Shown: positions 1 through 64,000 of the stretch, piece by piece
Layout of the letters: each line of letters starts with the position of its first letter
How positions within the stretch are numbered: position 1 is the first letter of the stretch
Assembly: GCA_008632985.1 (NCBI GenBank)
Contig: QPGO01000030.1
Coordinates: forward strand, 433,135-497,134
Length of the DNA stretch: 64,000 bases
Source of the DNA: Psammoneis japonica
Lineage: Eukaryota
Direction of reading: 5' to 3'
Translations under genes and position numbers: made by a program
The notes under the pieces: model-generated
The model's database searches: none
Told to the model about the DNA's origin: nothing
The model's input: only the letters and a program-made list of their open reading frames with translations

Positions 1-29
1 CCACGTTCGAAGTAGCTGATGCTACTCAC

Positions 30-129
30 AGTGATAAGAAGATCCCGAGCTAGAGTTCGTTCCTCCGGGAGTGTTGTAGTGGTTTCCCTGGCTGTTGGTA
101 CCAGAACTGGAGTTGTTTCCACGAGGCAT
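30..129 (-). CDS. First exon of a small Ser/Asn/Gly/Tyr-rich protein (gene continues beyond window start)
   Basis: Minus-strand ATG at 129 reads MPRGNNSSSGTNSQGNHYNTPGGTNSSSGSSYH, followed by a GTGAGT donor at 29. The GTNSQGNHY..SYHY pattern resembles a family of small uncharacterised eukaryotic proteins (recalled, not searched). Absent from the ORF track. Confidence 0.6.
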
Positions 130-452
130 GTTCAACTGAAGTCTGTCGAGCGTCAACAAAAGTCAACAAAAAGATTTTATGATGGCTGTTGCTTGCTGTT
201 TGCTGTTGCGCCCCTTGCTCTTCACGCCAAGATTGCTTTGGCCTGATTTACGAGGTGTCACGTTGTGAACACATAGCTATTCTACATACGTGTTTCAGTA
301 CAGAGATATATGTAGAAAAAATGGCGCGAAAAATGACGAGCCGGCCACCTCCGCTCCGGAGTCGGAAATTCATTACAACGTACCTGGTATTACTACCGCG
401 CGCGTTTCTGATGCGCATTGCTTTATCGAGAGGCGGCTCATCATCCACGACT

Positions 453-581
453 CAAAGTACGCAAAATGGTAAAGAAAGTACACAAAATGGTAAGAAAGTA
501 CGCAAAATATGGTAACAAAGTACGCAAAATGGTAACAAAGTACACAGAATGGTAACAAAGTACACAAAATGGTAACAAAGT
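453..581. repeat. Minisatellite, ~6 copies of a 20-bp unit (AAAGTACRCAAAATGGTAAC)
   Basis: Directly visible tandem copies with small indels, in a divergent promoter region; TpA is retained. Confidence 0.9.
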
Positions 582-832
582 TCGCACGCGAGCGCATTTC
601 GCGCGTTTAGGGCCCTCTACTCGCTATGAAGGAAAGTCCAAAGTTGCCGCCGACAGACAAAACGACAGTACAGTACAGTAGGCGGAAACCCACAGAGCGA
701 CAACAACAAACGCACGCACGTACTTCGACTTAATTCTAACTGTAAGCTCCAAGCACAATATTATAGCAAGAAGCAAGAGTGAGTGCTGTGCTTACCACTT
801 TCAGAGTTGTCTACGAGGAATGCTTGTGTGAG

Positions 833-2214
833 ATGAGCTCACCAGTCAGATCTAAGCCTCCTCCACCACTTGACGATGAGTCTGTATCAGACCCGCTGGA
901 GTGCCCCCCGCTGAGATGGGGTCTAATCGGTTGCGGAAGGGTGTCTCACGACTTTGCACAAGCTCTGAAACATCTTCCGACTGCGTCGGTTGTTGCGTGT
1001 GCAGCTCGGAGCAAAGCGAGTGCCTGTGCATTCGCAGAAAAACATGGCATTCCAAAACATTGTAAGATCAAAGTGTGAAGGCTCATTTTTACTTCGCATT
1101 CACGACGACTCTCTGACACTTCTTTTTCGAAACGCGGGTCTGAAACGCAGACGGAAGTTACGACGAACTACTAGTTGATCAGAATGTCGACTGCGTCTAC
1201 GTCGGAAACGTCCACTCTTTTCGACGCTCTGTTGGCGAGAAATGTATAAAGGCAAACAAGCATGTGCTTTTAGAGAAGCCGTTTGCTTGCTCCTCCGAAG
1301 ATGCCAAGTACTTGATTTCGCTGGCCAAAGAACGCAACATATTCTTGATGGAGGGCATGTGGACTAGGTTCTTCCCCGCTGTTGAACAAGCAAGGCGATT
1401 AGTTTTGGGCAGCCACGGAGAAAAAGGAATCCTAGGCGAGGTCGTTTCCGTTCACTCGGATTTCAATTTCAATGCAGCAGATTCGGAAGAATACGCTTCG
1501 TCGTTTGTTTATCAGCACAAACTCGGGGGTGGTTCAAGCCTTCTCGTCGCGCCGTACCCCATAGCAGCTTCGACAATGTTCTTTGGGGGCGCAGAGCCAG
1601 AACATGTGAAGGCTGTAGGTCAAGTTGACCAGCTCACGGGGGTAGATTTACAGGCGAATGTTGCCATGTCATTTGCTCCTACTGGTGACGTTTCTCCTGC
1701 AATGGACGAAAGCAACACAGAAGAAAATACCCCAAAGCTTCCTGGGTAAGGATTATCGCCATTCGCCATTTTCCATTGTTTGCGACATCCCGCCAACTCC
1801 TTCTTTGTCTTTTTGTATAGATGTGGAGTCGCTACCTTAAGTTTTGGAATGTTGGGCGAGAGCGCCGAGGAAACAACAGTTATTGGAACAAAAGGCCGTC
1901 TCACGATTCAAACACCAGGGCACTGTCCGACGAAAATACTGGTCAATCTCAAATCGTATGGCAGGGGAGAATCATTAAAACAGCTCGAGTACAACTTCCC
2001 GCTTCCTGCTGATACGGAGGAAATCGCAGCAGCTGGTGGGTTTGTTTACCCCAACAGTGCTGGTTTTGCGTACGAAGCAGCTGCAGTGGCTAGATGCATA
2101 GCAGCTGGAAAGACGGAGCCCCCACAGTTTACGTTACGGGATACAATGATTAATGTTATGATAATCGACGAAATCCGATCGCAGCTGGGGGTGAAGGGCA
2201 TAGCCGAAACATGA
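833..2214 (+). CDS. Gfo/Idh/MocA family oxidoreductase (dihydrodiol dehydrogenase-like), 3 exons: 833-1061, 1151-1745, 1821-2214
   Basis: LRWGLIGCGRVS Rossmann motif, KHVLLEKP and FLMEGMWTRFFP motifs; GT-AG introns 1062-1150 and 1746-1820 join the frames. Confidence 0.88.
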
Positions 2215-2251
2215 GAATTCACCATTCTAACTAGTTTCTAAAATAACGTGG

Positions 2252-4356
2252 CTACCTTCTTTCGGACTTTACCAGCTTGAGAATCTTCTTTACTCCAGAG
2301 GTTACACCCACATTCTTTAAATCATCCTCTGACAACCACCGTACTTCTCGGTTATTTGGAGCTTTCCAACGCATCACGCTGTTTGACTTAGATGAGGATG
2401 TCAGCTCCCCGTATTCAATCCACATAGTGTGACGAACGTGACTGAAAACATGCTCAATCGGAGTGGACCCGACACGTTCTCGAAAGCACCGCAAAAACTT
2501 GACGCTTCATCAGATGACAGCTCATCAAGGAATGAATTTAATGCTTGCTCGCGCACACCAGTCTCGATGACAGGGACAGTAACACCGGTACCATTGCCAC
2601 TAAACTTTTTTTTGGAGCCGTTGCTTTCGCTCGTCCACACACATGCAGAAGGAAATTCCCACTGACTCGCTAGTAAACCTTTCTCTGGTCGTTTCACAAG
2701 AAGCCACCGCTCACACGTTTCTGACGCAAAGGTACTCGATATAGCAGCAACAGCCAACACTTCCTCACGCTTCGCCTTCTTCGGTGGTGATGGAGGAAAG
2801 ACCCGGTGCCCAATAGTTGCTGCTTGGGTGTAGTCATGATTCTCTTCCGCATCTTCGAATGCGTCGGACAAACTTTGGATGACGCTACGTACACCATTCG
2901 CTTCACAGACAAGACAAGTGCACCTTTCGCTACCCGTCTTTTTACGCTTTGATGATACTTCGGTGTGGGGAAATACAAAAGGTGACGCATTCCATTTTGT
3001 TTCTTTCGCGAAACGCGACTCCTAGCTTGGTAGAAAGATAAAAGGATCTCAACGGATCCTTCAAATCGACGCCAGAACCAGATGGCGCACAGAATGTTGC
3101 TCCCAGCTCCATCATTGCTTGGTTGACTTCTCCGGCATGCTCACCACCACCGGCGCTCACGATTTGTTCTGCGAGTTTCCACGCAAAGTCGTCTTTGAAA
3201 GAAGGCGCCTTGATGTGATTGGCTATTCCACGTAGGCGAGACAGGACTCGGCACACATTCCCGTCGACTACTGGGACACAAACATCAAAGGCAATAGATG
3301 CAATCGCTGATGCCGTGTAGCGTCCAATACCATCGATTTTGAGTAATTCGGTAACAGTCTGCGGAACTTCACCGTTGTATTCCTCTACGACGCGCTTTGC
3401 TCCTTTGTGCAATAGACGAGCGCGGCGATAAAACCCAAGTCCAGCCCAGTGTGCATTCACTGTTTCGAAAGTCAAGACGGGAGCGGCGATCAGGCAACGG
3501 CGTACATTTTTAGCGTACCTTGACGAAAAACGACACCACTTTTCACTCACCATCTTCGTCAGAAGCAGAAGCTAGCTCAAATACAGTTGGGAATCTCTTC
3601 ATCCCTGTACAACATGTTGTGTGAGAAGCACGGCAAAGTGAGTTCAAAAAAGACAGATAGAGAGAGGACTAGAAGAAATGTGCACGTGCAGTCTTACATT
3701 TGATGTAATATGGAATGACAGCCTCGACTCGAGTTTGCTGCAACATGATTTCGCTCACCCACACACCATACGCTGAAACATCAAGAGCATCGTCACCTGT
3801 CGTAGCTGAAACTAGCGCGGCGTCCTTTCTAGAGCTTTCTTTCGTTGGATTGAAGAAACTATCGATATTTGACTGATTTTTTCCATTGACTGTGTTCTAA
3901 GATTGAATGGATGGCGTAATCAGCTCCCGAACTCGTACAAAAATCATTTCCATATGGCAACGGCTAGTAACTTACCTTTTTGGTTGATTTACCATTCTTT
4001 GTTGCAGTGCCAGCTGTGCTGCCGTCAAAGGGTGGGGCGTCACCTCTCCAGGGAAGCTTTCGGCGATTAGCTCGGTACCAGGTCAGAAGTTCTTGTCGAA
4101 TCGCTTGGGCTTCTTCTGGCCGAAAGTCGTGAAAGGATTCATGATTGTGCGACACCCATTCCGACAGAAGAGCTTCGCTGTCGAGTTCATCTTCTGATGA
4201 CGATTCATCGGCCGAGAAATCCGCCTTCCGTTTTGCGCCCTTCCTCATTGAAAACAATCTCGAGCTCTTCAAATTATACGACAAACCAAAGCCAGCAGCA
4301 CGCAAAGAGGGTCGCCAAAGTAGAAGCGCAGAAATAATGGCGGACGTGCACAGCAT
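2252..4356 (-). CDS. MUTYH: A/G-specific adenine DNA glycosylase (MutY homologue), multi-exon, with two apparent frameshifts
   Basis: WYRANRRKLPWR, VWVSEIMLQQTRV, WAGLGFYRRAR, HhH GIGRYTASAIASIAF, VDGNVCRVLSR, NQAMMELGAT, LLVKRPEKGLLASQWEFP and HVFSH motifs. Introns ~3897-3975, 3605-3697, 3460-3550. Frame changes near 2950-3020 and ~2495. Confidence 0.92.
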
Positions 4357-4927
4357 GCGATGGCGCAATCGCGGAAAACAATGTTGTATGTCGGGATTTC
4401 GAGTCGTACCGGTAGCTAATGCCAATTCAACGGACCGAAAAACAAGATACGATATCTGAAATCACAACTCTACAGTATGCTATGGACAACCCACAACAAA
4501 GCGAATACAGTAGCGAAACGCAGTACATGCAGCTTTCCGTCCCAGCTCCATGCTTCCACGTGTAAAAATTGAACCCCTGTTTTTAACCAAATAACCACCT
4601 CGGTCGACTAACAGTAAACAGATACGAAGTTCATGACACTTTTTGGGGCCTAGAATGGGGGTGAACGTTAGTTACTAACCAATCACTGAAAATCGTCCCT
4701 CGTACTTTCACGTGTAATAAAGGCGCTCTGCAAAAAGTTAGTTCCATTTTCAAATACCCGACACCATGAACAATACATACCAATTACATTCTCGAAAGAC
4801 ATTGTTTTAAAGGGTAGGAGACCGATAATGCTCATATCTTGCGTATTTTGTTGCTCTAGACTCTAGCGGGGAAGTCTAACTATTTTTTGGATCAACGATT
4901 CGAATCGAATGGGTCCAATTTCATTCC

Positions 4928-5008
4928 CGAGTCGTGACTCGTTCAATCGAATGAGTCAACAGCCACTCAAGACTCGTGACTCGAAGTCACGAGCACGAGC
5001 GCTCGTGC
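4928..5008. repeat. Cluster of short palindromes/hairpins
   Basis: CGAGTC-gt-GACTCG (4928-4941), CTCGTGACT-cga-AGTCACGAG (4973-4993), perfect GCACGAGCGCTCGTGC (4993-5008). Confidence 0.75.
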
Positions 5009-5349
5009 CATTGCGACGACGACAACTCTCTATGTGTGAAGCAGGGACTGCCAGTTAGACTAGCTAGCTAGTGGCTAGAGAGTAGAGGCTACTGCTGTTG
5101 TTTCTATTGCGACTACTACTACTTTTGTTGCTATTGTGACTGCTGCTGCCACTGTTGTAATTGCGCGAGCGCTCATGGGCCATCGCATCCATGATGGCAA
5201 GCTCATTTTGTCGCCGCGCCACATTGATGACTGCTCATTGCAGCTTTTCACAGGCCACACTTTACAAAACAAGAGCCACACACTTTATAAAGAAACTGTG
5301 TGTGTTTTTCTGGTTGACCACAGATCGTAGCATCAACACAATGCTGGTC

Positions 5350-8300
5350 AATTTCGGTTGAGCCAGAGTTGTCGAACAAGCTGCTCATCGCTTCCTTCTG
5401 CTTGGCTGCCCCCGACTCCGACTTTTCATTTTTGAGTCCCGCTGCGGCTGCCAGATTTATCTTGTCTACGGCTCCTTCAGTTTTTAGCCAATTCTTTGTC
5501 AAATCTTTCATGCCACTCTTGGTGAGTTTCCCACTTGAACCTGGTTGGGAAACACAGCCTTGCACACTCGCAGCAAATCGTCTGAATCTTGATTGGCCCA
5601 AAACGTCTGTGTTGCAAGCTCCTTACGACGTGCATTCTGTTCTGCTGATCAAAATCTACCCACTCTTTGTCATTGTCAACCGTCTCCTCTTCTGCGTCAG
5701 CTTTGAAATCGTCCGCGGTCTTGCTGTCCTTCCTTTCGTCGCGAGGCCTTCTCCAAAAGCTTTTTGTTCACGGCTTCTGCCAGAGCCTTCTCCTTTGCCT
5801 TTGTGCTCTCCTTGTTCAGCTTTGTAAGATTGATTGCATCCAGCTGTTCCTTTGTCAAATCTGCGGCCAGCACATCTTCATGGCAGCGATCCATCGAATC
5901 CATCAATTGTTTCCCTGCCATTTTCTGCTCAGCCTCACTCTTCTCGTGTCAAACCCACCCACAGGACGCTTTTCATGCTGTTCTTCAACATTCTTCTTCC
6001 GTTTGGATTGGTTGTCATGCTCTGTGTCCATGATGTGTCTCTGGCATTGATCAATGCTCTCAAATGCTGAAGTGGCTGTCTTGGTCCCAAGACAGTCACG
6101 CAGTGTCCCATGCACCTGCTCAGCAATTCAACCAGTGGATGGCAGCAAACCAAATGCAGAACGGAGAGTTGTAAAAGTTGCAGGGTGAGCCTTCTTGAAG
6201 TCAAGCAGACCACGACTGGAAGGATCCTCTGCACGCCATCTGCTTGATTTCTGAAAAAGCTTCCAACTTGGACAACCCAAGCTGCTGGAAGAAATGCAAG
6301 ACCCCTTCCTTCTCTGCCTCCAACAACTTTGAACAATCCTTTTCCAAGGGCTCATGCTGAGGCAGCTCCGAATCCTGACAAGGAGCTGCAAGCTGTTGGA
6401 GTGTTGGTGAAGTGCACGCAACAATGCCCTGGCAAAGCACGGGCCATGCTCGCCAAGAACAAGCACCAGAAACATGCCAGACCCGCTGAAATGGTGCCGC
6501 GTCATTTTTAGCAATTCCTTGCATCCAGCTTCAACTCCAGTCAGGACCTGCACCCATTTCATTTCTCGAACAGCACTGTCCTCCAATTCTGAGATCAACT
6601 TCACAGTTTTGGGGAACACATTCTTGGGCTTGGCCCATGCTTTTTTCCGAGATGGCAGCTCAAATTTGAAGAAGAAACCGTGTGCCTCCATCATCTGAAA
6701 TCCTGGAATGACTGGTTCAAAAAAATTGGAGCACAACTTGGATGGTCGGCATGCACATCAATTTGGTACAGTGCTCCAGCACCTGCCCTGGACATGACTT
6801 GCCCAAACGCTTGGCCATTTCTTGGCAGAAAATGAGAAAGAAACTCTCGCAACCACAGTCCGTTTTGCACAACAAAAGCAGGTGCTTGCAAACACGTTGG
6901 TTCATGCACCAACGCTGTTGTCATTCCCACACCGGTTTGGGGAGCAACAAAGGGATGTCATGACATTCACAGATTTCTTCCACCGCTGGATCTGCCAATG
7001 ACTTGTGCCCTTTCAGTCCATCACAGAAAGACTGGATTGACCATCAATGGTGGTGATTTTCTTGATGATTGGTTTGGTCAGCATCGCCAAAGGCTGCTGC
7101 AACAGACGCCCACATCACCACAAGATTGGCAACATGAAAAGGATTGCCCCAAACAATCACCCACCGGATGACACCATTGACCCGCCGCTTCAGTTCTGGA
7201 AGCAGAAGCACTGCCTCATTGAAAGTCTTGCAACTCATTTCAAAAGCATTGGGGGCATTGTCTGAACAACCTCCACCACAATGTTCAAAGGCTCCCTCGG
7301 TCCCAAGGCTCTCTTTCAAGGCAGCAATGTTGAGGTCAGAATTTCCGTTGCCATCTGCCAAAACAGCTGCGGAGGTGGCAGCCAGGTTGAACTTTGGCGA
7401 GCCTTCTTCCAACATTCCAGCACAGAGAAGCACACGATGCTTTGTTCCTCCATGATGTTTGGAGTCATCATTGCAAGTGCAACTCAGCACATTGTTTCCA
7501 TGCTCATCCTTCACCATCGTGTTCTTCTTGAAATTGCTCTGGAGATGATGAGTGTCAATCATGTCCAGTCATTTCAGACAGTCTCGAGAAGCAGACTCCG
7601 ACACAAACTCTTCTTCTGCAAGCGGTCTTCCAAGAAAGCAAGGTGCAAGCAAATTCAAGAGCCCATTCATTCTGGATGAAGGCACCTTGTGGCAAATGTG
7701 AACATGACAAAGAACATGCGCCACTGAATCTTTGATGCTCCACACTTTGTTTTTCAATCTTGTGAAGTTTCTCGAAAGCAAACTCTTGGCAGCTTCAAAT
7801 TGTTTGCCGCATTTGTCAAACTGAGCTTGCGCAAAACAGTCAATCAGCAGCTCCTCTTCTTTGGCTTGAACCATTGCTGGCACTGAACGAGCTCGTCTTG
7901 GACTGGTTGCAAGTTTGTCCTTGACGCATTGAGTTTGAAAACACTCGTCATTGTTGCCAACTCGATGGTTTCCGTTGATGGCTGAATGTCCCTTCTCCTG
8001 CACTCTCTCTTCATCACATTTTCTGCATCATTGCTGTCACTGTCAAATGAAAGCAGCACAAGCTCCAATTCTGCAACGCTTGGACATTGCTTGCTCCAGT
8101 TCTTGCAATGCCTTCACTCGCCATGGATCCTCAATCTTTTGCTTCTTGCACGGCGATGGAGTTGCAGTGCCCCCCTCCTCTCCCTCCTTGCCTTCACAAG
8201 CAAGCTTGCTGGGCCCAAATTGCCAACAATGGCGCAAGGTGCATCTGAACTTGGTGGTGCTGTCAAGTTGGATTGCCGCAGAATGGTGCGCACCTTGCTT

Positions 8301-8900
8301 GAAACAGAATCAAGATCAAAAGGCTCATCAAAATGCTCTGCAAAGCTGTTGCAATCTCTGGAAGATCTTTCTCCAAATGCTGAGTTGCTTCTCCAGTCAT
8401 GGGCCTTCTGCCCAAGCCTTCCAGCCAGCCCCGCGTCCAGCTTTAATTGTCACGTCCTTCACTCACATGCCATGAAGTTGGTCACAGATGTTGTTTTGTG
8501 TTTTCATTTCAATGCAACTCTCTCCAAATTGAAAAAACTTTGCTGATTGCATCACAGTCGCTCCGTTGGAAGTCTCAAAAAAGGTTCCCTGGTGCAAAAC
8601 ATCTGCTCTGCACAGGAGAACCCTGGTGCAGTGTCTGTTGCTTGGGTGATGATGGCCCAGAGCTGGTCTTCAGCCGTCTCATCCTTGGTTGCTGCCAGAC
8701 CAATCTCCTTGGCCAAAACTTTCTCATGCCACCACCATTTTGCATTTGCATTTTCAGCCTTTTTGTTGCCACTGGCTTTGATGCAGCAGGTGCCGGAAAT
8801 CCAGCTGGTGGTGGGCGTGTGAAGAGTTGGCATGGGTCATGGCATCATGACAAAGCAAAACAGCATGTTTCAACATTTCTTGCCAAAACATGCCTCTCCG
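5350..8900 (-). pseudogene. Degenerate DDE transposase, hAT-superfamily-like
   Basis: Ordered motifs across broken frames: CNDDSKH (D1), GCSDNAPNA (D2), WGNPFHVANL (CxxH-like), QQRW, FGLLPSTG*IAEQVH (E). Multiple stops and frameshifts; boundaries approximate. Confidence 0.55.
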
Positions 8901-9334
8901 AATGGATGATTGCAACCGTGTGTCAATGAGGGTCAACAGAGCTTCTGCGGCAATGGCCCAAAAATTGATGAATGTTTGGATGCCTTGTCTGCCGCGTCAA
9001 TGTCATCATCAGCTCTGGCAGTTTTTTGACAAGTTCTCTGTGTTGTCACCGTGGTGATGGTCTGTGCGCTCATCCAGAGTGTGCCTGCCATGCCAGTTTG
9101 AAGTTGCTTGAGGCCTGGGTCTCACAGCAGCGTGGCGACGTGAGAACCGCAAAAATTCCAAAATCGCGCAACTGCTGTCCAAGAAATTCTGGGAGAGCCG
9201 CCTCAAATCTGTTGAAACTCGAATGTTTGATGCATTTTCTTTTAATTGATGCACCTGCAAATGACAAAATTTTCACATTGTGCACATTGTTTGCATGCAA
9301 AAAATCTTGTTCATCCATTTTTTTCATTGGATGC

Positions 9335-9960
9335 AGTTTCAACAAAAACTGTTGAAAGTTCAAGTTTCAACAAAAAAACTGTTGATCAACAACTTGACAA
9401 AAGTTTCAACAGATTTTTTGTTGAAACTTTGTGTTTCAACAAAAAAAGCTGAAACTTTGTGCTCAACAGTCGCTGTTGAAACCATCTGACATCACAACTT
9501 AAAAATTCTGATGTCATCCTTTAAACACCTGAAACTTCATGATGTCAACAACAGCTCAGATGAATGTCTGTGCAAAGTGAAGAAAATGTCATCGTGGGAA
9601 ATGACGATGCGGTTTGCATTGGCTCGGCATGGTGAGAGCTGTGGCAGAAGCTGAGAGCAAAAGTGAGAACAAACTCTGAAGCTGCAAAAAACTTTGCTTG
9701 CCTCTCCAGGATGTTTGGCACGGCATCAAGAAACACCGCCCTTGCTTCCAGGTGGGGGGTTTTGTCCACAGCACTCTCTGGCTGCTGCCGGCAGAGGAGG
9801 TGAAACAGTTTCAACAGTTTTTTTTTCTTTTTTTGAAAGTTTTATGTTGAAACTTGAAGTTTCAACAAATCGACAAAAGTTTCAACAGATTTTTTGTTGA
9901 AGCCTCAAGTTTCGACAGATTTTTTGTTGAAACCTCAAGTTTCAACAGTTTTTTGACATC
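9335..9960. repeat. Two inverted blocks of short TGTTGAAAC/GTTTCAACA repeats (transposon subterminal-like)
   Basis: Dense copies at ~9335-9485 and ~9800-9960; rare TTCGACA variants suggest a CpG-containing ancestor. Confidence 0.7.
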
Positions 9961-10469
9961 CTTTGAGTTTTTTAATGTCAGATGATCATGCCCGCATGGA
10001 TGTTTAACATGGCAGGCAATGAGTGGTTTCTCAACAGATGTGCAATGGTCACTCTGCAACTAAAAATGTCCGCTGCACCCAAAATTGCTGCACGTGATCT
10101 GGTGTCTGCAACAGCTCTGGCAACAAGCACCAAAGCAGCTTGCAATGGTGTGTGTGCCTCCAACTGCCAGATGTCGGGCTTTGTGGATGCTTGGCCCAAA
10201 CATTGGCTTGACCATGGCCAGCCAATTTCATGATCGGTGGGCAGAGTGAGTGAGATGCTTGTCAACTGAGTCAAACAACTGAGCTCGATTGCGGGCCAAG
10301 CAATTGTCAGCCTTGGAGCAGATGGCTCGGACCTCTGCCTCAGCATCTGTGCATTGCAAGCAATGGGAATCATTGCGGCTCTCAGAGTCATCATGCAGAA
10401 ATTGTGTGGAAGAGCACCAGAAACAATCATTTTCAGTCTGTGCTCGAATGTCAACTTCTCGGGGGAAAT

Positions 10470-10550
10470 CAATTGAAATGTCATCTGACCAAAGGCATTG
10501 CTCTTCACCATGCAAATCAAAACACCTTTGGTCAGATGACATTTCAATTG
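10470..10550. repeat. Perfect 26-bp inverted repeat with 29-bp spacer (foldback/MITE-like)
   Basis: CAATTGAAATGTCATCTGACCAAAGG (10470-10495) and its exact reverse complement (10525-10550). Confidence 0.85.
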
Positions 10551-12479
10551 AGCTCCCAAAAAGTTGCCAGCTTCAATCACCCTCTCGCATGACATTGTGT
10601 GCATTTCTGCACGATTTGGCATTTTTTCTTGTGCAAAATGCCAATTGTGACTCTTGCAACATTTTTGAATGATTCCCACTGACTTCCTTGTTTTAGAATT
10701 GTGCCCATGCACTGCGCCATTGTGGCCATCCCAAAGTTCCCACCATTGAGACCACACACAACAACTGCCAATTGCAGCGGCCCAGTCTGATTGCTGGTCT
10801 CTGTCTGACACAGAGTGATGCAAGCCAGAAGATGTCTTGTTGGGGGCGGTCAAGAAAGTCTCTTGTGGGGTGCACAAAGACAATGGGGAGAAAGGATGCA
10901 TGAGAAAATGGATGCACACAGGAGGTGAAAGAAAAGGGGGGGTGCGTGCCGTCATGCAAACAGGTGCCATCTTTGCGGGTCCTCCTGATTTTGTGCTTGG
11001 CTTTGGATTGATGCTCTTGTTTGTTGTCATCATCTGGGCAGCCAGCCTTCTGACCACACATTCTGCAATGAAGTGTTGTGAGCTGCTTGCCATGCCTGGC
11101 TTGTGTGCCAGGTTGCTCCTTGGGACAGCACTTCCCAAATTCATGATTCAACATGCAATTGATTTTTTCTTTGCACGCCTCCCAACGGGCAAGGGAATCA
11201 CCTGCCATCATCACAGAGTTCTTTGTGTTGCCAATTTTGTCCTGTGTGAAAAAGCCCTTGATCTCGTCCTCCTGGGATCCCGGGTCATTGGAATTGCACA
11301 CGACAAGAAAGCTGTTGATGAACATGCGCCACTCCTTTTGGGCATTGACACGGCAAAAAATCTGCATGAACCAAAAGTCGATGTCCTTTGGTTTGCACTG
11401 GATGCAACGCACGACAATTTTGGTGACAAAATGAAGGTCATGTGCATGGTCATCAATCAGCTCTTTTAGACTCTTGCACCATAAAAAAAAACAGGCTCGC
11501 CAGAGACTGGATCATTTGGGTTGTTGTGGGTGATGATCGTGTGAACAAATTTTGCTGTGAACAAATTTTGCCATCGCTTGGATGTTGCGGTGAAGTTGTG
11601 TGCAGTGCTCCTCTTCTTTGACTGTCTCTCTGGGTGATTTGGAGAAATGGAGAGCTTCCTCCAAATTTTGACAACAAAGAACATGTTCACCTTTCAGCGT
11701 GCAAGATTTCTTCAGGGACCAACCACAAGTCATGATGTGAGACCAAATGTCAGGGCATCCAAGAGTTTTCTTGACAATGTTGTTGGTGCGGATGACTTCT
11801 GCAACACATGGAATGCAGCGCAACTTTGGCTTGTGGCAAAGGAAGGGAAGAGCAAAGAATTCTGGAGAGGGAGTCCAGCTTGTTGTCTCCAAAAAGTGCT
11901 TTTTGGATGCACATGTTGATGTCATGCTTTTGAGCTTGGGACCAAACAACTCCATTCCAAAACTGTTGGCAAAACATTTTGTGTCATCAAAATCAACTGC
12001 GTTGGGAAATTGGAAGGAAGGGTTGGGGTTGACCTTGTCATGGGACAGGGTAAAGTCATTGACTGCCATGGCAAGAAGTCAGTTGTGATTCACGTAGAAT
12101 GTGTGTGAATCACAGCGCATGGTCAAATGCAGTTTGGGGAGAGGATGTGCTGTCATGAAATGCATGAAAAATTGTTGTGCATGTGGAGTGTGTGTTTGGA
12201 ACCGGGTGGAGAGCCGTGCATGGGTGGAGCTGTTGAAAACAACTGTCAAAGACAACATTTCAAAACAAAGGCAATGTTGTCATCAAATTGCAGCGCATTG
12301 AAATGAAGAAAAGGATGCACACAAATTGATTGCCAAAAATGAATCAAAACAAACAGGTGACAAGCATCCACACAAAAGGCATCTGACAAAGGCACTGTGT
12401 TGTTCACTTTTGCATGCAAAAATCCAAATTAATGGAGGAACATGCATGACATCAATTTGCATGAATCAGACAAAGAGAA

Positions 12480-14013
12480 GTGAGCACCACTGTGTTGCGG
12501 CCTCTGGTGATGTGGCAGGTCCAGTTTGGTTGACTGGCATTGGCCATCATTCAGGATGCATCATTGTCCTTGCAGATGAGGGTGGCTTGCATCTGTGGTG
12601 CAGACAGTTCATCAAGAATGGAGCAAAGGTGCAAAGCCATCTTACCTGCATCCAACGCAGAGACAAATTCTGCTTCCAAGGATGACATGGACACCATGGT
12701 TGCACACGAATCTTCCATGCTGTGGTGGCACCGGTGAGTGGGAAGGCAATGCCAGCAATGGACCAATGGTGATGGATGTCGGCAGCCCCCAGTCAGAGTC
12801 CTTGCAGCCAGTGAGCTCTGTTGGAGATGCCGCATGAGGAGGTTGGGGTGACAGGTGGAGCGGAGGTGCAAACGGAAGAGATTTGTTGGAGCAGGGTCAC
12901 CAGCATGCTGGGTCAAAGTCCAGGTGACAATGGGTGCACCGCAGCACATCCTTGACACCTTCACAGAGGATGGAGCCAGGGTTGGAGCTGAGTTGACTCA
13001 GCTTGGCAATTGAATGACTCAGGTCAACTCTGGTGGTGACCATGGGCCCACATGAGTTTGCTGCTGGCTTTGCGGCAGGGGAAGCCATGCTGGTTTTGAA
13101 GTTGGTGGGATTTGGCTTTGTTGGCAGGGGGGTGGGGGCCTTGTCAAGAGTCTTGCTGTGGGAGGAGTTGCCAGGCATGGGGAGGGTTGGAGTTCACAGG
13201 GGTTCATCCAGCACATCAAAAAAGGGGCAGTTCTTCAGAATCTTTGAGGTGTGAGGTGCTGTGAAGGCAGATGCAGTCTTGGGTCTGCTCAACATCACAA
13301 CCAAGGAACAGAGTGAGCAAACCTTGACATTTGATCTTGCCTCCAGTCAGGTTGTCGTCCACAATGTCGCAGGCAATGTTGTGCATTGCATTGCCATTGG
13401 CAGCTGTTGCAAAATCGTCCACCTGTCAAAGGAATGGCACTTCTTTGCCATTGATCGCACCACTGCAGATCCACGGTTCATGGTCAGTGGATGCAAGGCT
13501 GAGTTCAGCGCAGATGATGCGGTTGATGTGCTTGTTCCACAGGTGGGGAGACTCAGGGTGTCCTTGGAAAGCCTTGAGAACTGGGAGCACATGCCCTTCA
13601 GGGGGACAGGAGGGCAGCAGAGATGGCTTGTCCACCAATTTTGGAACACCTTGTCAACACACATGTGGAAGCACTGTTTCGGTGGCAGAGATTTGGCAAA
13701 AAAGCATCACTCACATCTGTGCCATGCACACACTTGTTCTTCAAAGCTGCCAAAGCAAAAAGCAAGCACACACAAAACCAAAACCCATGTGGAACCACTC
13801 TGCCGGAGCCAGATCTGTGTCATCCACCACAGGGCCCACAGGTGCCTGTTTGGGCTTGGCATTGCTGCACACTTGGCAGAAGCAATGTGGGTGCAAAAAG
13901 GCCTGGAGAGCAGCAGGGAGGCCTTCAGCGTGGCGTTGCAGATGTGCAAGTTGATGCATGCTGGGGTGACCAAGATGGTGGTGCCACAGTTCACTGGTGG
14001 CCACACGTTGCAT
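12480..14013 (-). mobile_element. Ty1/copia (CoDi-like) pol remnant: GAG-pre-integrase, RT, RNase H; internally deleted
   Basis: ELWHHHLGHP..FCQVC, FHMGFGF; RT ALAA..HGTDVSDAF, KAFQGHPESPHLW, QVDDF, TRVDLSHSIAKLSQ; RNase H SSLEAEF..GKMALHLCSILDEL..ICKDN. Confidence 0.88.
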
Positions 14014-14274
14014 GGACCTCAGAGCAGGGTCCAGGGCATCTGCAGGGGGTGAAGGGTCAGGTGATGGCTCCAGCTGTGGCAGCAGGGCCGTGTCGGCAGG
14101 ATGGGCCTAGGAGGTGTGATCCAGAATGTCAAAAGAATGGCCACGGTTGCGTGACATGGGGCATGCTTCACAAGGGTGCGAAAAGTGCCCTGGAGTTCTG
14201 TGGCATCCATGGTCAAGGGAACATTGGGGCGGAAGTGCAGCACAAACCAGAGGCCATTTGCACTTGGTTGGCAA

Positions 14275-15160
14275 CATGCCACACCAGAAAAGTTGTGGAC
14301 ATCTTTCCTTGCAACCTGTCAGAAAGTTGAGGACAGCACATCAGAAAAGTTGTGGACAACCCATTGGAAAAGTTGTGGGCAGCACAGCAGAGAAGAGGTG
14401 CAGACAACTCATCAGAAAAGCTGCAAGCAGCACACCAGCAAAGTTGTCAACAACATGCCAAAAAGTTGTGCCAGGAAAAGTTGCAGGCATCTTTTCTTGT
14501 AAATTGTCAGAAGTTGTGTGCAGCACCTCAGAAAAGTTGTGAACAACCCATTGGAAAAGTTGAACACAACACACCAGAAAAGCTGCAGATGACTTTTCTT
14601 GCAACCCATCAAAACAAAAGCCAGGCACTGGGCAGTGGTGGATTTTGATCCTTGGATGTGGAACAATGCATGTCACAAGCCCAACAATTGTGGGCAACTT
14701 TTCTTGCAACTTGCCAGAGAAGCTGTGGACAGCACACCAAAAATGTTGTGGACATCTTTCCTTGCAACCTGTCAGAAAGTTGAGGACAACACATCAGAAA
14801 AGTTGCGGATGACCCGCTGGAAAAGTTGTGGGCAGCACATCAAAAAAGTTGCAAACAACCCATCAGAAAAGCTGCAAGCAGCACACCAGCAAAGTTGCCA
14901 ACAACATGCCAGAAAAGTTGTGCCAGGAAAAAGCTGTGGACAATCCATTGGAAAAGTTGTGGGCAGCACATCAGAGAAGTTGCAAACAACCCGTCAGAAA
15001 AGCTGCAAGCAGCACACCAGCAAAGTTGCCAACAACATGCCAGAAAAGTTGTGCCTGGAAAAGTTGCAGACATTTTTTCTTGCAAACTGTCAGAAAAGTT
15101 TTGGACAACACCTCAGAAAAGTTGTGGACAACCCATCAGAAAAATTGACAACAACACACC
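14275..15160. repeat. Complex tandem array built on AGAAAAGTTGTG/GGAAAAGTTGTG units with higher-order duplications
   Basis: Dozens of GAAAAG(T/C)TG cores; blocks at ~14280-14510, ~14735-14930 and ~14930-15140 are mutually similar. Confidence 0.85.
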
Positions 15161-15179
15161 AGGCATTGCATGTGAAACA

Positions 15180-15690
15180 AAGGGTGTCACAAGTCGGGCA
15201 ATTCTCCATCATGCAAGATGCACAACACAGCCCCTTGTGTCAATGCCTGTGCAACTGGGGGGCCAACCTGCCACCCACCAAAACATTTGCTGCCAACAAC
15301 GTCAAGGATTGAGAGATTGTTTCTGTGATCATGCACAAACATTGGTGTGTTGGGCACATGTCAAGAAGGCTCAATGCAACCAGGACAGCAAGAAAGCCTG
15401 CCTGAACAACTTGCACAACAAGTTCTTGGGCCCAGATGATGTTGACAACATGGCTGATGCAGCTGAAAGGTGCTCAGCAGGTCTTTCCTGTCACAGCAGA
15501 CATCAAGACAGGAGCTTTGAGTGGCCAATCCATGTTCATGTTGAGCAGCACTCTGTCATTGATGGCCTCAAGGAGTGTGGCCATGCTGGAATTGACAAAT
15601 GCTCCAAGGTGCACCACCTGCTGGAGAGAATCAAGGATGCGTCCCTTGTGTGTGCAACTTCTTCCAACGTATTTTCACAACAGATTTGAG
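15180..15690 (+). mobile_element. Copia (CoDi-like) gag remnant
   Basis: WAHVKKAQ..DSKKACL..HNKFLGPDDVDNMA..FEWPIHVHVEQHSVIDGLKECGHAGIDKCSKVHHLL resembles diatom copia gag with Tyr replaced by Cys/His (recalled family pattern). Confidence 0.7.
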
Positions 15691-16747
15691 GTGACTCCCT
15701 GTCCTCCAGTGTGTCCCTGCTGCACAGCGGACCTTCTGCAATCAAAGAGGGAGTCAAGAGTCCACTGAATTGACAGAAGATGATGTTCTTTGGACAGCTT
15801 GCAGTCAAGTCCAGAGCCATCCCATTGTGGAGAAAAGCAGGGATTTGAGAAAGCAATGATGCGCAGTTCCATGCAGGTTGCCTCTCTGTGGAGCCCAGAG
15901 CAGTTTTTTCTGTGTGCAGCCACCTCGCACAGCTCTGTGGGGTGCTCCTCACTTGGCTGTGGGTCAAGCTGTGCCAGTGTGTTTGGAAGTTGAACAGAGA
16001 ACTCACTTGGCTGGAAAAGAACTTTCACAGCTTGTCCACCAAAGCTTTCGTGCATTGACTTGACTGCTTTGCATGACTTCATTTGGCATGCCGCTGCACT
16101 GCTTGATGTGCAGAGCTGGCCCTTTTGCTGCAACTGTGCCCTCTCCCCCCACCCCAACAAACAGTGGGAAATCCATCAAAGATGGCTTGCCAAACTGTCA
16201 TTTGGGTGCTGTTGCAGCTCAGTCCATTGCCCAAAGTGATGCCGCAGAGACTCGTCGTGAAAGCTTCTCACGACAGAGAAACAACCACAGCTCTTGCTTG
16301 CCCAGCAAGTCAGGCAGAGTTGTCATCAAAGGACAACTCATTGGACTCATGCACACTGGTCTTGCTCCAACTGAAGCTTGTTGGTTCACTTGGGTGCTGC
16401 GCCTGTTTCCAAAGATGCCCAAAACTCCAGATTTTTGGCGGCACACATCATTTGACATCATCATTGCTTTCATTGACCCCAAAAATGGTTGCTTTTTGGA
16501 ACATTTTCTTTGTTCATTTGAAGCAAAGGCAATTGTGCAATTGCTGCAGTGCAATGATGCAAGTCATTCAAGCGAGCAACCAGGTTCTCAGTGGCCTGTT
16601 CCAGCCCCAGGTGATGAGAAATCCATCAAGCAAGAGGCCAATTTTCAGTGCAGTTTGGCGCATCAAACTCCTTCAAATTTGATCTTTTTTTTGTGTGCAC
16701 TCACCTTTTGATTTGGAAAAAACCCGATTTTGAAGCAGTTCATTGCG

Positions 16748-17430
16748 CCAAATGTGAAAATGGCCAGTGATGGGAATCGAACCTGTGCGCATCACCTGGA
16801 GCTGGAACAGGCCCCCAGTGAGAACAACCTCGCGGTCATTGTGGGAAACCACAACCAGATTCATGGTGCAAATTGCACAGCTGATGGGAGCTGCAATGCT
16901 CTGACTGGTTCAAATGCCATTGCCAATGGGAGCTGCAATGCTCTGACTGGCGCCGCCCAATGCTGTTGCCCGTGGGCACTGCAGTGTTCGATCTCATTGG
17001 CATCAATGCCTCTGCTGCAACTGCACATGGTGGCCAGCTTCCCCCAGCTCAAGTGCCTGACATTGGCAAAGCCACAAGCTCACATGCTTTCCACACTTTG
17101 ACTTTCATCATGGTGTCCAAGTGAACAATCTTGAGGATGGGATTCCTGTTGCCGAGCTCATCAAGGGGGGGGCATCCGCTGAAGAGCTGGAGCATGGCCA
17201 AGTGCTGCCAGATGACACGAGTGGGGTCAGATGTTCCATCTGCTGTGAGAGGTGCCCCAACTGCATTGCTTGGCCTTGCATGCTGCACAAGGGTTTTTGC
17301 ACACAATGCCTCCGGCTTTTGAGCTGTGGCCCAAGTGGAAGTGAAGCCAAGCGCACCAGCCAAGTCCAGTGCCCGCTCTGCAGCACAAACGTGTGCTCCA
17401 TTGATCGCATCTTTGAGCAGGCTGACTCAG
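16748..17430 (+). pseudogene. Degenerate gene with Asn/Gly beta-solenoid-like repeats and a C-terminal RING-HC finger
   Basis: GNHNQIHGANCTADGSCNALTGSNAIANGSCNALTG, then in another frame CSICCERCPNCIAWPC..HKGFCTQC...CPLCSTNVCSIDRIF. Confidence 0.6.
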
Positions 17431-17451
17431 ACCCCACGAAGTCATTTCATG

Positions 17452-17770
17452 CAAGAGGTCAATCTTTGGAAGATGACCATGTGCTGTCTTGTTTCCATGC
17501 GAGAGGTCAATCTTTGCAAGATGATCACCTGCGATGGAAAGCTCGAGACTCTCGGGTTTCTGTGGAAACACGACTCATTCTCCACCTCATTTCTGTGTGA
17601 GAGGTCAATCTTTGCAAGATGATCATCTGCAATGGAGAGCTTGGCTCAGATTTCTAAAGGCTTGGCTCACTGTGCGAGAGGTCAATCTTTGCAAGATGAT
17701 CATCTGTGATGGCAAGCTCAACTCAGATTTCCAGAGGCACGAGTCAATCTTTGCAAGATGATCATCTGCG
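17452..17770. repeat. Five copies of a ~30-bp repeat (GAGAGGTCAATCTTTGCAAGATGATCATCTG) with related variable spacers
   Basis: Copies near 17453, 17500, 17599, 17676 and 17741; most spacers share ATGG.AAGCT...CTCAGATTTC-like sequence. Confidence 0.85.
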
Positions 17771-18210
17771 ACAGAAAGATTGACTTGCATTTCTACAAGC
17801 ACGTTGTTGTGTCGACCAATGCAGCAACGATTTTGCAGATGTCTCGTTTTGTTTCTCTTGCATCTTGCCTTGCTTGCTCACTCTAGCCCTGCATTGTTTC
17901 CACCCGCCGTCATCAGTCATCGCTGTCCGGTCGTTTTTTGGCGCGCCCTGAGCTGAATCACGCACTGTCCACGCACACAGGTTGTTGGTTCCTCCTCTCT
18001 TGGGTGGAACTCTCTGCATCAAAGTCTGAAACCGAAAGATTTTGGATTGCCGTGCTCGCTGCCATCAGAAAATAGAGGCGTGACGATTGCTTGCACCAAT
18101 CATTTTGCTGCATTTTTTTTACCTGTCAAGTGAGTTTTGCGCCGGGCGTCCAAATCAATTGTAACATGTGACGGTTGTTTTTTCGAAACAGGGTGCTGCG
18201 GCAAGGGCTG

Positions 18211-18716
18211 AGATGAGCGCGCGGACACAGGAAGTGGTCAGTCCCGCATGCTCGTGACTCAGCACTTTCCTGCGGTGAAAATTGCGCAGAGATCCGAAGA
18301 TGACAAAAACGGTCTGATGACTTCCGCCAACAATGATGTTGGCTGCATGTGACGTACATTCAATGTTCTTTAATGTGTGAATGAACCACTTTGAGCATTG
18401 GATGCAGTTGCTTTGACGAACTTCGCCAAAACAACGCTTGGCACTGCTTTGCGTGCAAAGCTGCGGCACTCCGCACGACTCGTCTTTCGTTCGGAGCACC
18501 TTCCAGTTCATCAAAGTAACTGCGTCTAACGCTTGAAGTGGTTCATTCACATGTTAAAGAACATTGAATGTACATTGCATGCAGTTGACATCATTGTTGG
18601 CGGAAGTTGTCGGACCGTTTTTGTCATCTTCGGATTTCCACGCAATTTTCACTGCAGGAAAGTGCTGAGTCACGAGTGGGCGGGACTGACCACTTCATGT
18701 TTGCGCGCGCTCATCT
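18211..18716. repeat. Foldback element: ~212-bp inverted arms (18211-18422 / 18505-18716) with ~82-bp spacer
   Basis: Arms align without gaps by eye; most mismatches fall in pyrimidine-purine dinucleotides. Confidence 0.88.
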
Positions 18717-18883
18717 AAGCCCTTACGCACTTCTGCACGACCCACGCGACCTGACTAACATGCGTTGGGGCCAGAGCAGTGCGCGGTGCTGGTTGTTTTG
18801 CTTCTGACCGTTCTGTCTTCTGTGAGGTTTCATGAGTTCATCTGTGCATGTTGATGTTGTCTAATTCGAGGTGCGGTGGCTTG

Positions 18884-19097
18884 AGTGAAAGTGCAAGTGT
18901 GCGAAATTTGCGCATTGATGCGGTTGTCTTTGCCAAATGGTTGGCTGCAACTTGCGCCCATTCCATCATTTCTGTCCATGCTCGTTCCGCGGTGGCTCAA
19001 GTGAAAGTCCAAGTGTGTGAAATTTGTGCATTGATGTGGTTGTCTTTGCCAAACAGCCAGTTGCAACTTGCACCCATTCCATCATTTCTGTCCACAC
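18884..19097. repeat. Tandem direct repeat, 117-bp period, 2 copies
   Basis: GTGAAAGT.CAAGTGTG.GAAATTTG.GCATTGATG.GGTTGTCTTTGCCAAA...CCCATTCCATCATTTCTGTCCA at 18884 and 19001. Confidence 0.8.
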
Positions 19098-19772
19098 TTG
19101 TTCCGTAGGATCCTTGCTTGCTCCTTCTCCTGCTCCGTTGCTCCCACTTCTTCCAGCTCCTCCTCAGTGAAAAATCTCCCACCAGTCTGTGGTGGTGCTG
19201 CCGCCCATGCTGCCTTCAGCTCCTCCATGGTTGAATCATCCCTGGGCACGACCGTTGCTTCCACACGATGACCGTCCACTCTCGTGTTGTCTGGCGCAAG
19301 TGCAGATGAGACATCACAATTTCCTGAAGCAAGCTTGAATGCTGCTCTTGCTTCTTCCACCGTAATCTTCTCCCCGCCTTCTTCATTCATTGCTGACCAA
19401 AACAGCTCCGCATCTGTCTGCACCCTTTTCTTGTCCTCTCCAGTTTTCTTTGGCTCGTCTGCCTTCTTTGTTTGTTGTTGCAAATCCATTTTTCTCTGTT
19501 GCTCCATTTTGTGTGACGTTTGCATTCACGCATTCTTGGTTTGTTGGTTGAAATCCATTCGACATTGTGTGACGCATGTGCAGATTTCTGCGCAATGTGC
19601 TGGTCTAATCGAAATTGTCGATTTTACGAAATTGTCACATTTTTACGGTTGGTTTTGCCAAACAGTTGCACAGTGGTTGGGCACCCTGATCTCATGTTTG
19701 CGTGCTGCATTGACACTTCTGCGTGTTGTTGCTGAGAGAAATGCGTGGCGCTTCTCTCCTTCATGAGTCTTG

Positions 19773-20275
19773 TCAAAGGCTTCGTAGCCTTTTGGGACCT
19801 TGCATTTTCGCAGGTCCTTGGTCAGTGGCTTTTCGCATGAACAGCCCTTCTCTGGTCTTTGCTCTGGAGAGCACAACATGCACCCAATTCTGAGTGCAGC
19901 TCCAAGAGTGTACAAACAACTGCGGGACTCCACTCCCTTGCAGTTTGTGCCCTGCAGTGGCACTGTTGATGACAAACGGCAGCTGGGTTGCCTTCAGTTG
20001 GAAAGTGCACCTTTGTTTGTCGCCTTCTTCTAAAGTTGGGTTGGGCTTGGCAATGCAGGCCCTGAAAGCATTTGCCCTTGGCTCAACTGAAAACTTCACG
20101 GGGGTGATGCTTTTGTTGCGGTGTTCCAACACAACATGGTCTGCCTGACTGGCAAGCACAGCAGGAACGCCAATGTTGTTGTCTAAAGTCACTGGTCTTG
20201 GCTCCTGTCCTGGTTTGAGAATGACCTTGTTGACAGTGGCTTGCACTCCGTTTGCTTGACCCTTTGCCACAGCTG
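19773..20275 (-). mobile_element. PIF1-family helicase C-terminal remnant (Helitron-like)
   Basis: GQANG, QLPFVINSATAGHKLQG (motif V) and NWVHVVLSRAKTREGL (motif VI). Confidence 0.8.
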
Positions 20276-20769
20276 TCGTGGTCGCACCACGAGTGGCTCC
20301 TCGTCGCACTGGACACCCTGGGGCCCACGTAGATTCCAGCCGCGCTGCCTTTCTGGAGCTGGCACGCAGTGAAAAAACCAGTGCCTGCACCCCTGCGTTG
20401 CGAAAAGTGGAGCTCGCCCACCTCCACCTCCTTGGGACCTGTGGAGCCAGCGGACTTTTCGAGGCAAAACAATGCAGGTTGAAGTGACGCGGCGCCTCAT
20501 CCAAAAATGCACACTTCTTTGCTTGCTCTCTTCATGAGGCAGACCAGTGCGAGCGACCACCCCGCTTCGAAAGCCTCGACGGCGGTCTTGAACATTTTGT
20601 TGCTCTTCGGCATTGAGTCTGGGATGCCCCTCTCGCCGACTTCCATGCGGCACCTCCACGCCCACTTGTGGTGTTCGCCGTGGGCATTGGCAATGGCTTC
20701 AGGGTCACTGCTGGTGCACCCCAGTTCTCCCAGTGCGGGGAACCAGAGGTCGGGATGATTTTTGCAGCA

Positions 20770-21190
20770 TGCATGCAGACAAAAGGTCATTTTTGTCATG
20801 CCCTTTGTGACATTTAAAGGCTGCAACACGTCGCCGTGATGCATTGACTCTTGTCAGTGGCTGTGTGTTGCACTCCTCCCCATGTGTCACGCGTCCATGC
20901 GGCTCTTTGCTGACGTGCACTGACACTGCACGGTTTTGGTGGAACAGTGTGGGTGCGCATGAAGGAACAAACAGAACTGCACAGAGTTTTGCGCATTCGA
21001 CAGTGACCAACGTTGCTGCAGACAACTCCCACTCAGGGTTTCGAACCCCTGGCCTCCTGCCCAATGGTTGCGATGAACCATTCCGCTGTGAGCTCACAAC
21101 GCAGTGTGCATGCAGACAAAAGGTCATTTTTGTCACGCCCTTTGTGACATTTAAAGGCTGCAACATGTCGCCGTGATACATTGGCTCTTG
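20770..21190. repeat. ~83-bp direct repeat, copies at 20770 and 21107
   Basis: TGCATGCAGACAAAAGGTCATTTTTGTCA.GCCCTTTGTGACATTTAAAGGCTGCAACA.GTCGCCGTGAT.CATTG; copies differ by CG/TG twice and TA/TG once, plus one other transition. Confidence 0.85.
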
Positions 21191-22794
21191 TTGGCAGCTG
21201 CACATTGCAGATTCGACGCATCCTTCATCATGCACATGGCCTCCTGGAAATTTTTGGATTTTTCGTGCCGCCACAACCAGTCCCACAAGTCGAGCGACGG
21301 CTTGCTGGGGTCCGGAAATTGCTTTTCTTCCTCTTTCTCTTCCTCCGTTGCTTTTGTGGCCACTTTGGCCATGGGCTTGGCTGCCTCCTCGCTTTTGCCG
21401 CCGCAAAGAGCCAGGGCCTCCGGTTTCAGGACGGTGGCCTGTCCACCCAACACGTCGATCTTGCAACCAGCCAAAAGGAGCTGCTCGGCGGTGCAGCCCA
21501 GCTGCTCTGCTTCTTTCAAACCACAAATTTGAAAGGTTGGCTCCGGCGGCACGGCTTTCTCCCCATTTTCACTTTGGGACTGTGCCGGCTTCTCCGACAT
21601 CCTTGTGCGTTCGGACTTGACAGACACACACCCTCGGCACTTCCCACGGCGCCGAGTGCAGTCATGGCAACTGCCGCCGCAGTCATGCCTTCGGCGCCCG
21701 TGAGTTCTGCCGCCACTTCCAGAGCTGCTTTGCCAGACAGAACCATGTTCTCCTCCGCCATTCTGACGCCGTGATGACAGAGGTGCGCTGACTGCTGTGT
21801 GCTGTGTTCCAGGCGTTGGCGATCCACATCCTTCTGCGCGCACAAACGCGCGACACTTTGCACCGCACTGAATTCGACGTGCCCAACGATGCCCAACGCA
21901 CCCCACCTGCCGCTCCCGAGTTCCTCAACGGCCTGCCTCCACCACTTGTATGGGGCTACGACTAGCAAAAAATGCAATATGATATAATCATTGACATATA
22001 AAAAACATTGATATGATATATTAATGACGTATATACAAGAATGCTGAATGACTGCATATGACTTTTTGTGTAACATTTGTACTGTTCTACGCACTTAACG
22101 AAGAAAATGCTGAGGCAATACATAGAATGACTCTTCATAAGTACGAATTCAAATGAAGGTCATGCCCACGCCCGCCACGCCATTTAATCAAACATACGAG
22201 CATATATGAAGTATTATTCAAAGACGGAGTTGACAAACGGAGTATCGACGGTTGAATGTGTAACATTAAAAAAACATCTAAATAGTTGAAAAGTATGGAC
22301 TTTTGTGAGACATTTGTATATGTAGCACATGTAAAACCTGCTATTTGTTTTGGCAAAAACCGTTATCGTTAAATAAAGGGGTACATAAAATCCAATACAA
22401 AATGTCTGACCGGTATAACAGGTACGTTTATGCTAGTCGTAGCCTCATAATTGTCGCCGGGACGTGGTGCGTCTGCACCTCTGTGCGTCCGTCTGCACTG
22501 CGCACTGCGGTGCTACAGCGCCCCGCTTTCTTTTCCTTTTCTCTTCTTCTGGCTGGGAGGAACTGCTGGATAGCCTGGGTATAACAAACAACAACACTTC
22601 GCACCTTCGTTATCGTCATTGAAGAAACCACAAAGCACATAAGAGCTCTTAAACGACTTATAATCCATCGGCAATGGTGAAACGAAAAGTTAAAGCCAGT
22701 CTGAAGACTGACAGCATGGAAAAGAAGGCTCCGCCAGTTTTGAAGCTCCCCAAACAATGGCCAATGGCAACTAAACGAGCTTCTTCTTCTCCTC

Positions 22795-24798
22795 ATGAAA
22801 ACGAAGCTCTCGCTCCCGGACCGTCCCTTCGATCGTGCGGGTGGAACTGACGTGCAACTGTCCCGCGGGGCAACCTCTCTCCCTAATCTTGAAAAAGCAA
22901 AGGGAAAATTCCTCATCGTTCTTCCAGGAATCATGTCTTTGAGACCGCCGGCCAAGTCGAAGAAGGAGTTGTTTTCGAGCCAAGATGGTGCTACAACAGT
23001 ATCCCTGACTCAAGACACAGAAGCTGCAGCTTCATCATCAGCTGAAACTGCCGTATCTCTAACTCAAGACTCATCGGACCAAGACTTAAGAGAAAAGAGT
23101 GCCGAGGAAGGCGACGGCGACAAGAAGCCTGCGACAAGTAGGTCTACCGCAGCAAAGCTGGCTCTGCCGACCATGGGAAGTATCGAAAACCTGGGGACCG
23201 ATGCACCACTTCTGAAGGTTCCGTTTGATGATGGCCGCGTCCTCGTTTTTAATGGCAAAAAGATTGAATCTAGCTCAAAGTTCATGATGTTGACCTGCAA
23301 GGGCAACAAGAAATCAGTAACTTGCAAAGGCATTTTTCACTCTGCGATTGTCTTTGGAGAGGGTGCGTGGCAATCTGACCGTGCTGCTGTCGTTTCCGAA
23401 AGTGGTGCTGTCTGCTTGGAAGATGATGGTTCCCCTTTTAATAACTATGGGAGTTCTGATCGAACTGTGGACGGAGGGAACAGTGGTGGATCTACAAGGG
23501 TTGTACGAAAGCGAGTTCCGGTGGCTCAGCGAAAGACTGCCCCGTTATTGTCGGAGGACGATGAGGCTATAGTCATTCATTCGGATGATTCAGATCCAGA
23601 ACAGGTAGAGTTAGTGATGGATCATGACAGCAGTGAAGATGAATACGTTGATGTAGGTCGCAGCGGTGGACAAGAAGCAAGTGCACCGAGAAGGAAGTCT
23701 CGACGCAGCGCTGGAAAGGCAACCGTGAGATACACCGACTCGGCAGAAACAGACTCGGATGAGGAACGATCAACGTCAGGCGAAGATGAAGGCAACGAGG
23801 AAGCAGGTTCAACTACAAAGTCACAGATGAAGAAAGCAATCGCTACTTCAAACAAAGCTGCGGCTGCCACCGCGAACGATGAAGCGGATGATTCTGAAGC
23901 AGATGATGATACCTACTCAGTCTCCAGTCGTGACGCAGAAGAGAACCAAATTCCGAGAAGGAAGACTCCTCGAAGAAGTACCACAAAGACCAATCCAATC
24001 TACCTAGACACTGACAAAGATAGCAGCGATGAAGACGAGGAAACAGAGGATAAGGAAAACGAAACAAAAGGAAGGGCAACGAAAGCCGCCGCATCTCGGA
24101 AGAGTGAGCGGTCTACTGAGATTATTGAAATCGAATTGGATGAGGATAGCAACGACGACAAGCCCTCGATAAGAGCAAGGAAGAGGAAGTCTTCTCCGCG
24201 GGATACTGTGGATAGGGATGACTATGTTGCAACCAGCGATGAAGACGCACAGGAAGCCCCAACGAAACGAAGAAAGGCTCCAAGACGGAGCGCCGCTAAA
24301 ATACAATACGTGGATCTCAGCGAAAGCGAAGACGACGATAAAGAGTTAAAAAGTGATGAAGAGAGCGTTGAAGCAAAAAACGAGAAGAAGATTGGTGGGA
24401 AACGTCGATCCAATCGGCCGACTCAGAGAACACAGAGGGCTCAGAATCGCGGCAGTGAGGTTGACGTGATAGAAGTGGGTGGCAATGACTCGAAACCAAA
24501 AAACATACGAAAGAGAACAGCGACGGGTGACTTGGAAGTGTTGGGTGTTGTCAATGCAGAAGGGACGGCTATGTCGAGTACTGATTCAAAGACAAAGTCG
24601 CTCCTGAACGCAAAGAAGAGTACTGATGTCAATTCTGAGGAAGAAGTGACGTCAAAGGCATCGGCATCACCGGAACCGAAATCCCCCTCTCCAACAAGCA
24701 GGAGACCTAGATTTTCTCCATCTTGGTCTAGAAAGAAGAGGTCGCCTGCGAAACGGAAAGTGGACATGTCTAATGATGACGAGTTCACCTTTCTCTGA
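22795..24798 (+). CDS. RHL1-like DNA-binding protein (topoisomerase VI accessory) with long acidic/basic disordered tail
   Basis: 667-aa ORF. KGKFLIVLPG..MGSIENLGTDAPLLKVPF..SKFMMLT..VTCKGIFHSAIVF resembles the plant RHL1 core (recalled). The true start may be ATG 22716 if a homopolymer indel is present. Confidence 0.6.
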   Translation: MKTKLSLPDRPFDRAGGTDVQLSRGATSLPNLEKAKGKFLIVLPGIMSLRPPAKSKKELFSSQDGATTVSLTQDTEAAASSSAETAVSLTQDSSDQDLREKSAEEGDGDKKPATSRSTAAKLALPTMGSIENLGTDAPLLKVPFDDGRVLVFNGKKIESSSKFMMLTCKGNKKSVTCKGIFHSAIVFGEGAWQSDRAAVVSESGAVCLEDDGSPFNNYGSSDRTVDGGNSGGSTRVVRKRVPVAQRKTAPLLSEDDEAIVIHSDDSDPEQVELVMDHDSSEDEYVDVGRSGGQEASAPRRKSRRSAGKATVRYTDSAETDSDEERSTSGEDEGNEEAGSTTKSQMKKAIATSNKAAAATANDEADDSEADDDTYSVSSRDAEENQIPRRKTPRRSTTKTNPIYLDTDKDSSDEDEETEDKENETKGRATKAAASRKSERSTEIIEIELDEDSNDDKPSIRARKRKSSPRDTVDRDDYVATSDEDAQEAPTKRRKAPRRSAAKIQYVDLSESEDDDKELKSDEESVEAKNEKKIGGKRRSNRPTQRTQRAQNRGSEVDVIEVGGNDSKPKNIRKRTATGDLEVLGVVNAEGTAMSSTDSKTKSLLNAKKSTDVNSEEEVTSKASASPEPKSPSPTSRRPRFSPSWSRKKRSPAKRKVDMSNDDEFTFL

Positions 24799-25033
24799 AA
24801 CGGTCAGCAACGTTACGCGGTATTGAGATTGTATTTAGACAATCATTCAGGGCGCTCCTACTCTGCTGCGAAACACCTTTAAGCACGTATGCCGTCCGCG
24901 GCGCAAAGGGAATTTTAACAAGCACTGTTGAATATCCAATAGCTTCTAGAGTGCTGTATTTTTTTTTGGCTCCGGAGACTAAGTCGCATGACAATGGTTA
25001 GGCAACACCTCTATCGTACAAATTGGCTCCCGC

Positions 25034-26291
25034 CTAGCCGTTACGTTGAGTCATTGACAAGACGGAACAATTCCCGAAGTCATGGATAAGAGGTGAAAAT
25101 CCTGATAGCCAGCTCTTGGTCTCTTCCACCTCATGTCTCCCATAAAGCTGCAAAAAGTCAGCTTGCTTCATCACTTGTACATTTATCTTGCGATCCCACG
25201 TCTTTTCGATGAAAGCTGCAAGTCGATCGAAATTTGTGGGGAAAAGTATATCGCACAAAGGTGGACATTCGAGAAAGCAGGCATAGTCGGAATCATCCAT
25301 TGCAGTGATTAAGGGTTCACCCTCTGCTATTGTGGATCTCCTCATCAACGGGGAGACGAGGTCGGGCGGCGGAAGCCAGTCAAAGTCTGCGAGGAGTAAT
25401 GAGGAGTTGGGACGGTCGCGTGCGAGTCGCTCAAGCACCCCACATGCAACTGAAGGCACCCAACTAGGTCGTCCGGATCTACCATACATTGGCACTTTCT
25501 CCAGCACACTTGATAAGAGGTCATCGGTCATGGGAACAAATACTTCCTCAAGCTGCTGGCCTCTATGGTTTTCTTTGGAGTTTGGCTCTTTTGTCGTTTC
25601 GTGAAGCTCTGCTTGTTCAAGCTCCCGGGTTGTGGTTGATCGTTGTATCTTATCGTGAGGGAGGTTATCCAAGAGCTCAAGAGCAACAACAATAGTATGG
25701 ATGTCTGATGTACCTAGGAAAGGAACTCTATAACGGCAACGACGACAGGATAACATAGTCACCAACACAGTCACAAACAGAGACAAGACACGTCATTGAT
25801 GAGCCTTGTCCTCACTCACTTGTTTTCCGCGACATGAGCTAAATCTTTCAAAACAAAGTCGACCTTGTCGCCGTGTCCCCCCTTTCAATGACTTTCTTCT
25901 GGAGCTCGTGTAGAGAAGGCGAAGAGTCGATAATTGTGTATGACAATTTGTCATAAAGTATTGGCTGGGAGTTCCGGAGATGTGAAAGCACTATGGTAGC
26001 GTTCGTTCCACGTCCCCCGCCCAATTCAATAATGTGAGTATCCTCTTGCATGCTAGCTGTAGATGCGACAAAATTCGCCAGGATTCGAGAGTAATAAGGC
26101 CGAAACAACTCAACCGGTGTCAGCCATTGTCCTTCTTGTTTGTCATAAATGTCTTTATAGACTCGTCTCCAGTGAAACTCCCCAAAGAGAGACGTGAACG
26201 GAACACTTTCTAAGGAATGGCCCACCACACTCGGAGAAGGTTGCTTGTAGTAATCGGAAAGCTGCTTTCCAACATACCGCCTCACCAGCAT
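25034..26291 (-). CDS. NDUFAF7/MidA-like SAM-dependent methyltransferase; one intron and an apparent frameshift at a G6 run (~25880)
   Basis: WLTPVELFRPYYS, IIELGGGRGTNA, YTIIDSSPSL, ALELLDNLPHDK, ADFDWLP and CDILFPTNF motifs. Confidence 0.75.
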
Positions 26292-26401
26292 GTTGAACGG
26301 TGAACGGTGAAAAAGTGCAACCGGAATGCATCAATCCTTTGGTATCTATCAATCATCATCGCTCATCGCAATCCCCACCAAAGTGGGGTGGCACGGCTCT
26401 C

Positions 26402-26495
26402 TAGTCACGAGTCGCGATTGTTAGCGGGACTGAAGGGAGTGATACGACTCCGCCGGAGTCGTATCACTCCCTTGAGTCCCGCCAATTCGTGACTA
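26402..26495. repeat. Long intergenic hairpin/palindrome
   Basis: Perfect 20-bp arms AAGGGAGTGATACGACTCCG-c-CGGAGTCGTATCACTCCCTT (26433-26473), extended by GCGGGACT/AGTCCCGC and TAGTCACGA/TCGTGACTA. Confidence 0.9.
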
Positions 26496-27051
26496 AAAAT
26501 TTCACGCGGGCTCCCGCAGCATGGCACCGAATGGCACAATGCCGTCTCTTCCGCCGTCGTTCCCGGGGTTTTGTCGCCGCTTTCTTGCCCCCTCTGCACA
26601 GTCTTTGAGCAATGATACACCAAGACAACCCTGTTGGTAGCCTTGTTGTTGCTTTTGATGGTGTTTGCCAGCATCGCCTTTCACATCCCGCAGCGCCCAG
26701 GGCCGGGCAACGTGACAAAGTCTTGCTCATCTCCTGCTTGAAACCACAACGTGAGAATTGTTGTTCTCGCCATTCCTTCATGCCATGTTAGGAAAATTGA
26801 CAGCACCCTAACAGCAGAGCTTATCTAGCATGGATGGCGGGGCGAGCAGGTGAGGTTCAAGGTAAGGTGGGCGGGTGGGTGGGTGCCGGGCGGGCGGTCT
26901 GTCATTCGAAACAAGTCCAGCCTCCGTCCGTCAACCGCAATTTGCACGCGTAGGACGGGCAGACGCGACACGCAAACGAATGCTTGATAGATGCCAATCC
27001 ACCAATGGCGAATGTGCTGTGTATTCATCGGACGATTCAATTGTTGCAGAA

Positions 27052-28387
27052 ATGGTTGATACCGTCAACCCTGTGAATCCTACCTCGATGGGTGCCTTGC
27101 TTTCTGAAGAATATACGATGAATCCTTACACGCACCTCCCATCATTTCTCGAGATGATGAGTGAGTCTCTCGCAACTACTGTAGTATTCGTGCCTGATTG
27201 CAAATGATTTGCTGACCTTTTGTGTTGCCGTTCTGCTCACAGTGATAGAAGAAACAGCTTCGTCGGGAAGACATTTGTTGATGACGACGTTAGATGCCGC
27301 TGTGTCGCACGCTTCTTTCATTGCATCAGCCTCCTCCAACGACTCAAGCTTTTGGCTGAAGCTGCGCCTTTCCGCAGCCCGTTTATTTGAGTCGATTGGA
27401 CGTGACTACAGTCCAGAAATTAGGATGATCATCTCGTATTTTATGGAGCTTCGATGTTTAAAGTCCAATGCATGCGCCACTATCTCGGAATCCATGTTTG
27501 GCACTAGAAGAGCTAAACTGGGCGAGAACACTGAACCAACCCGTCATGGCAGTAAATCATACCGTAAGATCCTCCCGTTGACGGAGCATGACAAAACGCG
27601 CCTCGCTCTGATTCTTGCTATAAGCCCTTACGCGAAGGAAAAACTCGACAACCTATTTCAGAGACTCAACACACAACAACAGCAAGCAGTCCAACCGTTT
27701 GGCGCACCTGGTGTCTTGGACACATGGACGAGGCTACGCCAAAGGATTCGTTCACTTTTTGTGTGGGTATATCCCTTCTTACACATGACACATGAAGGGA
27801 CAATGCTAGCCTACGAGTGGTCATACTTAGTTGGAAAGTCTGTTTTCTTCTCGCCGTCTTCTCACCTCTTGGGACTCATCGTCCGAAGAGCTACAACTGC
27901 TGATATGCAAAGCTCTCGGAATGAAAAATATTCGAAACCTTCGAAATATTTGGCAAGGCATGATCGACTTGGATCTATCCTGCGAAAGCTGCGTCTTCTT
28001 GGCGTCACCTGTGTCTCGGCGGCTCTTGTTATTGGTTGGATTTCACAGGTCAGGCGTGAAATGCGCCGTCGCAGACGGGAAGTTTTGCAAGAAGGCAGAT
28101 CATCTCGCGCTGAACAAATGTATGCAATTCCTCCTCCTCAGTCTCCACCTTTGAATATTCAAGAATCGGACCGAATAAGGCAGCTCTCTGGGGACGTTAC
28201 TCTCTGTCCTCTATGCCGGAAACCCAGGATTAACCCCGCCGCATCGACGTCTGGCCATGTCTTTTGCTACAGGTGCTTGTTACTTTATGTCCGTGAACAT
28301 GGCGTGTGTCCGTTAACAGGGATCGATTGTCCCGAATCTGACATTGTTCGCATATATGAGCCGAACCGCATCGCCCAGTCAGAATGA
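27052..28387 (+). CDS. PEX12: Peroxin 12 (RING-type peroxisomal E3), exons 27052-27160 and 27243-28387
   Basis: N-terminal PSFLEM, ATISESMFG.RR, IPPP, and C-terminal CPLCRKPRINPAASTSGHVFCYRC..YVREHGVCPLTG; GTGAGT..CAG intron. Confidence 0.82.
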
Positions 28388-28531
28388 TGAGTTGCATGGC
28401 ATGCGTACTCTCTAGAGGTACGCTCACAGCCATCATCAACTTCACAATTTGGAGCGGTCAGTATCAACCAGAATAGCACATAATAAGATGAGCAACTATT
28501 TTCTTATGTCCCTTACTCAACCTAAGGCATT

Positions 28532-31500
28532 TCAACGTCGGGCAGCGCCAAACGGCGTCGGACTTCCGAATGATCCTCCCAAGCCGCTTGAGGGTGAACC
28601 AAAGGCGCCAAACCCAGTGGATCCCTGAGTTGCACTGCCCATTTGCGGCGTTGAGCTCTGGGCAACAGCACCAAAAGAAGTGGCGAAGCCTGCAGAGCTA
28701 CCAAAAGTAGAGCCTGACTTGGCAGCTCCACCGAAGGCGTTGGCAGGAGCATTGTTTCCCAAGGGAGCAGTCTGGCCAAAACCAGGAGTCCCACCCCCAA
28801 ATGGTGAAGATCCAAATGTTGATGGCTGGCCAAAGCTCGACGTGCCAGGTGATGCGGTTGTTGTTGCACTTACGCCAAAGACAGCTGGATCAAGGGTGTA
28901 CTGTACAAGAATTGCATTTGTTAGGTATCATAAGATAGACAAGCTTTCGTTATCTGAGAGCATAACATACCTTCTTTGCCAAGTTCAGAAACAACTGCTC
29001 TTCCTTGTTCTTATATTTGTCCAGCAGCCTGTCAACCTCTGAGAGCTTTGCTGGGTTCTTTTGCTGGTAGAATTCAATGAGCAAGTCGCGCGGGTTGCGA
29101 CCGCCAAACTTTTGGTTGTTTTGGCCTGGAGCCGGGGCATAACTCGCGCCGCCGAAGGAAAGCCCCGGTTGCGCCGGTTGTCCGAACGGAGTCGAACTAG
29201 GCGTTCCAAACGGGGTAGGACTCGAGTTTTGGACAGGTGGGTTCCCAAAGACGGAAGAGGGAGCTGCTTGAGACCCTCCTGACACAACAAACGGAGACGG
29301 AGACATTGGTGGCTTCGACGGCGCATCAAAAGAAGGAGCGGGGGGGTTGACTGCTGACCCTAGCTTTGATTGTAACGGTTTTGCGTTCACCGCGAACGGT
29401 GATGGCGACGAAATATCGCTGTTGAAAGTTATGCCGACGGTAGAAGCAGACACCGCTGAGTCCAGAGGATTGGCAGCGTTGTACTTCTTTGCCAGTTTTT
29501 CAAACAATTCGCTCTCCCGCCCCTACAAAGTTGAATCCAATGATGAAAATGAAATGAGGATATACTCAAGATACGTAGACTATTCCTACACCCAACATAC
29601 CCAAAACAACTAACCTTGTACTTCTGGAGGGTCCTGTCCACATCGCCAACCTTCGATGGGTTCACTTTTTCATAAAATTTCGTCAAGATTGCATGGTAGT
29701 CCCTCGCATCAACTGCTTTCGTAGGCGAGGACTCAGCCATATCACTGAAGGTAGCTTTGGGACTCGTTTCCCTTTCAGTCGTCGTGGCAACAAGGGATTC
29801 CCCGAGTAAATTCATGCTCCCGAACGATGACGTCTTCATACCTGCGGACGACGATGCGGGTGGGTTCTTCAATTGTGTCTCGGCACTTTCGTCGTGGTTT
29901 GACTGGAAAACTCCCCTGGATTCACTGGTCGATGACGATTTCCCGGTGGTTCCCGAACGAGACGATTTCTCTGGTTTCGCTGGTGGCGGGACAGAACTTT
30001 CCATTTGCGAGAAAGGTTTTGGGGCTACCTTTGACATGGGTGGAAACGCGGCTGCCTGTGGTTTGGGGCGAATCGGAGTCTTAGATTTCGAAGCGGCAGA
30101 TGGGGGGGCGCCATAGGTTTCACTGACAACGATGCTTTAGCTGGAATTTCTTGTTGTTGTAGTTCTTCTGAGAGATCCGATGCATTTGTGAAAGCCAATC
30201 CTGACTGAGAAGCGACCCCATCGCCACGCCTTTTTGTGTCAATCGCAGCGAGAGTTTTTTCTGGTGTCGTGCCAAATGCACTGAGAGCCTTCTGCGCTGC
30301 AGTCGAAGAACTCACCTCCTTTACTTTCTGCGGAACAGCAAAGTTGAGAGCTCGTGCCTTTGTTTGGGCACTAATGGGCGTTTTCCAGTCCGATCTAACT
30401 GATGTCAAAGGCGAAGGGGAAATAAGCAGCCCCCCTTGAGACGATCGTGCGCGGTCTGTACTGCTAATCTCACTGTCGTAAGCTTCTGCTCGATGCATTG
30501 AACGTTGTGACAATAGCTTAGACCCACCTAAACTTCTCCAATCGTTCTGAACTGTTTTCTGCTTTTGCTGGGAATTTGACATAAATACTCGAGACTTCTG
30601 CAGCAATGGCTTTCGTGGGATGTTGGCCTTTCTGAGAGCTTGAGTTGCCAGTTCCACCCGGCGGATCCGTTCTGCCGTGGAACAAAGCGCTTCAGGACTT
30701 GATAGAGAAGACATTGCTTTGGGATGGAATGGCCTCAGAAGGGAGTGCGATCGGCTCAAAACGCCGTCTCCGGTCTTTCGGGGTGGTTGTCTTTGATGGG
30801 CTGGCCTTTGGAAGAGCCAGGGCGGACGGACTTCCCGGCTTGCGTGCTGGTTTTGTCATCTCGAACAAACGGCTTCGAACCGATGCTACAATTGTCTCCA
30901 AATCTTTTGTACGTTTGTATCCCTTTTGCATCGACAAAAGCAAAGCGGTATTCGCCATTTTTGACGACACAACTCCTGACGAATCACCCGTGTCAGCAAA
31001 CAGTTGTTTCGATAAAATGATACTCTCACGTAAGCCATTTAGCTTGCGTTGCACGAATCCCGCTTTGGACCCTACGCGGCGACGGATTGCCTCTGATTCC
31101 GAATCCAGAGGCTGCGACTTCAGAAGTTCCGACATTTGACCACCCCCTGCGTCACCCTTGCTATTGTCAATCAGTCGCTTGGATTCTGCATTTTGCTTTT
31201 GAACATCAGCATTTCGGCTCATCAAGAAAACTGCGCTCTCTTTATGTTCTGGAACAACTTTTTCTCGACTCTCAACTTCCATAGTAACGTGATCAATCTC
31301 ATTAATCAGGCTTGTAATATCCTTCTCAAAAGTGCTATCGCGGAAGCTATCACCGCCTGACATAGCGGGCAGTCTAGTCACAAGGTTCCGATACTCAGCT
31401 TCATAAACTGAAGCTGCAGGTTTCATTTCCGGTCTTGCTACAGATTTATTGTGCTCAGAAGCATGTTTCGGTTTGCCGGGAGTTCTAGAATGCCCAGTAA

Positions 31501-34500
31501 CACTGGTTTTCATACCCAAACCTTTCTCAAATGGAATGGACGCTGCCGCTGCCGAAGGACGGTGACCAGCTGGACTAAATGGGTGAGCGGAAGCTCCGGA
31601 TAACCTGTCACGGGAAGCACTGCCTGGCTTTGATGGTTGCTTTGTCGCAGAGAAACCTGTTGTTCCTGAATCAACAACAGATTTTTGTTCTTCCGTTTTC
31701 TTTGAGGAATCCGTCGAAGTCGAAGACGTGTCAATCAACGGCTTCACAATCGGTGCAAGTGTAGGACCAACGGTCGAACCCGAAAAAACAGTGGGACTTG
31801 CACCAAACGGAGAAGCGCCAGTGCCAGCTCGATACGAGGTAGTCGATCCTGAGCTCGGTATCATCGTGGGATCCTTCGTGGTTGTTGACGACGAGGAGAG
31901 TTTGCTGAACGCCGTAGGCGCTGTCGTTGGAAGCGGAGGATACAAAGAATCCGGTACACTAGGTTTCGGCGTCTTTTCATCGGGAGGCTTTGTATCAAGC
32001 TTTTCTTCGTTTGATAGGTTCTTGGGTTCTGTAGCACTTGCTGACACCTTGGATTGTACGCTACTGAACGGAGTTGGCGCTTTTGTTGCAAGTGGAGGAT
32101 AAGCAGTCTTGGTATCTACACTCGACATCTTGCTGGTCTCCTTTGTGACTGTTGACGACGAGGAGAGCTTGCTGAACGCCGTTGGAGCTGTCATTGGAAG
32201 CGGAGGATATAGCGAATCTGGTGGACTAGGTTTCGGCGTCTTTTCAGCCGGAGGCTTTGTATCAAGCTTTTCTTCGTATGATAGATTCTTGGGTTCCGTA
32301 AAACTTGTTGACACCTTGGGTTGTATGCTACTGAACGGAGTTGGCGCTTTCGTTGCAAGTGGAGGATAAGCGGCCTTGGTATCGACACTCGACATCTTGC
32401 TGCGCTCCTTTGTGGCTGTTGACGAGGAGAGTCTGCTGAATGGCGTTGGAGCTGTCGTTGGAAGCGGAGGATAAGAAGAATCCGGTACACAAGGTTTCGG
32501 CGTCATTTCAGCAGGAGGCTTTGTATCAAGCTTATCTTCGCTTGATAGCTTCTTGGGTTCCATAACACTTGATGACACCTTGGATTGCGAGCTACTGAAC
32601 GGAGTTGGCGCTTTCGCTGAAAGTGGAGGATAAGAGGCCTCGCTGTCAACGCTCGAAGTCTTGCTGGGTTCCTTTGTGGTTGGTGGCGACGCGAAGACTT
32701 TGCTGAACGGCGTTGGAGCTGTCTTTGAAAGCGGAGGATACGTAGAATCGCTTACACTAGGTGTCGGCGCCTTCTCAGCTGGAGGCTTTGTATCAAGCGT
32801 TGCCTCTGATCCTGTCGAACCGATGGTGGTCTTGCTTTCTAGATTCTTGGGGGGCATCGGACTTGACGACGTCTTGGATTGTACGCTACTGAAAGGAGTT
32901 GGCGCTTTCGTTGCAAGTGGAGGATAAGGCGAAGCTGCAGCCTCTGCTTGCGTTTGGCTAACGAACGGAGTTGGCGCTTTCGTTGCAAGTGAAGGAAATG
33001 GCGAAACTGCAGCCTCTTCTTTCTTTTCCTTTTCCGCACTACCTGAAGAAGATTTTGCCGAAGGAAATCGAAATGGGGAAGACAAGCTTGAAGAAGGACC
33101 CTTCTCTCCCGTCGTCGTGCTAGCGTTACCACCGAAGCTGAAGCCAGTTGCCTTTACGGCCGCAGGTCCTCCGAAACTTGAACCAGCTGCTGGTATGCCA
33201 AATGAGAATCCCTTTGATCCTGACGTGGCTGCATCGTTCGCGGTTTGCCCAAACGAGCTTGCGCCAAAAGTAAACGTCGATGCAGGGGCTTTTGCGTCAG
33301 TACTCGACTCACTACCGGAAGGGGCTTCCGATGCTGCAATATTCTGGTCGCCTTGAATCGCTGCCGGTGTCGCGCCGAACGTAAATCCTCCGGGACCAAT
33401 GCCAGATCCGTCAGTCATTTTGCTATCTTGCTTCTCGACCGCGTCTTCACTGTGCCCAGGTCTGGGAGTTTCACAGGCTGGGCAAACTGTAGCACTCTCA
33501 GGGTTGCTAACCATGCAAACACTGCATTTCCAGGTAGCTTCAGATGTTTGAAACACTCCTACCCACCCACTGGCGGTCTGGGATGACGAGGCATCGGGGG
33601 TAGGTGACGCATCTGTATCCTCGGTTTCACTGACCAGCTCTTCCTCTGACGACGATTCACTCTCTTCGCAAAACAACCACCTCAAGTACCAAGCAATAAA
33701 GTTATTCCAGTGAATGTTCCCATCAGAATCTGCCAATTTCTCTTTCTTCCGACCAAGCTCTTCCTCGCAGTACGTTGTACCCAGCGCTTTAATGAGCTTG
33801 TCAAACGATGAGGCTGCAATGTACATTTCTGTCCCTTCCCCTTCGGCCATACCCGAGAATACCTTTTCAGCCCTCTCCGCCTCTTCAGCTCGCTCTGCTG
33901 CTTCATCAGAGTCCAACGAAGCAGCGTCACCACGACCAGTGTCACAAAGACTGCAATACCAGGAAATAAACGACGAGCGATCAATGAACTTTGTTCCTTC
34001 TGGGTCGACAAGATTCATTTGGTTTTCAAGCTCGTCTCCATGAAACCCTTCACCCAGCTCATCTACCATGTCTTCGAACTTAGAGACTGGAACCTTTCCT
34101 ACTTTTGAATCATCAAAGGTATCAAACACCCTGGCGGCATTCGCAGCACCTGGCCTTCCCAATAACGATTCCGTTGACGGTGTTTCCAGAGATGTGGACG
34201 ACTCCTTTGTTTCTGATTCGGTTTCCAAGGAGGAAGGAATGGATTCTGGTTGTTCTTCTTTCTCTTTAGAATCGTTTGAAGTCGAAGGCGTGCCAAACAA
34301 AGGCTTCACCATGGTCTGTGCAAGTCGACTACCGCCAGTCGAGCCAGGAATATCTGTGGAAAATGCATTGAAAGGAGAAGCGCTCGTCGCCGTCGAGCTC
34401 CGAATACCCGTGGAAAAGGCATTGAATGGAGAAGTGCCAGATGCAGACGTCGTACTTGATCCAAACGATGGAGCAGATCGACCCGAGCCAATGGCGCCCT

Positions 34501-37500
34501 TGCTACCGAGGCTTGTTATGCTGCTAGGTTCTTTTGTGGTTGGTGACGACGGCGAGAGTTTGCTGAACGGCGTTGGAGCTGTTTTTAAAAGCGGAGGATA
34601 CGTAGAATCGCTTACACTAGGTGTCGGCACCTTCTCAGCTAGTTTTGCATCAAGCGTTGCCTCTGATCCTGTCGATCCGATGGTGGTCTTGCTTTCTAGA
34701 TTCTTGGGGGGCATCGGACTTGTCGACGTCTTGGATTGTACGCTACTGAAAGGAGTTGGCGCTTTCGTTGCAAGTGGAGGATAAGGCGAAGCTGAAGCCT
34801 CTGCTTGCGTTTGGCTAACGAACGGAGTTGGCGCTTTCGTTGCAAGTGAAGGAAATGGCGAAACTGCAGCCTCTTCTTTCTTTTCCTTTTCCGCACTACC
34901 TGAAGAAGATTTTGCCGAAGGAAATCGAAAGGGGGAAGACAAGCTTGAAGAAGGACCCTTCTCTCCCGTCGTCGTGCTAGCGTTACCACCGAAGCTGAAG
35001 CCAGTTGCCTTTACGGCCGCAGGTCCTCCGAAACTTGAACCAGCTGTTGGTATGCCAAATGAGAATCCCTTTGATCCTGACGTGGCTGCATCGTTCGCGG
35101 TTTGCCCAAACGAGCTTGCGCCAAAAGTGAACGTCGATGCAGGGGCTTTTGCGTCAGTACTCGACTCACTACCGGAAGGGGCTTCCGATGCTGCAATATT
35201 CTGGTCGCCTTGAATCGCTGCCGGTGTCGCGCCGAACGTAAATCCTCCGGGACCAATGCCAGATCCGTCAGTCATTTTGCTATCTTGCTTCTCGACCGCG
35301 TCTTCACTGTGCCCAGGTCTGGGAGTTTCACAGGCTGGGCAAACTGTAGCACTCTCAGGGTTGCTAACCATGCAAACACTGCATTTCCAGGTAGCTTCAG
35401 ATGTTTGAAACACTCCTACCCACCCACTGGCGGTCTGGGATGACGAGGCATCGGGGGTAGGTGACGCATCTGTATCCTCGGTTTCACTGACCAGCTCTTC
35501 CTCTGACGACGATTCACTCTCTTCGCAAAACAACCACCTCAAGTACCAAGCAATAAAGTTATTCCAGTGAATGTTCCCATCAGAATCTGCCAATTTCTCT
35601 TTCTTTCGACCAAGCTCTTCCTCGCAGTACGTTGTACCCAGCGCTTTAATGAGCTTGTCAAACGATGAGGCTGCAATGTACATTTCTGTCCCTTCCCCTT
35701 CGGCCATACCCGAGAATACCTTTTCAGCCCTCTCCGCCTCTTCAGCTCGCTCTGCTGCTTCATCAGAGTCCAACGAAGCAGCGTCACCACGACCAGTGTC
35801 ACAAAGACTGCAATACCAGGAAATAAACGACGAGCGATCAATGAACTTTGTTCCTTCTGGGTCGACAAGATTCATTTGGTTTTCAAGCTCGTCTCCATGA
35901 AACCCTTCACCCAGCTCATCTACCATGTCTTCGAACTTAGAGACTGGAACCTTTCCTACTTTTGAATCATCAAAGGTATCAAACACCCTGGCGGCATTCG
36001 CAGCACCTGGCCTTCCCAATAACGATTCCGTTGACGGTGTTTCCAGAGTTGTGGACGACTCCTTTGTTTCTGATTCGGTTTCCAAGGAGGACGGAATGGA
36101 TTCTGGTTGTTCTTCTTTCTTTGGAGAATCGTTTGAGGTCGCAGGTGTGTCAAACAAAGGCTTCACCATGGTCTGTGCAAGTCGACTACCGCCAGTAGGG
36201 CCAGGAATTGCTGTTGAAAATGCATTGAAAGGAGAAGTGTTGGCCGCAGTCGAGCTCCGAATGCCCGTGGAAAACGCATTGAATGGAGAAGCTCCAGACG
36301 TAAACTGCGTACTTGATCCAAACGATGGAGCAGATCGACCCGACCCAAATGCGGCCTTGTTCCCGAAACTTGATATTTTGTCGGGTTCCTTTGTGCTTGT
36401 TGACGTCGAGGAGAGTTCACTGAACGGTGTTGGAGCTGTCGATGAAAGCGGAGGATACGAAGAATCTGGTACACTAGGTTTCGTCGTCTTTTCAGCAGGG
36501 GGCTTTGCATCAAGTTTCTCTTCGTTTGATAACGTCCTGGATTCGGCAGCACTTGTTGAAGCCTTGGATTGTAAGTTACTGAACGGAGTTGGCGCTTTCG
36601 TTGCAAGGGGCGGATAAGAAGCCTTGCTTGTAACACTCGATATCTTGCTGGGCTTCGTTGTGCTCGGTAGCGACACGGAGAGTTTGCTTAACGGCGTTGG
36701 AGCTGTCGGTGGGAGCGGAGGATACGAATCAGACAAGGTAGGTTTCTGCGTTCTCTCAGCTTGGGGCTTTTTATCAGACTTTGCATCCGTGCCGGATTCA
36801 GTTGTTTTTGTGAGGTTATTAGAGTCGAGCGTACCAGCAGTTTTGCTCTTAGCAAAGGCATCAGACGGTGAGTCACCAGAAGGAGCAGTTCCGAACCCAC
36901 TGAAGCTTGAGGACTCAGCACTTGCCGCTAAAGCAGCAAAACCCCTTCCCGTTGAAGTGGACGAGCCGAATGTTGGCATGGCACCGCCAGAACCAAAGAC
37001 ACCGGTAGATGCGGGAGATGCAAATGGTGGAGACTCGATTCTCGAATCAGATGCTTGTGTGACTGGAGGTGAACCGAACGTGATACTTCCCGTTTTTCCA
37101 AACGAGAAGCCGCCTCCAGGGACTGGACTGGCCGTAGACGAACCCACTAGAGTTGTTCGACCGGGGGAGGAGGATGGACTAAAACCGAAGTGCGTACCAC
37201 TACTCGTACCTAAGGTAGAGCCGCCGGTAGGTGCCGCTCCAACCGGAGCCGCCGGTGTCAAACCAGTCGGGGCGTCCGTTGTGGTACTTTCGTCAACAAT
37301 GTCTGGCTCGTCTTGCGCTTCCGCTGTGGAATCTTCGTCGACGATATCTGGCTCGTCGTACAATTCTGGTGGAGACACAGCTGTCTGATCGACCGCCGCA
37401 CTGGGCAGCGAGGGCAGTCCGACCACAGCAGGAAGGTCGGCGACGTTGAATATATCTTCTTGCCATTGGGTATCGATCTTAAAAACTGATAGAGAGCCTT

Positions 37501-38719
37501 CACTCGACCCAAGCAGCAATACCTGAGAAACCCCACCAGTATCTGAAGGAATCAATACGGCCTTCATACCGACAGGGAAAGTGAATTCGTCGTCATCGTC
37601 CGTTGGGGTTGACGCAACACTGCCTTCTTGGAGTTCTAGAACCTGCCAGTCTCCATTGGAGGAAACAACTCCCACTTCGCTTGCAACATTGCTGGCTACA
37701 AGGAGCAAGGAGAGCTGCTGCGTCGTTGGAACAAAGGAAGTGAAATATACGTGTCGACCATTCCGTGGTATTGAAAAGAAAGGTACAACATCTTCCAAGT
37801 TTGTCCACTGAGACGTCGCGTAGGAGCCAGTCTCGAATCGTCCAACGAAAAGTGCAACTTCATGTTGAGCCGGGTCATCCTCGTCTTCTTCGTCATCATC
37901 CTCGTCTTCCTCTATGATTCGGCAGAATCCAGCGGCAAGGTTCCTTCCCGAGTCAAACCAATCCAAGTGAGTGCAGGACCACCCCTCCGCATCATCTTGA
38001 TCTCCAGGGAACAGTAGGCGAGAAAGCTGCTGCACTGACCCCTGCGCCAAGTTGGCCACGAATATATGAATAAGACCATCAGATGCTCCAATTGCAAGAG
38101 GACACTGCGACCCATTTTGCTCGCTAGACCACGCCGCACTCGCCACTGGTATGCTGTCGAATTGACCATGAAAAATGTCTCTGGGTGCAGCGGAAGCCGT
38201 GTCGTATACGCGAAGAGTTTCTTGTTTTGAGTCTGCCAACAACAAAAAGTACCCCTGGGGTGTAAATGCGAGAGATCGTACCGGACCTGCTCCTGCGGCT
38301 GCGCGTTTGCGAGATTGGCAGGGCACCATGGACAAGTCGTGTACATCGTGGGAGTGAGACTTCGGAAGGGTCCATCGATGAATCAAGGAAGTGCTCATCG
38401 CATCATAACAGCGCAGGGACCCATCTATGCACGCTGTGGCTACCATACGACCGTCTGACGAACAAGCTACGGACACAACCGGGGTTCCAACCACGACGTT
38501 GGCGACGACTCTGGCGCCGTCGTTTGAGACGGACACGGCCTGGAGCACCGTGGCATCAGCAATGCAGTACGCCAATCCTACGCACTCGGACGGGACCGCA
38601 ACCCAATTCAACCCCGACAGTGTGGGTCTGGATGGATTCACCAACGGAGATCCGCCTTTCAGTGCTGATCCGATCAGCTCTAGTCGAAGCGACTCCTCGA
38701 GCGGTAGATCGCTGGTCAT
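28532..38719 (-). CDS. Giant FG nucleoporin, Nup214/Nup159-like (~3300 aa): beta-propeller, FG/FSFG repeats, duplicated EF-hand-like + RanBP2 zinc finger block, coiled coil, C-terminal FG region
   Basis: 2675-aa ORF continues through two apparent frameshifts (~30720, ~30095) and introns 29523-29614 and 28901-28970 into the FG-rich final exon; WKCSVCMVSNPESATVCPAC occurs twice. Confidence 0.75.
32700..36420. repeat. In-frame tandem duplication, 1857-bp (619-aa) period, inside the nucleoporin
   Basis: Matching ORFs offset by exactly 1857 (33682/35539, 33714/35571, 32839/34696); only scattered SNPs in the core. Confidence 0.92.
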
Positions 38720-39458
38720 GATGGCTGTAATTGACTCTTGAAGGATCGTTCAGTCAGTCTGTTCTTGCGGTAGTGCCAAATATGCCGAAAGTGACAAGGT
38801 TTGATAATTGGACTTCTGTGTATAGTTTACAATCAGTTGAAGCGGTGTCGACTCCAGACAAGGGAACGGCAAGCGGCAGACCTCAGCGGCACTTGCTGTA
38901 CTCACCATGGAGCTTTGAGCTGCAAAATGAGATTTTTTGTGCTCCTGCCTCGACGTCTCGGGTTCATTATTTGATGCCACGTAGGAACTTCGTAGGATAT
39001 GTACCAGTATATATATCATTCAGCTTCTTAGACTTTCAAATACCGGTATCATTGCGTTCATCCATCAATGAATATATTTTTCAATATATACGGCAAACGG
39101 ACGGACGACGAATATATATCCTTGGACATATACACAGCAAACGAACGCGCGTCGTTCGCGCGCGTCTCAATTGCCGAGTTGGATTCGGATGAAACTACAT
39201 TGTAAAAGGAACGACATCACAACTAACTGAGAGACATAACTAACACTGCTACTGCGAGTTTCTCACTTCTCAACCTCCGGAACATGACATTTTTGAATGG
39301 AAAGGCAGGAGTAAATGGGAAAGAAAATCTGGAGCTACTAGAGTACTGGGTAGAACACCAGGGGAATGCATGAATATCCTCAGACTGTGAGGGCCTACCT
39401 GACATCGTTAGATCGATTCCTACATATCTTGTGTCGGGAAACGTCAATTAATCTACTT

Positions 39459-40187
39459 CTATTGCTGTTCTTTCTGCTCTTTCTCTAGAGGATGCTTCCA
39501 CTTCTGATTCTGGCGGGAGATGAAATCATCAACGTCGAAAGAATCAGGCGCTTTGTTGAAGGTATGAACCATTTCAAACTCGTCTTCCTTCAGATAGGCA
39601 TCGACCATGTTTTGAACCACTTTCAGACCCTCATCATCCTGGATTCCTTTGTTTATAACGTCGCATCTAACTAGCGAAATTCCCAATTTTTCAGACAAGT
39701 TGTCAAACACGGAGAAGGTCATGAGGGGATTTGCAGCAGCTGGATCCATCTTATAGTCCTCTAAATAAGCCAACAAGAAATGAGAGGGGTTTTGAAATTG
39801 AGATACCATCATAAAGAAGCCATCGTCTCGAAACACCGGCTGGATGAAAAAGGGACACTGCGCAGCTCTGGACACGACCGACTTGCCCTCATTGCTCTCA
39901 AGAACGAGGCCATGAACATGTTCCTTTTGTTCATGATACGAATACCATATATCAGAAACCTGTGGAAAACAAGTTCAACGGAATGCCGTAAGAGTGTAGT
40001 CTTGTTACGCAGACACGAACTCAACCGCACAACTTACTTCTGATGCTGTTTTCCCCTCGAGAAGCTCAAGCTTGACAATTTCTTCCAGCTTTCGCGGACC
40101 TGCAAACGAGAAACTCAGACTCCGATGGCTGAAACAAAGTCTCTTTACAGTTTGCGAAAAAGCGACGGCTGCTCTTGAACGCATCAT
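39459..40187 (-). CDS. ATP11: Mitochondrial F1-ATPase assembly chaperone ATP11/ATPAF1 (intron after KTASE)
   Basis: Arg/Ser-rich presequence, PRKLEEIVKLELL, CPFFIQPVFRDDGFF, LEDYK and VHTFNKAP..FD motifs. Confidence 0.82.
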
Positions 40188-40389
40188 GGTGACAGGACAG
40201 GTGACAGTGGACACAGTATCCTTGTGTCGCGTCGTTTCCCGCGATTATTCCGCGAGCCCCGAGCGAGCGCGCGAGCGCGCGCGATAGTCGTCCTTGCGCC
40301 TTTGAGCGTCAGTCAGTCGGGTGATTCAGTCACGCGGGATTGGGGTTACACGTGCCGATGTACGATCACAACGTCTACTGGACTCCCTC

Positions 40390-40910
40390 TGCGAGCTCTA
40401 CTGTACAGTAGAGAGTAGAGCCCTCTATTCTCTCTAACTAGCTACTACATAGAGCTCTACTATAGGCCCTAGAGTAGAGCTAGTAGAGAGTAGAGAGGAC
40501 TACTCTCTCTACTCTAGTAGTAGAGTAGCTAGACTAGCTAGAGAGTAGAGAGGACGCTACTCTCTCTTTAGTAGTACTAGAGAGTAGCTACTAGCTACTA
40601 GAGTAGAGAGAGTAGCAGCTACCACTCTAGTAGCACCGGTAGCCCTCTCCTAGTAGCCACTCTCTAGAATAGAGGCACTCTCTTCCCTAAAGTACAACTC
40701 TCTAGAGAGCTAGAGCTAGCTCTAGTAGAGTAGAGAGAGGGCAACTAGCAAGAGCTCTAGTAGGCAAAGCTGCTCTACCTCTCTAGTACTCTAGAGGGAG
40801 TTTTGTAGTGCTTCTAGAGAGAAAAGGAAGCTACACGAGAGTCTTGTCACTTCTCTCTCTCTAGAGAGAGAAACTCTAGGCAGTAAGGCTTACCGCTAGA
40901 GAGCTACAGC
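40390..40910. repeat. Non-periodic TAG/CTA/AGAG/CTCT-saturated low-complexity tract
   Basis: Composed largely of TAG, CTA, AGAG, CTCT and AGCT words; TG, CA and CG are scarce. Confidence 0.85.
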
Positions 40911-41095
40911 AGTGCCCTTCTGGGATGTGGCGCTGGTCATAGTCTGTTACTGCAAGCATGTCGTGAAGCCAGAATTCTATCTCACATTTTCCATCCTAGT
41001 TACTTTGATGAGGCTGAGCAAAAGCAGAAACTAACTTCTTTTGCCTACTATCAAATTAATCCTTTCTTGCAAGAAAAATTGATTCGGTCACCAAA

Positions 41096-43064
41096 TTAGT
41101 ACGATCGCTCTTGAAGAGCTTGGTCCATTGTTAGTACTTCTGGCGAGCCCAGACCTCGCCAGCATGTGACATGTACAAGCATAGACTCTGATTCTTTTTC
41201 AGCCGCGTCGTCGTTTAGAACCTCGATTTCTCGACAGTTGCTATACTTGTATATGCCATCGTCATTGTCAAAGAACATTTTGAAGTTGATTCCGCAAACA
41301 ACGCATCGGTCTCGAGATTCGTCCGCAGGAACTGTGAAGGTGGACGGGTCCATCTCTTCTTTATCCGCGGCATCTGGCGTTTCCGCGTCAGCGCTTGTCT
41401 CGGTGTCCGTCTTTCCTTCTTCCCCGCACCAAGCCTTTCCAGAAACGAACCAACCTCGTTCTTCAGTTTTCTCCATAGATTCTAGTAAGCGGCTGGGACA
41501 AGAAAAACTCCATTATGTTGAGGTCTCGAGCAGAAAGGTGTATTTCAACGGAACACTAAATTTCACGAACCTATTTCTGAACAAATCGTCAAGGTGATTT
41601 GACAACTCTATCTGAGTAGCAAAGCGACGCCCGTCAGAAGAGCTCACGAATGGTAATCCGACTTCATAGAGTGCACCAATAACCAAACTATTCTTCTTCT
41701 TCACACCCTCGTTGGTAAACAACTTTGTGTCGACAGGAACGAATTGCGTTGCAACATGACCATTCCCGGCAGGATTCATTTGACCAGGAGGTAGCATGTT
41801 GAAGCTATTAGACTGGTTTTCCTTGCTTTCTTCTTGGTCCTTTATTCGTTGAAGAGCGTTTGTCAGGAGAGCAGAGGTCGCAGCAGACGCGGCAAGCAAA
41901 CTAGTCATTCTGATAGCATCAGATTGTGAGTATGTCTCATTTGTTGCTGAATCAGTGATAACAAAATGCTGGAGCTTCGTCACAACGTCATGAGTTTGGT
42001 CTAGATGGTTCCAGTTCAACTTCTCCCAATCATTGGAGCGGGCAATTGCTTCGGGCGTGCGAGTCTCCACGAATATTGACGCCGGAAAATCCTGCGAGTT
42101 CCCTTCGGCCGCACCTATTCCACTACCTTGCCCGCCGCTAATCATATCCTCGGCGGCTTTTTTAATTTCAACGAGGAGAGCCGGATTGATGTCTGCAAGA
42201 CGTTCCAAGGACACCTTATCTAATTCACTTACACCCGTATGCGCTTCGTCTAGAAGAATTTGCATTTGTGATCTCAGGGCAGCGGGAAGTTCTAAGGAAC
42301 CATCAGGCTATAGCCAGAAAAAAAGAGGGAAAAGGGTCTCGATAGTAAGGAACGCGACATCAATTGAGACCACACAACCCCTCACACATTTTCGCCGCAC
42401 TCACTGCGCGAACAATACCAGCAGCCCTGTTTTTTGCATTTGCCGCAAGTTTCTCTGTTGATAGCTTAGCGTCCGCTTGCTCAAACACATGTCCCATTTC
42501 TTTCCAATTTGTTTCGCTAAATATACCAACGTCTCTCCATATATTCCACACTTTCTTAAGCTTTATTCGCTGATCGTCGCTCAAGTCGTCAAAGACAATC
42601 GGCATCCACGTCTTGGCATCCATCTCAATTATCGGAATAAACGCGCCTTTCACATTCTTAAGAATAGAATCAACCACATATACAAGAGGAAGCTTTCTCC
42701 CACTTGCAACTGACTTTGATACCAACGGTTCGCGGATACAGTTGTACAGTGCCTGCGCGTTCTTACGGGATCCGGCGTGATCTTCTGCCACCATACTTAA
42801 ACTGTTTATTGTAACTTTGTCCTGGATCAAAAGCGCAAAGGTTCGACGCAAAGAAGATAAGAATAAATAGATTGGTCAAGCGTAAAAGCAAAATCAATGC
42901 CAACGTACAGGGAAACTGCCGAGTTGTTCTATCATTTCTTGATATTCCTCAAGCTGCTCTTCCTCTATTTCGTCTTCATCCGAGTCATCGATTTCAACGG
43001 CATTATTTTTGCTCCCTTCCGTCGAATCTTTCGACTCGGACGATAGTTTTGGTCGCGTCTCCAT
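41096..43064 (-). CDS. PCF11: mRNA cleavage/polyadenylation factor PCF11 (CID domain + C-terminal zinc-binding region), multi-exon
   Basis: DKVTINSLSMVAED, KLPLVYVVDSILKNV, GRRF..LSNHLDDLF, RGWF, VPADESRDRCVVCG..F and HVTC motifs. Confidence 0.85.
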
Positions 43065-43363
43065 CTTAGTTGGCGATTCAGGCTTGTGCTTTGTTACGAT
43101 GTTTATGATTGATGATCCATGCCCATGGCGGACAGCAACGAAGAAGTTGAGTGGAACGCGATCATGTAGAATTGTACGGTGGATTTGTACTGCGGGTCGT
43201 ACCGCCAACCCGCACCAGCATCAACATTGTTATTTGAAATGCTGCTCCATCGCTCAGCTTGGCATGCGAGAGGTTGGATGACAGAAACAGCGCTAAGAAC
43301 AAGATGGGCATTGTCAATGACAGAGGTCTACAAAATATGATCGTCGCTGTTGCGATTGCGATT

Positions 43364-46300
43364 GATCGGAAAAGTGAGTTTCAAACTGAGTTTGGAGCTG
43401 TGATCATGATGTGCTCAGTTGTCTTCTGTCTTCCATGACCAAGCTGAGTTGATCGCAACTCTCCCCAAGAACACCAGCCAGCCCACATTCCTGGCTGTCT
43501 GGAATGTTTTTGCAGAGAGTTCCTTCATGAACTGGTCTGCCATTTGTTCAGTGGTGGTGCTGCCAACAGAGGTCCCAGAGACACATCAATCTCCAGAAAG
43601 AAGATCCTTTGCTTCCTTGAAAAACCACCAGTGATGCCACATGCAGAACACCAGCATGCTTGGTTTGTGAAGAGAAGTCCAACATGTGGGCAAATTTGAG
43701 ATGTGCTGCATGACCTCATGCACAACAAATGCTGGCAAGGTGTGGCACAGTCAAAGGGACACTTGTTTGCACCCGCCTTTGGAGGGCGGTGTGTCAAAAG
43801 CCTTGGAGTGGTGGTGTGCAGCGTGGACACAACCGACGTGGTTGTGGTGGCAGCCAAACTGCTCAAAATGTCAGCACACTGATTTTCTTGAGATTTTTGT
43901 GAGCAGTGGCAAGATCTGGAGCATGAACAGCTCAAAGAAGTGTTGCATGTTTGTCTTCCAGCAGAGCAGCAAGTGACACTGCAGCTTGGGCATGCGCAAA
44001 CAATCAGACAAGAAGAACAACCAGCACCCACCAGCCATGGCCCAGTGTTGCAACAAACAAGATTGGGGTTGAGTCTCGGCAATCTTCTGTCCATCAAAAC
44101 ATCCTGCCAAGTCACAGTCAATGCAACAATCAATCGACAGTTGGAAGTCAGCTTCAAAGTGAGGCCTTGGGCAGAAGCAGCCTTGTTGAGGCAGTGAACA
44201 ACAACATGTTTGGCTGCTGAAGCATGAGATGCACAAGCTCCCAGGTGAACAAGAGAATTTTTCATGCAGCTGAGCAGTGCCAGCAATGCCTGGCCAGCTG
44301 CTCGCTGCCAGATGCACTGACATTGCAACAACAGAACAAAAATTGAGTGATTTCTTTGTGATGATTCACCATTGTCTGTGGCATCAGGCAAGGGAGTGGC
44401 TGGCAGAGCAGGGGGCACTGCACTGTGCTCTTCTCCATCTTAGAGTTTCACAGCCCATTTCCAGCCATCAAACCAGGCTGAGTTGGTGAAAAGCAACAGC
44501 TTCTCAATCTTGGCTGCAAAGAAGTTTTTAAGTTCTCTTTCATCATGAAGAAGCTTGAGTGCATTGCCTTGTTTGTGCCAAGAGACCCTCCCCTGGCTTG
44601 CAAGCTGTGCCTTTTCAAGATCATCAGAGCATTCTCCAGCAAAACCAGCCAGAGTTGTCCACACATGGATGATGCACAACATTCCCTTTTTTGAAGCAAA
44701 GACAAGTGCTGACATTGGATGACATGTTCATTTGCACTCTGGCACACCACCAGCTCTTGGCTTTTCACAAGAGAATTTTGGAAATTGCTCCAGATTCTAC
44801 AAAGACACCTTTCAAAAGCTTCAGCACTGCCATGTTCAGCCCTGACTTTGGAGTGAATCCTCTTGTCAGTGGCTGCACACAGACACCTTCTTCTTGACCT
44901 CAGCTTGAGCAAATGCAGCAGCACAGTTGACTTGGCAAAAAAGATGGGCATTTGACCATGATCATTGAAAAACAGGTGTGCACATCTTTCAAAGCAGCCT
45001 GCTTCATGTGTTTTTGCTGAAGATTGCCATGAATGCAGCATTGCACCCTGCACTTTGGAGCCCCGCTTTGGATGGCTCTTGAGTCCAACGCCTGTGTTCA
45101 GAGCAAAACACTCATCTTGGGGGTGCACTTGACCAGCTCCTGCACATGCAGGACCAAAGCTCCAGCTTTGATTTTCATGGCCTCAGCAACCTGCTCAAAG
45201 TCAGGAGCCCTCAGAGCTTGACACAAAAATGGCTTGTTTGAACCCCTGGTCTTCTTGGCAGCAGTGCTGCAAACTCTCAGACAATGATGACACAAGTTCC
45301 ATGTTGACAGATGTTTTTTACAGAGCAGTCCAAGGTGCGCCACCTGCTGGGCTTCTTGACATCCAACTGGTTTGTCTTGAGACTTCAGCAGACTCTTGGA
45401 TGATGATGCACTTCATCAGCAAACTTGGTGGACAAAACCTTGCCCCAAACAGGCCAAACGGACCTTTGTGGCATTGTTTCTTCCCCCAGATTTGAGCTCA
45501 GTGAAGGCCCAAGTGGAGTGGATGCTTGAGGTTCTTAATGTGAGCCTGCTGGTGATCCTGCCATTTTGAATGCAGAATGGAAGTGAGTGCAGTGCAGCTT
45601 GAGGCAAGTCATCTGTGGTTGTGCTGTGGGGGCATGCTCTGAGAGGTGGGTCATCCAAAGGCATTTCTTGAGATGTCTTGAAGAGTGGTCAGAGGAGCAA
45701 TTGCAGCTGGAGAGCAATCCCAGGAGATGGTTGAAAAGTGTGATGGACATCAGCTTTGCACAGAAGTTGATTTTGCTTTTGTTGCATTTCTGGTGGCAGA
45801 GAGTTGACCAAAGATCTTGTGGGTGCACTGTCCAGTCTTGTTTAAAAGGAGTGCAGATCAGCATCTGCTTGAGACACTGAAGTTGTCCCCAGTGACTTTG
45901 GGTGAGTTGCTCCCCAACTTGATGTCAACAACACTGCAATGAAAAGATTGTTGAAAACAACACACAGTGCTGAGGAGAGCAATGCTTCAAGCATGTGAGC
46001 CCAGTTCACAAAAGGAACTTCACTTGAGCGAGTGTTGCTCCAGCTGACAAGCAAGCTGTGCTGAGATTGTGGTGCCATTGAGGCAACTTCTTGCCAGATT
46101 GGAGAATGATGGGGTCAAGGACATGATCTCTGGACATTCTCCCCACATGGTGAACATCCTGCAAGCAATGGCAAGGCATGCTGTGTGGACCCAGTGAAAA
46201 CATCTGTGCAAAGCAGTTGATGATGGAAATTTTGATGCACGCAGCATTGCAGTTGTGTGCACCATGGCATGAGAAACCACCACCGGCTGCTCATGCCTCC

Positions 46301-49300
46301 CCCCCAATTAAAGAATGCTGAGTGGGATGCTGTGCTCAGCAGTGCCATTCTGATGGTTGGCAGCACAGAACAGTGTGTGCACATTGCTCATGCTGGCAAG
46401 CATGTGTGTGAAAGAGTGATCATTCCATGGCTTCCTGCATCATTTTGAGCAAGATCAATGACAAGGTGAGCTTGTGCAGGGCACCATGGCATGAGAACAT
46501 GGGTCCTGGGGGACACAAGTGTTGCCACCACCTTGCTTGCAGGGGGGGGGAGAGCAGCAAATGACTGGTGCAAATGAAAGAAGAAACAATGAAATGAGAG
46601 AAGATGCAGGAAAGAGACAAGGCTGTTTCAGAGGTGCTCTGCAAGAGCATGTTCTTTGAACTCTGCAAGCTTCTCAACAGAAATGCCTTCAAGCAAGAAC
46701 CACATGCAACAGAGGGTGACTGTGATGTCAGACGTGCTGAACACTCTACAACAGCACAAATGCAAGCAAATTTTGGGTTGATCAAAAGACAAGGTGTGTT
46801 GGCTGATCACATGAAAATGCAACAACAACATGTGCAGAGAGCCAAAGCAAGAACACCTCTGTGGTCAGCAACAAACAAAAACACACAAACAACAACAAAC
46901 AGGTTGGAGACCATCAACACATTTTTCTGTTGCCATGAACTGTGCTGGAACACACAGGCAGAAGAAGGGTTGTGGCGCACTGGAGGGTGCTGCTGATTGC
47001 AAAAAGGTGCACCACTCCTCCATTGGAGCAAAATGACAAAAAGCCAGGAAACCATTGTGGTGCATGTTCTTTTCATTTTGCACACTGCTTTTAGCCAGAG
47101 CTGCAGTTGGGAAGAGTGCATGAAAGAAAATGATTGAGGTGCAAGTGGTGTGGCTGCTTGAACAAGCTTGCAAGGAGAGGGGGCAGCACAGCACTTGCTC
47201 CATTGGTGCTTGAAAACAACTGGAGAAGAAGTCATCAAAAAGAAGAGCTGCAGCGGGAGTGGCTCAACACCTGTGGGGTGAGTGCTGGAGGCCAAGTTTG
47301 CAAAGAAGCAAGCACAAAGGTGCCAGGGCCAGATGAAAGAGGAGGAGCTGGCCAGGTGCCAGGAGTTGGGAAAGCAGGTTGTGGGTTGATGGCCAGAGAA
47401 AGACCAAGGGGGTGAACTGTGATGAAATTTGGCCACAACAGCTTTGCACCACCAGCTTGTGGTTTGCAAGCTGCAAATGGTGGGACACCACCTCCAGGAG
47501 TGCAAGACACACACCAAAACCAACAACAATGGTGATGACAACTCTGATGACCCCAGAGGCATTGTGGGTGACAGTGTGGGCAGTGCTGCAGAAGCACTGC
47601 TTGTTGGTGAATCTCAGCTGTGCGAAAAACAAAAGGACAAGAGGGTGTGCAGCACACAATGAGGGTGACTGCAGCACACTTTATGATCTAAAAACACTGG
47701 GTGAACAAAGCAAAAATGAGTGATCCTGGGCAACCCGAATGGACAGGAGCTGAGCTGCAAGGGCACAGGAGCCCAGCACAGAAACCTGTGGCAGAGCACA
47801 CACTGCAATTTGCCAGCCCACATTGAAACAGCTGCAGGTTTCTGAAAAAAAAAATTGAAACAGCCACAGGTTTCTGCCCCCCCCCCCCCCCCCCCCCCAA
47901 AAAAAAGCAAAAACCCACATGGTCCATCCAGGCCAGGCAGACACAAAAATGACTTGGGGGCACTGAACCCAAATTTCCCCACTTTGATGCTGGCCCAGCT
48001 CAGCAAGAGTCTGTGCCATGCATGCTCACTTCTGCTCCAAAACTGTTGTTTGAGCACTGCCTTCAAGCCTTTCTTGACTTGGAGTTTGTTCAAAGCATGT
48101 GCGATCCTTGTCACAGTTGTTTGGTCTGTCTGTGTGTCAACAAGAATTGTGGGGATCAGCAAAGCACCAAAGTCTGCCATTGTGACCAAATGACACCTCC
48201 AAGGCCTGTGTGAGGCACAATTCAATCTCACCAAGGAAGGTGGCTTTGCCAAGTTTCTTTGGGTTGAGGAAGTTCAAAAATCAGGAAGATTGCACTGCCC
48301 AGTTGTCACAAACTGGGTTGACCAAGAAGGTCTTGGCCATGATGACTGGTGGTGCATGCTGGAGGGCTGAAAAAAAGGCACCCAGTGCTGTCCCTGGGCT
48401 GCTGTTCCACTCAAAAGGGCTTGGAAGTGGCCCCAATGGCAAGCCCAACATGGGCGAGCCTTTGTGCCCCCCAACCATTGGGTGCCCCCCCAACCATTTG
48501 TGTGCTCTTGTGTCCAGCATCTGCCAATGCTCAGTCTGACAATGGTTTGGATGTGAGCCAAGTTCAAGTTGCCAGGTTCAGTGTGGGTCCAAAGCAGCTT
48601 CACATGACCAGCCCACCACTGCCAAAGCCATCATCCAATGCCACAAGAGAGCACACACTTTGCTGCCACAGGCATTGGATCCACTTGATTTGATGTGGGT
48701 CAACATTGATTTTGTTTCTTTTACATTGATTTTGTCTCTTCTGCTCTTTTGCCAAGAACAAGGCCATGTCTCTGACTCCATTCAGTCTTGTGTTGCCTGC
48801 TTGATCATCCTGAATGCCCGCCCTTTGTTCTGGAAATCTCATCTCCAGATGCTCCTCTCTCTTGCTCCCCACCCTTGAAGCTGAGTGCCAAGTCACTCGC
48901 CACTTTGTTCCTGGGACCCCACCCCTCCTCTTGCCCTTGCAGAGGGTGCTCCACCACACAAGACAGGAGATTGCTGTGCTGGCCCTTGATGTGCTGGACC
49001 TCTGCTGTTTGCAACCAAATGCCAAGAACCAGCATGCCAAGGTCTCTGCCAGAGTCCCACAATGGCAAGTTTCTGGTCATTGGGGTTGCATGGGCAAGTC
49101 AGCTTTCACAGATTTCCTTGCCAAGCCTTCAACACAAGAGAGAGCTCTGCTTGCCAACAGTGAAGAAAGACCAGGTCTTCTGGATTGTCAGAGTTTGTTT
49201 GTCATTCTTTGTGTGTTGTGGCTCAGGAGCCAAGATTGAGAGTTCTGCAGTCAGGCTCTGAACTTCCCCGTTGTTTGAGCAGCAGATTCTTGCTTTTGTT

Positions 49301-50130
49301 GATTTGTCTCAAATGGGCAAATCAAAGGGAGAGTCAAGGATCATCTGCCCAGCAAGAACCCAGTTGTGTCTCTGTTTGCTGATCAACACAGTTGACCCCA
49401 CCTCATTGGTCTTGACCATTGGAGTTCAGCAGTGCTCACAATGCCGGCTGTGCCCAACATGTTTGCTTCACGAGGTTTTTTTGGCTCTTTTGGTGCAAGG
49501 TTGAGATTGTTGGTTGGCTGGCATTGCCAGCAAGGTGACATGCCAGCTGGAAGCATGGATTTTGTCATGATGTGAAATGTCTGGTGGTGGCACACTCATC
49601 AAGATTTTGGCCAGGGCAGCTCACAATCTCAGTCAGCTGTTCGTGTTTGTTTGCGAAAGACTTTTGACTGAGCACTGCCCTGCTGCTCACAAAGAGTGTC
49701 TCCAATTGCACTTCATGTGAGGCACCAATCTAGCTGGAGTGGACATCCAGTCAAAATGCTGGAAGATGCACGAAGCTTGGCACACACCAGAGCTTGGACT
49801 CTGTTGTGTCTCCTCCTGATCTCTGTGGAGTGTGAAGATGATCGACTTGTGCAGAGAGTGCATCCCAACAGGGCATGTTCCAGCAGGGAAGCCAGATGTT
49901 GGAGTTGAGAGGATGGCAGTGACAGGGCTGGCCCTGCCAACTCCTCTGCATGGTGCGGTGAAGCCTTGAGGCTCAGAAGATTGAAGCAGCAACAACACCA
50001 CATTGGTGAACCACCGCTTGCAACAGCTGGGCCTGGACCAGCTTCGATGCAAAATGAAGCGACATGAACCTGAGAAACATTCTCTCCGCTGCTGCAGCTG
50101 CTAGAGACTTTTGGTTTCTCTTTTCCGATC
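43364..50130. mobile_element. Island 2: ~6.8-kb degenerate, TpA/CpG-depleted insertion with candidate terminal inverted repeats; coding content unidentified
   Basis: GATCGGAAAAG (43364-43374) and CTTTTCCGATC (50120-50130) coincide with the compositional borders; only about a dozen TpA inside. Confidence 0.65.
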
Positions 50131-50393
50131 TTCTCGCACCGAAAGCTAGCATGGGGGATCGGTTATTGGCAAATGAAGAAAATGGCTCAGGAATCGTTCG
50201 AGGGTAACTTTGGTCAAAATTATGTAGTATGGTTATTTACAAAACAACTTCGTGACGTCCAAGCTTTCGAAACACAACATCCAAAAAGTTGTCTACCTTT
50301 AGCGCTGTGTCTACACGATATATCGCACCGGTAGACAGTCCCACGTACACAATTTTCGCTACACAATGCAATCCCATAGTTGTTACGATCTTT

Positions 50394-50900
50394 CTACGAC
50401 TCGGCGACCTCCTCAAAGTTTCCCTCCACGAGATCAGGGACATCATCATCATCGTCATCATCATCCTCGACACCCTCAACTCCTGGAACTCCACCCTGCG
50501 CTTGAGCCTGAGCGGCGATGCTTTGGAGTTGAGAGAGATTGTCCATGCCGAGCTGCGAAACAATACCGGGGAGAAGGTCCTGCAACGGCTTCGTTTCGGA
50601 GTGCCCCGAAATGATGTAGGTGTTAGCAGCGAGGGACGCCTGGACCTTTGGATTGACGAAATGAATGATATTTCCGTCTTCCTTGAAAAGGTTAACTTCC
50701 TCAATGCCGGGAATGTTGGTAGCTCCCAGCTTCTTCAGCGCGGCTCCCAGCTTTTGATCTGATTGCGCTGCGGAACTACGTGATGCAACCTTCTTCTTAC
50801 GGCGAACAGATCCCTTACCGCCCGTGGATGTCGAAGCTCCGCCAAATCGTTTTGCAATCATTCTCTGCCGAGCTTCGGCCATTTCTGCAGCGTCCACCAT
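50394..50900 (-). CDS. BTF3: Nascent polypeptide-associated complex beta subunit (BTF3/EGD1)
   Basis: TGGKGSVRRKKK, LKKLG..NIPGIEEVNLFK, IHFVNPKVQAS..ANT, LPGI..QLG and DVPDLVE.NFE motifs. Confidence 0.93.
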   Translation of the reverse strand: MVDAAEMAEARQRMIAKRFGGASTSTGGKGSVRRKKKVASRSSAAQSDQKLGAALKKLGATNIPGIEEVNLFKEDGNIIHFVNPKVQASLAANTYIISGHSETKPLQDLLPGIVSQLGMDNLSQLQSIAAQAQAQGGVPGVEGVEDDDDDDDDVPDLVEGNFEEVAES

Positions 50901-51877
50901 CTTGATCCGTTAAAATGCAGGAGATAGAGGGGAGAAATCCACAAAGGAATCTATTCGTTGGTTTGGAGTTCTAGAAAACCACCCAAAACAAAATAACAGA
51001 AAACGCAATCGTTAGTCTTCGGCTCCTAAAAGATGTACTGCATCACACTCAAAGCACTTCTGAAACCGGTCTGTTCACTGTTCCCTCCGAGACGAAAAAT
51101 TCCGTCGGCGTCAATTCAGCGTGACGGCTCTAACAACTGAGAAATAACAACACCGCAAACAATAATGAGCATCTCTTTTAAAGACACTCGTTGTGGTGCG
51201 TGTATCATCCGTCTTCTCATTTGTCAAGGAGCGCCATGGGCATCAACATACCTCTTGAGTTTTCACTGCCTCCGCTGGGAGCACCGTACAGCTTGTACTG
51301 CGATCTACGCGGATCCACGGGGGCGAGATGTAGGGCGGGAATAAATAGGTGATGAGTGTAGTAAGTGGTACAGTCCTACGAAGGTTTCTCGTAAGTAAAT
51401 TCACGTGGAGGATATACCAGCGGATACAAAGCAAGAGGAATCTGGAATTCACCCTTTTTGACGCGACATACCGTCGTCAACCTCTGATTATTTATATTTC
51501 CAGTATTTAACAGTACTTATCCATAATATTTGTATAAGTTCACATATACGCGCATATGTTATAATAGTATAAAAAAATTGTATACAAACAGAGCCAGCTC
51601 TCGTCAATGTCGATACTGTACTGTACATACAAGTACTATTCAAAGGTCATCCTCAGAAAGCCGTTAACCGTTGGCACATGAATCATCGCCATTTTATTTC
51701 CTCGCCACTCGCCACATTATTTTCAGTCCACAGTGAATTTCAAGCCTCCACCAAGACGTTGACTGTTGACGCTGACTCCTTGCTCCGATGCTACGGCATG
51801 CTATTGTTAAGTTTAGCACTTAGTTTGCCTGAAGTGAAGCACATACGACCATTTCGACAACTGATCAAACATCAAAA

Positions 51878-54800
51878 ATGTCGCATCCAGACGAAGTGGC
51901 GCGAGTGCGATCTTTTTCTTCTTTTCGCCGACGGCAAGTGACAATTGAGATTCTCAGCACCGATGACGAAGAATCGCTCGAAACGGAGTCGTTCTCAGAC
52001 GTAGATGAGCTGGACAGTGTGACTGACAACGACGGAGCGAGTTACTCAGAAGCTTCGAAATCGTCCTCCTCGGACGACACTGATCTAACAGAAGCCACCA
52101 GAGAGAAAGACGCAGCCCACCCACACCGCAGCACGCATCTTGCTTGTATGTTTGACAAACTTCACGTCGGTTCACCTCAACTCTGCAGTCCACTCACTGC
52201 GGAAAACTCGGTTGGAGACAAAGACGAGGATTCCCGCACTGGATGGATGTTAGCTGCAGGTACACAAGATTCATTTGCAATCGTGCGACAAGAGCAAAAT
52301 GAGATTTCTTCTATGGCACAGTCAGAGAGTGAAGCCCTCCATCAAGGGCATGGGTGTTTTGACCTTCCTTTGCCATCTTCGTCGTCATCATCAGCATGCT
52401 CGACAAAGTCTGGCTCAACTGGCGAAACTAGGATACGCACCCCACAGAGCTTTGGAACGAAATGCCCCCCCAAACTCTTTGACGCGGCAGATCAAAAAGT
52501 CTTGGTTACATTCAGTACCCCTCGTTCGCAAACCACAAAGGAAGACCAGATGTGTCCAGACAGTTCACGTTCTCTTTCAAGTCACTGCGATACCTCATAT
52601 TCCAAGCAGCAGCAAGATCATCGTGAAAGGGGCTTACACAACGATACAAGTTTATCCGGTAGATTCAGAGATAGCTTCTGCATTAGCGCATCGAGGTCAA
52701 ACGACTGCGACGAATCATTTGAGGCGAAAGAATCAAACCACACGGAGATGATGGTTCTGAATGAGGAATACGAAGAATTTGTTTTGCCGGACCACTCATC
52801 TTCAGAATCTTCTTCCTCCTCTTCTTTTTCCAATGATAATTCGTTTTCTCCACACGACGACATGCCTGAAAGATGCGAAACAAATGACGAGACGTCAATA
52901 TCGACCGAGGGATTCGAGATGGAGGAAATCAAAACAGATTCCGGCACACAGTCTCTTCCATCCGAAGGCGTTGACGACGACTCGGTCACAGTCAATAGGC
53001 AAGAACACCTCAACTACACCAAAAGCAAACAAGAAAGCTATTTGCGTCTTGTCGATACACCGTCGTCGACTTCATCTTTCTTATATTCGGAACCCTACGC
53101 TCGAACGAGCATTATAGATTTGTCTTCTCCGACTCCACCTCGAAAGTGTAAGTTGGTTGAGACGGACGAAGAAAAAGAAGTGAGATACGCCAAGTGCAAA
53201 CAAGAAAGAGATTTGTGCCTTGTCGATACGCCGCCGTCGACTTCGATTGAGACGAACGAAGGAAAAGAAGTGAGATACGCCGAGTGCAAACAAGAAAGCG
53301 ATTTGGGGCTTGTCCACACGCCGTATTTGACTTCATCTTCCTTATATTCGGAACCCTGCGCTCGAACGAGCATTGTAGATTTGTCTTCTCCGACTCCACC
53401 TCGACAGCGTAAGTTGGTTGATACGACCGAAGAAAGAGACGTGAGATACGCCAAGTGCAAACAAGAAAGTGATTTGTCTCTTGCCAATACGCCGTCGTCG
53501 TCTTCGGTTGAGACGAACGAAGGAAAAGAAGTGAGACACGCCGAGTGCAAACAAGAAAGCGATTTGTGTCTTGTCGATACGCCGTTGTCGAATTCATCTT
53601 CCTTATATTCGGAACCCTGCGCTCGAACGAGCATTGTGGATTTGTCTTCTCCGACTCCACCTCGACAGTGTAAGTTGGTTGATACGACCGAAGAAAATGA
53701 AGTGAGATCACAGTTTGAGGGCGAGAACACACCAACTCTGGATAGACCCGTTGCACCCGTCAACAGGGAGAAAAAGGATCAGACCCGGTGTGAAATCAAT
53801 CTGACTGACCAATTGACGACTTCCCCCCTTCGATTAGCGACCAAGAGAGTTGGAACACAAACAGTCCCTGAGATTGTGGACAGTGACCGATACGAAGACG
53901 CGTTCGACGAATCAGCTTGGACACTTGACGATTTTACTGATACAATGTACCTCTCATCACATTCATCACCAGAGAACAAAATCACCTGGCCCGACATTAG
54001 CGTTCCCTGCGAGCTTTTTGAGAGATTGTATCCTCACCAGAAAGTTGGAGTGCAGTGGATGGCAAGTTTATTTTCAGGAGGGATTGGTGGGGTTCTCGGT
54101 GATGATATGGTAGGATAGCCAGCTTCATTCGCGTGGTTGCTGTTTTGAACAATGTTGCTAATATTGTCCTTGTCACGAACAAACGCACAGGGTATGGGAA
54201 AAACTTACCAGACTCTCACATACATTGGTGGGCTTATGAGGACCGGCGCGATACGCAACGCCCTGATTGTTGCTCCTCTTTCGGTGCTTATCACTTGGGA
54301 AAGAGAAGCTTCCTTCATCATCAAAGAGCACTGTGTGCCACGCGTTGCGATTTCTGTTGTGTCGAGCGATGTTCAGAAGAGTCGCCGACGAAACATTTTA
54401 TTAGATGCGTTGCATTGGTGAGTGCGGTAGATGTTTTTCAGTGCAGTTGCTAGTTCGCCCTAAAATTCTTTTCATTCAAATTCAAATTCAGTTCTACAGA
54501 AGATCCACACATTGTTATCACCACATACGGAGTGGTTAAGTCAAGCGAGCTTGATTTCCTGCCTGAAGAAGAGAAGGCAACGGAATGGGACGTTCTAGTG
54601 TTGGATGAAGGTACCCACACGTCTGCAGCGTCTTGTTGAGATCTTCACGAACTACCAATTTGAGATGTCGTCTACTCACATGTTCGTTGTCACTTGTGTA
54701 AAAGGGCATATGATCAAAAACCCCTCCGCTGTTGTCAGCAAATCATGCAGAAGAATCTGTCAAAGTGCCAAGACTCGGCGACTGCTACTGAGTGGAACGC

Positions 54801-56228
54801 CAATCCAGAACAACTTGAAAGGTGGGTACAAGATTCCTCTTTTTGAAAATCATCCTTCCGTTGCTAACCTTTCTTGGTCGTTAACAGAGCTCTGGGCTTT
54901 GTTTGATTGGGCAACGTCTGGCAAACTGTTGGGGAAACTGGCTACATTTGAGAAGCATTTTGCAAAGCCAATCGAGGAAGGAAGAGATAAAGGCGCGACG
55001 GAGTGGACAATGAAACTTGCAGAGAAGCAAAACAGAGAATTACAAAATCTGCTCCGTCCGTATTTCCTTCAGCGGACAAAGGAATCAACCATTAGCCACT
55101 TGCTCCCAACCAAACGAGAGCTTGTAGTTTGGACTCAAATATCCAGAAAGCAACGGGCTCTGTACGAAGACTATTTGAGGGGAGAAAAGGTTACATCTGT
55201 GCTAGGTGGGGAAGTGTCTTCGCCCCTTGAAGCAATCAGCTGGCTGAAGAACCTTTGCGGCCATCCTCGTCTAGTTCAGTCGAAAAAGGATAGCGCAATG
55301 CACCTAGACGATCGCAAGAACTTAGTCGACGACAGCGTCAAGCTCGGGATCCTTGTATCACTTATCGATAGATTGAAAAAATCAGGGCATCGTACGCTTG
55401 TCTTTTCTCAGAGCACAAAGATGCTGGACATCATTGAACATGTACTGTGCGACAGAGTAAAACTGCTGCGAATTGACGGTTCAACAAAGCAGGTAGATAG
55501 ACAGAGACGGGTGGATGACTTCAACGATCCGCGGGGGAACAATGAAGTCCTTCTTGTTTCTACACGTGCAGGTGGACTCGGATTAACTCTCACGGGTGCA
55601 GATCGTTGCGTTGTTTACGATCCAAGCTGGAATCCGGCAGAAGACTCCCAGGTACGGAAGTCGACAGCTTTCATTTTATCCAGTGCAGCAGTCTACTAGT
55701 CTTACCGGTTATTCACCTTTTGGCTTTATCTCTTCGTTTCTCTTCATTCAGGCGGTTGATCGGTGTTACCGGATTTCACAGACCAGAGCCGTGACTGTAT
55801 ATCGTCTCATTGCTGCTGGAACAGTTGAGTCGAAAATGTACGAAAAACAGGTCCATAAGGATGGCATTCGAAGAACTGTAACAAGCTGTCAAGGCACACA
55901 TACCGAGAGATTATTCGACAAGAAGAATCTCCACAAGCTTTTCGAACTATCCCCAGCCGGCGAATGCGCAATGCTGTCGCAGCTCGACAACGGAGTTTCC
56001 GCAACAGGTTCTTCTGGCTTGCCCACTTTTCTTTCATCTCTCGATGGGGTGGTCGGAGTGACATCTCACGACCTTGTATACTCAGAATCTGAATTCAGCG
56101 TCGATCGGGAATGTGAGGCACTCAACCCATTCAATGGGACCCCAGCAAAACAACGCTATAATCTGGTACATTCGAAGCGCGTCCTCGACAAGGAGAACAT
56201 GATCAATCTCACGGAAGAGTTTAGTTGA
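51878..56228 (+). CDS. SNF2-family helicase, ERCC6L/PICH-like, with long disordered N-terminus; multi-exon
   Basis: LYPHQKVGVQW, GGVLGDDM|GMGKT, LDE|GHMIKNP, LLSGTPIQNNL, LVFSQSTKMLD, RIDG, GGLGLTLTGADR, YDPSWNPAEDSQ|AVDRCYRI motifs split by GT-AG introns. Confidence 0.85.
53025..53710. repeat. Coding tandem repeat, 261-bp (87-aa) period, ~2.6 copies
   Basis: TTCATCTT.CTTATATTCGGAACCC recurs at 53071, 53332 and 53593. Confidence 0.9.
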
Positions 56229-56406
56229 AAGCGTAGTAAAGGTATTGCAATTTCAAGGCAAATATTTACTTGTAGAAGAACTTTTATGTAGACTATTGCC
56301 GGTATGACTAATCAAGTCGTAAGTCAATCAACACCTCCACTCAATTGACATATTGATCTGCAAATCAAATTGTAAAATTGAAGATGCGTATGTCCAACGT
56401 CAACAA

Positions 56407-57171
56407 TTACTCACTTCCAAAGTGTCCACCCCTGCCGAGCGCAAAATTGGAGAGTACCTTGATGGTCTCTTCCTTTTGATCGAGAAGAATCTTGACAATA
56501 TCTTTGATGGAGATCATGCCAACAATCTTTTTGTCCGCGTCGACAAGCGGCAAGTGACGAATATCCTTGGACAACATCATTTGCATGCACTCTTCAACAG
56601 AGTCCTCAGGAGAGGCAGTGATCAGATTAGAAGATTTGGTAGAGATCTCTTTGACTTTTGTTTCTTTTGACGTCCTTCCCAGGAGGGCGATCTTGGATAC
56701 ATAGTCACGCTCACTGACGATTCCAGTAATGTTTCCTTCAATGACAAAAAGCAAAATATGTTTGAGAGAAATATTTGTGGTATTTTCGCCGGCACTCAGC
56801 AATTGTCGAGCACAAAGCACAGCAGAGAAAAACACAAAATTACAAAAAATCAGCATGGCTGCGTAGAGTCGCGTAAAAACGAACGTACCAGCATCGTCAA
56901 CCGTGACAAGGCAACCAATGTTGAAAGCGGCAAAGCGTTGAACCATGTCGTACACGGTGCTTTCATCGTTAATGGTGTAATCAATCTCAACGTAGCAACT
57001 CTTCTTCCAGGCGTCATCGGCATTCTTGGCCTCACTCACGCTGGAAAAGGAACGACGCGAGAAAGTAGTGTTTCCCACCGAGATCACTGACGGCTTTGCA
57101 AACCCCGTGGCCTGGCGATACGCAATAGGGCGGGCCTGGCGGAGAACGGATGTGGCTACTCGACTCAACAT
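56407..57171 (-). CDS. CBS-domain pair protein with mitochondrial-type presequence; stop-free 153-bp intron 56736-56888
   Basis: MLSRVATSVLRQARP presequence; NIGCLV, GIVSERDY, IRHLPLVD and GMISIKDIVK motifs. Confidence 0.85.
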   Translation of the reverse strand: MLSRVATSVLRQARPIAYRQATGFAKPSVISVGNTTFSRRSFSSVSEAKNADDAWKKSCYVEIDYTINDESTVYDMVQRFAAFNIGCLVTVDDAGTFVFTRLYAAMLIFCNFVFFSAVLCARQLLSAGENTTNISLKHILLFVIEGNITGIVSERDYVSKIALLGRTSKETKVKEISTKSSNLITASPEDSVEECMQMMLSKDIRHLPLVDADKKIVGMISIKDIVKILLDQKEETIKVLSNFALGRGGHFGSE

Positions 57172-57770
57172 GGTTATTCCAAAAGCTGTTGACAAGGAAG
57201 ATATGGGAGAAAGACACCAACGTTGTTGTCGAAGAATGACATGCGATGATCGAATTCTTCGTTTCCCGCCATGTTCTTCGTGGAAGCATCTACGCACGTT
57301 GAATCTACGGGGCAACAATACCGCATTGGATTTTCGCGCCTTCGGGTGCGCGGCATGGGAAAGCTCCGCGGAACGCGTCTTCAATTTGTCGTAGAACTTG
57401 TACCAAGCCGTACGTAGAAACCGAATTGTACGACAGCTTGTCCGAGCGACCAAGAAATGTGTGTCTCGGGGTACGCACATCTACCGCGTATTCAGGAAAT
57501 GGTCATCAATTCTGTGTCAGCCAACCTCTAGTATCATAGCTACTAGAGAGAGTAGAGGCCCTACCTAGCTAGAGAGAGAGAGCTCCTACTATCGCTTGGT
57601 GCTCTAAAGAGCTGCTCAGGATATATGACAGAAGTAAAAATGCAAGTTAGTGTAGTTAGCAGAGATGGCCGAGACCACCCGAGGCCGCAGACCATTCCTG
57701 ATCACACCAATCCTTCCTCATGCGAGCTCCTTCTTCATTTTAACTACAATATTCACTTCACAACAACAGG

Positions 57771-59615
57771 TCAATCCCACCAGTTAAATCCTCCGGCACC
57801 TCCAGCATCTCCGCCAGTAGCACCGCTTCCATAGTAACTACGATAATCCCATGTCTGCGTTCCGTCAACCTGCTGCTGCTGCTGCTGCGCGTTTGGAGGA
57901 GCAACTGGAGGGGGCACGCTGTAGCCCTGCTGTTGCTGATTTCCGTAGTTGTATCCACCACCACCACCAGGAGGAGGAGGCATATTATAACCTTGCGGCG
58001 GAGGTGGTGGAGGAAGGGATGCACCGGTAGGCATGGGAGGCGGAGGTGGCAGGTTTGTAGCAGGTGGGGGCTGCTGTGCCGGGAACCCAGCAGGCGGAAG
58101 CGGCGGTGGACCTGCTCCAGGTAGCGGCGGCGGACCGGATGGAGGAGGGGGCAATCCAGCCACCGGCGGAGGAGGGAGCGTTTCACTGCTAGTAGCGCTT
58201 GGTGTAGCAACTTTGTCGGCGGGTTTGATGATTGTGATTCCTGTCGCGGTAGCAGGTAGAGGAGCTGCGGGTGCTACTCCTGGACCAGCTCCATTTGCAG
58301 CGTCTGGAGGCGGACCATCAGCTTTCTCTACCTTCTTTCCGTCCAGTTCCGCCATAAAATTGACGTATTCAGAATCGAGTTGCTTTGCATCCTTCTGCTC
58401 GGTTGGTTTCTGGGTACAATCCCGTGTCGGATGGCTTGTGTCACCACAAATTGCGCACTTAACAGCTACCGTGGATTTGTTCATCGCAAAGCGCCGAGGG
58501 CATTCAAAAGACCTGTGGCCCTTTTCAGCACAAATTTGGCAGAACTCCTCGTCCTTGAGTGTTCCGTTCAAGAGTGCGAGCTCTCGTAACTGCTGCTGTT
58601 TGTGAACGTTTTTCTCGTCATCAATAACAACCAGCATTTGCTGGATCATGTCCGTCGCCGCGTCAACCGATCTCTGGTCCTCTCCGGTAATTACCACGTG
58701 AAGAGGCTCATCGTCGCCTTCCATAACCTTACCATCTCGCCTTCCTCGCGCCCCCACCTTTACGGAGCCGCGGCCACGAATAGCGATCTTACAGCCCGTC
58801 TTGGCTTCCAATTCCTTCTGCGTCTTGCCACGAGGACCAATAATAAGTCCAATAAAATTATAGGTAGGATGCTCTTCCACCGGGATACGAATCTTGTTTG
58901 TACGCTTTCTCCGCAGCATATGGCCTCCTTGTCGCATCGCAGGGTTCATTCCCATGATTTCCTCCAAGACGTCGTGACGTTCTGTTGTATAGCGTTCCCT
59001 CCAACGCACCTCACGGGTATTCTTTCGCTTACCGTCCACGCCGTATACCGGAGGAGGAGAAGGAGAACGATCGCGATGACCACGAGGCAACGCGTCGACA
59101 CGAGCAGCCTCGGCTTCCAAGTTTGTGAGTTTGTCATTGATGGTTCGCAAACGTGCTTGAAGAGTGGTCATGCGTTGCTGCTGGTCGGGTGTCAAATTAG
59201 CCGGCATACCCGGGAGAACTCCTCCAGCACCACCCATTCCTGGCAATGGCAGTCCGGGCACTGCGGGCCGAGGTGGTGGGGCGGCGGGTGTCTCATCGCG
59301 ACCCCAACGAGATCGTCGTTGCTTTCCACCACTGTCATCTGCAGATCCCCACCGAGATTTGCGCTTACGAGGTACAGCTGCACTACTACCGCCGCTCTCT
59401 TGCCTCTGCTGAAACTGAAGATAAGCCTTACGCGCTTCCTTCCAACCCTTCCAATTGATAACCTCCTTCCAAAGACCAGGATAAGGACCGTACTTGACAC
59501 GTACAGCCTCTGCTTCAGGGGAAGATCCCTGATACCATGTCTTCATCGCAACATGCTCGCCGCGAATCGTGGCAATCATTCTGCTGCCGCTTCTCCATCT
59601 TGACCCATGTTTCAC
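57771..59615 (-). CDS. SF1: Splicing factor 1 / branchpoint-bridging protein
   Basis: RKRKSRWG ULM, RSPSPPPVY, KH domain NFIGLIIGPRGKTQK, QUA2 QQLRELALLNGTL, two CCHC knuckles and a Pro-rich tail; exact start uncertain. Confidence 0.92.
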   Translation of the reverse strand: MKHGSRWRSGSRMIATIRGEHVAMKTWYQGSSPEAEAVRVKYGPYPGLWKEVINWKGWKEARKAYLQFQQRQESGGSSAAVPRKRKSRWGSADDSGGKQRRSRWGRDETPAAPPPRPAVPGLPLPGMGGAGGVLPGMPANLTPDQQQRMTTLQARLRTINDKLTNLEAEAARVDALPRGHRDRSPSPPPVYGVDGKRKNTREVRWRERYTTERHDVLEEIMGMNPAMRQGGHMLRRKRTNKIRIPVEEHPTYNFIGLIIGPRGKTQKELEAKTGCKIAIRGRGSVKVGARGRRDGKVMEGDDEPLHVVITGEDQRSVDAATDMIQQMLVVIDDEKNVHKQQQLRELALLNGTLKDEEFCQICAEKGHRSFECPRRFAMNKSTVAVKCAICGDTSHPTRDCTQKPTEQKDAKQLDSEYVNFMAELDGKKVEKADGPPPDAANGAGPGVAPAAPLPATATGITIIKPADKVATPSATSSETLPPPPVAGLPPPPSGPPPLPGAGPPPLPPAGFPAQQPPPATNLPPPPPMPTGASLPPPPPPQGYNMPPPPGGGGGYNYGNQQQQGYSVPPPVAPPNAQQQQQQVDGTQTWDYRSYYGSGATGGDAGGAGGFNWWD

Positions 59616-60264
59616 GATACGATTCTAGGTGCCTAGTTAGTAGAGCAGTCACCAGTTCGTATGCAAATAACAATTCTTCTCCGCTGCTTCTCCGGAGTCT
59701 TCGTGTTTGTTTGCTTCGCTGTTTTCTCTTTTTTTGCTTTGTTGACTTCGGTCGTGTCGTCGTGTGATCTGATGCAAGATTCCGAATTCTGTGGTGAGTC
59801 CATCGTCAGGTCTGCAAGTCACCCGTCGCGCTAGAAGAAACTAGCTAGTAGAGCATCTAAATGGTAAGGGAGATCATGCATGCCTCGCAATTTCATCCCG
59901 GTGCCGGCACTTGCATTGTAGCTTCGAATGAGGACTAAGGCAAGTTGGTTGGGGAAGCGAGCACTTCGGCACTGTAGCTGAAAAAGGAAAAAGGCCATTC
60001 ATCTACAAGTAATCCTCTAGAGTACAACAAACACTGATTTTATTCCCGTCTCATGAATCGGCAGTGCATTGTCTGCACTTGTTTGAGTTGGTAGGAGCCG
60101 AGGCCAGTTTAAACAAGTTACCTTAGCGCTCTCCAGTTGCACAGAAAGCAAGTTGTTGAGGCGTCCTACCGAGATCTCGACTAATCGAAAACAGCCTTGA
60201 AGCCCACTGTGTAGATCAGCGTTCTTTATATTTACTTTGTGACAGTGCAAGTCTTCCTACCAAG

Positions 60265-61442
<1,178 letters not shown>

Positions 61443-61901
61443 GGTGAGCGCTTCTCTCTCGAATAAGTGACAATGCCATCGTTCGAAGATCGCAAAGCGG
61501 GGACCACCGCGGACTTGGATACGTCATTCATTGATGACTTCTCTTCTGGATTTGAGATTCCTTTCGATATTTAGAATGTGCCACCTGGTATGCTATTCTA
61601 CGTAGGAAAGACCTGCACTCGTTTCAGATGGAATCCTAGTTTCAAGATGAACGCTGACGTCAGACCCCACTATCGCACGTACGTGTCCATACGCGCCCAA
61701 CGTCAGCATGGAATGCTTTTTAGCCAATCAAATCGCTCAATTCTTGTGCCGCGCGTTCATAATTTCAAAGTTTGAACGCGTACGCACACCGCCGCTCATC
61801 ATCGTCGCTATTACCGCAACTGCTGTGGCATTGCTCTGTCGTCATCGTTATCCCGCAGTCATAGCTTCTCATTTTTAACATACTACAGCACGAAAGACAC
61901 C

Positions 61902-63941
<2,040 letters not shown>

Positions 63942-64000
63942 ATCACGTTCCCCGTTCACATAGTTTGATTTTGTTCACAAATATTAGTAGACCACACAAC

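Follow-up and report, generated by a model that had tools for sequence, protein, structure and literature searches.

The 64,000-nucleotide window analysed here, from Psammoneis japonica and assigned to a pennate diatom by the genes that flank the affected stretches, raises the question of what could erase a single dinucleotide, TpA, from long stretches of a chromosome in which the flanking genes carry it at normal levels. Two such blocks are present (Table 1), the first with 56 TA dinucleotides against 639 expected at the rate outside (Poisson log10 P = -195) and the second with 13 against 260 (log10 P = -91); the near-absence of TpA and saturation of TG and CA that a sequence-only reading had described for the first block are thus stronger than was noted, and the second block comes in addition. 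Per kilobase, TpA observed/expected (O/E) is 0.00–0.06 over positions 6001–18000 and 0.08–0.21 over 18001–22000, as against 0.35–0.85 elsewhere in the window, which bears out the earlier statement that flanking genes use TpA normally; a single odd kilobase outside the blocks reaches 1.34. The TA-free interval pointed out at 12121–12300 extends throughout 12095–12430, and the longest stretch lacking TA spans 1985 bp (15670–17655). The left border of the first block is graded, over about 5200–6200; its right border (21948/21949) and both ends of the second block are sharp to within a few bases.

Table 1. Features of the window, with the type of evidence on which each is based
Feature	Position	Strand	Basis and remarks
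Block 1: TpA-erased, TG/CA-saturated repeat DNA	5330..21948		dinucleotide counts; 16,619 bp
Block 2: signature as in block 1, CpG nearly absent too	43337..50101		dinucleotide counts; 6,765 bp
Ty1/copia-type retrotransposon remnant, internally deleted	12527..14232	-	tblastn to full copia polyproteins
ORF with GAG-pre-integrase domain, search seed	13744..14106	-	PF13976 and phmmer
23-bp minisatellite inside block 1	14312..15162		28 anchored units
Foldback (palindromic) element in CpG-normal sub-zone	18203..18724		arm-to-arm alignment; arms as internal clock
ORF with helicase-motif-like C-terminus (candidate)	19776..20531	-	translation
Sub-zone with TpA erased and CpG density normal	20800..21948		counts per 200 bp; CpG O/E

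In both blocks the near-extinction of TpA is fully compensated by TG and CA. Dinucleotide frequencies in the first block are 0.34% TA, 2.69% CG, 10.81% TG and 10.18% CA (O/E for the last two 1.5–2.2); outside the two blocks the corresponding values are 3.84%, 5.88%, 6.83% and 6.94%, and in the second block TG and CA reach 11.61% and 11.04%. Summed over all YpR steps, the share is 24.0% in the first block, 23.5% in the second and 23.5% in the rest, GC content is 0.49 both inside and outside, and the TA+CG deficits of 6.69 and 8.89 percentage points stand against TG+CA excesses of 7.22 and 8.88 points, these excesses being a mix of TpA-derived and CpG-derived products. Among TpA contexts, ATA/TAT are depleted the most and TTA/TAA the least.

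Decay of CpG is a second component of the blocks and has the same products, TG and CA. The 5mC deamination familiar from transposons is present here, with CpG O/E of 0.05–0.5 (0.12–0.5 across most of the first block, 0.05–0.13 in the second); the sequence-only reading had named this process and omitted the depletion itself. Such deamination cannot, however, remove TpA, and the right end of the first block has lost its TpA but kept its CpG: counts per 200 bp from position 20800 give 1, 2, 0, 0, 0 and 7 TA, those seven lying at or beyond 21949, with 8–16 CG per 200 bp and CpG O/E of 0.64–0.82. TpA loss is therefore independent of CpG loss, and faster, and the distinction from 5mC decay drawn earlier is upheld.

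The direction of change is recorded in the copia remnant, in which a gag/pre-integrase part is fused to an RT C-terminal/RNase H part: by tblastn, positions 13995–13765 correspond to residues about 154–230, and positions 13602–12527 to residues about 844–1205, of the copia polyproteins P0151 (1274 aa) and P0158 (1524 aa). The seed ORF matches PF13976 (gag_pre-integrs; E 2.3e-6, 27.7 bits, slightly under the Pfam cut-off of 28.4) and has 79 phmmer homologues at E<=1e-3, the best of them at 4.7e-16 and every one with a normal Tyr content. When the remnant is aligned to Tyr-normal copia homologues over 180 conserved columns, all seven conserved Tyr columns now carry Cys or His codons (TGC in four, TGT in one, CAC in two), a polarity read against distant homologues rather than an unmutated family member, with only two to three of them covering each Tyr column. 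Cys or His occupies only 4 of the 152 other conserved columns (Fisher p = 7.4e-10). TpA has thus become TG or CA (TAY to TGY where Tyr is now Cys, TAY to CAY where it is now His), and the presence of both outcomes within one ORF, as had been noticed earlier, together with the near-equality of TG and CA in each block, shows that both strands were hit equally. At the conserved Arg columns, seven of eight carry CpG-decay codons (TGA, TGY and CAY in two each, CAA in one), the lone surviving codon being AGA; identity at conserved columns is 66%, and the in-frame TGA stops derive from Arg codons. Twelve distant copia-bearing metagenome contigs are CpG-poor (O/E 0.13–0.70) yet retain TpA (O/E 0.57–0.96), and the loss of TpA is therefore not intrinsic to copia elements.

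Of the 23.4 kb in the blocks, no more than about 1.7 kb is demonstrably derived from transposable elements; for the remainder no protein identity was found, and the second block yielded neither protein nor Pfam identity. Among the element classes proposed earlier, copia stands on the Pfam, phmmer and tblastn matches, while the hAT-like and PIF1/Helitron-like remnants were reproduced by no tool used. The C-terminus of the candidate ORF may resemble the final helicase motifs found in Pif1/Helitron proteins; phmmer at E<=10 gave 0 matches in PDB, Pfam at E<=10 only a weak unrelated match, and phage tblastn and NCBIfam none, and the AlphaFold2 model has a mean pLDDT of 33.6.

Sequences duplicated within the blocks offer a second view of the process, as their copies were hit independently once they had been duplicated. 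In aligned duplicates TG stands opposite CA at 44 of 419 TG/CA steps in-block versus 12 of 788 outside, and transitions to transversions number 249:107 versus 565:512. The foldback arms (220 bp aligned, 86.8% identity, 24 transitions, 5 transversions) oppose TG to CA at seven steps, against about 0.5 expected under CpG decay alone; further aligned steps are CG/CG (nine), CG opposite TG or CA (six), TA/TA (two) and TA/TG (two). At position 11–12 of the minisatellite most units have TG or CA, and a single one, at 14796, has CG, which shows CpG decay to either product.

These duplicates bear on two explanations in which the DNA would not have been mutated in place. That the blocks inherited their composition from a TpA-free source, or that selection acted against TpA in the elements, has nothing in its favour except the composition, and is the least probable explanation of all: conserved residues were destroyed (all seven Tyr columns), duplicates in place differ by TG versus CA, distant copia elements are TpA-normal, and the copia remnant, foldback, minisatellite and second block, which are unrelated, share the signature and differ in CpG loss. 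Alternatively, the elements might have arrived already mutated, either because dsRNA underwent ADAR-like editing and was then reverse-transcribed or because single-stranded cDNA or rolling-circle DNA was deaminated; sharp edges at three of four borders would be expected if the element alone was exposed, and the preference of ADARs for a 5′ U, stated in the Discussion of a preprint on the chlorarachniophyte Bigelowiella natans (Mettrop et al., bioRxiv 10.64898/2026.01.13.699255), counts in the same direction. The APOBEC3 and ADAR enzymes of animals are indeed a parallel, as deaminase-type, context-dependent hypermutators of selfish nucleic acids, but their substrates are single-stranded cDNA or dsRNA, and the G>A or A>G changes they cause are biased to one strand, whereas here the strands are equal, with Tyr-to-Cys and Tyr-to-His changes in one copia frame, and in-place duplicates, including the non-coding foldback arms and minisatellite, diverged after duplication. 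Saturation of ~98–99% would further require many rounds, and in B. natans the preprint describes mutations arising in situ in integrated single-copy DNA (Mettrop et al.). We consider editing before integration improbable.

A long-read assembly could in principle imitate such a signature through systematic errors of base calling or polishing at modified bases, as the blocks are likely methylated repeat DNA, where such errors occur, and no library type is recorded for X1, the run from the organism that served as confirmation. Contigs from X1 alone, at single-copy k-mer depth (45–63 versus 57 in the flank), nevertheless match the stretches that lack TpA (in two examples, 8 differences over 858 bp and 3 over 518 bp), although X1 possibly comes from the assembled sample and so is not source-independent. 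The run also holds many diverged TpA-poor copies of the first block (3790 contigs), and the internal deletion, Arg-derived TGA codons and decayed identity of the copia remnant are the behaviour of old mutations, all of which makes an artefact very improbable. One difference between copies, TA versus CG at 6767/6768, is unexplained by a TpA>TpG/CpA model.

We put at roughly 80% the probability that a targeted TpA>TpG/CpA process has acted on repeat DNA in these blocks; the mass balance, the Tyr columns and the TG/CA discordance of duplicates all support the strand-symmetric, TpA-specific A:T>G:C transitions on chromosomal repeat DNA that had been proposed. The blocks probably represent dead repeat or transposon DNA, mutated near completion after insertion, in which A on either strand of TpA became G, giving TG or CA, with ordinary CpG decay superimposed and likewise ending in TG or CA. 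We infer an enzyme with an intrinsic 5′-T-A preference that works repeatedly on silenced selfish chromosomal DNA. The most likely candidate, put forward tentatively, is a TadA/ADAT2-like adenine deaminase that would act on DNA, from a family whose tRNA substrate, A34, directly follows the conserved U33 and whose product, inosine, would be copied as G. It is less likely that the same targeting employs another chemistry, in which a modified T of TpA (5-hydroxymethyluracil or a J-like base) miscodes as C: TpA is palindromic, so A>G on one strand is indistinguishable by sequence from T>C on the other, the context bias is compatible with either base as target, and TpA-preferring thymine modifications occur in protists (5hmU in dinoflagellates, base J in kinetoplastid telomere repeats), but such thymines normally still pair with A, and strong miscoding by them is not established. 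Pol eta-type error-prone repair synthesis in repeat chromatin, also proposed earlier, would favour A>G errors at WA motifs, with TA preferred; it appears highly unlikely given that AA/TT are undepleted (7.87/8.81% and 8.23/7.41% in the blocks versus 7.52/7.62% in the rest), AG/CT are not enriched, transversions are not raised and the signature is strictly TpA.

Fungal RIP is similar in that dinucleotide-specific transitions approach saturation in localised, sharply bounded stretches of repeated or selfish DNA, and it is also interpreted as genome defence, but it runs in the opposite direction (CpA to TpA, lowering GC), as the sequence-only reading had argued. RIP indices are accordingly inverted in the blocks: TpA/ApT is 0.064 and 0.040 versus 0.689 in the rest, and (CpA+TpG)/(ApC+GpT) is 1.90 and 2.05 versus 1.16. 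RIP makes stop codons, whereas the process here removes TAA and TAG; all Tyr codons would be lost with TATA, AATAAA-type signals and every TAA/TAG stop, such that elements would die by missense and signal loss and not by new stop codons.

The signature was first demonstrated experimentally in 2026, in the unrelated alga B. natans, where TpA>TpG/CpA hypermutation was followed by mutation accumulation: as the preprint reports, two integrated viral regions gained 231 mutations, of which 230 were A>G or T>C, falling, per its authors, on TpA (Mettrop et al.). The earlier remark that no description was known thus fails in general and stands for diatoms, for which our literature search found no report of TpA-erasing hypermutation. 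The signature here is the same as that in B. natans, and the diatom looks like a second lineage with such DNA editing. In both, the changes are confined to TpA>TpG and TpA>CpA, strike either strand and are restricted to foreign or selfish DNA with normal host genes alongside. The hosts differ, however (Rhizaria there, a stramenopile diatom here), as do the targets, giant-virus and virophage DNA as opposed to a copia remnant and repeats without identity; Rho is given as 0.45 in the viral region as against near-total depletion here (0.00–0.06), the strong CpG loss that accompanies it here goes unmentioned in the main text of the preprint, and the B. natans hypermutation was measured by mutation accumulation, the diatom signature being read from sequence. 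Applied to the present sequence, the thresholds of that preprint are passed by 21 of 64 1-kb windows, which fall into runs of 12, 2 and 7.

TpA has almost disappeared from two blocks of the window: block 1 (5330-21948), which the sequence-only reading had reported, and block 2 (43337-50101), which it had not. In 1-kb steps, TpA observed/expected (O/E) is 0.00-0.06 over 6001-18000 and 0.08-0.21 on to 22000, and TG and CA O/E in the blocks' 1-kb steps are 1.5-2.2; elsewhere in the window TpA O/E is 0.35-0.85, with the single exception of one kilobase at 1.34. Just 56 of the window's 1631 TA lie inside block 1, where the TA density elsewhere predicts 639 (Poisson log10 P = -195), and in block 2 the count is 13 for an expectation of 260 (log10 P = -91). 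The initial claim of a near-loss of TpA in block 1 beside normal flanking genes thus holds, as does that of a complete lack of TpA in 12121-12300, since TA is absent throughout 12095-12430 (the longest stretch without TA spans 1985 bp). Three borders are abrupt, a matter of a few bases (21948/21949, 43336/43337 and 50101/50102), and on its left side block 1 begins gradually, across about 5200-6200. The sole kilobase with a TpA excess (40001-41000; ApT 0.38) is opposite to the blocks in composition and contains, at 40471-40610, a 57-bp CTAG-rich repeat in tandem and palindromic arrangement.

Transitions leave a pyrimidine-purine step as a pyrimidine-purine step, and the sum of TA, CG, TG and CA is 24.0% in block 1, 23.5% in block 2 and 23.5% outside, the TA+CG deficit being 6.69 and 8.89 points in the two blocks and the TG+CA excess 7.22 and 8.88. 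The strands are balanced, with TG at 10.81% and CA at 10.18% in block 1 and at 11.61% and 11.04% in block 2. CpG O/E is 0.12-0.5 for most of block 1 and 0.05-0.13 for block 2, and GC stays at 0.49, with no change from the rest, because the TpA and CpG conversions offset each other. Fungal RIP, that is C>T at CpA, produces TpA excess, low GC, a high TpA/ApT and a low (CpA+TpG)/(ApC+GpT). Here, in contrast, TpA/ApT is 0.064 and 0.040 in blocks 1 and 2 versus 0.689 in the rest, and (CpA+TpG)/(ApC+GpT) is 1.90 and 2.05 versus 1.16; with both indices reversed and GC unchanged we reject RIP, in keeping with the original view that the process runs in the opposite direction. Unlike RIP, the process in the diatom blocks would also lack the ability to create stop codons.

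Host genes next to the sharply bounded blocks are normal. A single copia remnant is all that could be identified, and most of the 23.4 kb of the two blocks has no recognisable origin. Pfam scans covered 122 of the 128 ORFs of at least 90 aa (the other six all lie outside block 2) and 142 of the 195 ORFs of 50-89 aa (the remainder being 52 block-2 ORFs and one ORF starting ahead of block 1). The sole match related to transposable elements was gag_pre-integrs (PF13976) at 13744-14106 on the minus strand (E 2.3e-6; 27.7 bits, cut-off 28.4), and four further weak sub-threshold matches (SURF2, Period_C, HEAT_ATR and LbR_Ice_bind) were taken as noise. Searched with phmmer, this ORF has 79 homologous proteins at E<=1e-3 (top 4.7e-16). 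When these were run by tblastn against the window, copia polyproteins of 1274 aa and 1524 aa matched 13995-13765 with residues about 154-230 and 13602-12527 with residues about 844-1205 (grouped E = 1.3e-48), and we therefore recognise an internally deleted Ty1/copia remnant, which lacks the integrase core and most of the reverse transcriptase. Self-comparison of the window found no LTR pair and no homology between block 1 and block 2. Copia thus stands among the element classes first named, on the PF13976 match, the 79 homologues and the polyprotein alignments, but hAT and PIF1/Helitron do not, as no helicase, Rep or hAT dimerisation domain occurs in the 122 longer or 142 shorter ORFs scanned. 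The C-terminus of ORF 19776-20531 may resemble the last helicase motifs of Pif1/Helitron proteins; this ORF was negative in PDB phmmer, Pfam at E<=10, phage tblastn and NCBIfam searches, and its AlphaFold2 model (mean pLDDT 33.6) is unusable. With TAA and TAG gone and TGA the only stop, long spurious ORFs arise in all six frames of the blocks, reaching 389 aa (9981-11147, the longest) and including a 736-codon frame with 3 stops (a read-through at 46423-48630 in block 2), for neither of which were homologues found; gene callers would output Tyr-free, Cys/His/Trp/Gln-rich orphan proteins from such sequence.

Elements delimited within block 1, with the basis of each assignment
Feature	Position	Strand	Basis
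Ty1/copia remnant, internally deleted	12527-14232	-	gag/pre-integrase and RT/RNase H homology to copia polyproteins
Foldback	18203-18724	.	220-bp alignment of the two arms (86.8% identity; 24 transitions, 5 transversions)

Contigs built from the reads of a sequencing run of the same organism (run X1) indicate that large parts of block 1 are multi-copy: 3790 contigs matched 4001-24000, and summed depth at 10.0-12.7, 16.0-17.3 and 18.0-22.0 kb is many-fold over the 57 of the unique flank. A metagenome search with the copia ORF returned no close copy of it, only 12 distant copia loci. A segment of about 453 bp at 20757-21210, flanked by a 91-bp direct repeat (21101-21191 versus 20764-20854, 93.4%), is missing from other run X1 copies (joints 20756>21210/21212). 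The bin of this segment has by far the top summed depth (62003), which could be in keeping with a SINE-like element, and the segment contains a stretch that we take to resemble a tRNA T-arm, ARAGORN having called no tRNA in the window. Rfam gave 5 sub-threshold miRNA-model matches, confined to two hairpins of ~90 bp in block 1 (9349-9442 and 10463-10557); their scores are far below the miRNA gathering cut-offs and they are probably MITE-like foldbacks.

Polarity of the changes was read against the copia homologues at 180 conserved columns, at 119 of which the window carries the majority residue. All seven conserved Tyr columns have changed, five to Cys (TGC four times, TGT once) and two to His (CAC both times), against Cys or His at 4 of the 152 conserved columns that remain once Y, R, C and H are set aside (Fisher p = 7.4e-10), and the Tyr content of all 79 homologues is ordinary (0.7-8.4%). 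The same-strand occurrence of Tyr>Cys and Tyr>His noticed at the outset is thereby borne out, and since TAY>TGY and TAY>CAY fall within one reading frame, both strands have been struck. TA loss from TTA, CTA and GTA would likewise account for Leu>TCA, Leu>CCA and Val>GCA, respectively. Seven of eight conserved Arg columns now read TGA (2), TGY (2), CAY (2) or CAA (1), and the sole Arg codon retained is AGA, which has no CpG.

Divergence between copies offers a view of the process after duplication. When each of two copies converts the same ancestral TA or CG on its own, TG will face CA at half of the sites changed in both, a pairing that seldom arises from independent single changes. This pairing is seen at 44 of the 419 aligned TG/CA steps in repeats within the blocks versus 12 of 788 in repeats outside, and the ratio of transitions to transversions between repeats is 249:107 within the blocks and 565:512 beyond them. 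Tandem and palindromic alignments that overlap raise such repeat counts and leave the proportions as they are. Compared with other run X1 copies, the window differs mostly by transitions (807 places versus 197), and adjacent CA>TG pairs are found among the copy differences at 5321/2, 6464/5 and 6780/1. The strand symmetry of the changes and the divergence of copies after their duplication speak against editing of transposition intermediates; the TG and CA balance and this post-duplication divergence support the proposal of strand-symmetric action on chromosomal DNA rather than on an RNA intermediate. Error-prone synthesis of the Pol eta type at WA motifs, another candidate of the sequence-only reading, would also turn AA into AG and make transversions common. 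However, dinucleotide counts in the blocks show no depletion of AA/TT and no enrichment of AG/CT, and transitions outnumber transversions there by 249:107; we disfavour this explanation because AA is untouched.

Decay of methylated CpG is likewise rejected as the sole cause. TpA is gone where CpG is normal, at 20800-21948 (TA 0-2 per 200 bp; CG 8-16 per 200 bp, a normal density), and 12 distant copia-bearing metagenome contigs, examined as a control, keep their TpA (O/E 0.57-0.96) at a CpG O/E of 0.13-0.70, in agreement with the original argument that 5mC deamination is insufficient for TpA loss. Aligned steps in the foldback arms comprise CG/CG (9), CG opposite TG or CA (6), TA/TA (2), TA/TG (2) and TG opposite CA (7). 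In a simple two-arm model, CpG loss of about 25% per arm would yield about 0.5 TG/CA discordances from CpG, and most of the seven would therefore derive from TpA, which implies under this model a TpA loss per arm of roughly two-thirds or more. Together, the foldback arms and 20800-21948 suggest that TpA loss is faster than CpG decay. The evidence as a whole shows a TpA-specific, strand-symmetric transition process, limited to the blocks and apparently faster than CpG decay, which follows or accompanies it there, and so supports the core of the sequence-only reading, namely a TpA-specific process on both strands distinct from CpG decay and RIP.

The 69 surviving TA are unevenly distributed over flanking bases. 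With both strands counted they fall in TAA/TTA (65), TAC/GTA (34), TAG/CTA (32) and TAT/ATA (7), as compared with 14.8, 23.2, 18.8 and 19.9 per thousand, respectively, outside the blocks, so that erasure of ATA/TAT is about twelve times more complete than that of TTA/TAA. This bias is not predicted by back-mutation from TG or CA, and suggests an order of erasure with TAT highest, TAC and TAG about equal and TAA lowest.

The TpA loss in the window is real. Contigs made only of run X1 reads show TpA-free sequence at single-copy depth (45-63), one over 15765-16622 with 8 differences in 858 bp and another over 17010-17527 with 3 in 518 bp; as the library type of the run is unrecorded and it is possibly from the same sample as the assembly, this is support from reads and not from an independent strain. 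The deletion, in-frame stops and general divergence of the copia remnant also resemble old, real mutations. A rare TA survivor in block 1, at 6767-6768, is CG in one single-copy-depth run X1 contig, a difference that one TpA-specific step cannot produce.

The first report of TpA-targeted A:T>G:C hypermutation dates from 2026 and concerns a single chlorarachniophyte, Bigelowiella natans; it is a preprint whose main text mentions neither CpG, diatoms nor stramenopiles (Mettrop et al., bioRxiv 10.64898/2026.01.13.699255). As described there, two integrated viral regions take 231 of 302 mutations in mutation-accumulation lines; 230 of the 231 are A>G or T>C, placed on TpA by the authors, at a rate of about 6e-7, about 1000-fold over the genome background, with hypermutation in just 11 of 15 lines, and an ADAT2 homologue is put forward as the candidate enzyme (10.64898/2026.01.13.699255). 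The diatom blocks are similar in that changes fall on TpA and give TpG/CpA (TpA O/E 0.00-0.06; Tyr 7/7), in that both strands are affected (TG close to CA; five Tyr>Cys and two Tyr>His), and in that 21 of 64 1-kb windows, in runs of 12, 2 and 7, pass the thresholds described in the preprint (10.64898/2026.01.13.699255). A full-text literature search, with any genome paper on the species beyond its reach, turned up the B. natans preprint alone and no report of TpA hypermutation in diatoms. As far as we found, this is thus the first diatom sighting, in a far more complete form than in B. natans; given the preprint the phenomenon is no longer undescribed in general, and the initial impression that it was undescribed in diatoms stands.

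The most far-reaching interpretation, to which we give roughly one chance in three (about 0.35), is that diatoms own an active, targeted system editing the TpA adenine in double-stranded chromosomal transposon DNA by a mechanism as in Bigelowiella, either shared across SAR or evolved twice, with a natural DNA adenine deaminase as its enzyme, outpacing CpG decay and killing elements through loss of every Tyr codon and TA-containing signal. Repeated enzymatic deamination would turn the A of TpA steps in silenced chromosomal DNA into inosine, which would then be copied as G. A plausible candidate is of the TadA/ADAT2 type; enzymes of this family act on tRNA at A34, directly after U33, which gives them an inherent U/T-A preference. 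The sequence alone is compatible with either base, and the T of TpA might instead carry a miscoding modification, which we think improbable. The process would strip all Tyr codons, so that reverse transcriptases (YxDD), HUH nucleases and tyrosine recombinases would lose their catalytic Tyr, and would erase TATA and AATAAA-type signals too. A diatom with this signature at saturation would mean that the process is neither a peculiarity of one species nor limited to integrated viruses, but reaches retrotransposon DNA as well. It would open comparative genomics of diatoms with and without TpA-free repeats and of their genes for deaminases or base modification; and since diatoms can be manipulated genetically, knockouts of candidate genes are feasible. 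A natural A-to-G DNA enzyme with a simple TpA rule would be of interest to both genome-defence biology and base-editing technology.

The flanking ORFs, mostly long unbroken frames, include a TPI-GAPDH pair, a second GAPDH, splicing factor 1 (SF1), an SNF2 helicase and Pex2/12. The best named homologues of SF1 are all from diatoms, at 60-72% identity (Bacillariaceae sp., Nitzschia, Cylindrotheca, Amphora, Pseudo-nitzschia, Mayamaea and Epithemia), and the window is therefore pennate diatom DNA and not Bigelowiella. On the minus strand, 30692-38749 is an unbroken 2685-aa ORF with WD40, EF-hand and RanBP zinc-finger matches, containing a 2.1-kb internal tandem duplication (34522-36618 versus 32662-34785, 93.5%) and shorter internal repeats. 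The TPI ORF (62054-62896, plus strand) runs straight into the GAPDH ORF (62862-63938, plus strand), the two resembling a single TPI-GAPDH fusion gene whose frame is slightly broken at 62862-62896, and an inverted GAPDH paralogue lies upstream at 60268-61284 on the minus strand (62982-63928 versus 61224-60275, 86.5% identity).

Follow-up and report, generated by a model that had tools for sequence, protein, structure and literature searches.

The DNA from 21179 to 21948, which contains no TpA dinucleotide and many CpGs, belongs mainly to a young, dead Helitron that has probably (about seven chances in ten) been altered after insertion by two chemically different mutation processes, a fast one at TpA and a slower one at CpG, acting on the same target DNA. 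The fast process would convert TpA to TpG or CpA (A to G on either strand), most readily at TAC and TAT and as scattered single hits; it would be near saturation by ∼0.25% neutral divergence, and would destroy conserved tyrosines of the RepHel protein. The slow process would convert CpG to TpG or CpA, and would be near completion by ∼10% pairwise divergence. Fast TpA loss combined with slow CpG loss would leave young insertions TA-poor and CG-rich, and old ones without both. We document below both changes, together with their polarity, relative rates, context bias, confinement to the same DNA and the sparing of TA at element edges. The shared target is presumably silenced, CG-methylated chromatin, and the slow process would be deamination of 5mC. 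In this report, the term window refers to the whole stretch of DNA analysed (64,000 nt of Psammoneis japonica, contig QPGO01000030.1), and TA and CG values without units are observed/expected (o/e) ratios.

The element occupies positions ∼17983-22583 (minus strand), and is an internally deleted, non-autonomous Helitron with three nested insertions. It is collinear with two longer copies, L108 and L104, over five blocks (17985-18116, 18726-20267, 20272-20760, 21211-21864 and 22462-22575). In L108, a single 1767-aa frame contains the PIF1, Helitron_like_N and DUF6570 domains, as in Helitron rolling-circle transposons; this RepHel protein, which combines a Rep and a PIF1 helicase domain, has 156 homologs, and the window copy keeps only its C-terminal part (19773-20267, minus strand), which aligns at 81% identity with the last part of the 1768-aa frame of L052/L108 and has 87 matches in the genome. 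The window copy is unlike those transposons in its internal deletion and in the short asymmetric inverted motifs near its ends. The 8-bp motif on the left (17988-17995, plus strand), near which copies commonly start, is inverted relative to its partner on the right (22556-22563, plus strand), which is kept before the end of homology in 20 copies, and from their letters the two form a possible asymmetric terminal repeat. Such motifs may resemble the ends of Helitron2/Helentron elements, and they may mark such a group. Canonical Helitrons end in 5'-TC and CTRR-3', have a 3' hairpin and make no target duplication; the canonical ends were not recognised in the window copy, whose ends were placed by homology alone. 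Several alternative terminal sequences occur among the Helitron copies. A diatom host is indicated by a neighbouring peroxin gene, whose named homologs are from Attheya, a Bacillariaceae bin and Ditylum.

The leftmost nested insertion is a foldback element (18203-18724; TA 0.24, CG 1.04) with an inverted repeat, I2, whose 220-bp arms are 87% complementary, and it lies in a gap in the Helitron homology. The second is a high-copy short element (20761-21209; TA 0.11, CG 0.64) with 109-bp direct repeats (D17); it is missing from relatives, and contigs of one public DNA run contain empty-site joints (20756>21210). The summed contig depth of this element is 30-100 times that of the flanking Helitron, as for a very high-copy, TA-poor family. 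The third is a young, TA-rich MITE of 497 bp (21951-22447) with 17-bp terminal inverted repeats, flanked by a TA target duplication (21949-21950 and 22448-22449, giving 21949-22449 in all). It has lost none of 53 TA and none of 18 CG sites, and its empty-site joint (21948>22448) is present in one contig. Beyond it, the terminal 133 bp of the Helitron (22450-22583, minus strand) adjoin unique DNA and have kept their TA (4 TA, o/e 1.0).

By dinucleotide count, 21179-21948 contains 0 TA and 54 CG (CG o/e 0.84, GC 59%, A 17%), which bears out the preliminary description of ∼770 bp lacking TpA and having dozens of CpGs; both of the motifs that it quoted are present. Homology to the Helitron begins at 21210, so that 21210-21948 is Helitron and 21179-21209 is part of the nested insertion on the left. 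The full TA-free run is 21178-21949, its right limit being the target duplication of the MITE. TG and CA are both in excess (o/e 1.40 and 1.55). The number of TA expected is 31.6 by base composition, or 17.7 at the rate of genic DNA in the window (o/e 0.56; P(0) ∼2e-8), in which the longest run without TA is 199 bp. Contigs of the public run span 30 of 30 bins of 20.2-22.7 kb, and 109- and 132-base pieces inside the stretch match them with zero differing letters; this run is a possible source of the assembly, and the agreement is thus not independent support. Among RNA data, no holder of the stretch was listed. The retention of CpG is only relative, as the window copy lacks 14 of the 49 family CG sites in this stretch. 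The same trend had been proposed for most of 18-22 kb; it is uneven there and applies only in part, with CG at 0.99-1.04 in 17.9-18.7 kb, 0.55 in 18.7-20.3 kb and 0.64-0.75 in 20.3-21.2 kb.

At this position, the progenitor was itself poor in TA. The stretch was compared with its own 91-Mb genome, giving 44 matches when 40 of 366 candidates were scored; among these, the relatives comprise sisters (89-90% identical) and a large subfamily (81-85%). In the relatives, 28 columns of 21179-21948 show TA or mixed TG/CA, mostly as single-copy oddities, and ∼10-12 of these look like true ancestral TA sites. The region is the TA-poorest of the terminal 2.4 kb, with 2-3 sites per 250 columns versus 5-20 elsewhere. 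With a progenitor having only ∼10 TA here, most of the shortfall from 32 is a matter of inheritance or composition, and the mutator took only the remainder. The absence of TpA from unmutated homologs, which had been named as an argument against the proposed TpA erasure, is thus half-way reached in this stretch but not in the whole element. There is next to no chance that the pattern is an artefact of assembly or of a GC-rich composition that always lacked TA; the base composition and the few ancestral sites point that way, but relatives keep TA where the window has TG or CA (e.g., 21464, 21764, 21843 and 21866), and both TA to TG/CA and Tyr to Cys/His replacements are family-wide. For the whole element we rule it out; for the zero count in 21179-21948, ancestral composition does provide the explanation.

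Loss of TpA was scored in two alignments, one of 20 copies projected on a single reference (terminal 7.4 kb) and one of 20 partly overlapping elements (helicase side); the copies are the best-scoring matches, which biases them toward young ones. Columns with fixed TG/CA (930 and 884), minority CG (61 and 90) or TA+CG (3) were left out of the counts. The 259 TA-class columns of the terminal 7.4 kb contain 1824 CA, 1736 TG and 1175 TA cells in the 20 copies, and the 335 TA-class columns of the helicase side contain almost solely these three dinucleotides. Each copy has lost 68-84% of its TA (means of 75% and 78%, respectively), where ancestral TA is inferred for the 44-55% of columns having no surviving TA; the conservative values, from the 145 and 150 columns in which TA survives in some copy, are 56% and 50%. 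With 40 of 366 candidates scored, no unmutated progenitor was found among the 20 + 20 loci, all of which show this range of loss. About 30 near-full-length copies (L088-L127) are of similar age and all have heavy TA loss, as if the whole burst had been inactivated; no unmutated copy was found among those examined. Private changes outside TA and CG columns amount to ∼0.25% (0.15% transitions and 0.10% transversions). Change at TA is ∼280 times the background per dinucleotide, which is an indirect estimate from the copies and a lower bound near saturation.

The direction of change was checked independently in the RepHel protein, where alignment with 47 outside homologs identifies 26 columns of conserved tyrosine (five columns with ancestral F or T were left out). 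At these positions the copies have Y in 90 cells, C in 263, H in 157, R in 5 and S in 1, so that C, H or R occupies 425 of 516 cells, as expected for TA to TG/CA. At conserved tryptophans, by comparison, all 299 of 299 cells keep the residue. Among 120 outside RepHel homologs, a single one (P0004, 49% identical) has 0.8% Tyr and raised Cys/His, versus 2.5-4.9% Tyr in the other 119; its deficit may be this signature again, in a different assembly or family.

Two copies share the same outcome, TG or CA, at a frequency of 0.62-0.64, versus 0.55-0.56 expected from context; the hits are thus largely independent between copies, and most of them came after insertion. The sequence context is pronounced: sites that are TAY on both strands keep 5-7% of TA, those that are TAR on both strands keep 47-48%, and at mixed sites the TAY strand is favoured (1462 versus 579 and 1769 versus 870 hits). 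Surviving TA in the window islands is mainly within TTAA, CTAA and TTAG. Outside TpA, A to G changes occur at 0.003 per cell, 120-230 times more rarely than at TpA. Outside TA and CG columns, A to G (0.0031) is ∼3 times as frequent as C to T (0.0011) and is highest at AA; the excess may come from weak off-target action of this mutator. Host genes in the window are spared, with TA o/e 0.56 versus 0.00-0.24 in transposon blocks.

CpG decays in the same Helitron copies, at a lower rate. The 554 CG-class columns of the terminal 7.4 kb contain 8874 CG, 697 TG and 673 CA cells in the 20 copies, which corresponds to a loss of 14% (range 4-21%) split evenly into TG and CA; the helicase side has also lost 14%. 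This loss is ∼68 times that of other C to T changes in these copies. Spontaneous deamination raises CpG change ∼10-fold in mammals; the rate here seems high for such a process, and counts against it. Per site, TA has received ∼1.4-1.5 hits and CG 0.15, a ratio of ∼10, or ∼5 by the conservative count, so that TpA erasure is indeed the faster of the two, by 5-10 times, and, being A to G at TpA with a preference for TAC and TAT, is also a different change, as the preliminary description had supposed. Its further view that the two are uncoupled does not stand, because CpG decays in the same copies, the losses correlate across copies (Spearman 0.48, p=0.03, and 0.52, p=0.02; n=20 each, in overlapping sets), and 26 gene-flanked MITEs have essentially lost neither. 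A 14-copy pilot over 2.4 kb gave no cross-copy correlation (rho 0.20, p=0.50). Within copies, local co-loss is in 3-12% excess within 150 bp, which is not significant per copy (p=0.25 and 0.20).

The cross-copy correlation of ∼0.5 would also be expected if there were a single process, in which deamination of 5mC at CpG opens patches for an error-prone polymerase of the eta type and TA loss is a by-product; the top background A to G class, AA to AG (0.0040 versus 0.0029 and 0.0021), is in keeping with this. We consider such a repair origin very improbable because per-site TA hits exceed CG hits by 5-10 to 1, TA hits show no same-strand clusters (observed/expected 0.98-1.04 across all distances), and A to G is strictly specific to TpA. 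Nor does a nearby CpG promote TA loss, as TA is kept at 0.31 at distance 2 versus 0.20-0.24 farther away (rho -0.11). A separate question is which base is altered, as TpA is palindromic and A to G on one strand is therefore T to C on the other. A lesion on thymine (oxidation or other modification of T in TpA) fits the data equally, since the context bias reads just as well as an effect of the 5' neighbour on T. The genome has no Tet_JBP match, in a search that is uninformative because it had no match in the control either; we regard a thymine lesion as unlikely, and it would leave the picture of two processes otherwise unchanged.

The relation between the two losses extends to the genome. We surveyed 396 intervals of 500 bp, taken from 20 stretches of 10 kb that had been chosen by position in large contigs (4 of 400 intervals, containing N, were left out). 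TA is below 0.2 in 156, of which 108 have CG below 0.4 and 25 have CG of at least 0.7, while none of the 209 intervals with TA of at least 0.35 has CG below 0.4. CG-poor DNA thus almost never keeps TA, and this nesting of CG-poor within TA-poor intervals is expected from two rates acting on one target. The window has one CG-poor, TA-rich patch, the reverse of the islands (40501-41000; TA 1.64, CG 0.22), where 40350-40950 is simple sequence rich in CTAG/TAG (25 CTAG in 600 bp).

The MITE copies bear on which DNA is targeted. In 26 of the 29 MITE alignments, TA is normal in one or both flanks, and these copies, which diverge from their nearest neighbours by 0.6-4.5%, have lost only 19 of 1290 TA and 12 of 447 CG sites. 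The other three, in which both flanks are poor in TA, have lost TA at 38/49, 40/46 and 32/32 sites and CG at 2/18, 11/18 and 13/14, respectively, so that in this series TA goes first and CG later. The edges of the Helitron behave similarly. Over its final 200 bp, TA survives in 52 of 87 cells next to a unique flank versus 16 of 108 next to a transposon flank (p=7e-11, with cells treated as independent); at the far end, TA survives in 60 of 92 cells within the first 100 bp, and the first 200 bp keep CG in 250 of 264 cells versus ∼0.86 inside. A host inverted duplicate of 801 bp (60275-61075 and 63128-63928, 90% identical) has normal TA (22 and 19 sites). Together, the flank-dependent sparing of MITEs and ends and the normal host duplicate point to a chromatin domain whose edges are soft, rather than to homology alone. 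The duplicate is an unannotated frame; of its 80 differences, 17 are CG-class and 10 TA-class, a mild excess. Position alone is insufficient, because an insert within TA-erased DNA in L093 is nearly intact (TA 0.89) and a short-element copy in L058 has lost only 2 of 14 shared TA despite erased flanks; these may be later arrivals, or the process may be episodic or sequence-guided. Elsewhere in the window, a 2685-aa frame (30692-38749, minus strand) with WD40, EF-hand and RanBP-type zinc-finger domains has internal repeats of 267 bp and 1857 bp; although it contains a 300-bp repeat at 98% identity, its TA content is normal.

Targets might instead be picked by repeat pairing rather than by chromatin state, in a homology-triggered, RIP-like editing of reversed polarity. 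RIP has a length or identity threshold, and short or diverged repeats could escape such a process, so that the sparing of the 26 MITE copies (500 bp, 91-100% identity) and of the 801-bp duplicate (90%), which argues against it, might reflect a position under the threshold. The targets are multi-copy transposons, and diatoms are reported to have DNMT4/RID-like enzymes (PMC9998398). The sparing of Helitron ends varies with the flank even though homology is equal, and the NCLDV target in Bigelowiella is described as single-copy in the preprint text (bioRxiv 10.64898/2026.01.13.699255). On this balance homology triggering is improbable, and a silenced chromatin domain remains our preferred target.

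Older repeats in the window extend the series. A repeat at 10835-12220 (TA 0.04, CG 0.35) keeps 15 of 83 family CG sites. Old transposon fragments at 12500-17880, whose nearest copies are 65-89% identical, have lost both dinucleotides (TA 0.02 and CG 0.21 at 12.5-14.2 kb; 0.02 and 0.24 at 14.2-17.9 kb), and 12.5-13.0 kb is presumably Copia-like, judging from motifs. Island 2 (43340-50130; TA 0.03, CG 0.11) has also lost both, so that the joint loss previously noted for island 2 and 12-17 kb is confirmed (TA 0.02-0.03, CG 0.11-0.24). No long relative of island 2 was found among 15 scored candidates, which gave short matches only (66-93%), and for this reason we read it as the oldest block; it may be a single-copy target, like that in Bigelowiella, or simply an old repeat. 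Pfam families were not detected in the 15 island-1 frames listed first, in 2 further island-1 frames or in 4 island-2 frames.

The CpG/TpA ratio, which had been suggested as a means of dating insertions, fails in that role, since its denominator, TA, reaches saturation too soon. Dividing CG by TA o/e gives 1.2 in the MITE, 8-10 across 10.8-14.2 kb and ∼4 in island 2, and the single Helitron copy yields ∼4 in one part and infinity in another; the ratio is thus non-monotonic with age and unequal within one insertion. This weighs on the strong form of the proposal, in which the loss of TpA is fully uncoupled from that of CpG and insertions can be dated by the ratio. Rates and contexts do differ, one copy (L089) has lost 70% of TA but 4% of CG, and TpA-only hypermutation has been measured in Bigelowiella, as the main text of the preprint reports (bioRxiv 10.64898/2026.01.13.699255); nevertheless, both losses are restricted to one and the same DNA, where they co-vary, and we give the strong form little credence.

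CG retention scored against the family, by contrast with the ratio, tracks age. In the family of the 10.8-12.2 kb repeat (19 copies plus the window copy), CG retention in family columns, which were defined in a way that favours the young subclade, declines as the distance to the nearest neighbour grows (rho -0.63, p=0.003, n=20). The six copies whose nearest neighbours lie at 2.4-4.1% retain 55-64% of CG columns; retention is 44% in one copy at 6% and 13-25% in nine at 8.3-12.5%. The exceptions to the trend are four copies that form two near-identical pairs and retain 21-25%; these are probably late duplications. Raw CG o/e agrees in this family (0.66-0.80 versus 0.21-0.39), with TA at 0.00-0.14 throughout, while along young Helitron copies it ranges from 0.45 to 1.4 through ancestral composition. 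The CG clock stops in untargeted copies.

The signature, as read from the alignments, appears to be a variant of a process described once before, in the rhizarian alga Bigelowiella natans, where integrated NCLDV and virophage DNA undergoes TpA-specific hypermutation (Mettrop et al., bioRxiv 10.64898/2026.01.13.699255). According to the main text of that preprint, the rate in mutation-accumulation lines is hundreds to ∼1000-fold above background, only some lines are active, transposon domains occur among TpA-poor genes, and an ADAT2/3 deaminase is the candidate, as a hypothesis (bioRxiv 10.64898/2026.01.13.699255). Both systems have A to G/T to C changes confined to TpA, on both strands, in foreign or mobile DNA only. 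They differ in host and target, which here are a diatom (a stramenopile) and a Helitron, a MITE and other repeats; in the near-complete erosion here, with CpG decaying in the same DNA; in the preference here for TAY over TAR, a comparison with the preprint's main text; and in that the rate was measured there and is inferred from copies here. The words 'CpG' and 'diatom' are absent from that main text (bioRxiv 10.64898/2026.01.13.699255). In a full-text literature search, with subscription journals mostly outside its coverage, no diatom case of TpA hypermutation came to light. The slow component resembles the CpG decay of methylated transposons, in which CG to TG/CA changes in copies rise with age; such decay accounts for the slow component only and not for TpA loss, and methylation here is presumed. 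In Phaeodactylum tricornutum, transposons are reported to be CG-methylated by DNMT5a (PMC9998398).

In Neurospora and other ascomycetes, RIP also inactivates transposon copies by dinucleotide-specific transitions confined to them. RIP acts premeiotically, depends on RID, and makes C to T changes mainly as CpA to TpA, so that TpA is made from CpA. The polarity here is the opposite, with TpA lost rather than gained, and CA to TA is the rarest transition class in the Helitron alignments (15 of 31835 cells, 0.0005), so that the process is not RIP; 500-bp multi-copy repeats and the host duplicate are also spared here.

For the enzymatic step in itself, we tentatively suggest adenine deamination in DNA by an enzyme of the TadA/ADAT type, which we hold to be somewhat short of an even chance. 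The genome has 27 cytosine methyltransferase-domain (PF00145) and 9 deaminase-domain (PF00383) matches, all unclassified, and PF00383 genes are expected in any eukaryote. Two loci (G000:C41:505477-506590 and G000:C317:55748-56795) each contain a pair of adjacent deaminase-domain matches, the best of which have identical scores. A broader and still more speculative reading is that a diatom genome defence reads a silencing mark on new transposons and episodically deaminates adenine at TAY in double-stranded DNA, killing the Helitron burst within ∼0.25% neutral divergence through its tyrosines. Such a defence would be shared with Rhizaria and may be an old, SAR-wide A to G counterpart of RIP, and the CpG decay may be enzyme-assisted.

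So far, a preprint on a single alga contains the only measurement of a transposon-directed A to G mutator of DNA, and the diatom footprint adds a second SAR lineage. It also adds properties that can be tested, namely the TAY preference, the scattered single hits, the sparing of ends beside unique DNA, and CpG decay at 1/5-1/10 of the speed. For the transposons themselves, raw divergence badly overstates age, as copies with 95% identity have each diverged by only ∼0.25% once TA and CG sites are set aside. Retention of TA and of CG would instead serve as two clock hands, the first for very young insertions and the second for older ones.

Follow-up and report, generated by a model that had tools for sequence, protein, structure and literature searches.

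TpA-depleted islands in a diatom genome: a probable region-limited conversion of TpA to TpG and CpA, accompanied by a slower loss of CpG

Introduction

ADAR hyperediting and APOBEC3 hypermutation are deaminase-based defences against viruses and retroelements, which leave clustered transitions with a neighbour preference. The tRNA adenosine deaminases TadA and ADAT2-ADAT3 act on an adenine that follows U/T (U33-A34 in tRNA), and yield a product that is read as G.

Targeted A to G hypermutation of eukaryotic chromosomal DNA has so far been described in one 2026 preprint, for a single rhizarian alga. The main text of this preprint reports de novo TpA to TpG/CpA mutations in integrated viral DNA of Bigelowiella natans at about 6e-7 per site per generation (Mettrop et al. 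2026, bioRxiv 10.64898/2026.01.13.699255). Mutation-accumulation lines were the source of these observations, and only part of the lines showed the activity. The targets it names are integrated NCLDV and virophage DNA, which undergo TpA-only hypermutation, and it describes 124 clusters, mostly without annotation, in which TpA is depleted and CpA+TpG is enriched, with ADAT2 as the candidate enzyme (bioRxiv 10.64898/2026.01.13.699255). DNA activity of BjADAT2 and TbADAT2 is cited there, together with the preference of adenosine deaminases acting on RNA for a 5' U (bioRxiv 10.64898/2026.01.13.699255). In the openly searchable literature we came across no account of TpA-directed hypermutation for diatoms, and this preprint was the sole paper on the phenomenon. 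The TpA-depletion signature as such is already known from it; new here are the diatom lineage, the near-saturation and the context detail.

The DNA studied is a stretch of 64,000 nucleotides from Psammoneis japonica (contig QPGO01000030.1, positions 433,135 to 497,134), referred to below as the window. The host is a pennate diatom: the closest homologues of its SF1 protein in a homology search were diatom proteins (61-72% identity), and the window contains a TPI-GAPDH fusion gene, which we take to be typical of stramenopiles. A fungal host, as suggested by the mainly Basidiomycota labels of the Atlas clusters nearest to the SF1 protein, was rejected on these grounds.

Nucleotide composition of the islands

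Two unrelated blocks of the window, islands 1 and 2, carry the same signature (Table 1), as the first-pass annotation of this DNA had claimed. It had reported a near-absence of TpA in 43364-50130, and indeed only 14 such steps are present there, against ~430 expected from base composition or ~260 from the density in the rest of the window (o/e 0.03). Twelve of the 13 positions that it listed are exact, one is off by one (44440 for 44441), and the TpA at 50102 was missed. Within 43340-50101, we counted 13 TpA, whereas the TpA density of the window outside the islands predicts 259. Outside both islands TpA o/e is 0.57-0.63. TpA-free gaps there do not exceed 199 bp, while the longest within the islands measure 1105 bp (island 2) and 1985 bp (island 1).

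The change is confined to pyrimidine-purine (YpR) steps. In island 2 CpG is also reduced (43 observed, 398 expected), and CpA and TpG are enriched (o/e 1.77 and 1.85), amounting together to 1531 dinucleotides where 932 are expected. The combined deficit of TA and CG equals the surplus of CA and TG (600 each), and the YpR total (1587 versus 1588 expected) is that of host DNA. G+C is ~0.49, the same as in the surroundings, and AA is undepleted (o/e 1.19 in island 2 and 1.19-1.37 across the islands, versus 1.10-1.18 outside). A directed conversion that does not target AA comparably, rather than GC-biased drift, had been proposed from the letters alone, and these values agree with it. The CpG depletion and the CpA/TpG enrichment were absent from that proposal.

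The edges of island 2 are sharp. On the left, ordinary TpA end at 43336; the usual density is back at 50102/50147, and both neighbours are housekeeping genes. Island 1 also has sharp edges, but the extent of loss is uneven along its length.

Table 1. Positions within the window of the islands, their neighbours, repeats and polymorphic sites
Feature	Position	Strand	Details
Island 2: TpA-/CpG-depleted, CpA/TpG-enriched block flanked by two housekeeping genes	43337..50101	.	
Island 2, left margin: TpA gone, 5 CpG left	43341..43370	.	CpG at 43342, 43345, 43353, 43359, 43367; next CpG 43454; last TpA 43336
Left neighbour of island 2: host gene, CID domain	42360..42875	-	PF04818, E=8.9e-11; dinucleotide content normal
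Right neighbour of island 2: host gene, NAC domain	50394..50909	-	PF01849, E=8e-24; dinucleotide content normal
Island 1: second, unrelated island with the same signature	5486..21948		
Island 1, core: CpG lost in part	5486..17600	.	TpA 24 vs 463 expected; CpG 220 vs 713 expected
Island 1, tail: TpA mostly lost, CpG almost intact	17601..21948	.	TpA 29 vs 166 expected; CpG 219 vs 255 expected
Degraded copia-type GAG-pre-integrase remnant, island 1	13744..14106	-	PF13976, E=2.3e-6, 27.7 bits (cut-off 28.4, just missed)
Inverted repeat pair, island 1 (18201-18422 / 18505-18726)	18201..18726	.	222 aligned positions, 25 transitions, 5 transversions
Direct repeat pair, island 1 (20763-20872 / 21100-21209)	20763..21209	.	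110 aligned positions, 15 transitions, 0 transversions
Polymorphic site	44895..44896	.	window TTGA, run X1 TTAA; slow-class (TTAA) site converted in a single lineage
Polymorphic site	45536..45537	.	window TTAA, run X1 TTGA

Coding content and origin

Nothing recognisable is encoded in island 2. A Pfam scan of its 66 ORFs of at least 60 aa gave no family at E<=0.01, six ORFs having one chance-level match each (E 0.012-0.095), and the six read-through frames, with stops written as X, gave nothing at that threshold and a single match at 0.14. No homologue was found for ORF 46810-48273(-) among 4007 candidates, and ORF 43528-44439(-) had no match in a full HMMER scan of 1.84 billion representatives. 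Blastn detected no second copy of the island in the 64-kb window, and neither terminal nor internal repeats were revealed by a transition-blind purine/pyrimidine blastn of the island (top score 49, versus 44-54 in 10 shuffles). No residual codon periodicity was seen, purine/pyrimidine 3-periodicity being present in 0 of 13 windows of island 2; Rfam gave no matches and the tRNA scan no genes. No RNA data set is listed as containing island 2. Contigs of run X2, which is RNA-like in having intron-like joints, cover both flanking genes, and on island 2 there is only a depth-4 piece (47116-47466); this is not evidence of silence.

In island 1, the scan of 106 ORFs found one copia remnant just below the Pfam cut-off, along with chance-level matches only. 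The remnant was detected again in a read-through frame (E=2.6e-4), with neither a reverse transcriptase nor an integrase core found beside it. Read-through frames over 9000-17600 gave no match at E<=0.05, and the search with ORF 9981-11147(-), of 389 aa, returned no homologue. Both islands are probably single-copy stretches of foreign or transposon-derived DNA that have lost their coding capacity amid ordinary diatom genes, the term foreign being applied to island 2 by analogy.

Mutation in place

The repeats of island 1 allow copies of the same sequence to be compared. In four repeat pairs, the ratios of transitions to transversions are 25:5, 18:1, 15:0 and 33:11. Almost all transitions in the first three fall on YpR steps (2, 2 and 1 lie elsewhere), and 7, 4 and 5 alignment columns pair TG with CA; the fourth pair has 5 such columns, and 20 of its 33 transitions are off YpR. 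The inverted pair (Table 1) has CA/TG in 7 columns, CG/TG in 4, CA/CG in 2, TA/TG in 2 and CA/TA in 1, and the direct pair CA/TG in 5, CG/TG in 3 and TA/TG in 1. A column in which one copy has TG and the other CA implies that a single ancestral dinucleotide was resolved independently in each.

The only other genome copy compared, run X1, has island 2 in contigs of 3463 and 1805 bases at a depth of 55-57, versus 62 in the flanks. Of 6616 island positions 43 differ between X1 and the window, whereas the flanks have 2 differences in 2832 (odds ratio 9.3, p=2.8e-5). Among the differences listed (34 events, assembled from 40 of the 78 difference rows), 19 set CG or TA against TG or CA, including 5 TG/CA doubles and two TTAA/TTGA sites, one in each direction. 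The other 15 of these 34 listed events lie off YpR steps and are likewise more frequent in island 2 than in the flanks, which indicates that part of the extra divergence is plain relaxed constraint.

The differences at YpR steps, both between repeat copies and between genome copies, point to a mutation process that acts on DNA in situ and is still active. Conversion of YpR steps by transition only has proceeded in place after the duplications and after the split of the two genome copies. Both strands are hit: TG and CA are near-equal (784 and 747) and interspersed in island 2, with no strand-coordinated runs (runs-test z -1.18 in island 2, the other two values being +1.42 and +1.68).

Neighbour-base dependence of TpA loss

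All 13 surviving TpA in 43340-50101 are preceded by a pyrimidine (p=1.5e-5 against the outside NTAN mix, 9.8e-5 against all island YpR steps), as had been stated in the first-pass annotation. Its further remark that most are YTAR comes down to 8 of the 13 (p=0.008 against the island's own YpR-step mix), the other 5 being YTAY; RTAR is missing, and so is RTAY, as reported. Unmutated flanking DNA does not share this skew, a possibility raised at the time. Outside the islands it is reversed, with YTAR the least common class (287 of 1549) and RTAY the most common (480 of 1549). The survivors of island 1 show the lean ascribed to them, survival decreasing from YTAR through mixed to RTAY sites in each of three separate regions (p=2.8e-4, 1.4e-4 and 1.4e-5; the test is based on 13, 24 and 29 surviving sites, some of which may be newly arisen TpA).

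A model that distinguishes all four bases is far better than one that separates pyrimidine from purine (LR 40.6, df 2, p=1.5e-9). Judged against the baseline of the host flanks, which approximate the ancestral NTAN frequencies, the base 3' of the target A ranks T >> C≈G >> A for conversion, in a ratio of roughly 3.1 : 1.5 : 1.4 : 0.35, and three classes (A; C and G; T) suffice to describe the effect. The target suggested earlier, the A of 5'-TAY-3' on either strand, thus stands as the context-dependent A of TpA and gives way as to the division of pyrimidine from purine. Since TpA reads the same on both strands, the data are fitted equally well if conversion depends on the base at -2 relative to the target A, A-T-A then being fastest. 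Tetramer counts summed as ACA+TGT and ATG+CAT (366:299 in island 2, 792:786 in island 1, 1377:1230 outside) are compatible with both readings. In island 2 alone, the 5 YTAY against 0 RTAR hint at a strand asymmetry (p=0.06).

Island 2 has lost 84% or more of every NTAN class; the contexts thus differ in rate, none of them being protected. TTAA-type sites are what remains because T-A-A is converted most slowly.

Loss of CpG

CpG o/e is 0.10 in island 2, versus 0.96-1.06 outside the islands, as expected of methylation-driven CpG decay. Survival of CpG does not depend on the flanking bases (p=0.15-0.48), and in 1-kb bins where CpG is intact TpA is down by 66-74% (bins 18001-19000 and 21001-22000, with CpG at 1.04 and 1.07 of expectation and TpA at 0.34 and 0.26). 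The loss of CpG is therefore separable from that of TpA, slower and context-free. CG versus TG/CA differences between the window and run X1 number at least 11 and run in both directions. Deamination of methylated CpG in silenced DNA is the most likely cause. Diatom LTR retrotransposons are cytosine-methylated according to a published report, in which the evidence for the CpG context is preliminary (PMC2806351).

Proposed mechanism and alternative explanations

Based on these observations, we consider it probable, at roughly 70%, that a region-limited process acting on DNA converts TpA to TpG/CpA in probable foreign DNA, and that a slower CpG loss accompanies it. The A of a TpA step would be changed to G on either strand, site by site, each TpA ending as TpG or CpA. 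About 95-97% of TpA have already been lost, and newly arisen TpA would soon be removed. The rate would be set by the neighbour, with T-A-T fastest, T-A-C and T-A-G intermediate and T-A-A slowest, and the second process, slower and blind to flanking bases, would turn CpG into the same products. By analogy with the proposal for B. natans, the agent might be a TadA/ADAT2-like polynucleotide adenine deaminase that is targeted to chromatin of silenced or foreign type, and the process may serve genome defence. No deaminase was among the domains found in the scanned flanking ORFs of the window.

It is also conceivable that adenine at TpA is modified, e.g. by symmetric N6-methyladenine on silenced DNA, and becomes mutable through deamination or faulty repair, both losses then being by-products of one silencing system, in parallel to 5-methylcytosine at CpG. 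TpA and CpG are both self-complementary, as maintenance-type marks would be, both give the same products by transitions, and the edges are domain-like. Such an explanation seems unlikely, as the two losses are not coupled, either in extent or in their dependence on context, and the symmetric adenine methylation known in eukaryotes sits at ApT, not TpA.

The DNA might instead have arrived already depleted, from a virus or mobile element that had come to avoid TpA and CpG during its own life cycle before integrating, the host contributing no process in place. Insertion of both islands between housekeeping genes would suit such an origin, and so would a source unmatched in the Pfam and homology searches (frames of island 2, ORF of island 1). 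We regard this as quite unlikely. The repeat copies of island 1 have diverged specifically at the steps concerned (TG/CA, CG/TG and TA/TG columns), differences between the window and run X1 fall on sites of this type too, in either direction, YpR density is that of the host, and the loss varies along island 1 though its edges are sharp. Moreover, we know of no natural genome with a TpA o/e of 0.03.

The presence of CpG decay in the same islands raises the question of error-prone repair, in which mismatches from deaminated 5-methylcytosine would recruit mismatch repair and a polymerase eta that miscopies WA, as happens when antibody genes undergo the second phase of somatic hypermutation; A to G at TA is a hotspot of this polymerase. 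Mutated AA and many transversions would be its mark, whereas AA is undepleted here, nearly all changes in three paralogue pairs are transitions (25:5, 18:1 and 15:0), and TpA has been lost where CpG is intact, which makes this route very unlikely.

A hyper-edited retroelement transcript (ADAR-like, with a 5'-U preference) copied back into DNA would agree with the copia remnant of island 1. Editing of a single strand yields only one product, however, in contrast to the equal and interspersed gain of TG and CA; conversion went on in situ, both following duplication and between the two genome copies; and ADAR favours a 3' G, whereas the order at +1 is T > C≈G > A here. The route is extremely improbable.

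Methylated bases are known to cause A to G and C to T consensus errors in nanopore assemblies, but miscalling of modified bases by a long-read basecaller was rejected as an explanation, since the depleted sequence recurs in the independent X1 contigs, which deviate from the window by 0.65% and have indels of their own, and a mixture of strand-specific miscalls would not give interspersed TG and CA.

Comparison with known systems

Repeat-induced point mutation (RIP) of fungi is likewise a region-limited, transition-only hypermutation of DNA that follows a dinucleotide rule and spoils invading sequences. RIP deaminates C, mainly turning CpA into TpA, so that it makes TpA and removes CpA/TpG, the exact reverse of the islands. 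It also requires duplicated sequence, whereas island 2 is single-copy (no second copy in the window, flank-level depth in run X1). RIP itself was rejected on the reversed pattern (TpA 0.03, CpA 1.77, TpG 1.85), the diatom host and the lack of duplication.

CpG decay of methylated transposons, which turns CpG into TpG/CpA slowly and irrespective of context, accounts for the CpG half of the signature. It leaves TpA alone, while here the loss of TpA precedes that of CpG and is possible without it. The substrates of ADAR and APOBEC3 are RNA or single-stranded cDNA, and the resulting tracks are strand-pure; the islands are hit evenly on both strands, in place. The natural substrate of TadA and ADAT2-ADAT3 is a tRNA loop, not chromosomal DNA, and to our knowledge no neighbour rule of the form T > C≈G > A at +1 has been described for them. 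The rule makes a concrete prediction, both about the enzyme and about the published list of 231 de novo TpA mutations of B. natans, and is possibly a fingerprint by which the enzyme and further islands could be found across eukaryotes. TpA-free islands could also serve as a simple genome-wide marker of silenced foreign DNA, and a natural enzyme that deaminates DNA adenine in chromatin, if it exists, would be relevant to base-editing research.

With B. natans, as described in the main text of the preprint, the islands share a conversion of TpA to TpG/CpA on both strands, confinement to blocks with a strongly raised rate, single-copy targets and a footprint of TpA depletion with CpA+TpG enrichment. 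The conversion is seen here in the mass balance, in the TA/TG, CA/TA and CA/TG columns of paralogues and in the TTAA/TTGA polymorphisms, CpG loss being additional; confinement is seen in the sharp edges and in the excess of differences against one genome copy. SNP density in the blocks is raised 27-fold there and about 9-fold here. The hosts differ (a diatom, i.e. a stramenopile, versus a chlorarachniophyte, i.e. a rhizarian), and so does the type of evidence, which here is polymorphism and paralogue divergence and there observed de novo mutations. Depletion is stronger in the diatom, at 3-5% of the expected TpA compared with a Rho of 0.45 for the B. natans NCLDV block, and CpG is co-depleted here, while CpG, flanking context and trinucleotides do not occur in the preprint's main text.

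We tentatively suggest that a counterpart of RIP directed at adenine might be common to diatoms and chlorarachniophytes, or might have evolved two times; in it a chromatin-targeted DNA adenine deaminase would clear TpA from silenced foreign DNA to saturation, and keep it cleared, under the rule T-A-T > T-A-S > T-A-A, CpG loss being maybe a weaker second activity of the same enzyme. If true, the saturated footprint in a diatom would speak for a wider, possibly ancient principle of genome defence in an ecologically weighty group, the mirror image of fungal RIP.

Loss of TpA and CpG and gain of TpG and CpA

Two blocks of the window are nearly devoid of TpA. At ~5.5-21.9 kb (island 1) and ~43.4-50.1 kb (island 2), TpA falls from 13-30 to 0-2 per 500-bp bin, with G+C maintained at ~0.49 across both, and the longest TpA-free gap is 1985 bp in island 1 and 1105 bp in island 2, compared with 199 bp outside the islands. 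The near-absence of TpA reported for 43364-50130 by the first-pass annotation, which was made by a model from the sequence alone, was confirmed (14 TpA, observed/expected (o/e) 0.03); 12 of its 13 TpA coordinates were exact, one was off by 1 and site 50102 was overlooked. Within 43340-50101 there are 13 TpA versus 259 expected from the TpA density elsewhere in the window.

CpG, which that annotation had overlooked, is depleted too (o/e 0.10 in island 2 and 0.42 in island 1), and CpA (o/e 1.72-1.77) and TpG (1.67-1.85) are enriched in the islands, versus 1.05-1.17 outside. The remaining dinucleotides and the base composition are ordinary, as is AA, in agreement with the earlier claim that AA is not comparably targeted. 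The four affected dinucleotides are the pyrimidine-purine (YpR) steps, interconvertible by single transitions. In island 2, the TA+CG deficit (600) equals the CA+TG surplus (600), and YpR steps total 1587, versus 1588 expected from the flanks. Reduced to purines and pyrimidines, this island cannot be told apart from the genome's ordinary DNA, and it looks like normal sequence with TA and CG converted to TG or CA. As TG (784) and CA (747) were gained equally and are randomly interspersed (runs-test z=-1.18; +1.42 and +1.68 in two parts of island 1), conversion struck individual sites on both strands and left no long tracks confined to one strand.

Context dependence of TpA survival

Because transitions keep the purine/pyrimidine class, survival was measured as the TA fraction of YpR steps by flank class, in the islands relative to outside (see the table). 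The class values are consistent with two strand-wise survivals multiplied together. When each strand was given its own term in a log-linear fit, survival over all islands, by the base on the 3' side of the target A, was 0.71 (A), 0.22 (C), 0.25 (G) and 0.04 (T), and this base order was reproduced region by region. A Y/R model improved on a uniform one (LR 39.3) and a four-base model on Y/R (LR 40.6, df 2, p=1.5e-9); three classes, A, C or G, and T, are sufficient (p=0.65). The conversion rule, tested against the flank baseline only, is T-A-T fastest, T-A-S intermediate and T-A-A slowest, hence TTAA-type sites remain. Since TpA is self-complementary, the data are equally well described by a rule in which the second base 5' of the target A matters (A-T-A fastest), and the product counts are ambiguous between the two.

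Supposing that the TpA now present arose anew among the YpR steps of the island itself, the 5' flank-class bias persists: relative to these steps in island 2, 13/13 follow a pyrimidine (p=9.8e-5) and 8/13 are YTAR (p=0.008). The flanks are skewed oppositely, with RTAY commonest. The first-pass annotation had described the survivors as always preceded by a pyrimidine, mostly YTAR and never RTAY, which was borne out. Its proposal of an enzyme-like specificity holds for the most part, though the context rule calls for the four-base refinement.

TpA survival by flank class, repeat pairs and other features of the window
Feature	Position (strand)	Observation
Island 2, TpA survival	~43337-50101	YTAR 0.16; YTAY 0.10; RTAR 0; RTAY 0 (p=2.8e-4)
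Island 1 core, TpA survival	5486-17600	YTAR 0.14; YTAY, RTAR 0.04-0.05; RTAY 0.013 (p=1.4e-4)
Island 1 tail, TpA survival	17601-21948	YTAR 0.50; YTAY, RTAR 0.10-0.18; RTAY 0.06 (p=1.4e-5)
Repeat pair (23/46-bp tandem array)	14280-14593 / 14733-15036	33 transitions, 11 transversions; CA/TG columns 5
Inverted repeat pair	18201-18422 / 18505-18726	25 transitions (2 outside YpR), 5 transversions; CA/TG 7, CG/TG 4, CA/CG 2, TA/TG 2, CA/TA 1
Repeat pair	18872-18992 / 18988-19108	18 transitions, 1 transversion
Repeat pair	20763-20872 / 21100-21209	15 transitions, 0 transversions; CA/TG columns 5
Tandem array, island 1	14312-15162	23/46-bp units, copies 63-72% alike; also a 131-bp unit repeated at 96%
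MutY-type adenine glycosylase gene	2401-3571 (-)	HhH-GPD, HHH, NUDIX_4; apparently split by intron or frame change
Uninterrupted ORF, 2685 aa	30692-38749 (-)	WD40, EF-hand, RanBP zinc fingers; 2-kb direct repeat 32638-34655 / 34498-36515; 267-bp tandem array 31867-32798
Intergenic TpA excess, opposite extreme to the islands	40471-41000	58 TpA in 500 bp, o/e 1.64; 57-bp tandem repeat, CTAG/TAGAG-rich
Gaps in X2 contigs	42307-42405; 42820-42908	97 and 87 bases skipped; CT..AC ends (GT..AG on minus strand)
Piece matched in X1, X2	47286-47379	~90 bp of island 2; several contigs match only here, then run into unlike CpG-containing sequence
Alternative X1 contigs	51343-51747	Two, about half depth each (24, 24.4 vs ~60 elsewhere)
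Second GAPDH-like stretch	60265-61284 (-)	Inverted, 1.7 kb upstream of the fusion; 60274-61194 vs 63012-63929 95% identical in purine/pyrimidine code over 921 bases
TPI-GAPDH fusion arrangement	62054-63941 (+)	TPI ORF runs directly into GAPDH ORF

Mutation in place

Repeat pairs in island 1 were found by transition-blind (purine/pyrimidine) self-comparison and then aligned in real letters. Their differences are almost all transitions at YpR steps, except in the 14280-14593 pair, where 20/33 transitions lie outside such steps; the older repeat arrays of the island 1 core carry a broader transition load. TG opposite CA between copies is expected where a single ancestral TA or CG was converted independently in each copy.

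Island 2 is present in one public sequencing run, X1, as contigs 3463 and 1805 bases long. The depth there (55-57) matches that of the flanks (62), hence the island is single copy in X1, and X1 has its own indels and is therefore a different genome copy. It differs from the window at 43/6616 positions in island 2 and 2/2832 in the flanks (odds ratio 9.3, p=2.8e-5). From 40 of the 78 difference entries 34 events were built, the counts being lower bounds: at least 11 are CG versus TG/CA, in both directions, at least two TTAA versus TTGA, one each way, and at least five TG versus CA doubles, plus one adjacent CA/CG and CG/TG pair; the rest, among those listed, are nine other transitions and six transversions. 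TG<->CA changes at adjacent bases hardly ever occur otherwise, and here they fit a two-step path via TA or CG, with newly arisen TA or CG quickly erased. These data are evidence for TpA/CpG conversion as mutation in place that is still active.

The alternative X1 contigs at 51343-51747 suggest a heterozygous stretch of a diploid genome, and the matches at 47286-47379 hint that the genome contains a related piece at another location.

CpG loss as a second process

No dependence of CpG survival on the flanks was seen in any of the three regions (p=0.48, 0.15 and 0.22). Along island 1, per 1-kb bin, TpA stays at 0-0.34 of expectation throughout and CpG ranges over 0.12-1.07; CpG is complete in bins 18001-19000 and 21001-22000, where TpA is at 0.34 and 0.26. 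As the extent of CpG loss is uncoupled from TpA, TpA erasure came first and did not require CpG decay. CpG loss is a second process, for which methylation decay would be the most economical reading; in the diatom Phaeodactylum, LTR retrotransposons are described as cytosine-methylated, with preliminary evidence for the CpG context (PMC2806351). Repair-coupled polymerase eta mutagenesis as the source of TpA loss is argued against by TpA loss where CpG is intact, by intact AA and by the near absence of transversions. The MutY-type gene, whose product is a repair enzyme with adenine as its target, lies ~2 kb from island 1, which is probably a coincidence.

Host and origin of the islands

The window is eukaryotic and intron-poor, with housekeeping genes for SF1/BBP, Pex2/12, SNF2, CBS, NAC, CID and a TPI-GAPDH fusion. 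The best named relatives of the SF1 protein are pennate diatoms (Bacillariaceae, Nitzschia, Cylindrotheca, Amphora; 61-72% identity), and the search with it returned no near-identical entry. The gaps in contigs of a second run, X2, resemble introns of the CID-domain gene, so this run, recorded as 'DNA?', behaves as expected of RNA.

The interval between the CID-domain and NAC genes is taken up by island 2. No Pfam domain was found at E<=0.01 in its 66 ORFs or six read-through frames (weak matches, E 0.012-0.14), the tested reading frames gave no homologue, and transition-blind comparison revealed neither repeats nor similarity to island 1. Purine/pyrimidine codon periodicity was seen in 0/13 windows, versus 34/86 outside. 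Island 1 holds diverged tandem arrays and a degraded copia-type GAG-pre-integrase motif, just below the Pfam cut-off, which indicate a putative transposon or viral origin for part of it; for island 2 such an origin is only assumed.

Comparison with known systems

Editing of the ADAR or APOBEC type yields tracks confined to one strand, whereas the islands were hit on both strands. We infer a deaminase as the agent of TpA conversion. Fungal RIP is alike in logic, but its chemistry is the reverse (CpA->TpA) and it requires repeats. Literature searches for such hypermutation in diatoms, and also in fungi, found no report for diatoms. The relevant match of a full-text search on TpA depletion is the mutation-accumulation experiment of Mettrop et al. 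on Bigelowiella natans (bioRxiv 10.64898/2026.01.13.699255, April 2026), in which mutation of integrated giant-virus and virophage blocks outpaces that of the remaining genome ~1000-fold and runs all but exclusively from TpA to TpG or CpA, in some lines only and in single-copy DNA; its main text makes no mention of CpG, flanking context or trinucleotides. The islands match this footprint, although the host here is a diatom and the depletion is near saturation; what is seen here is of a type with a single, very recent description, from a different lineage.
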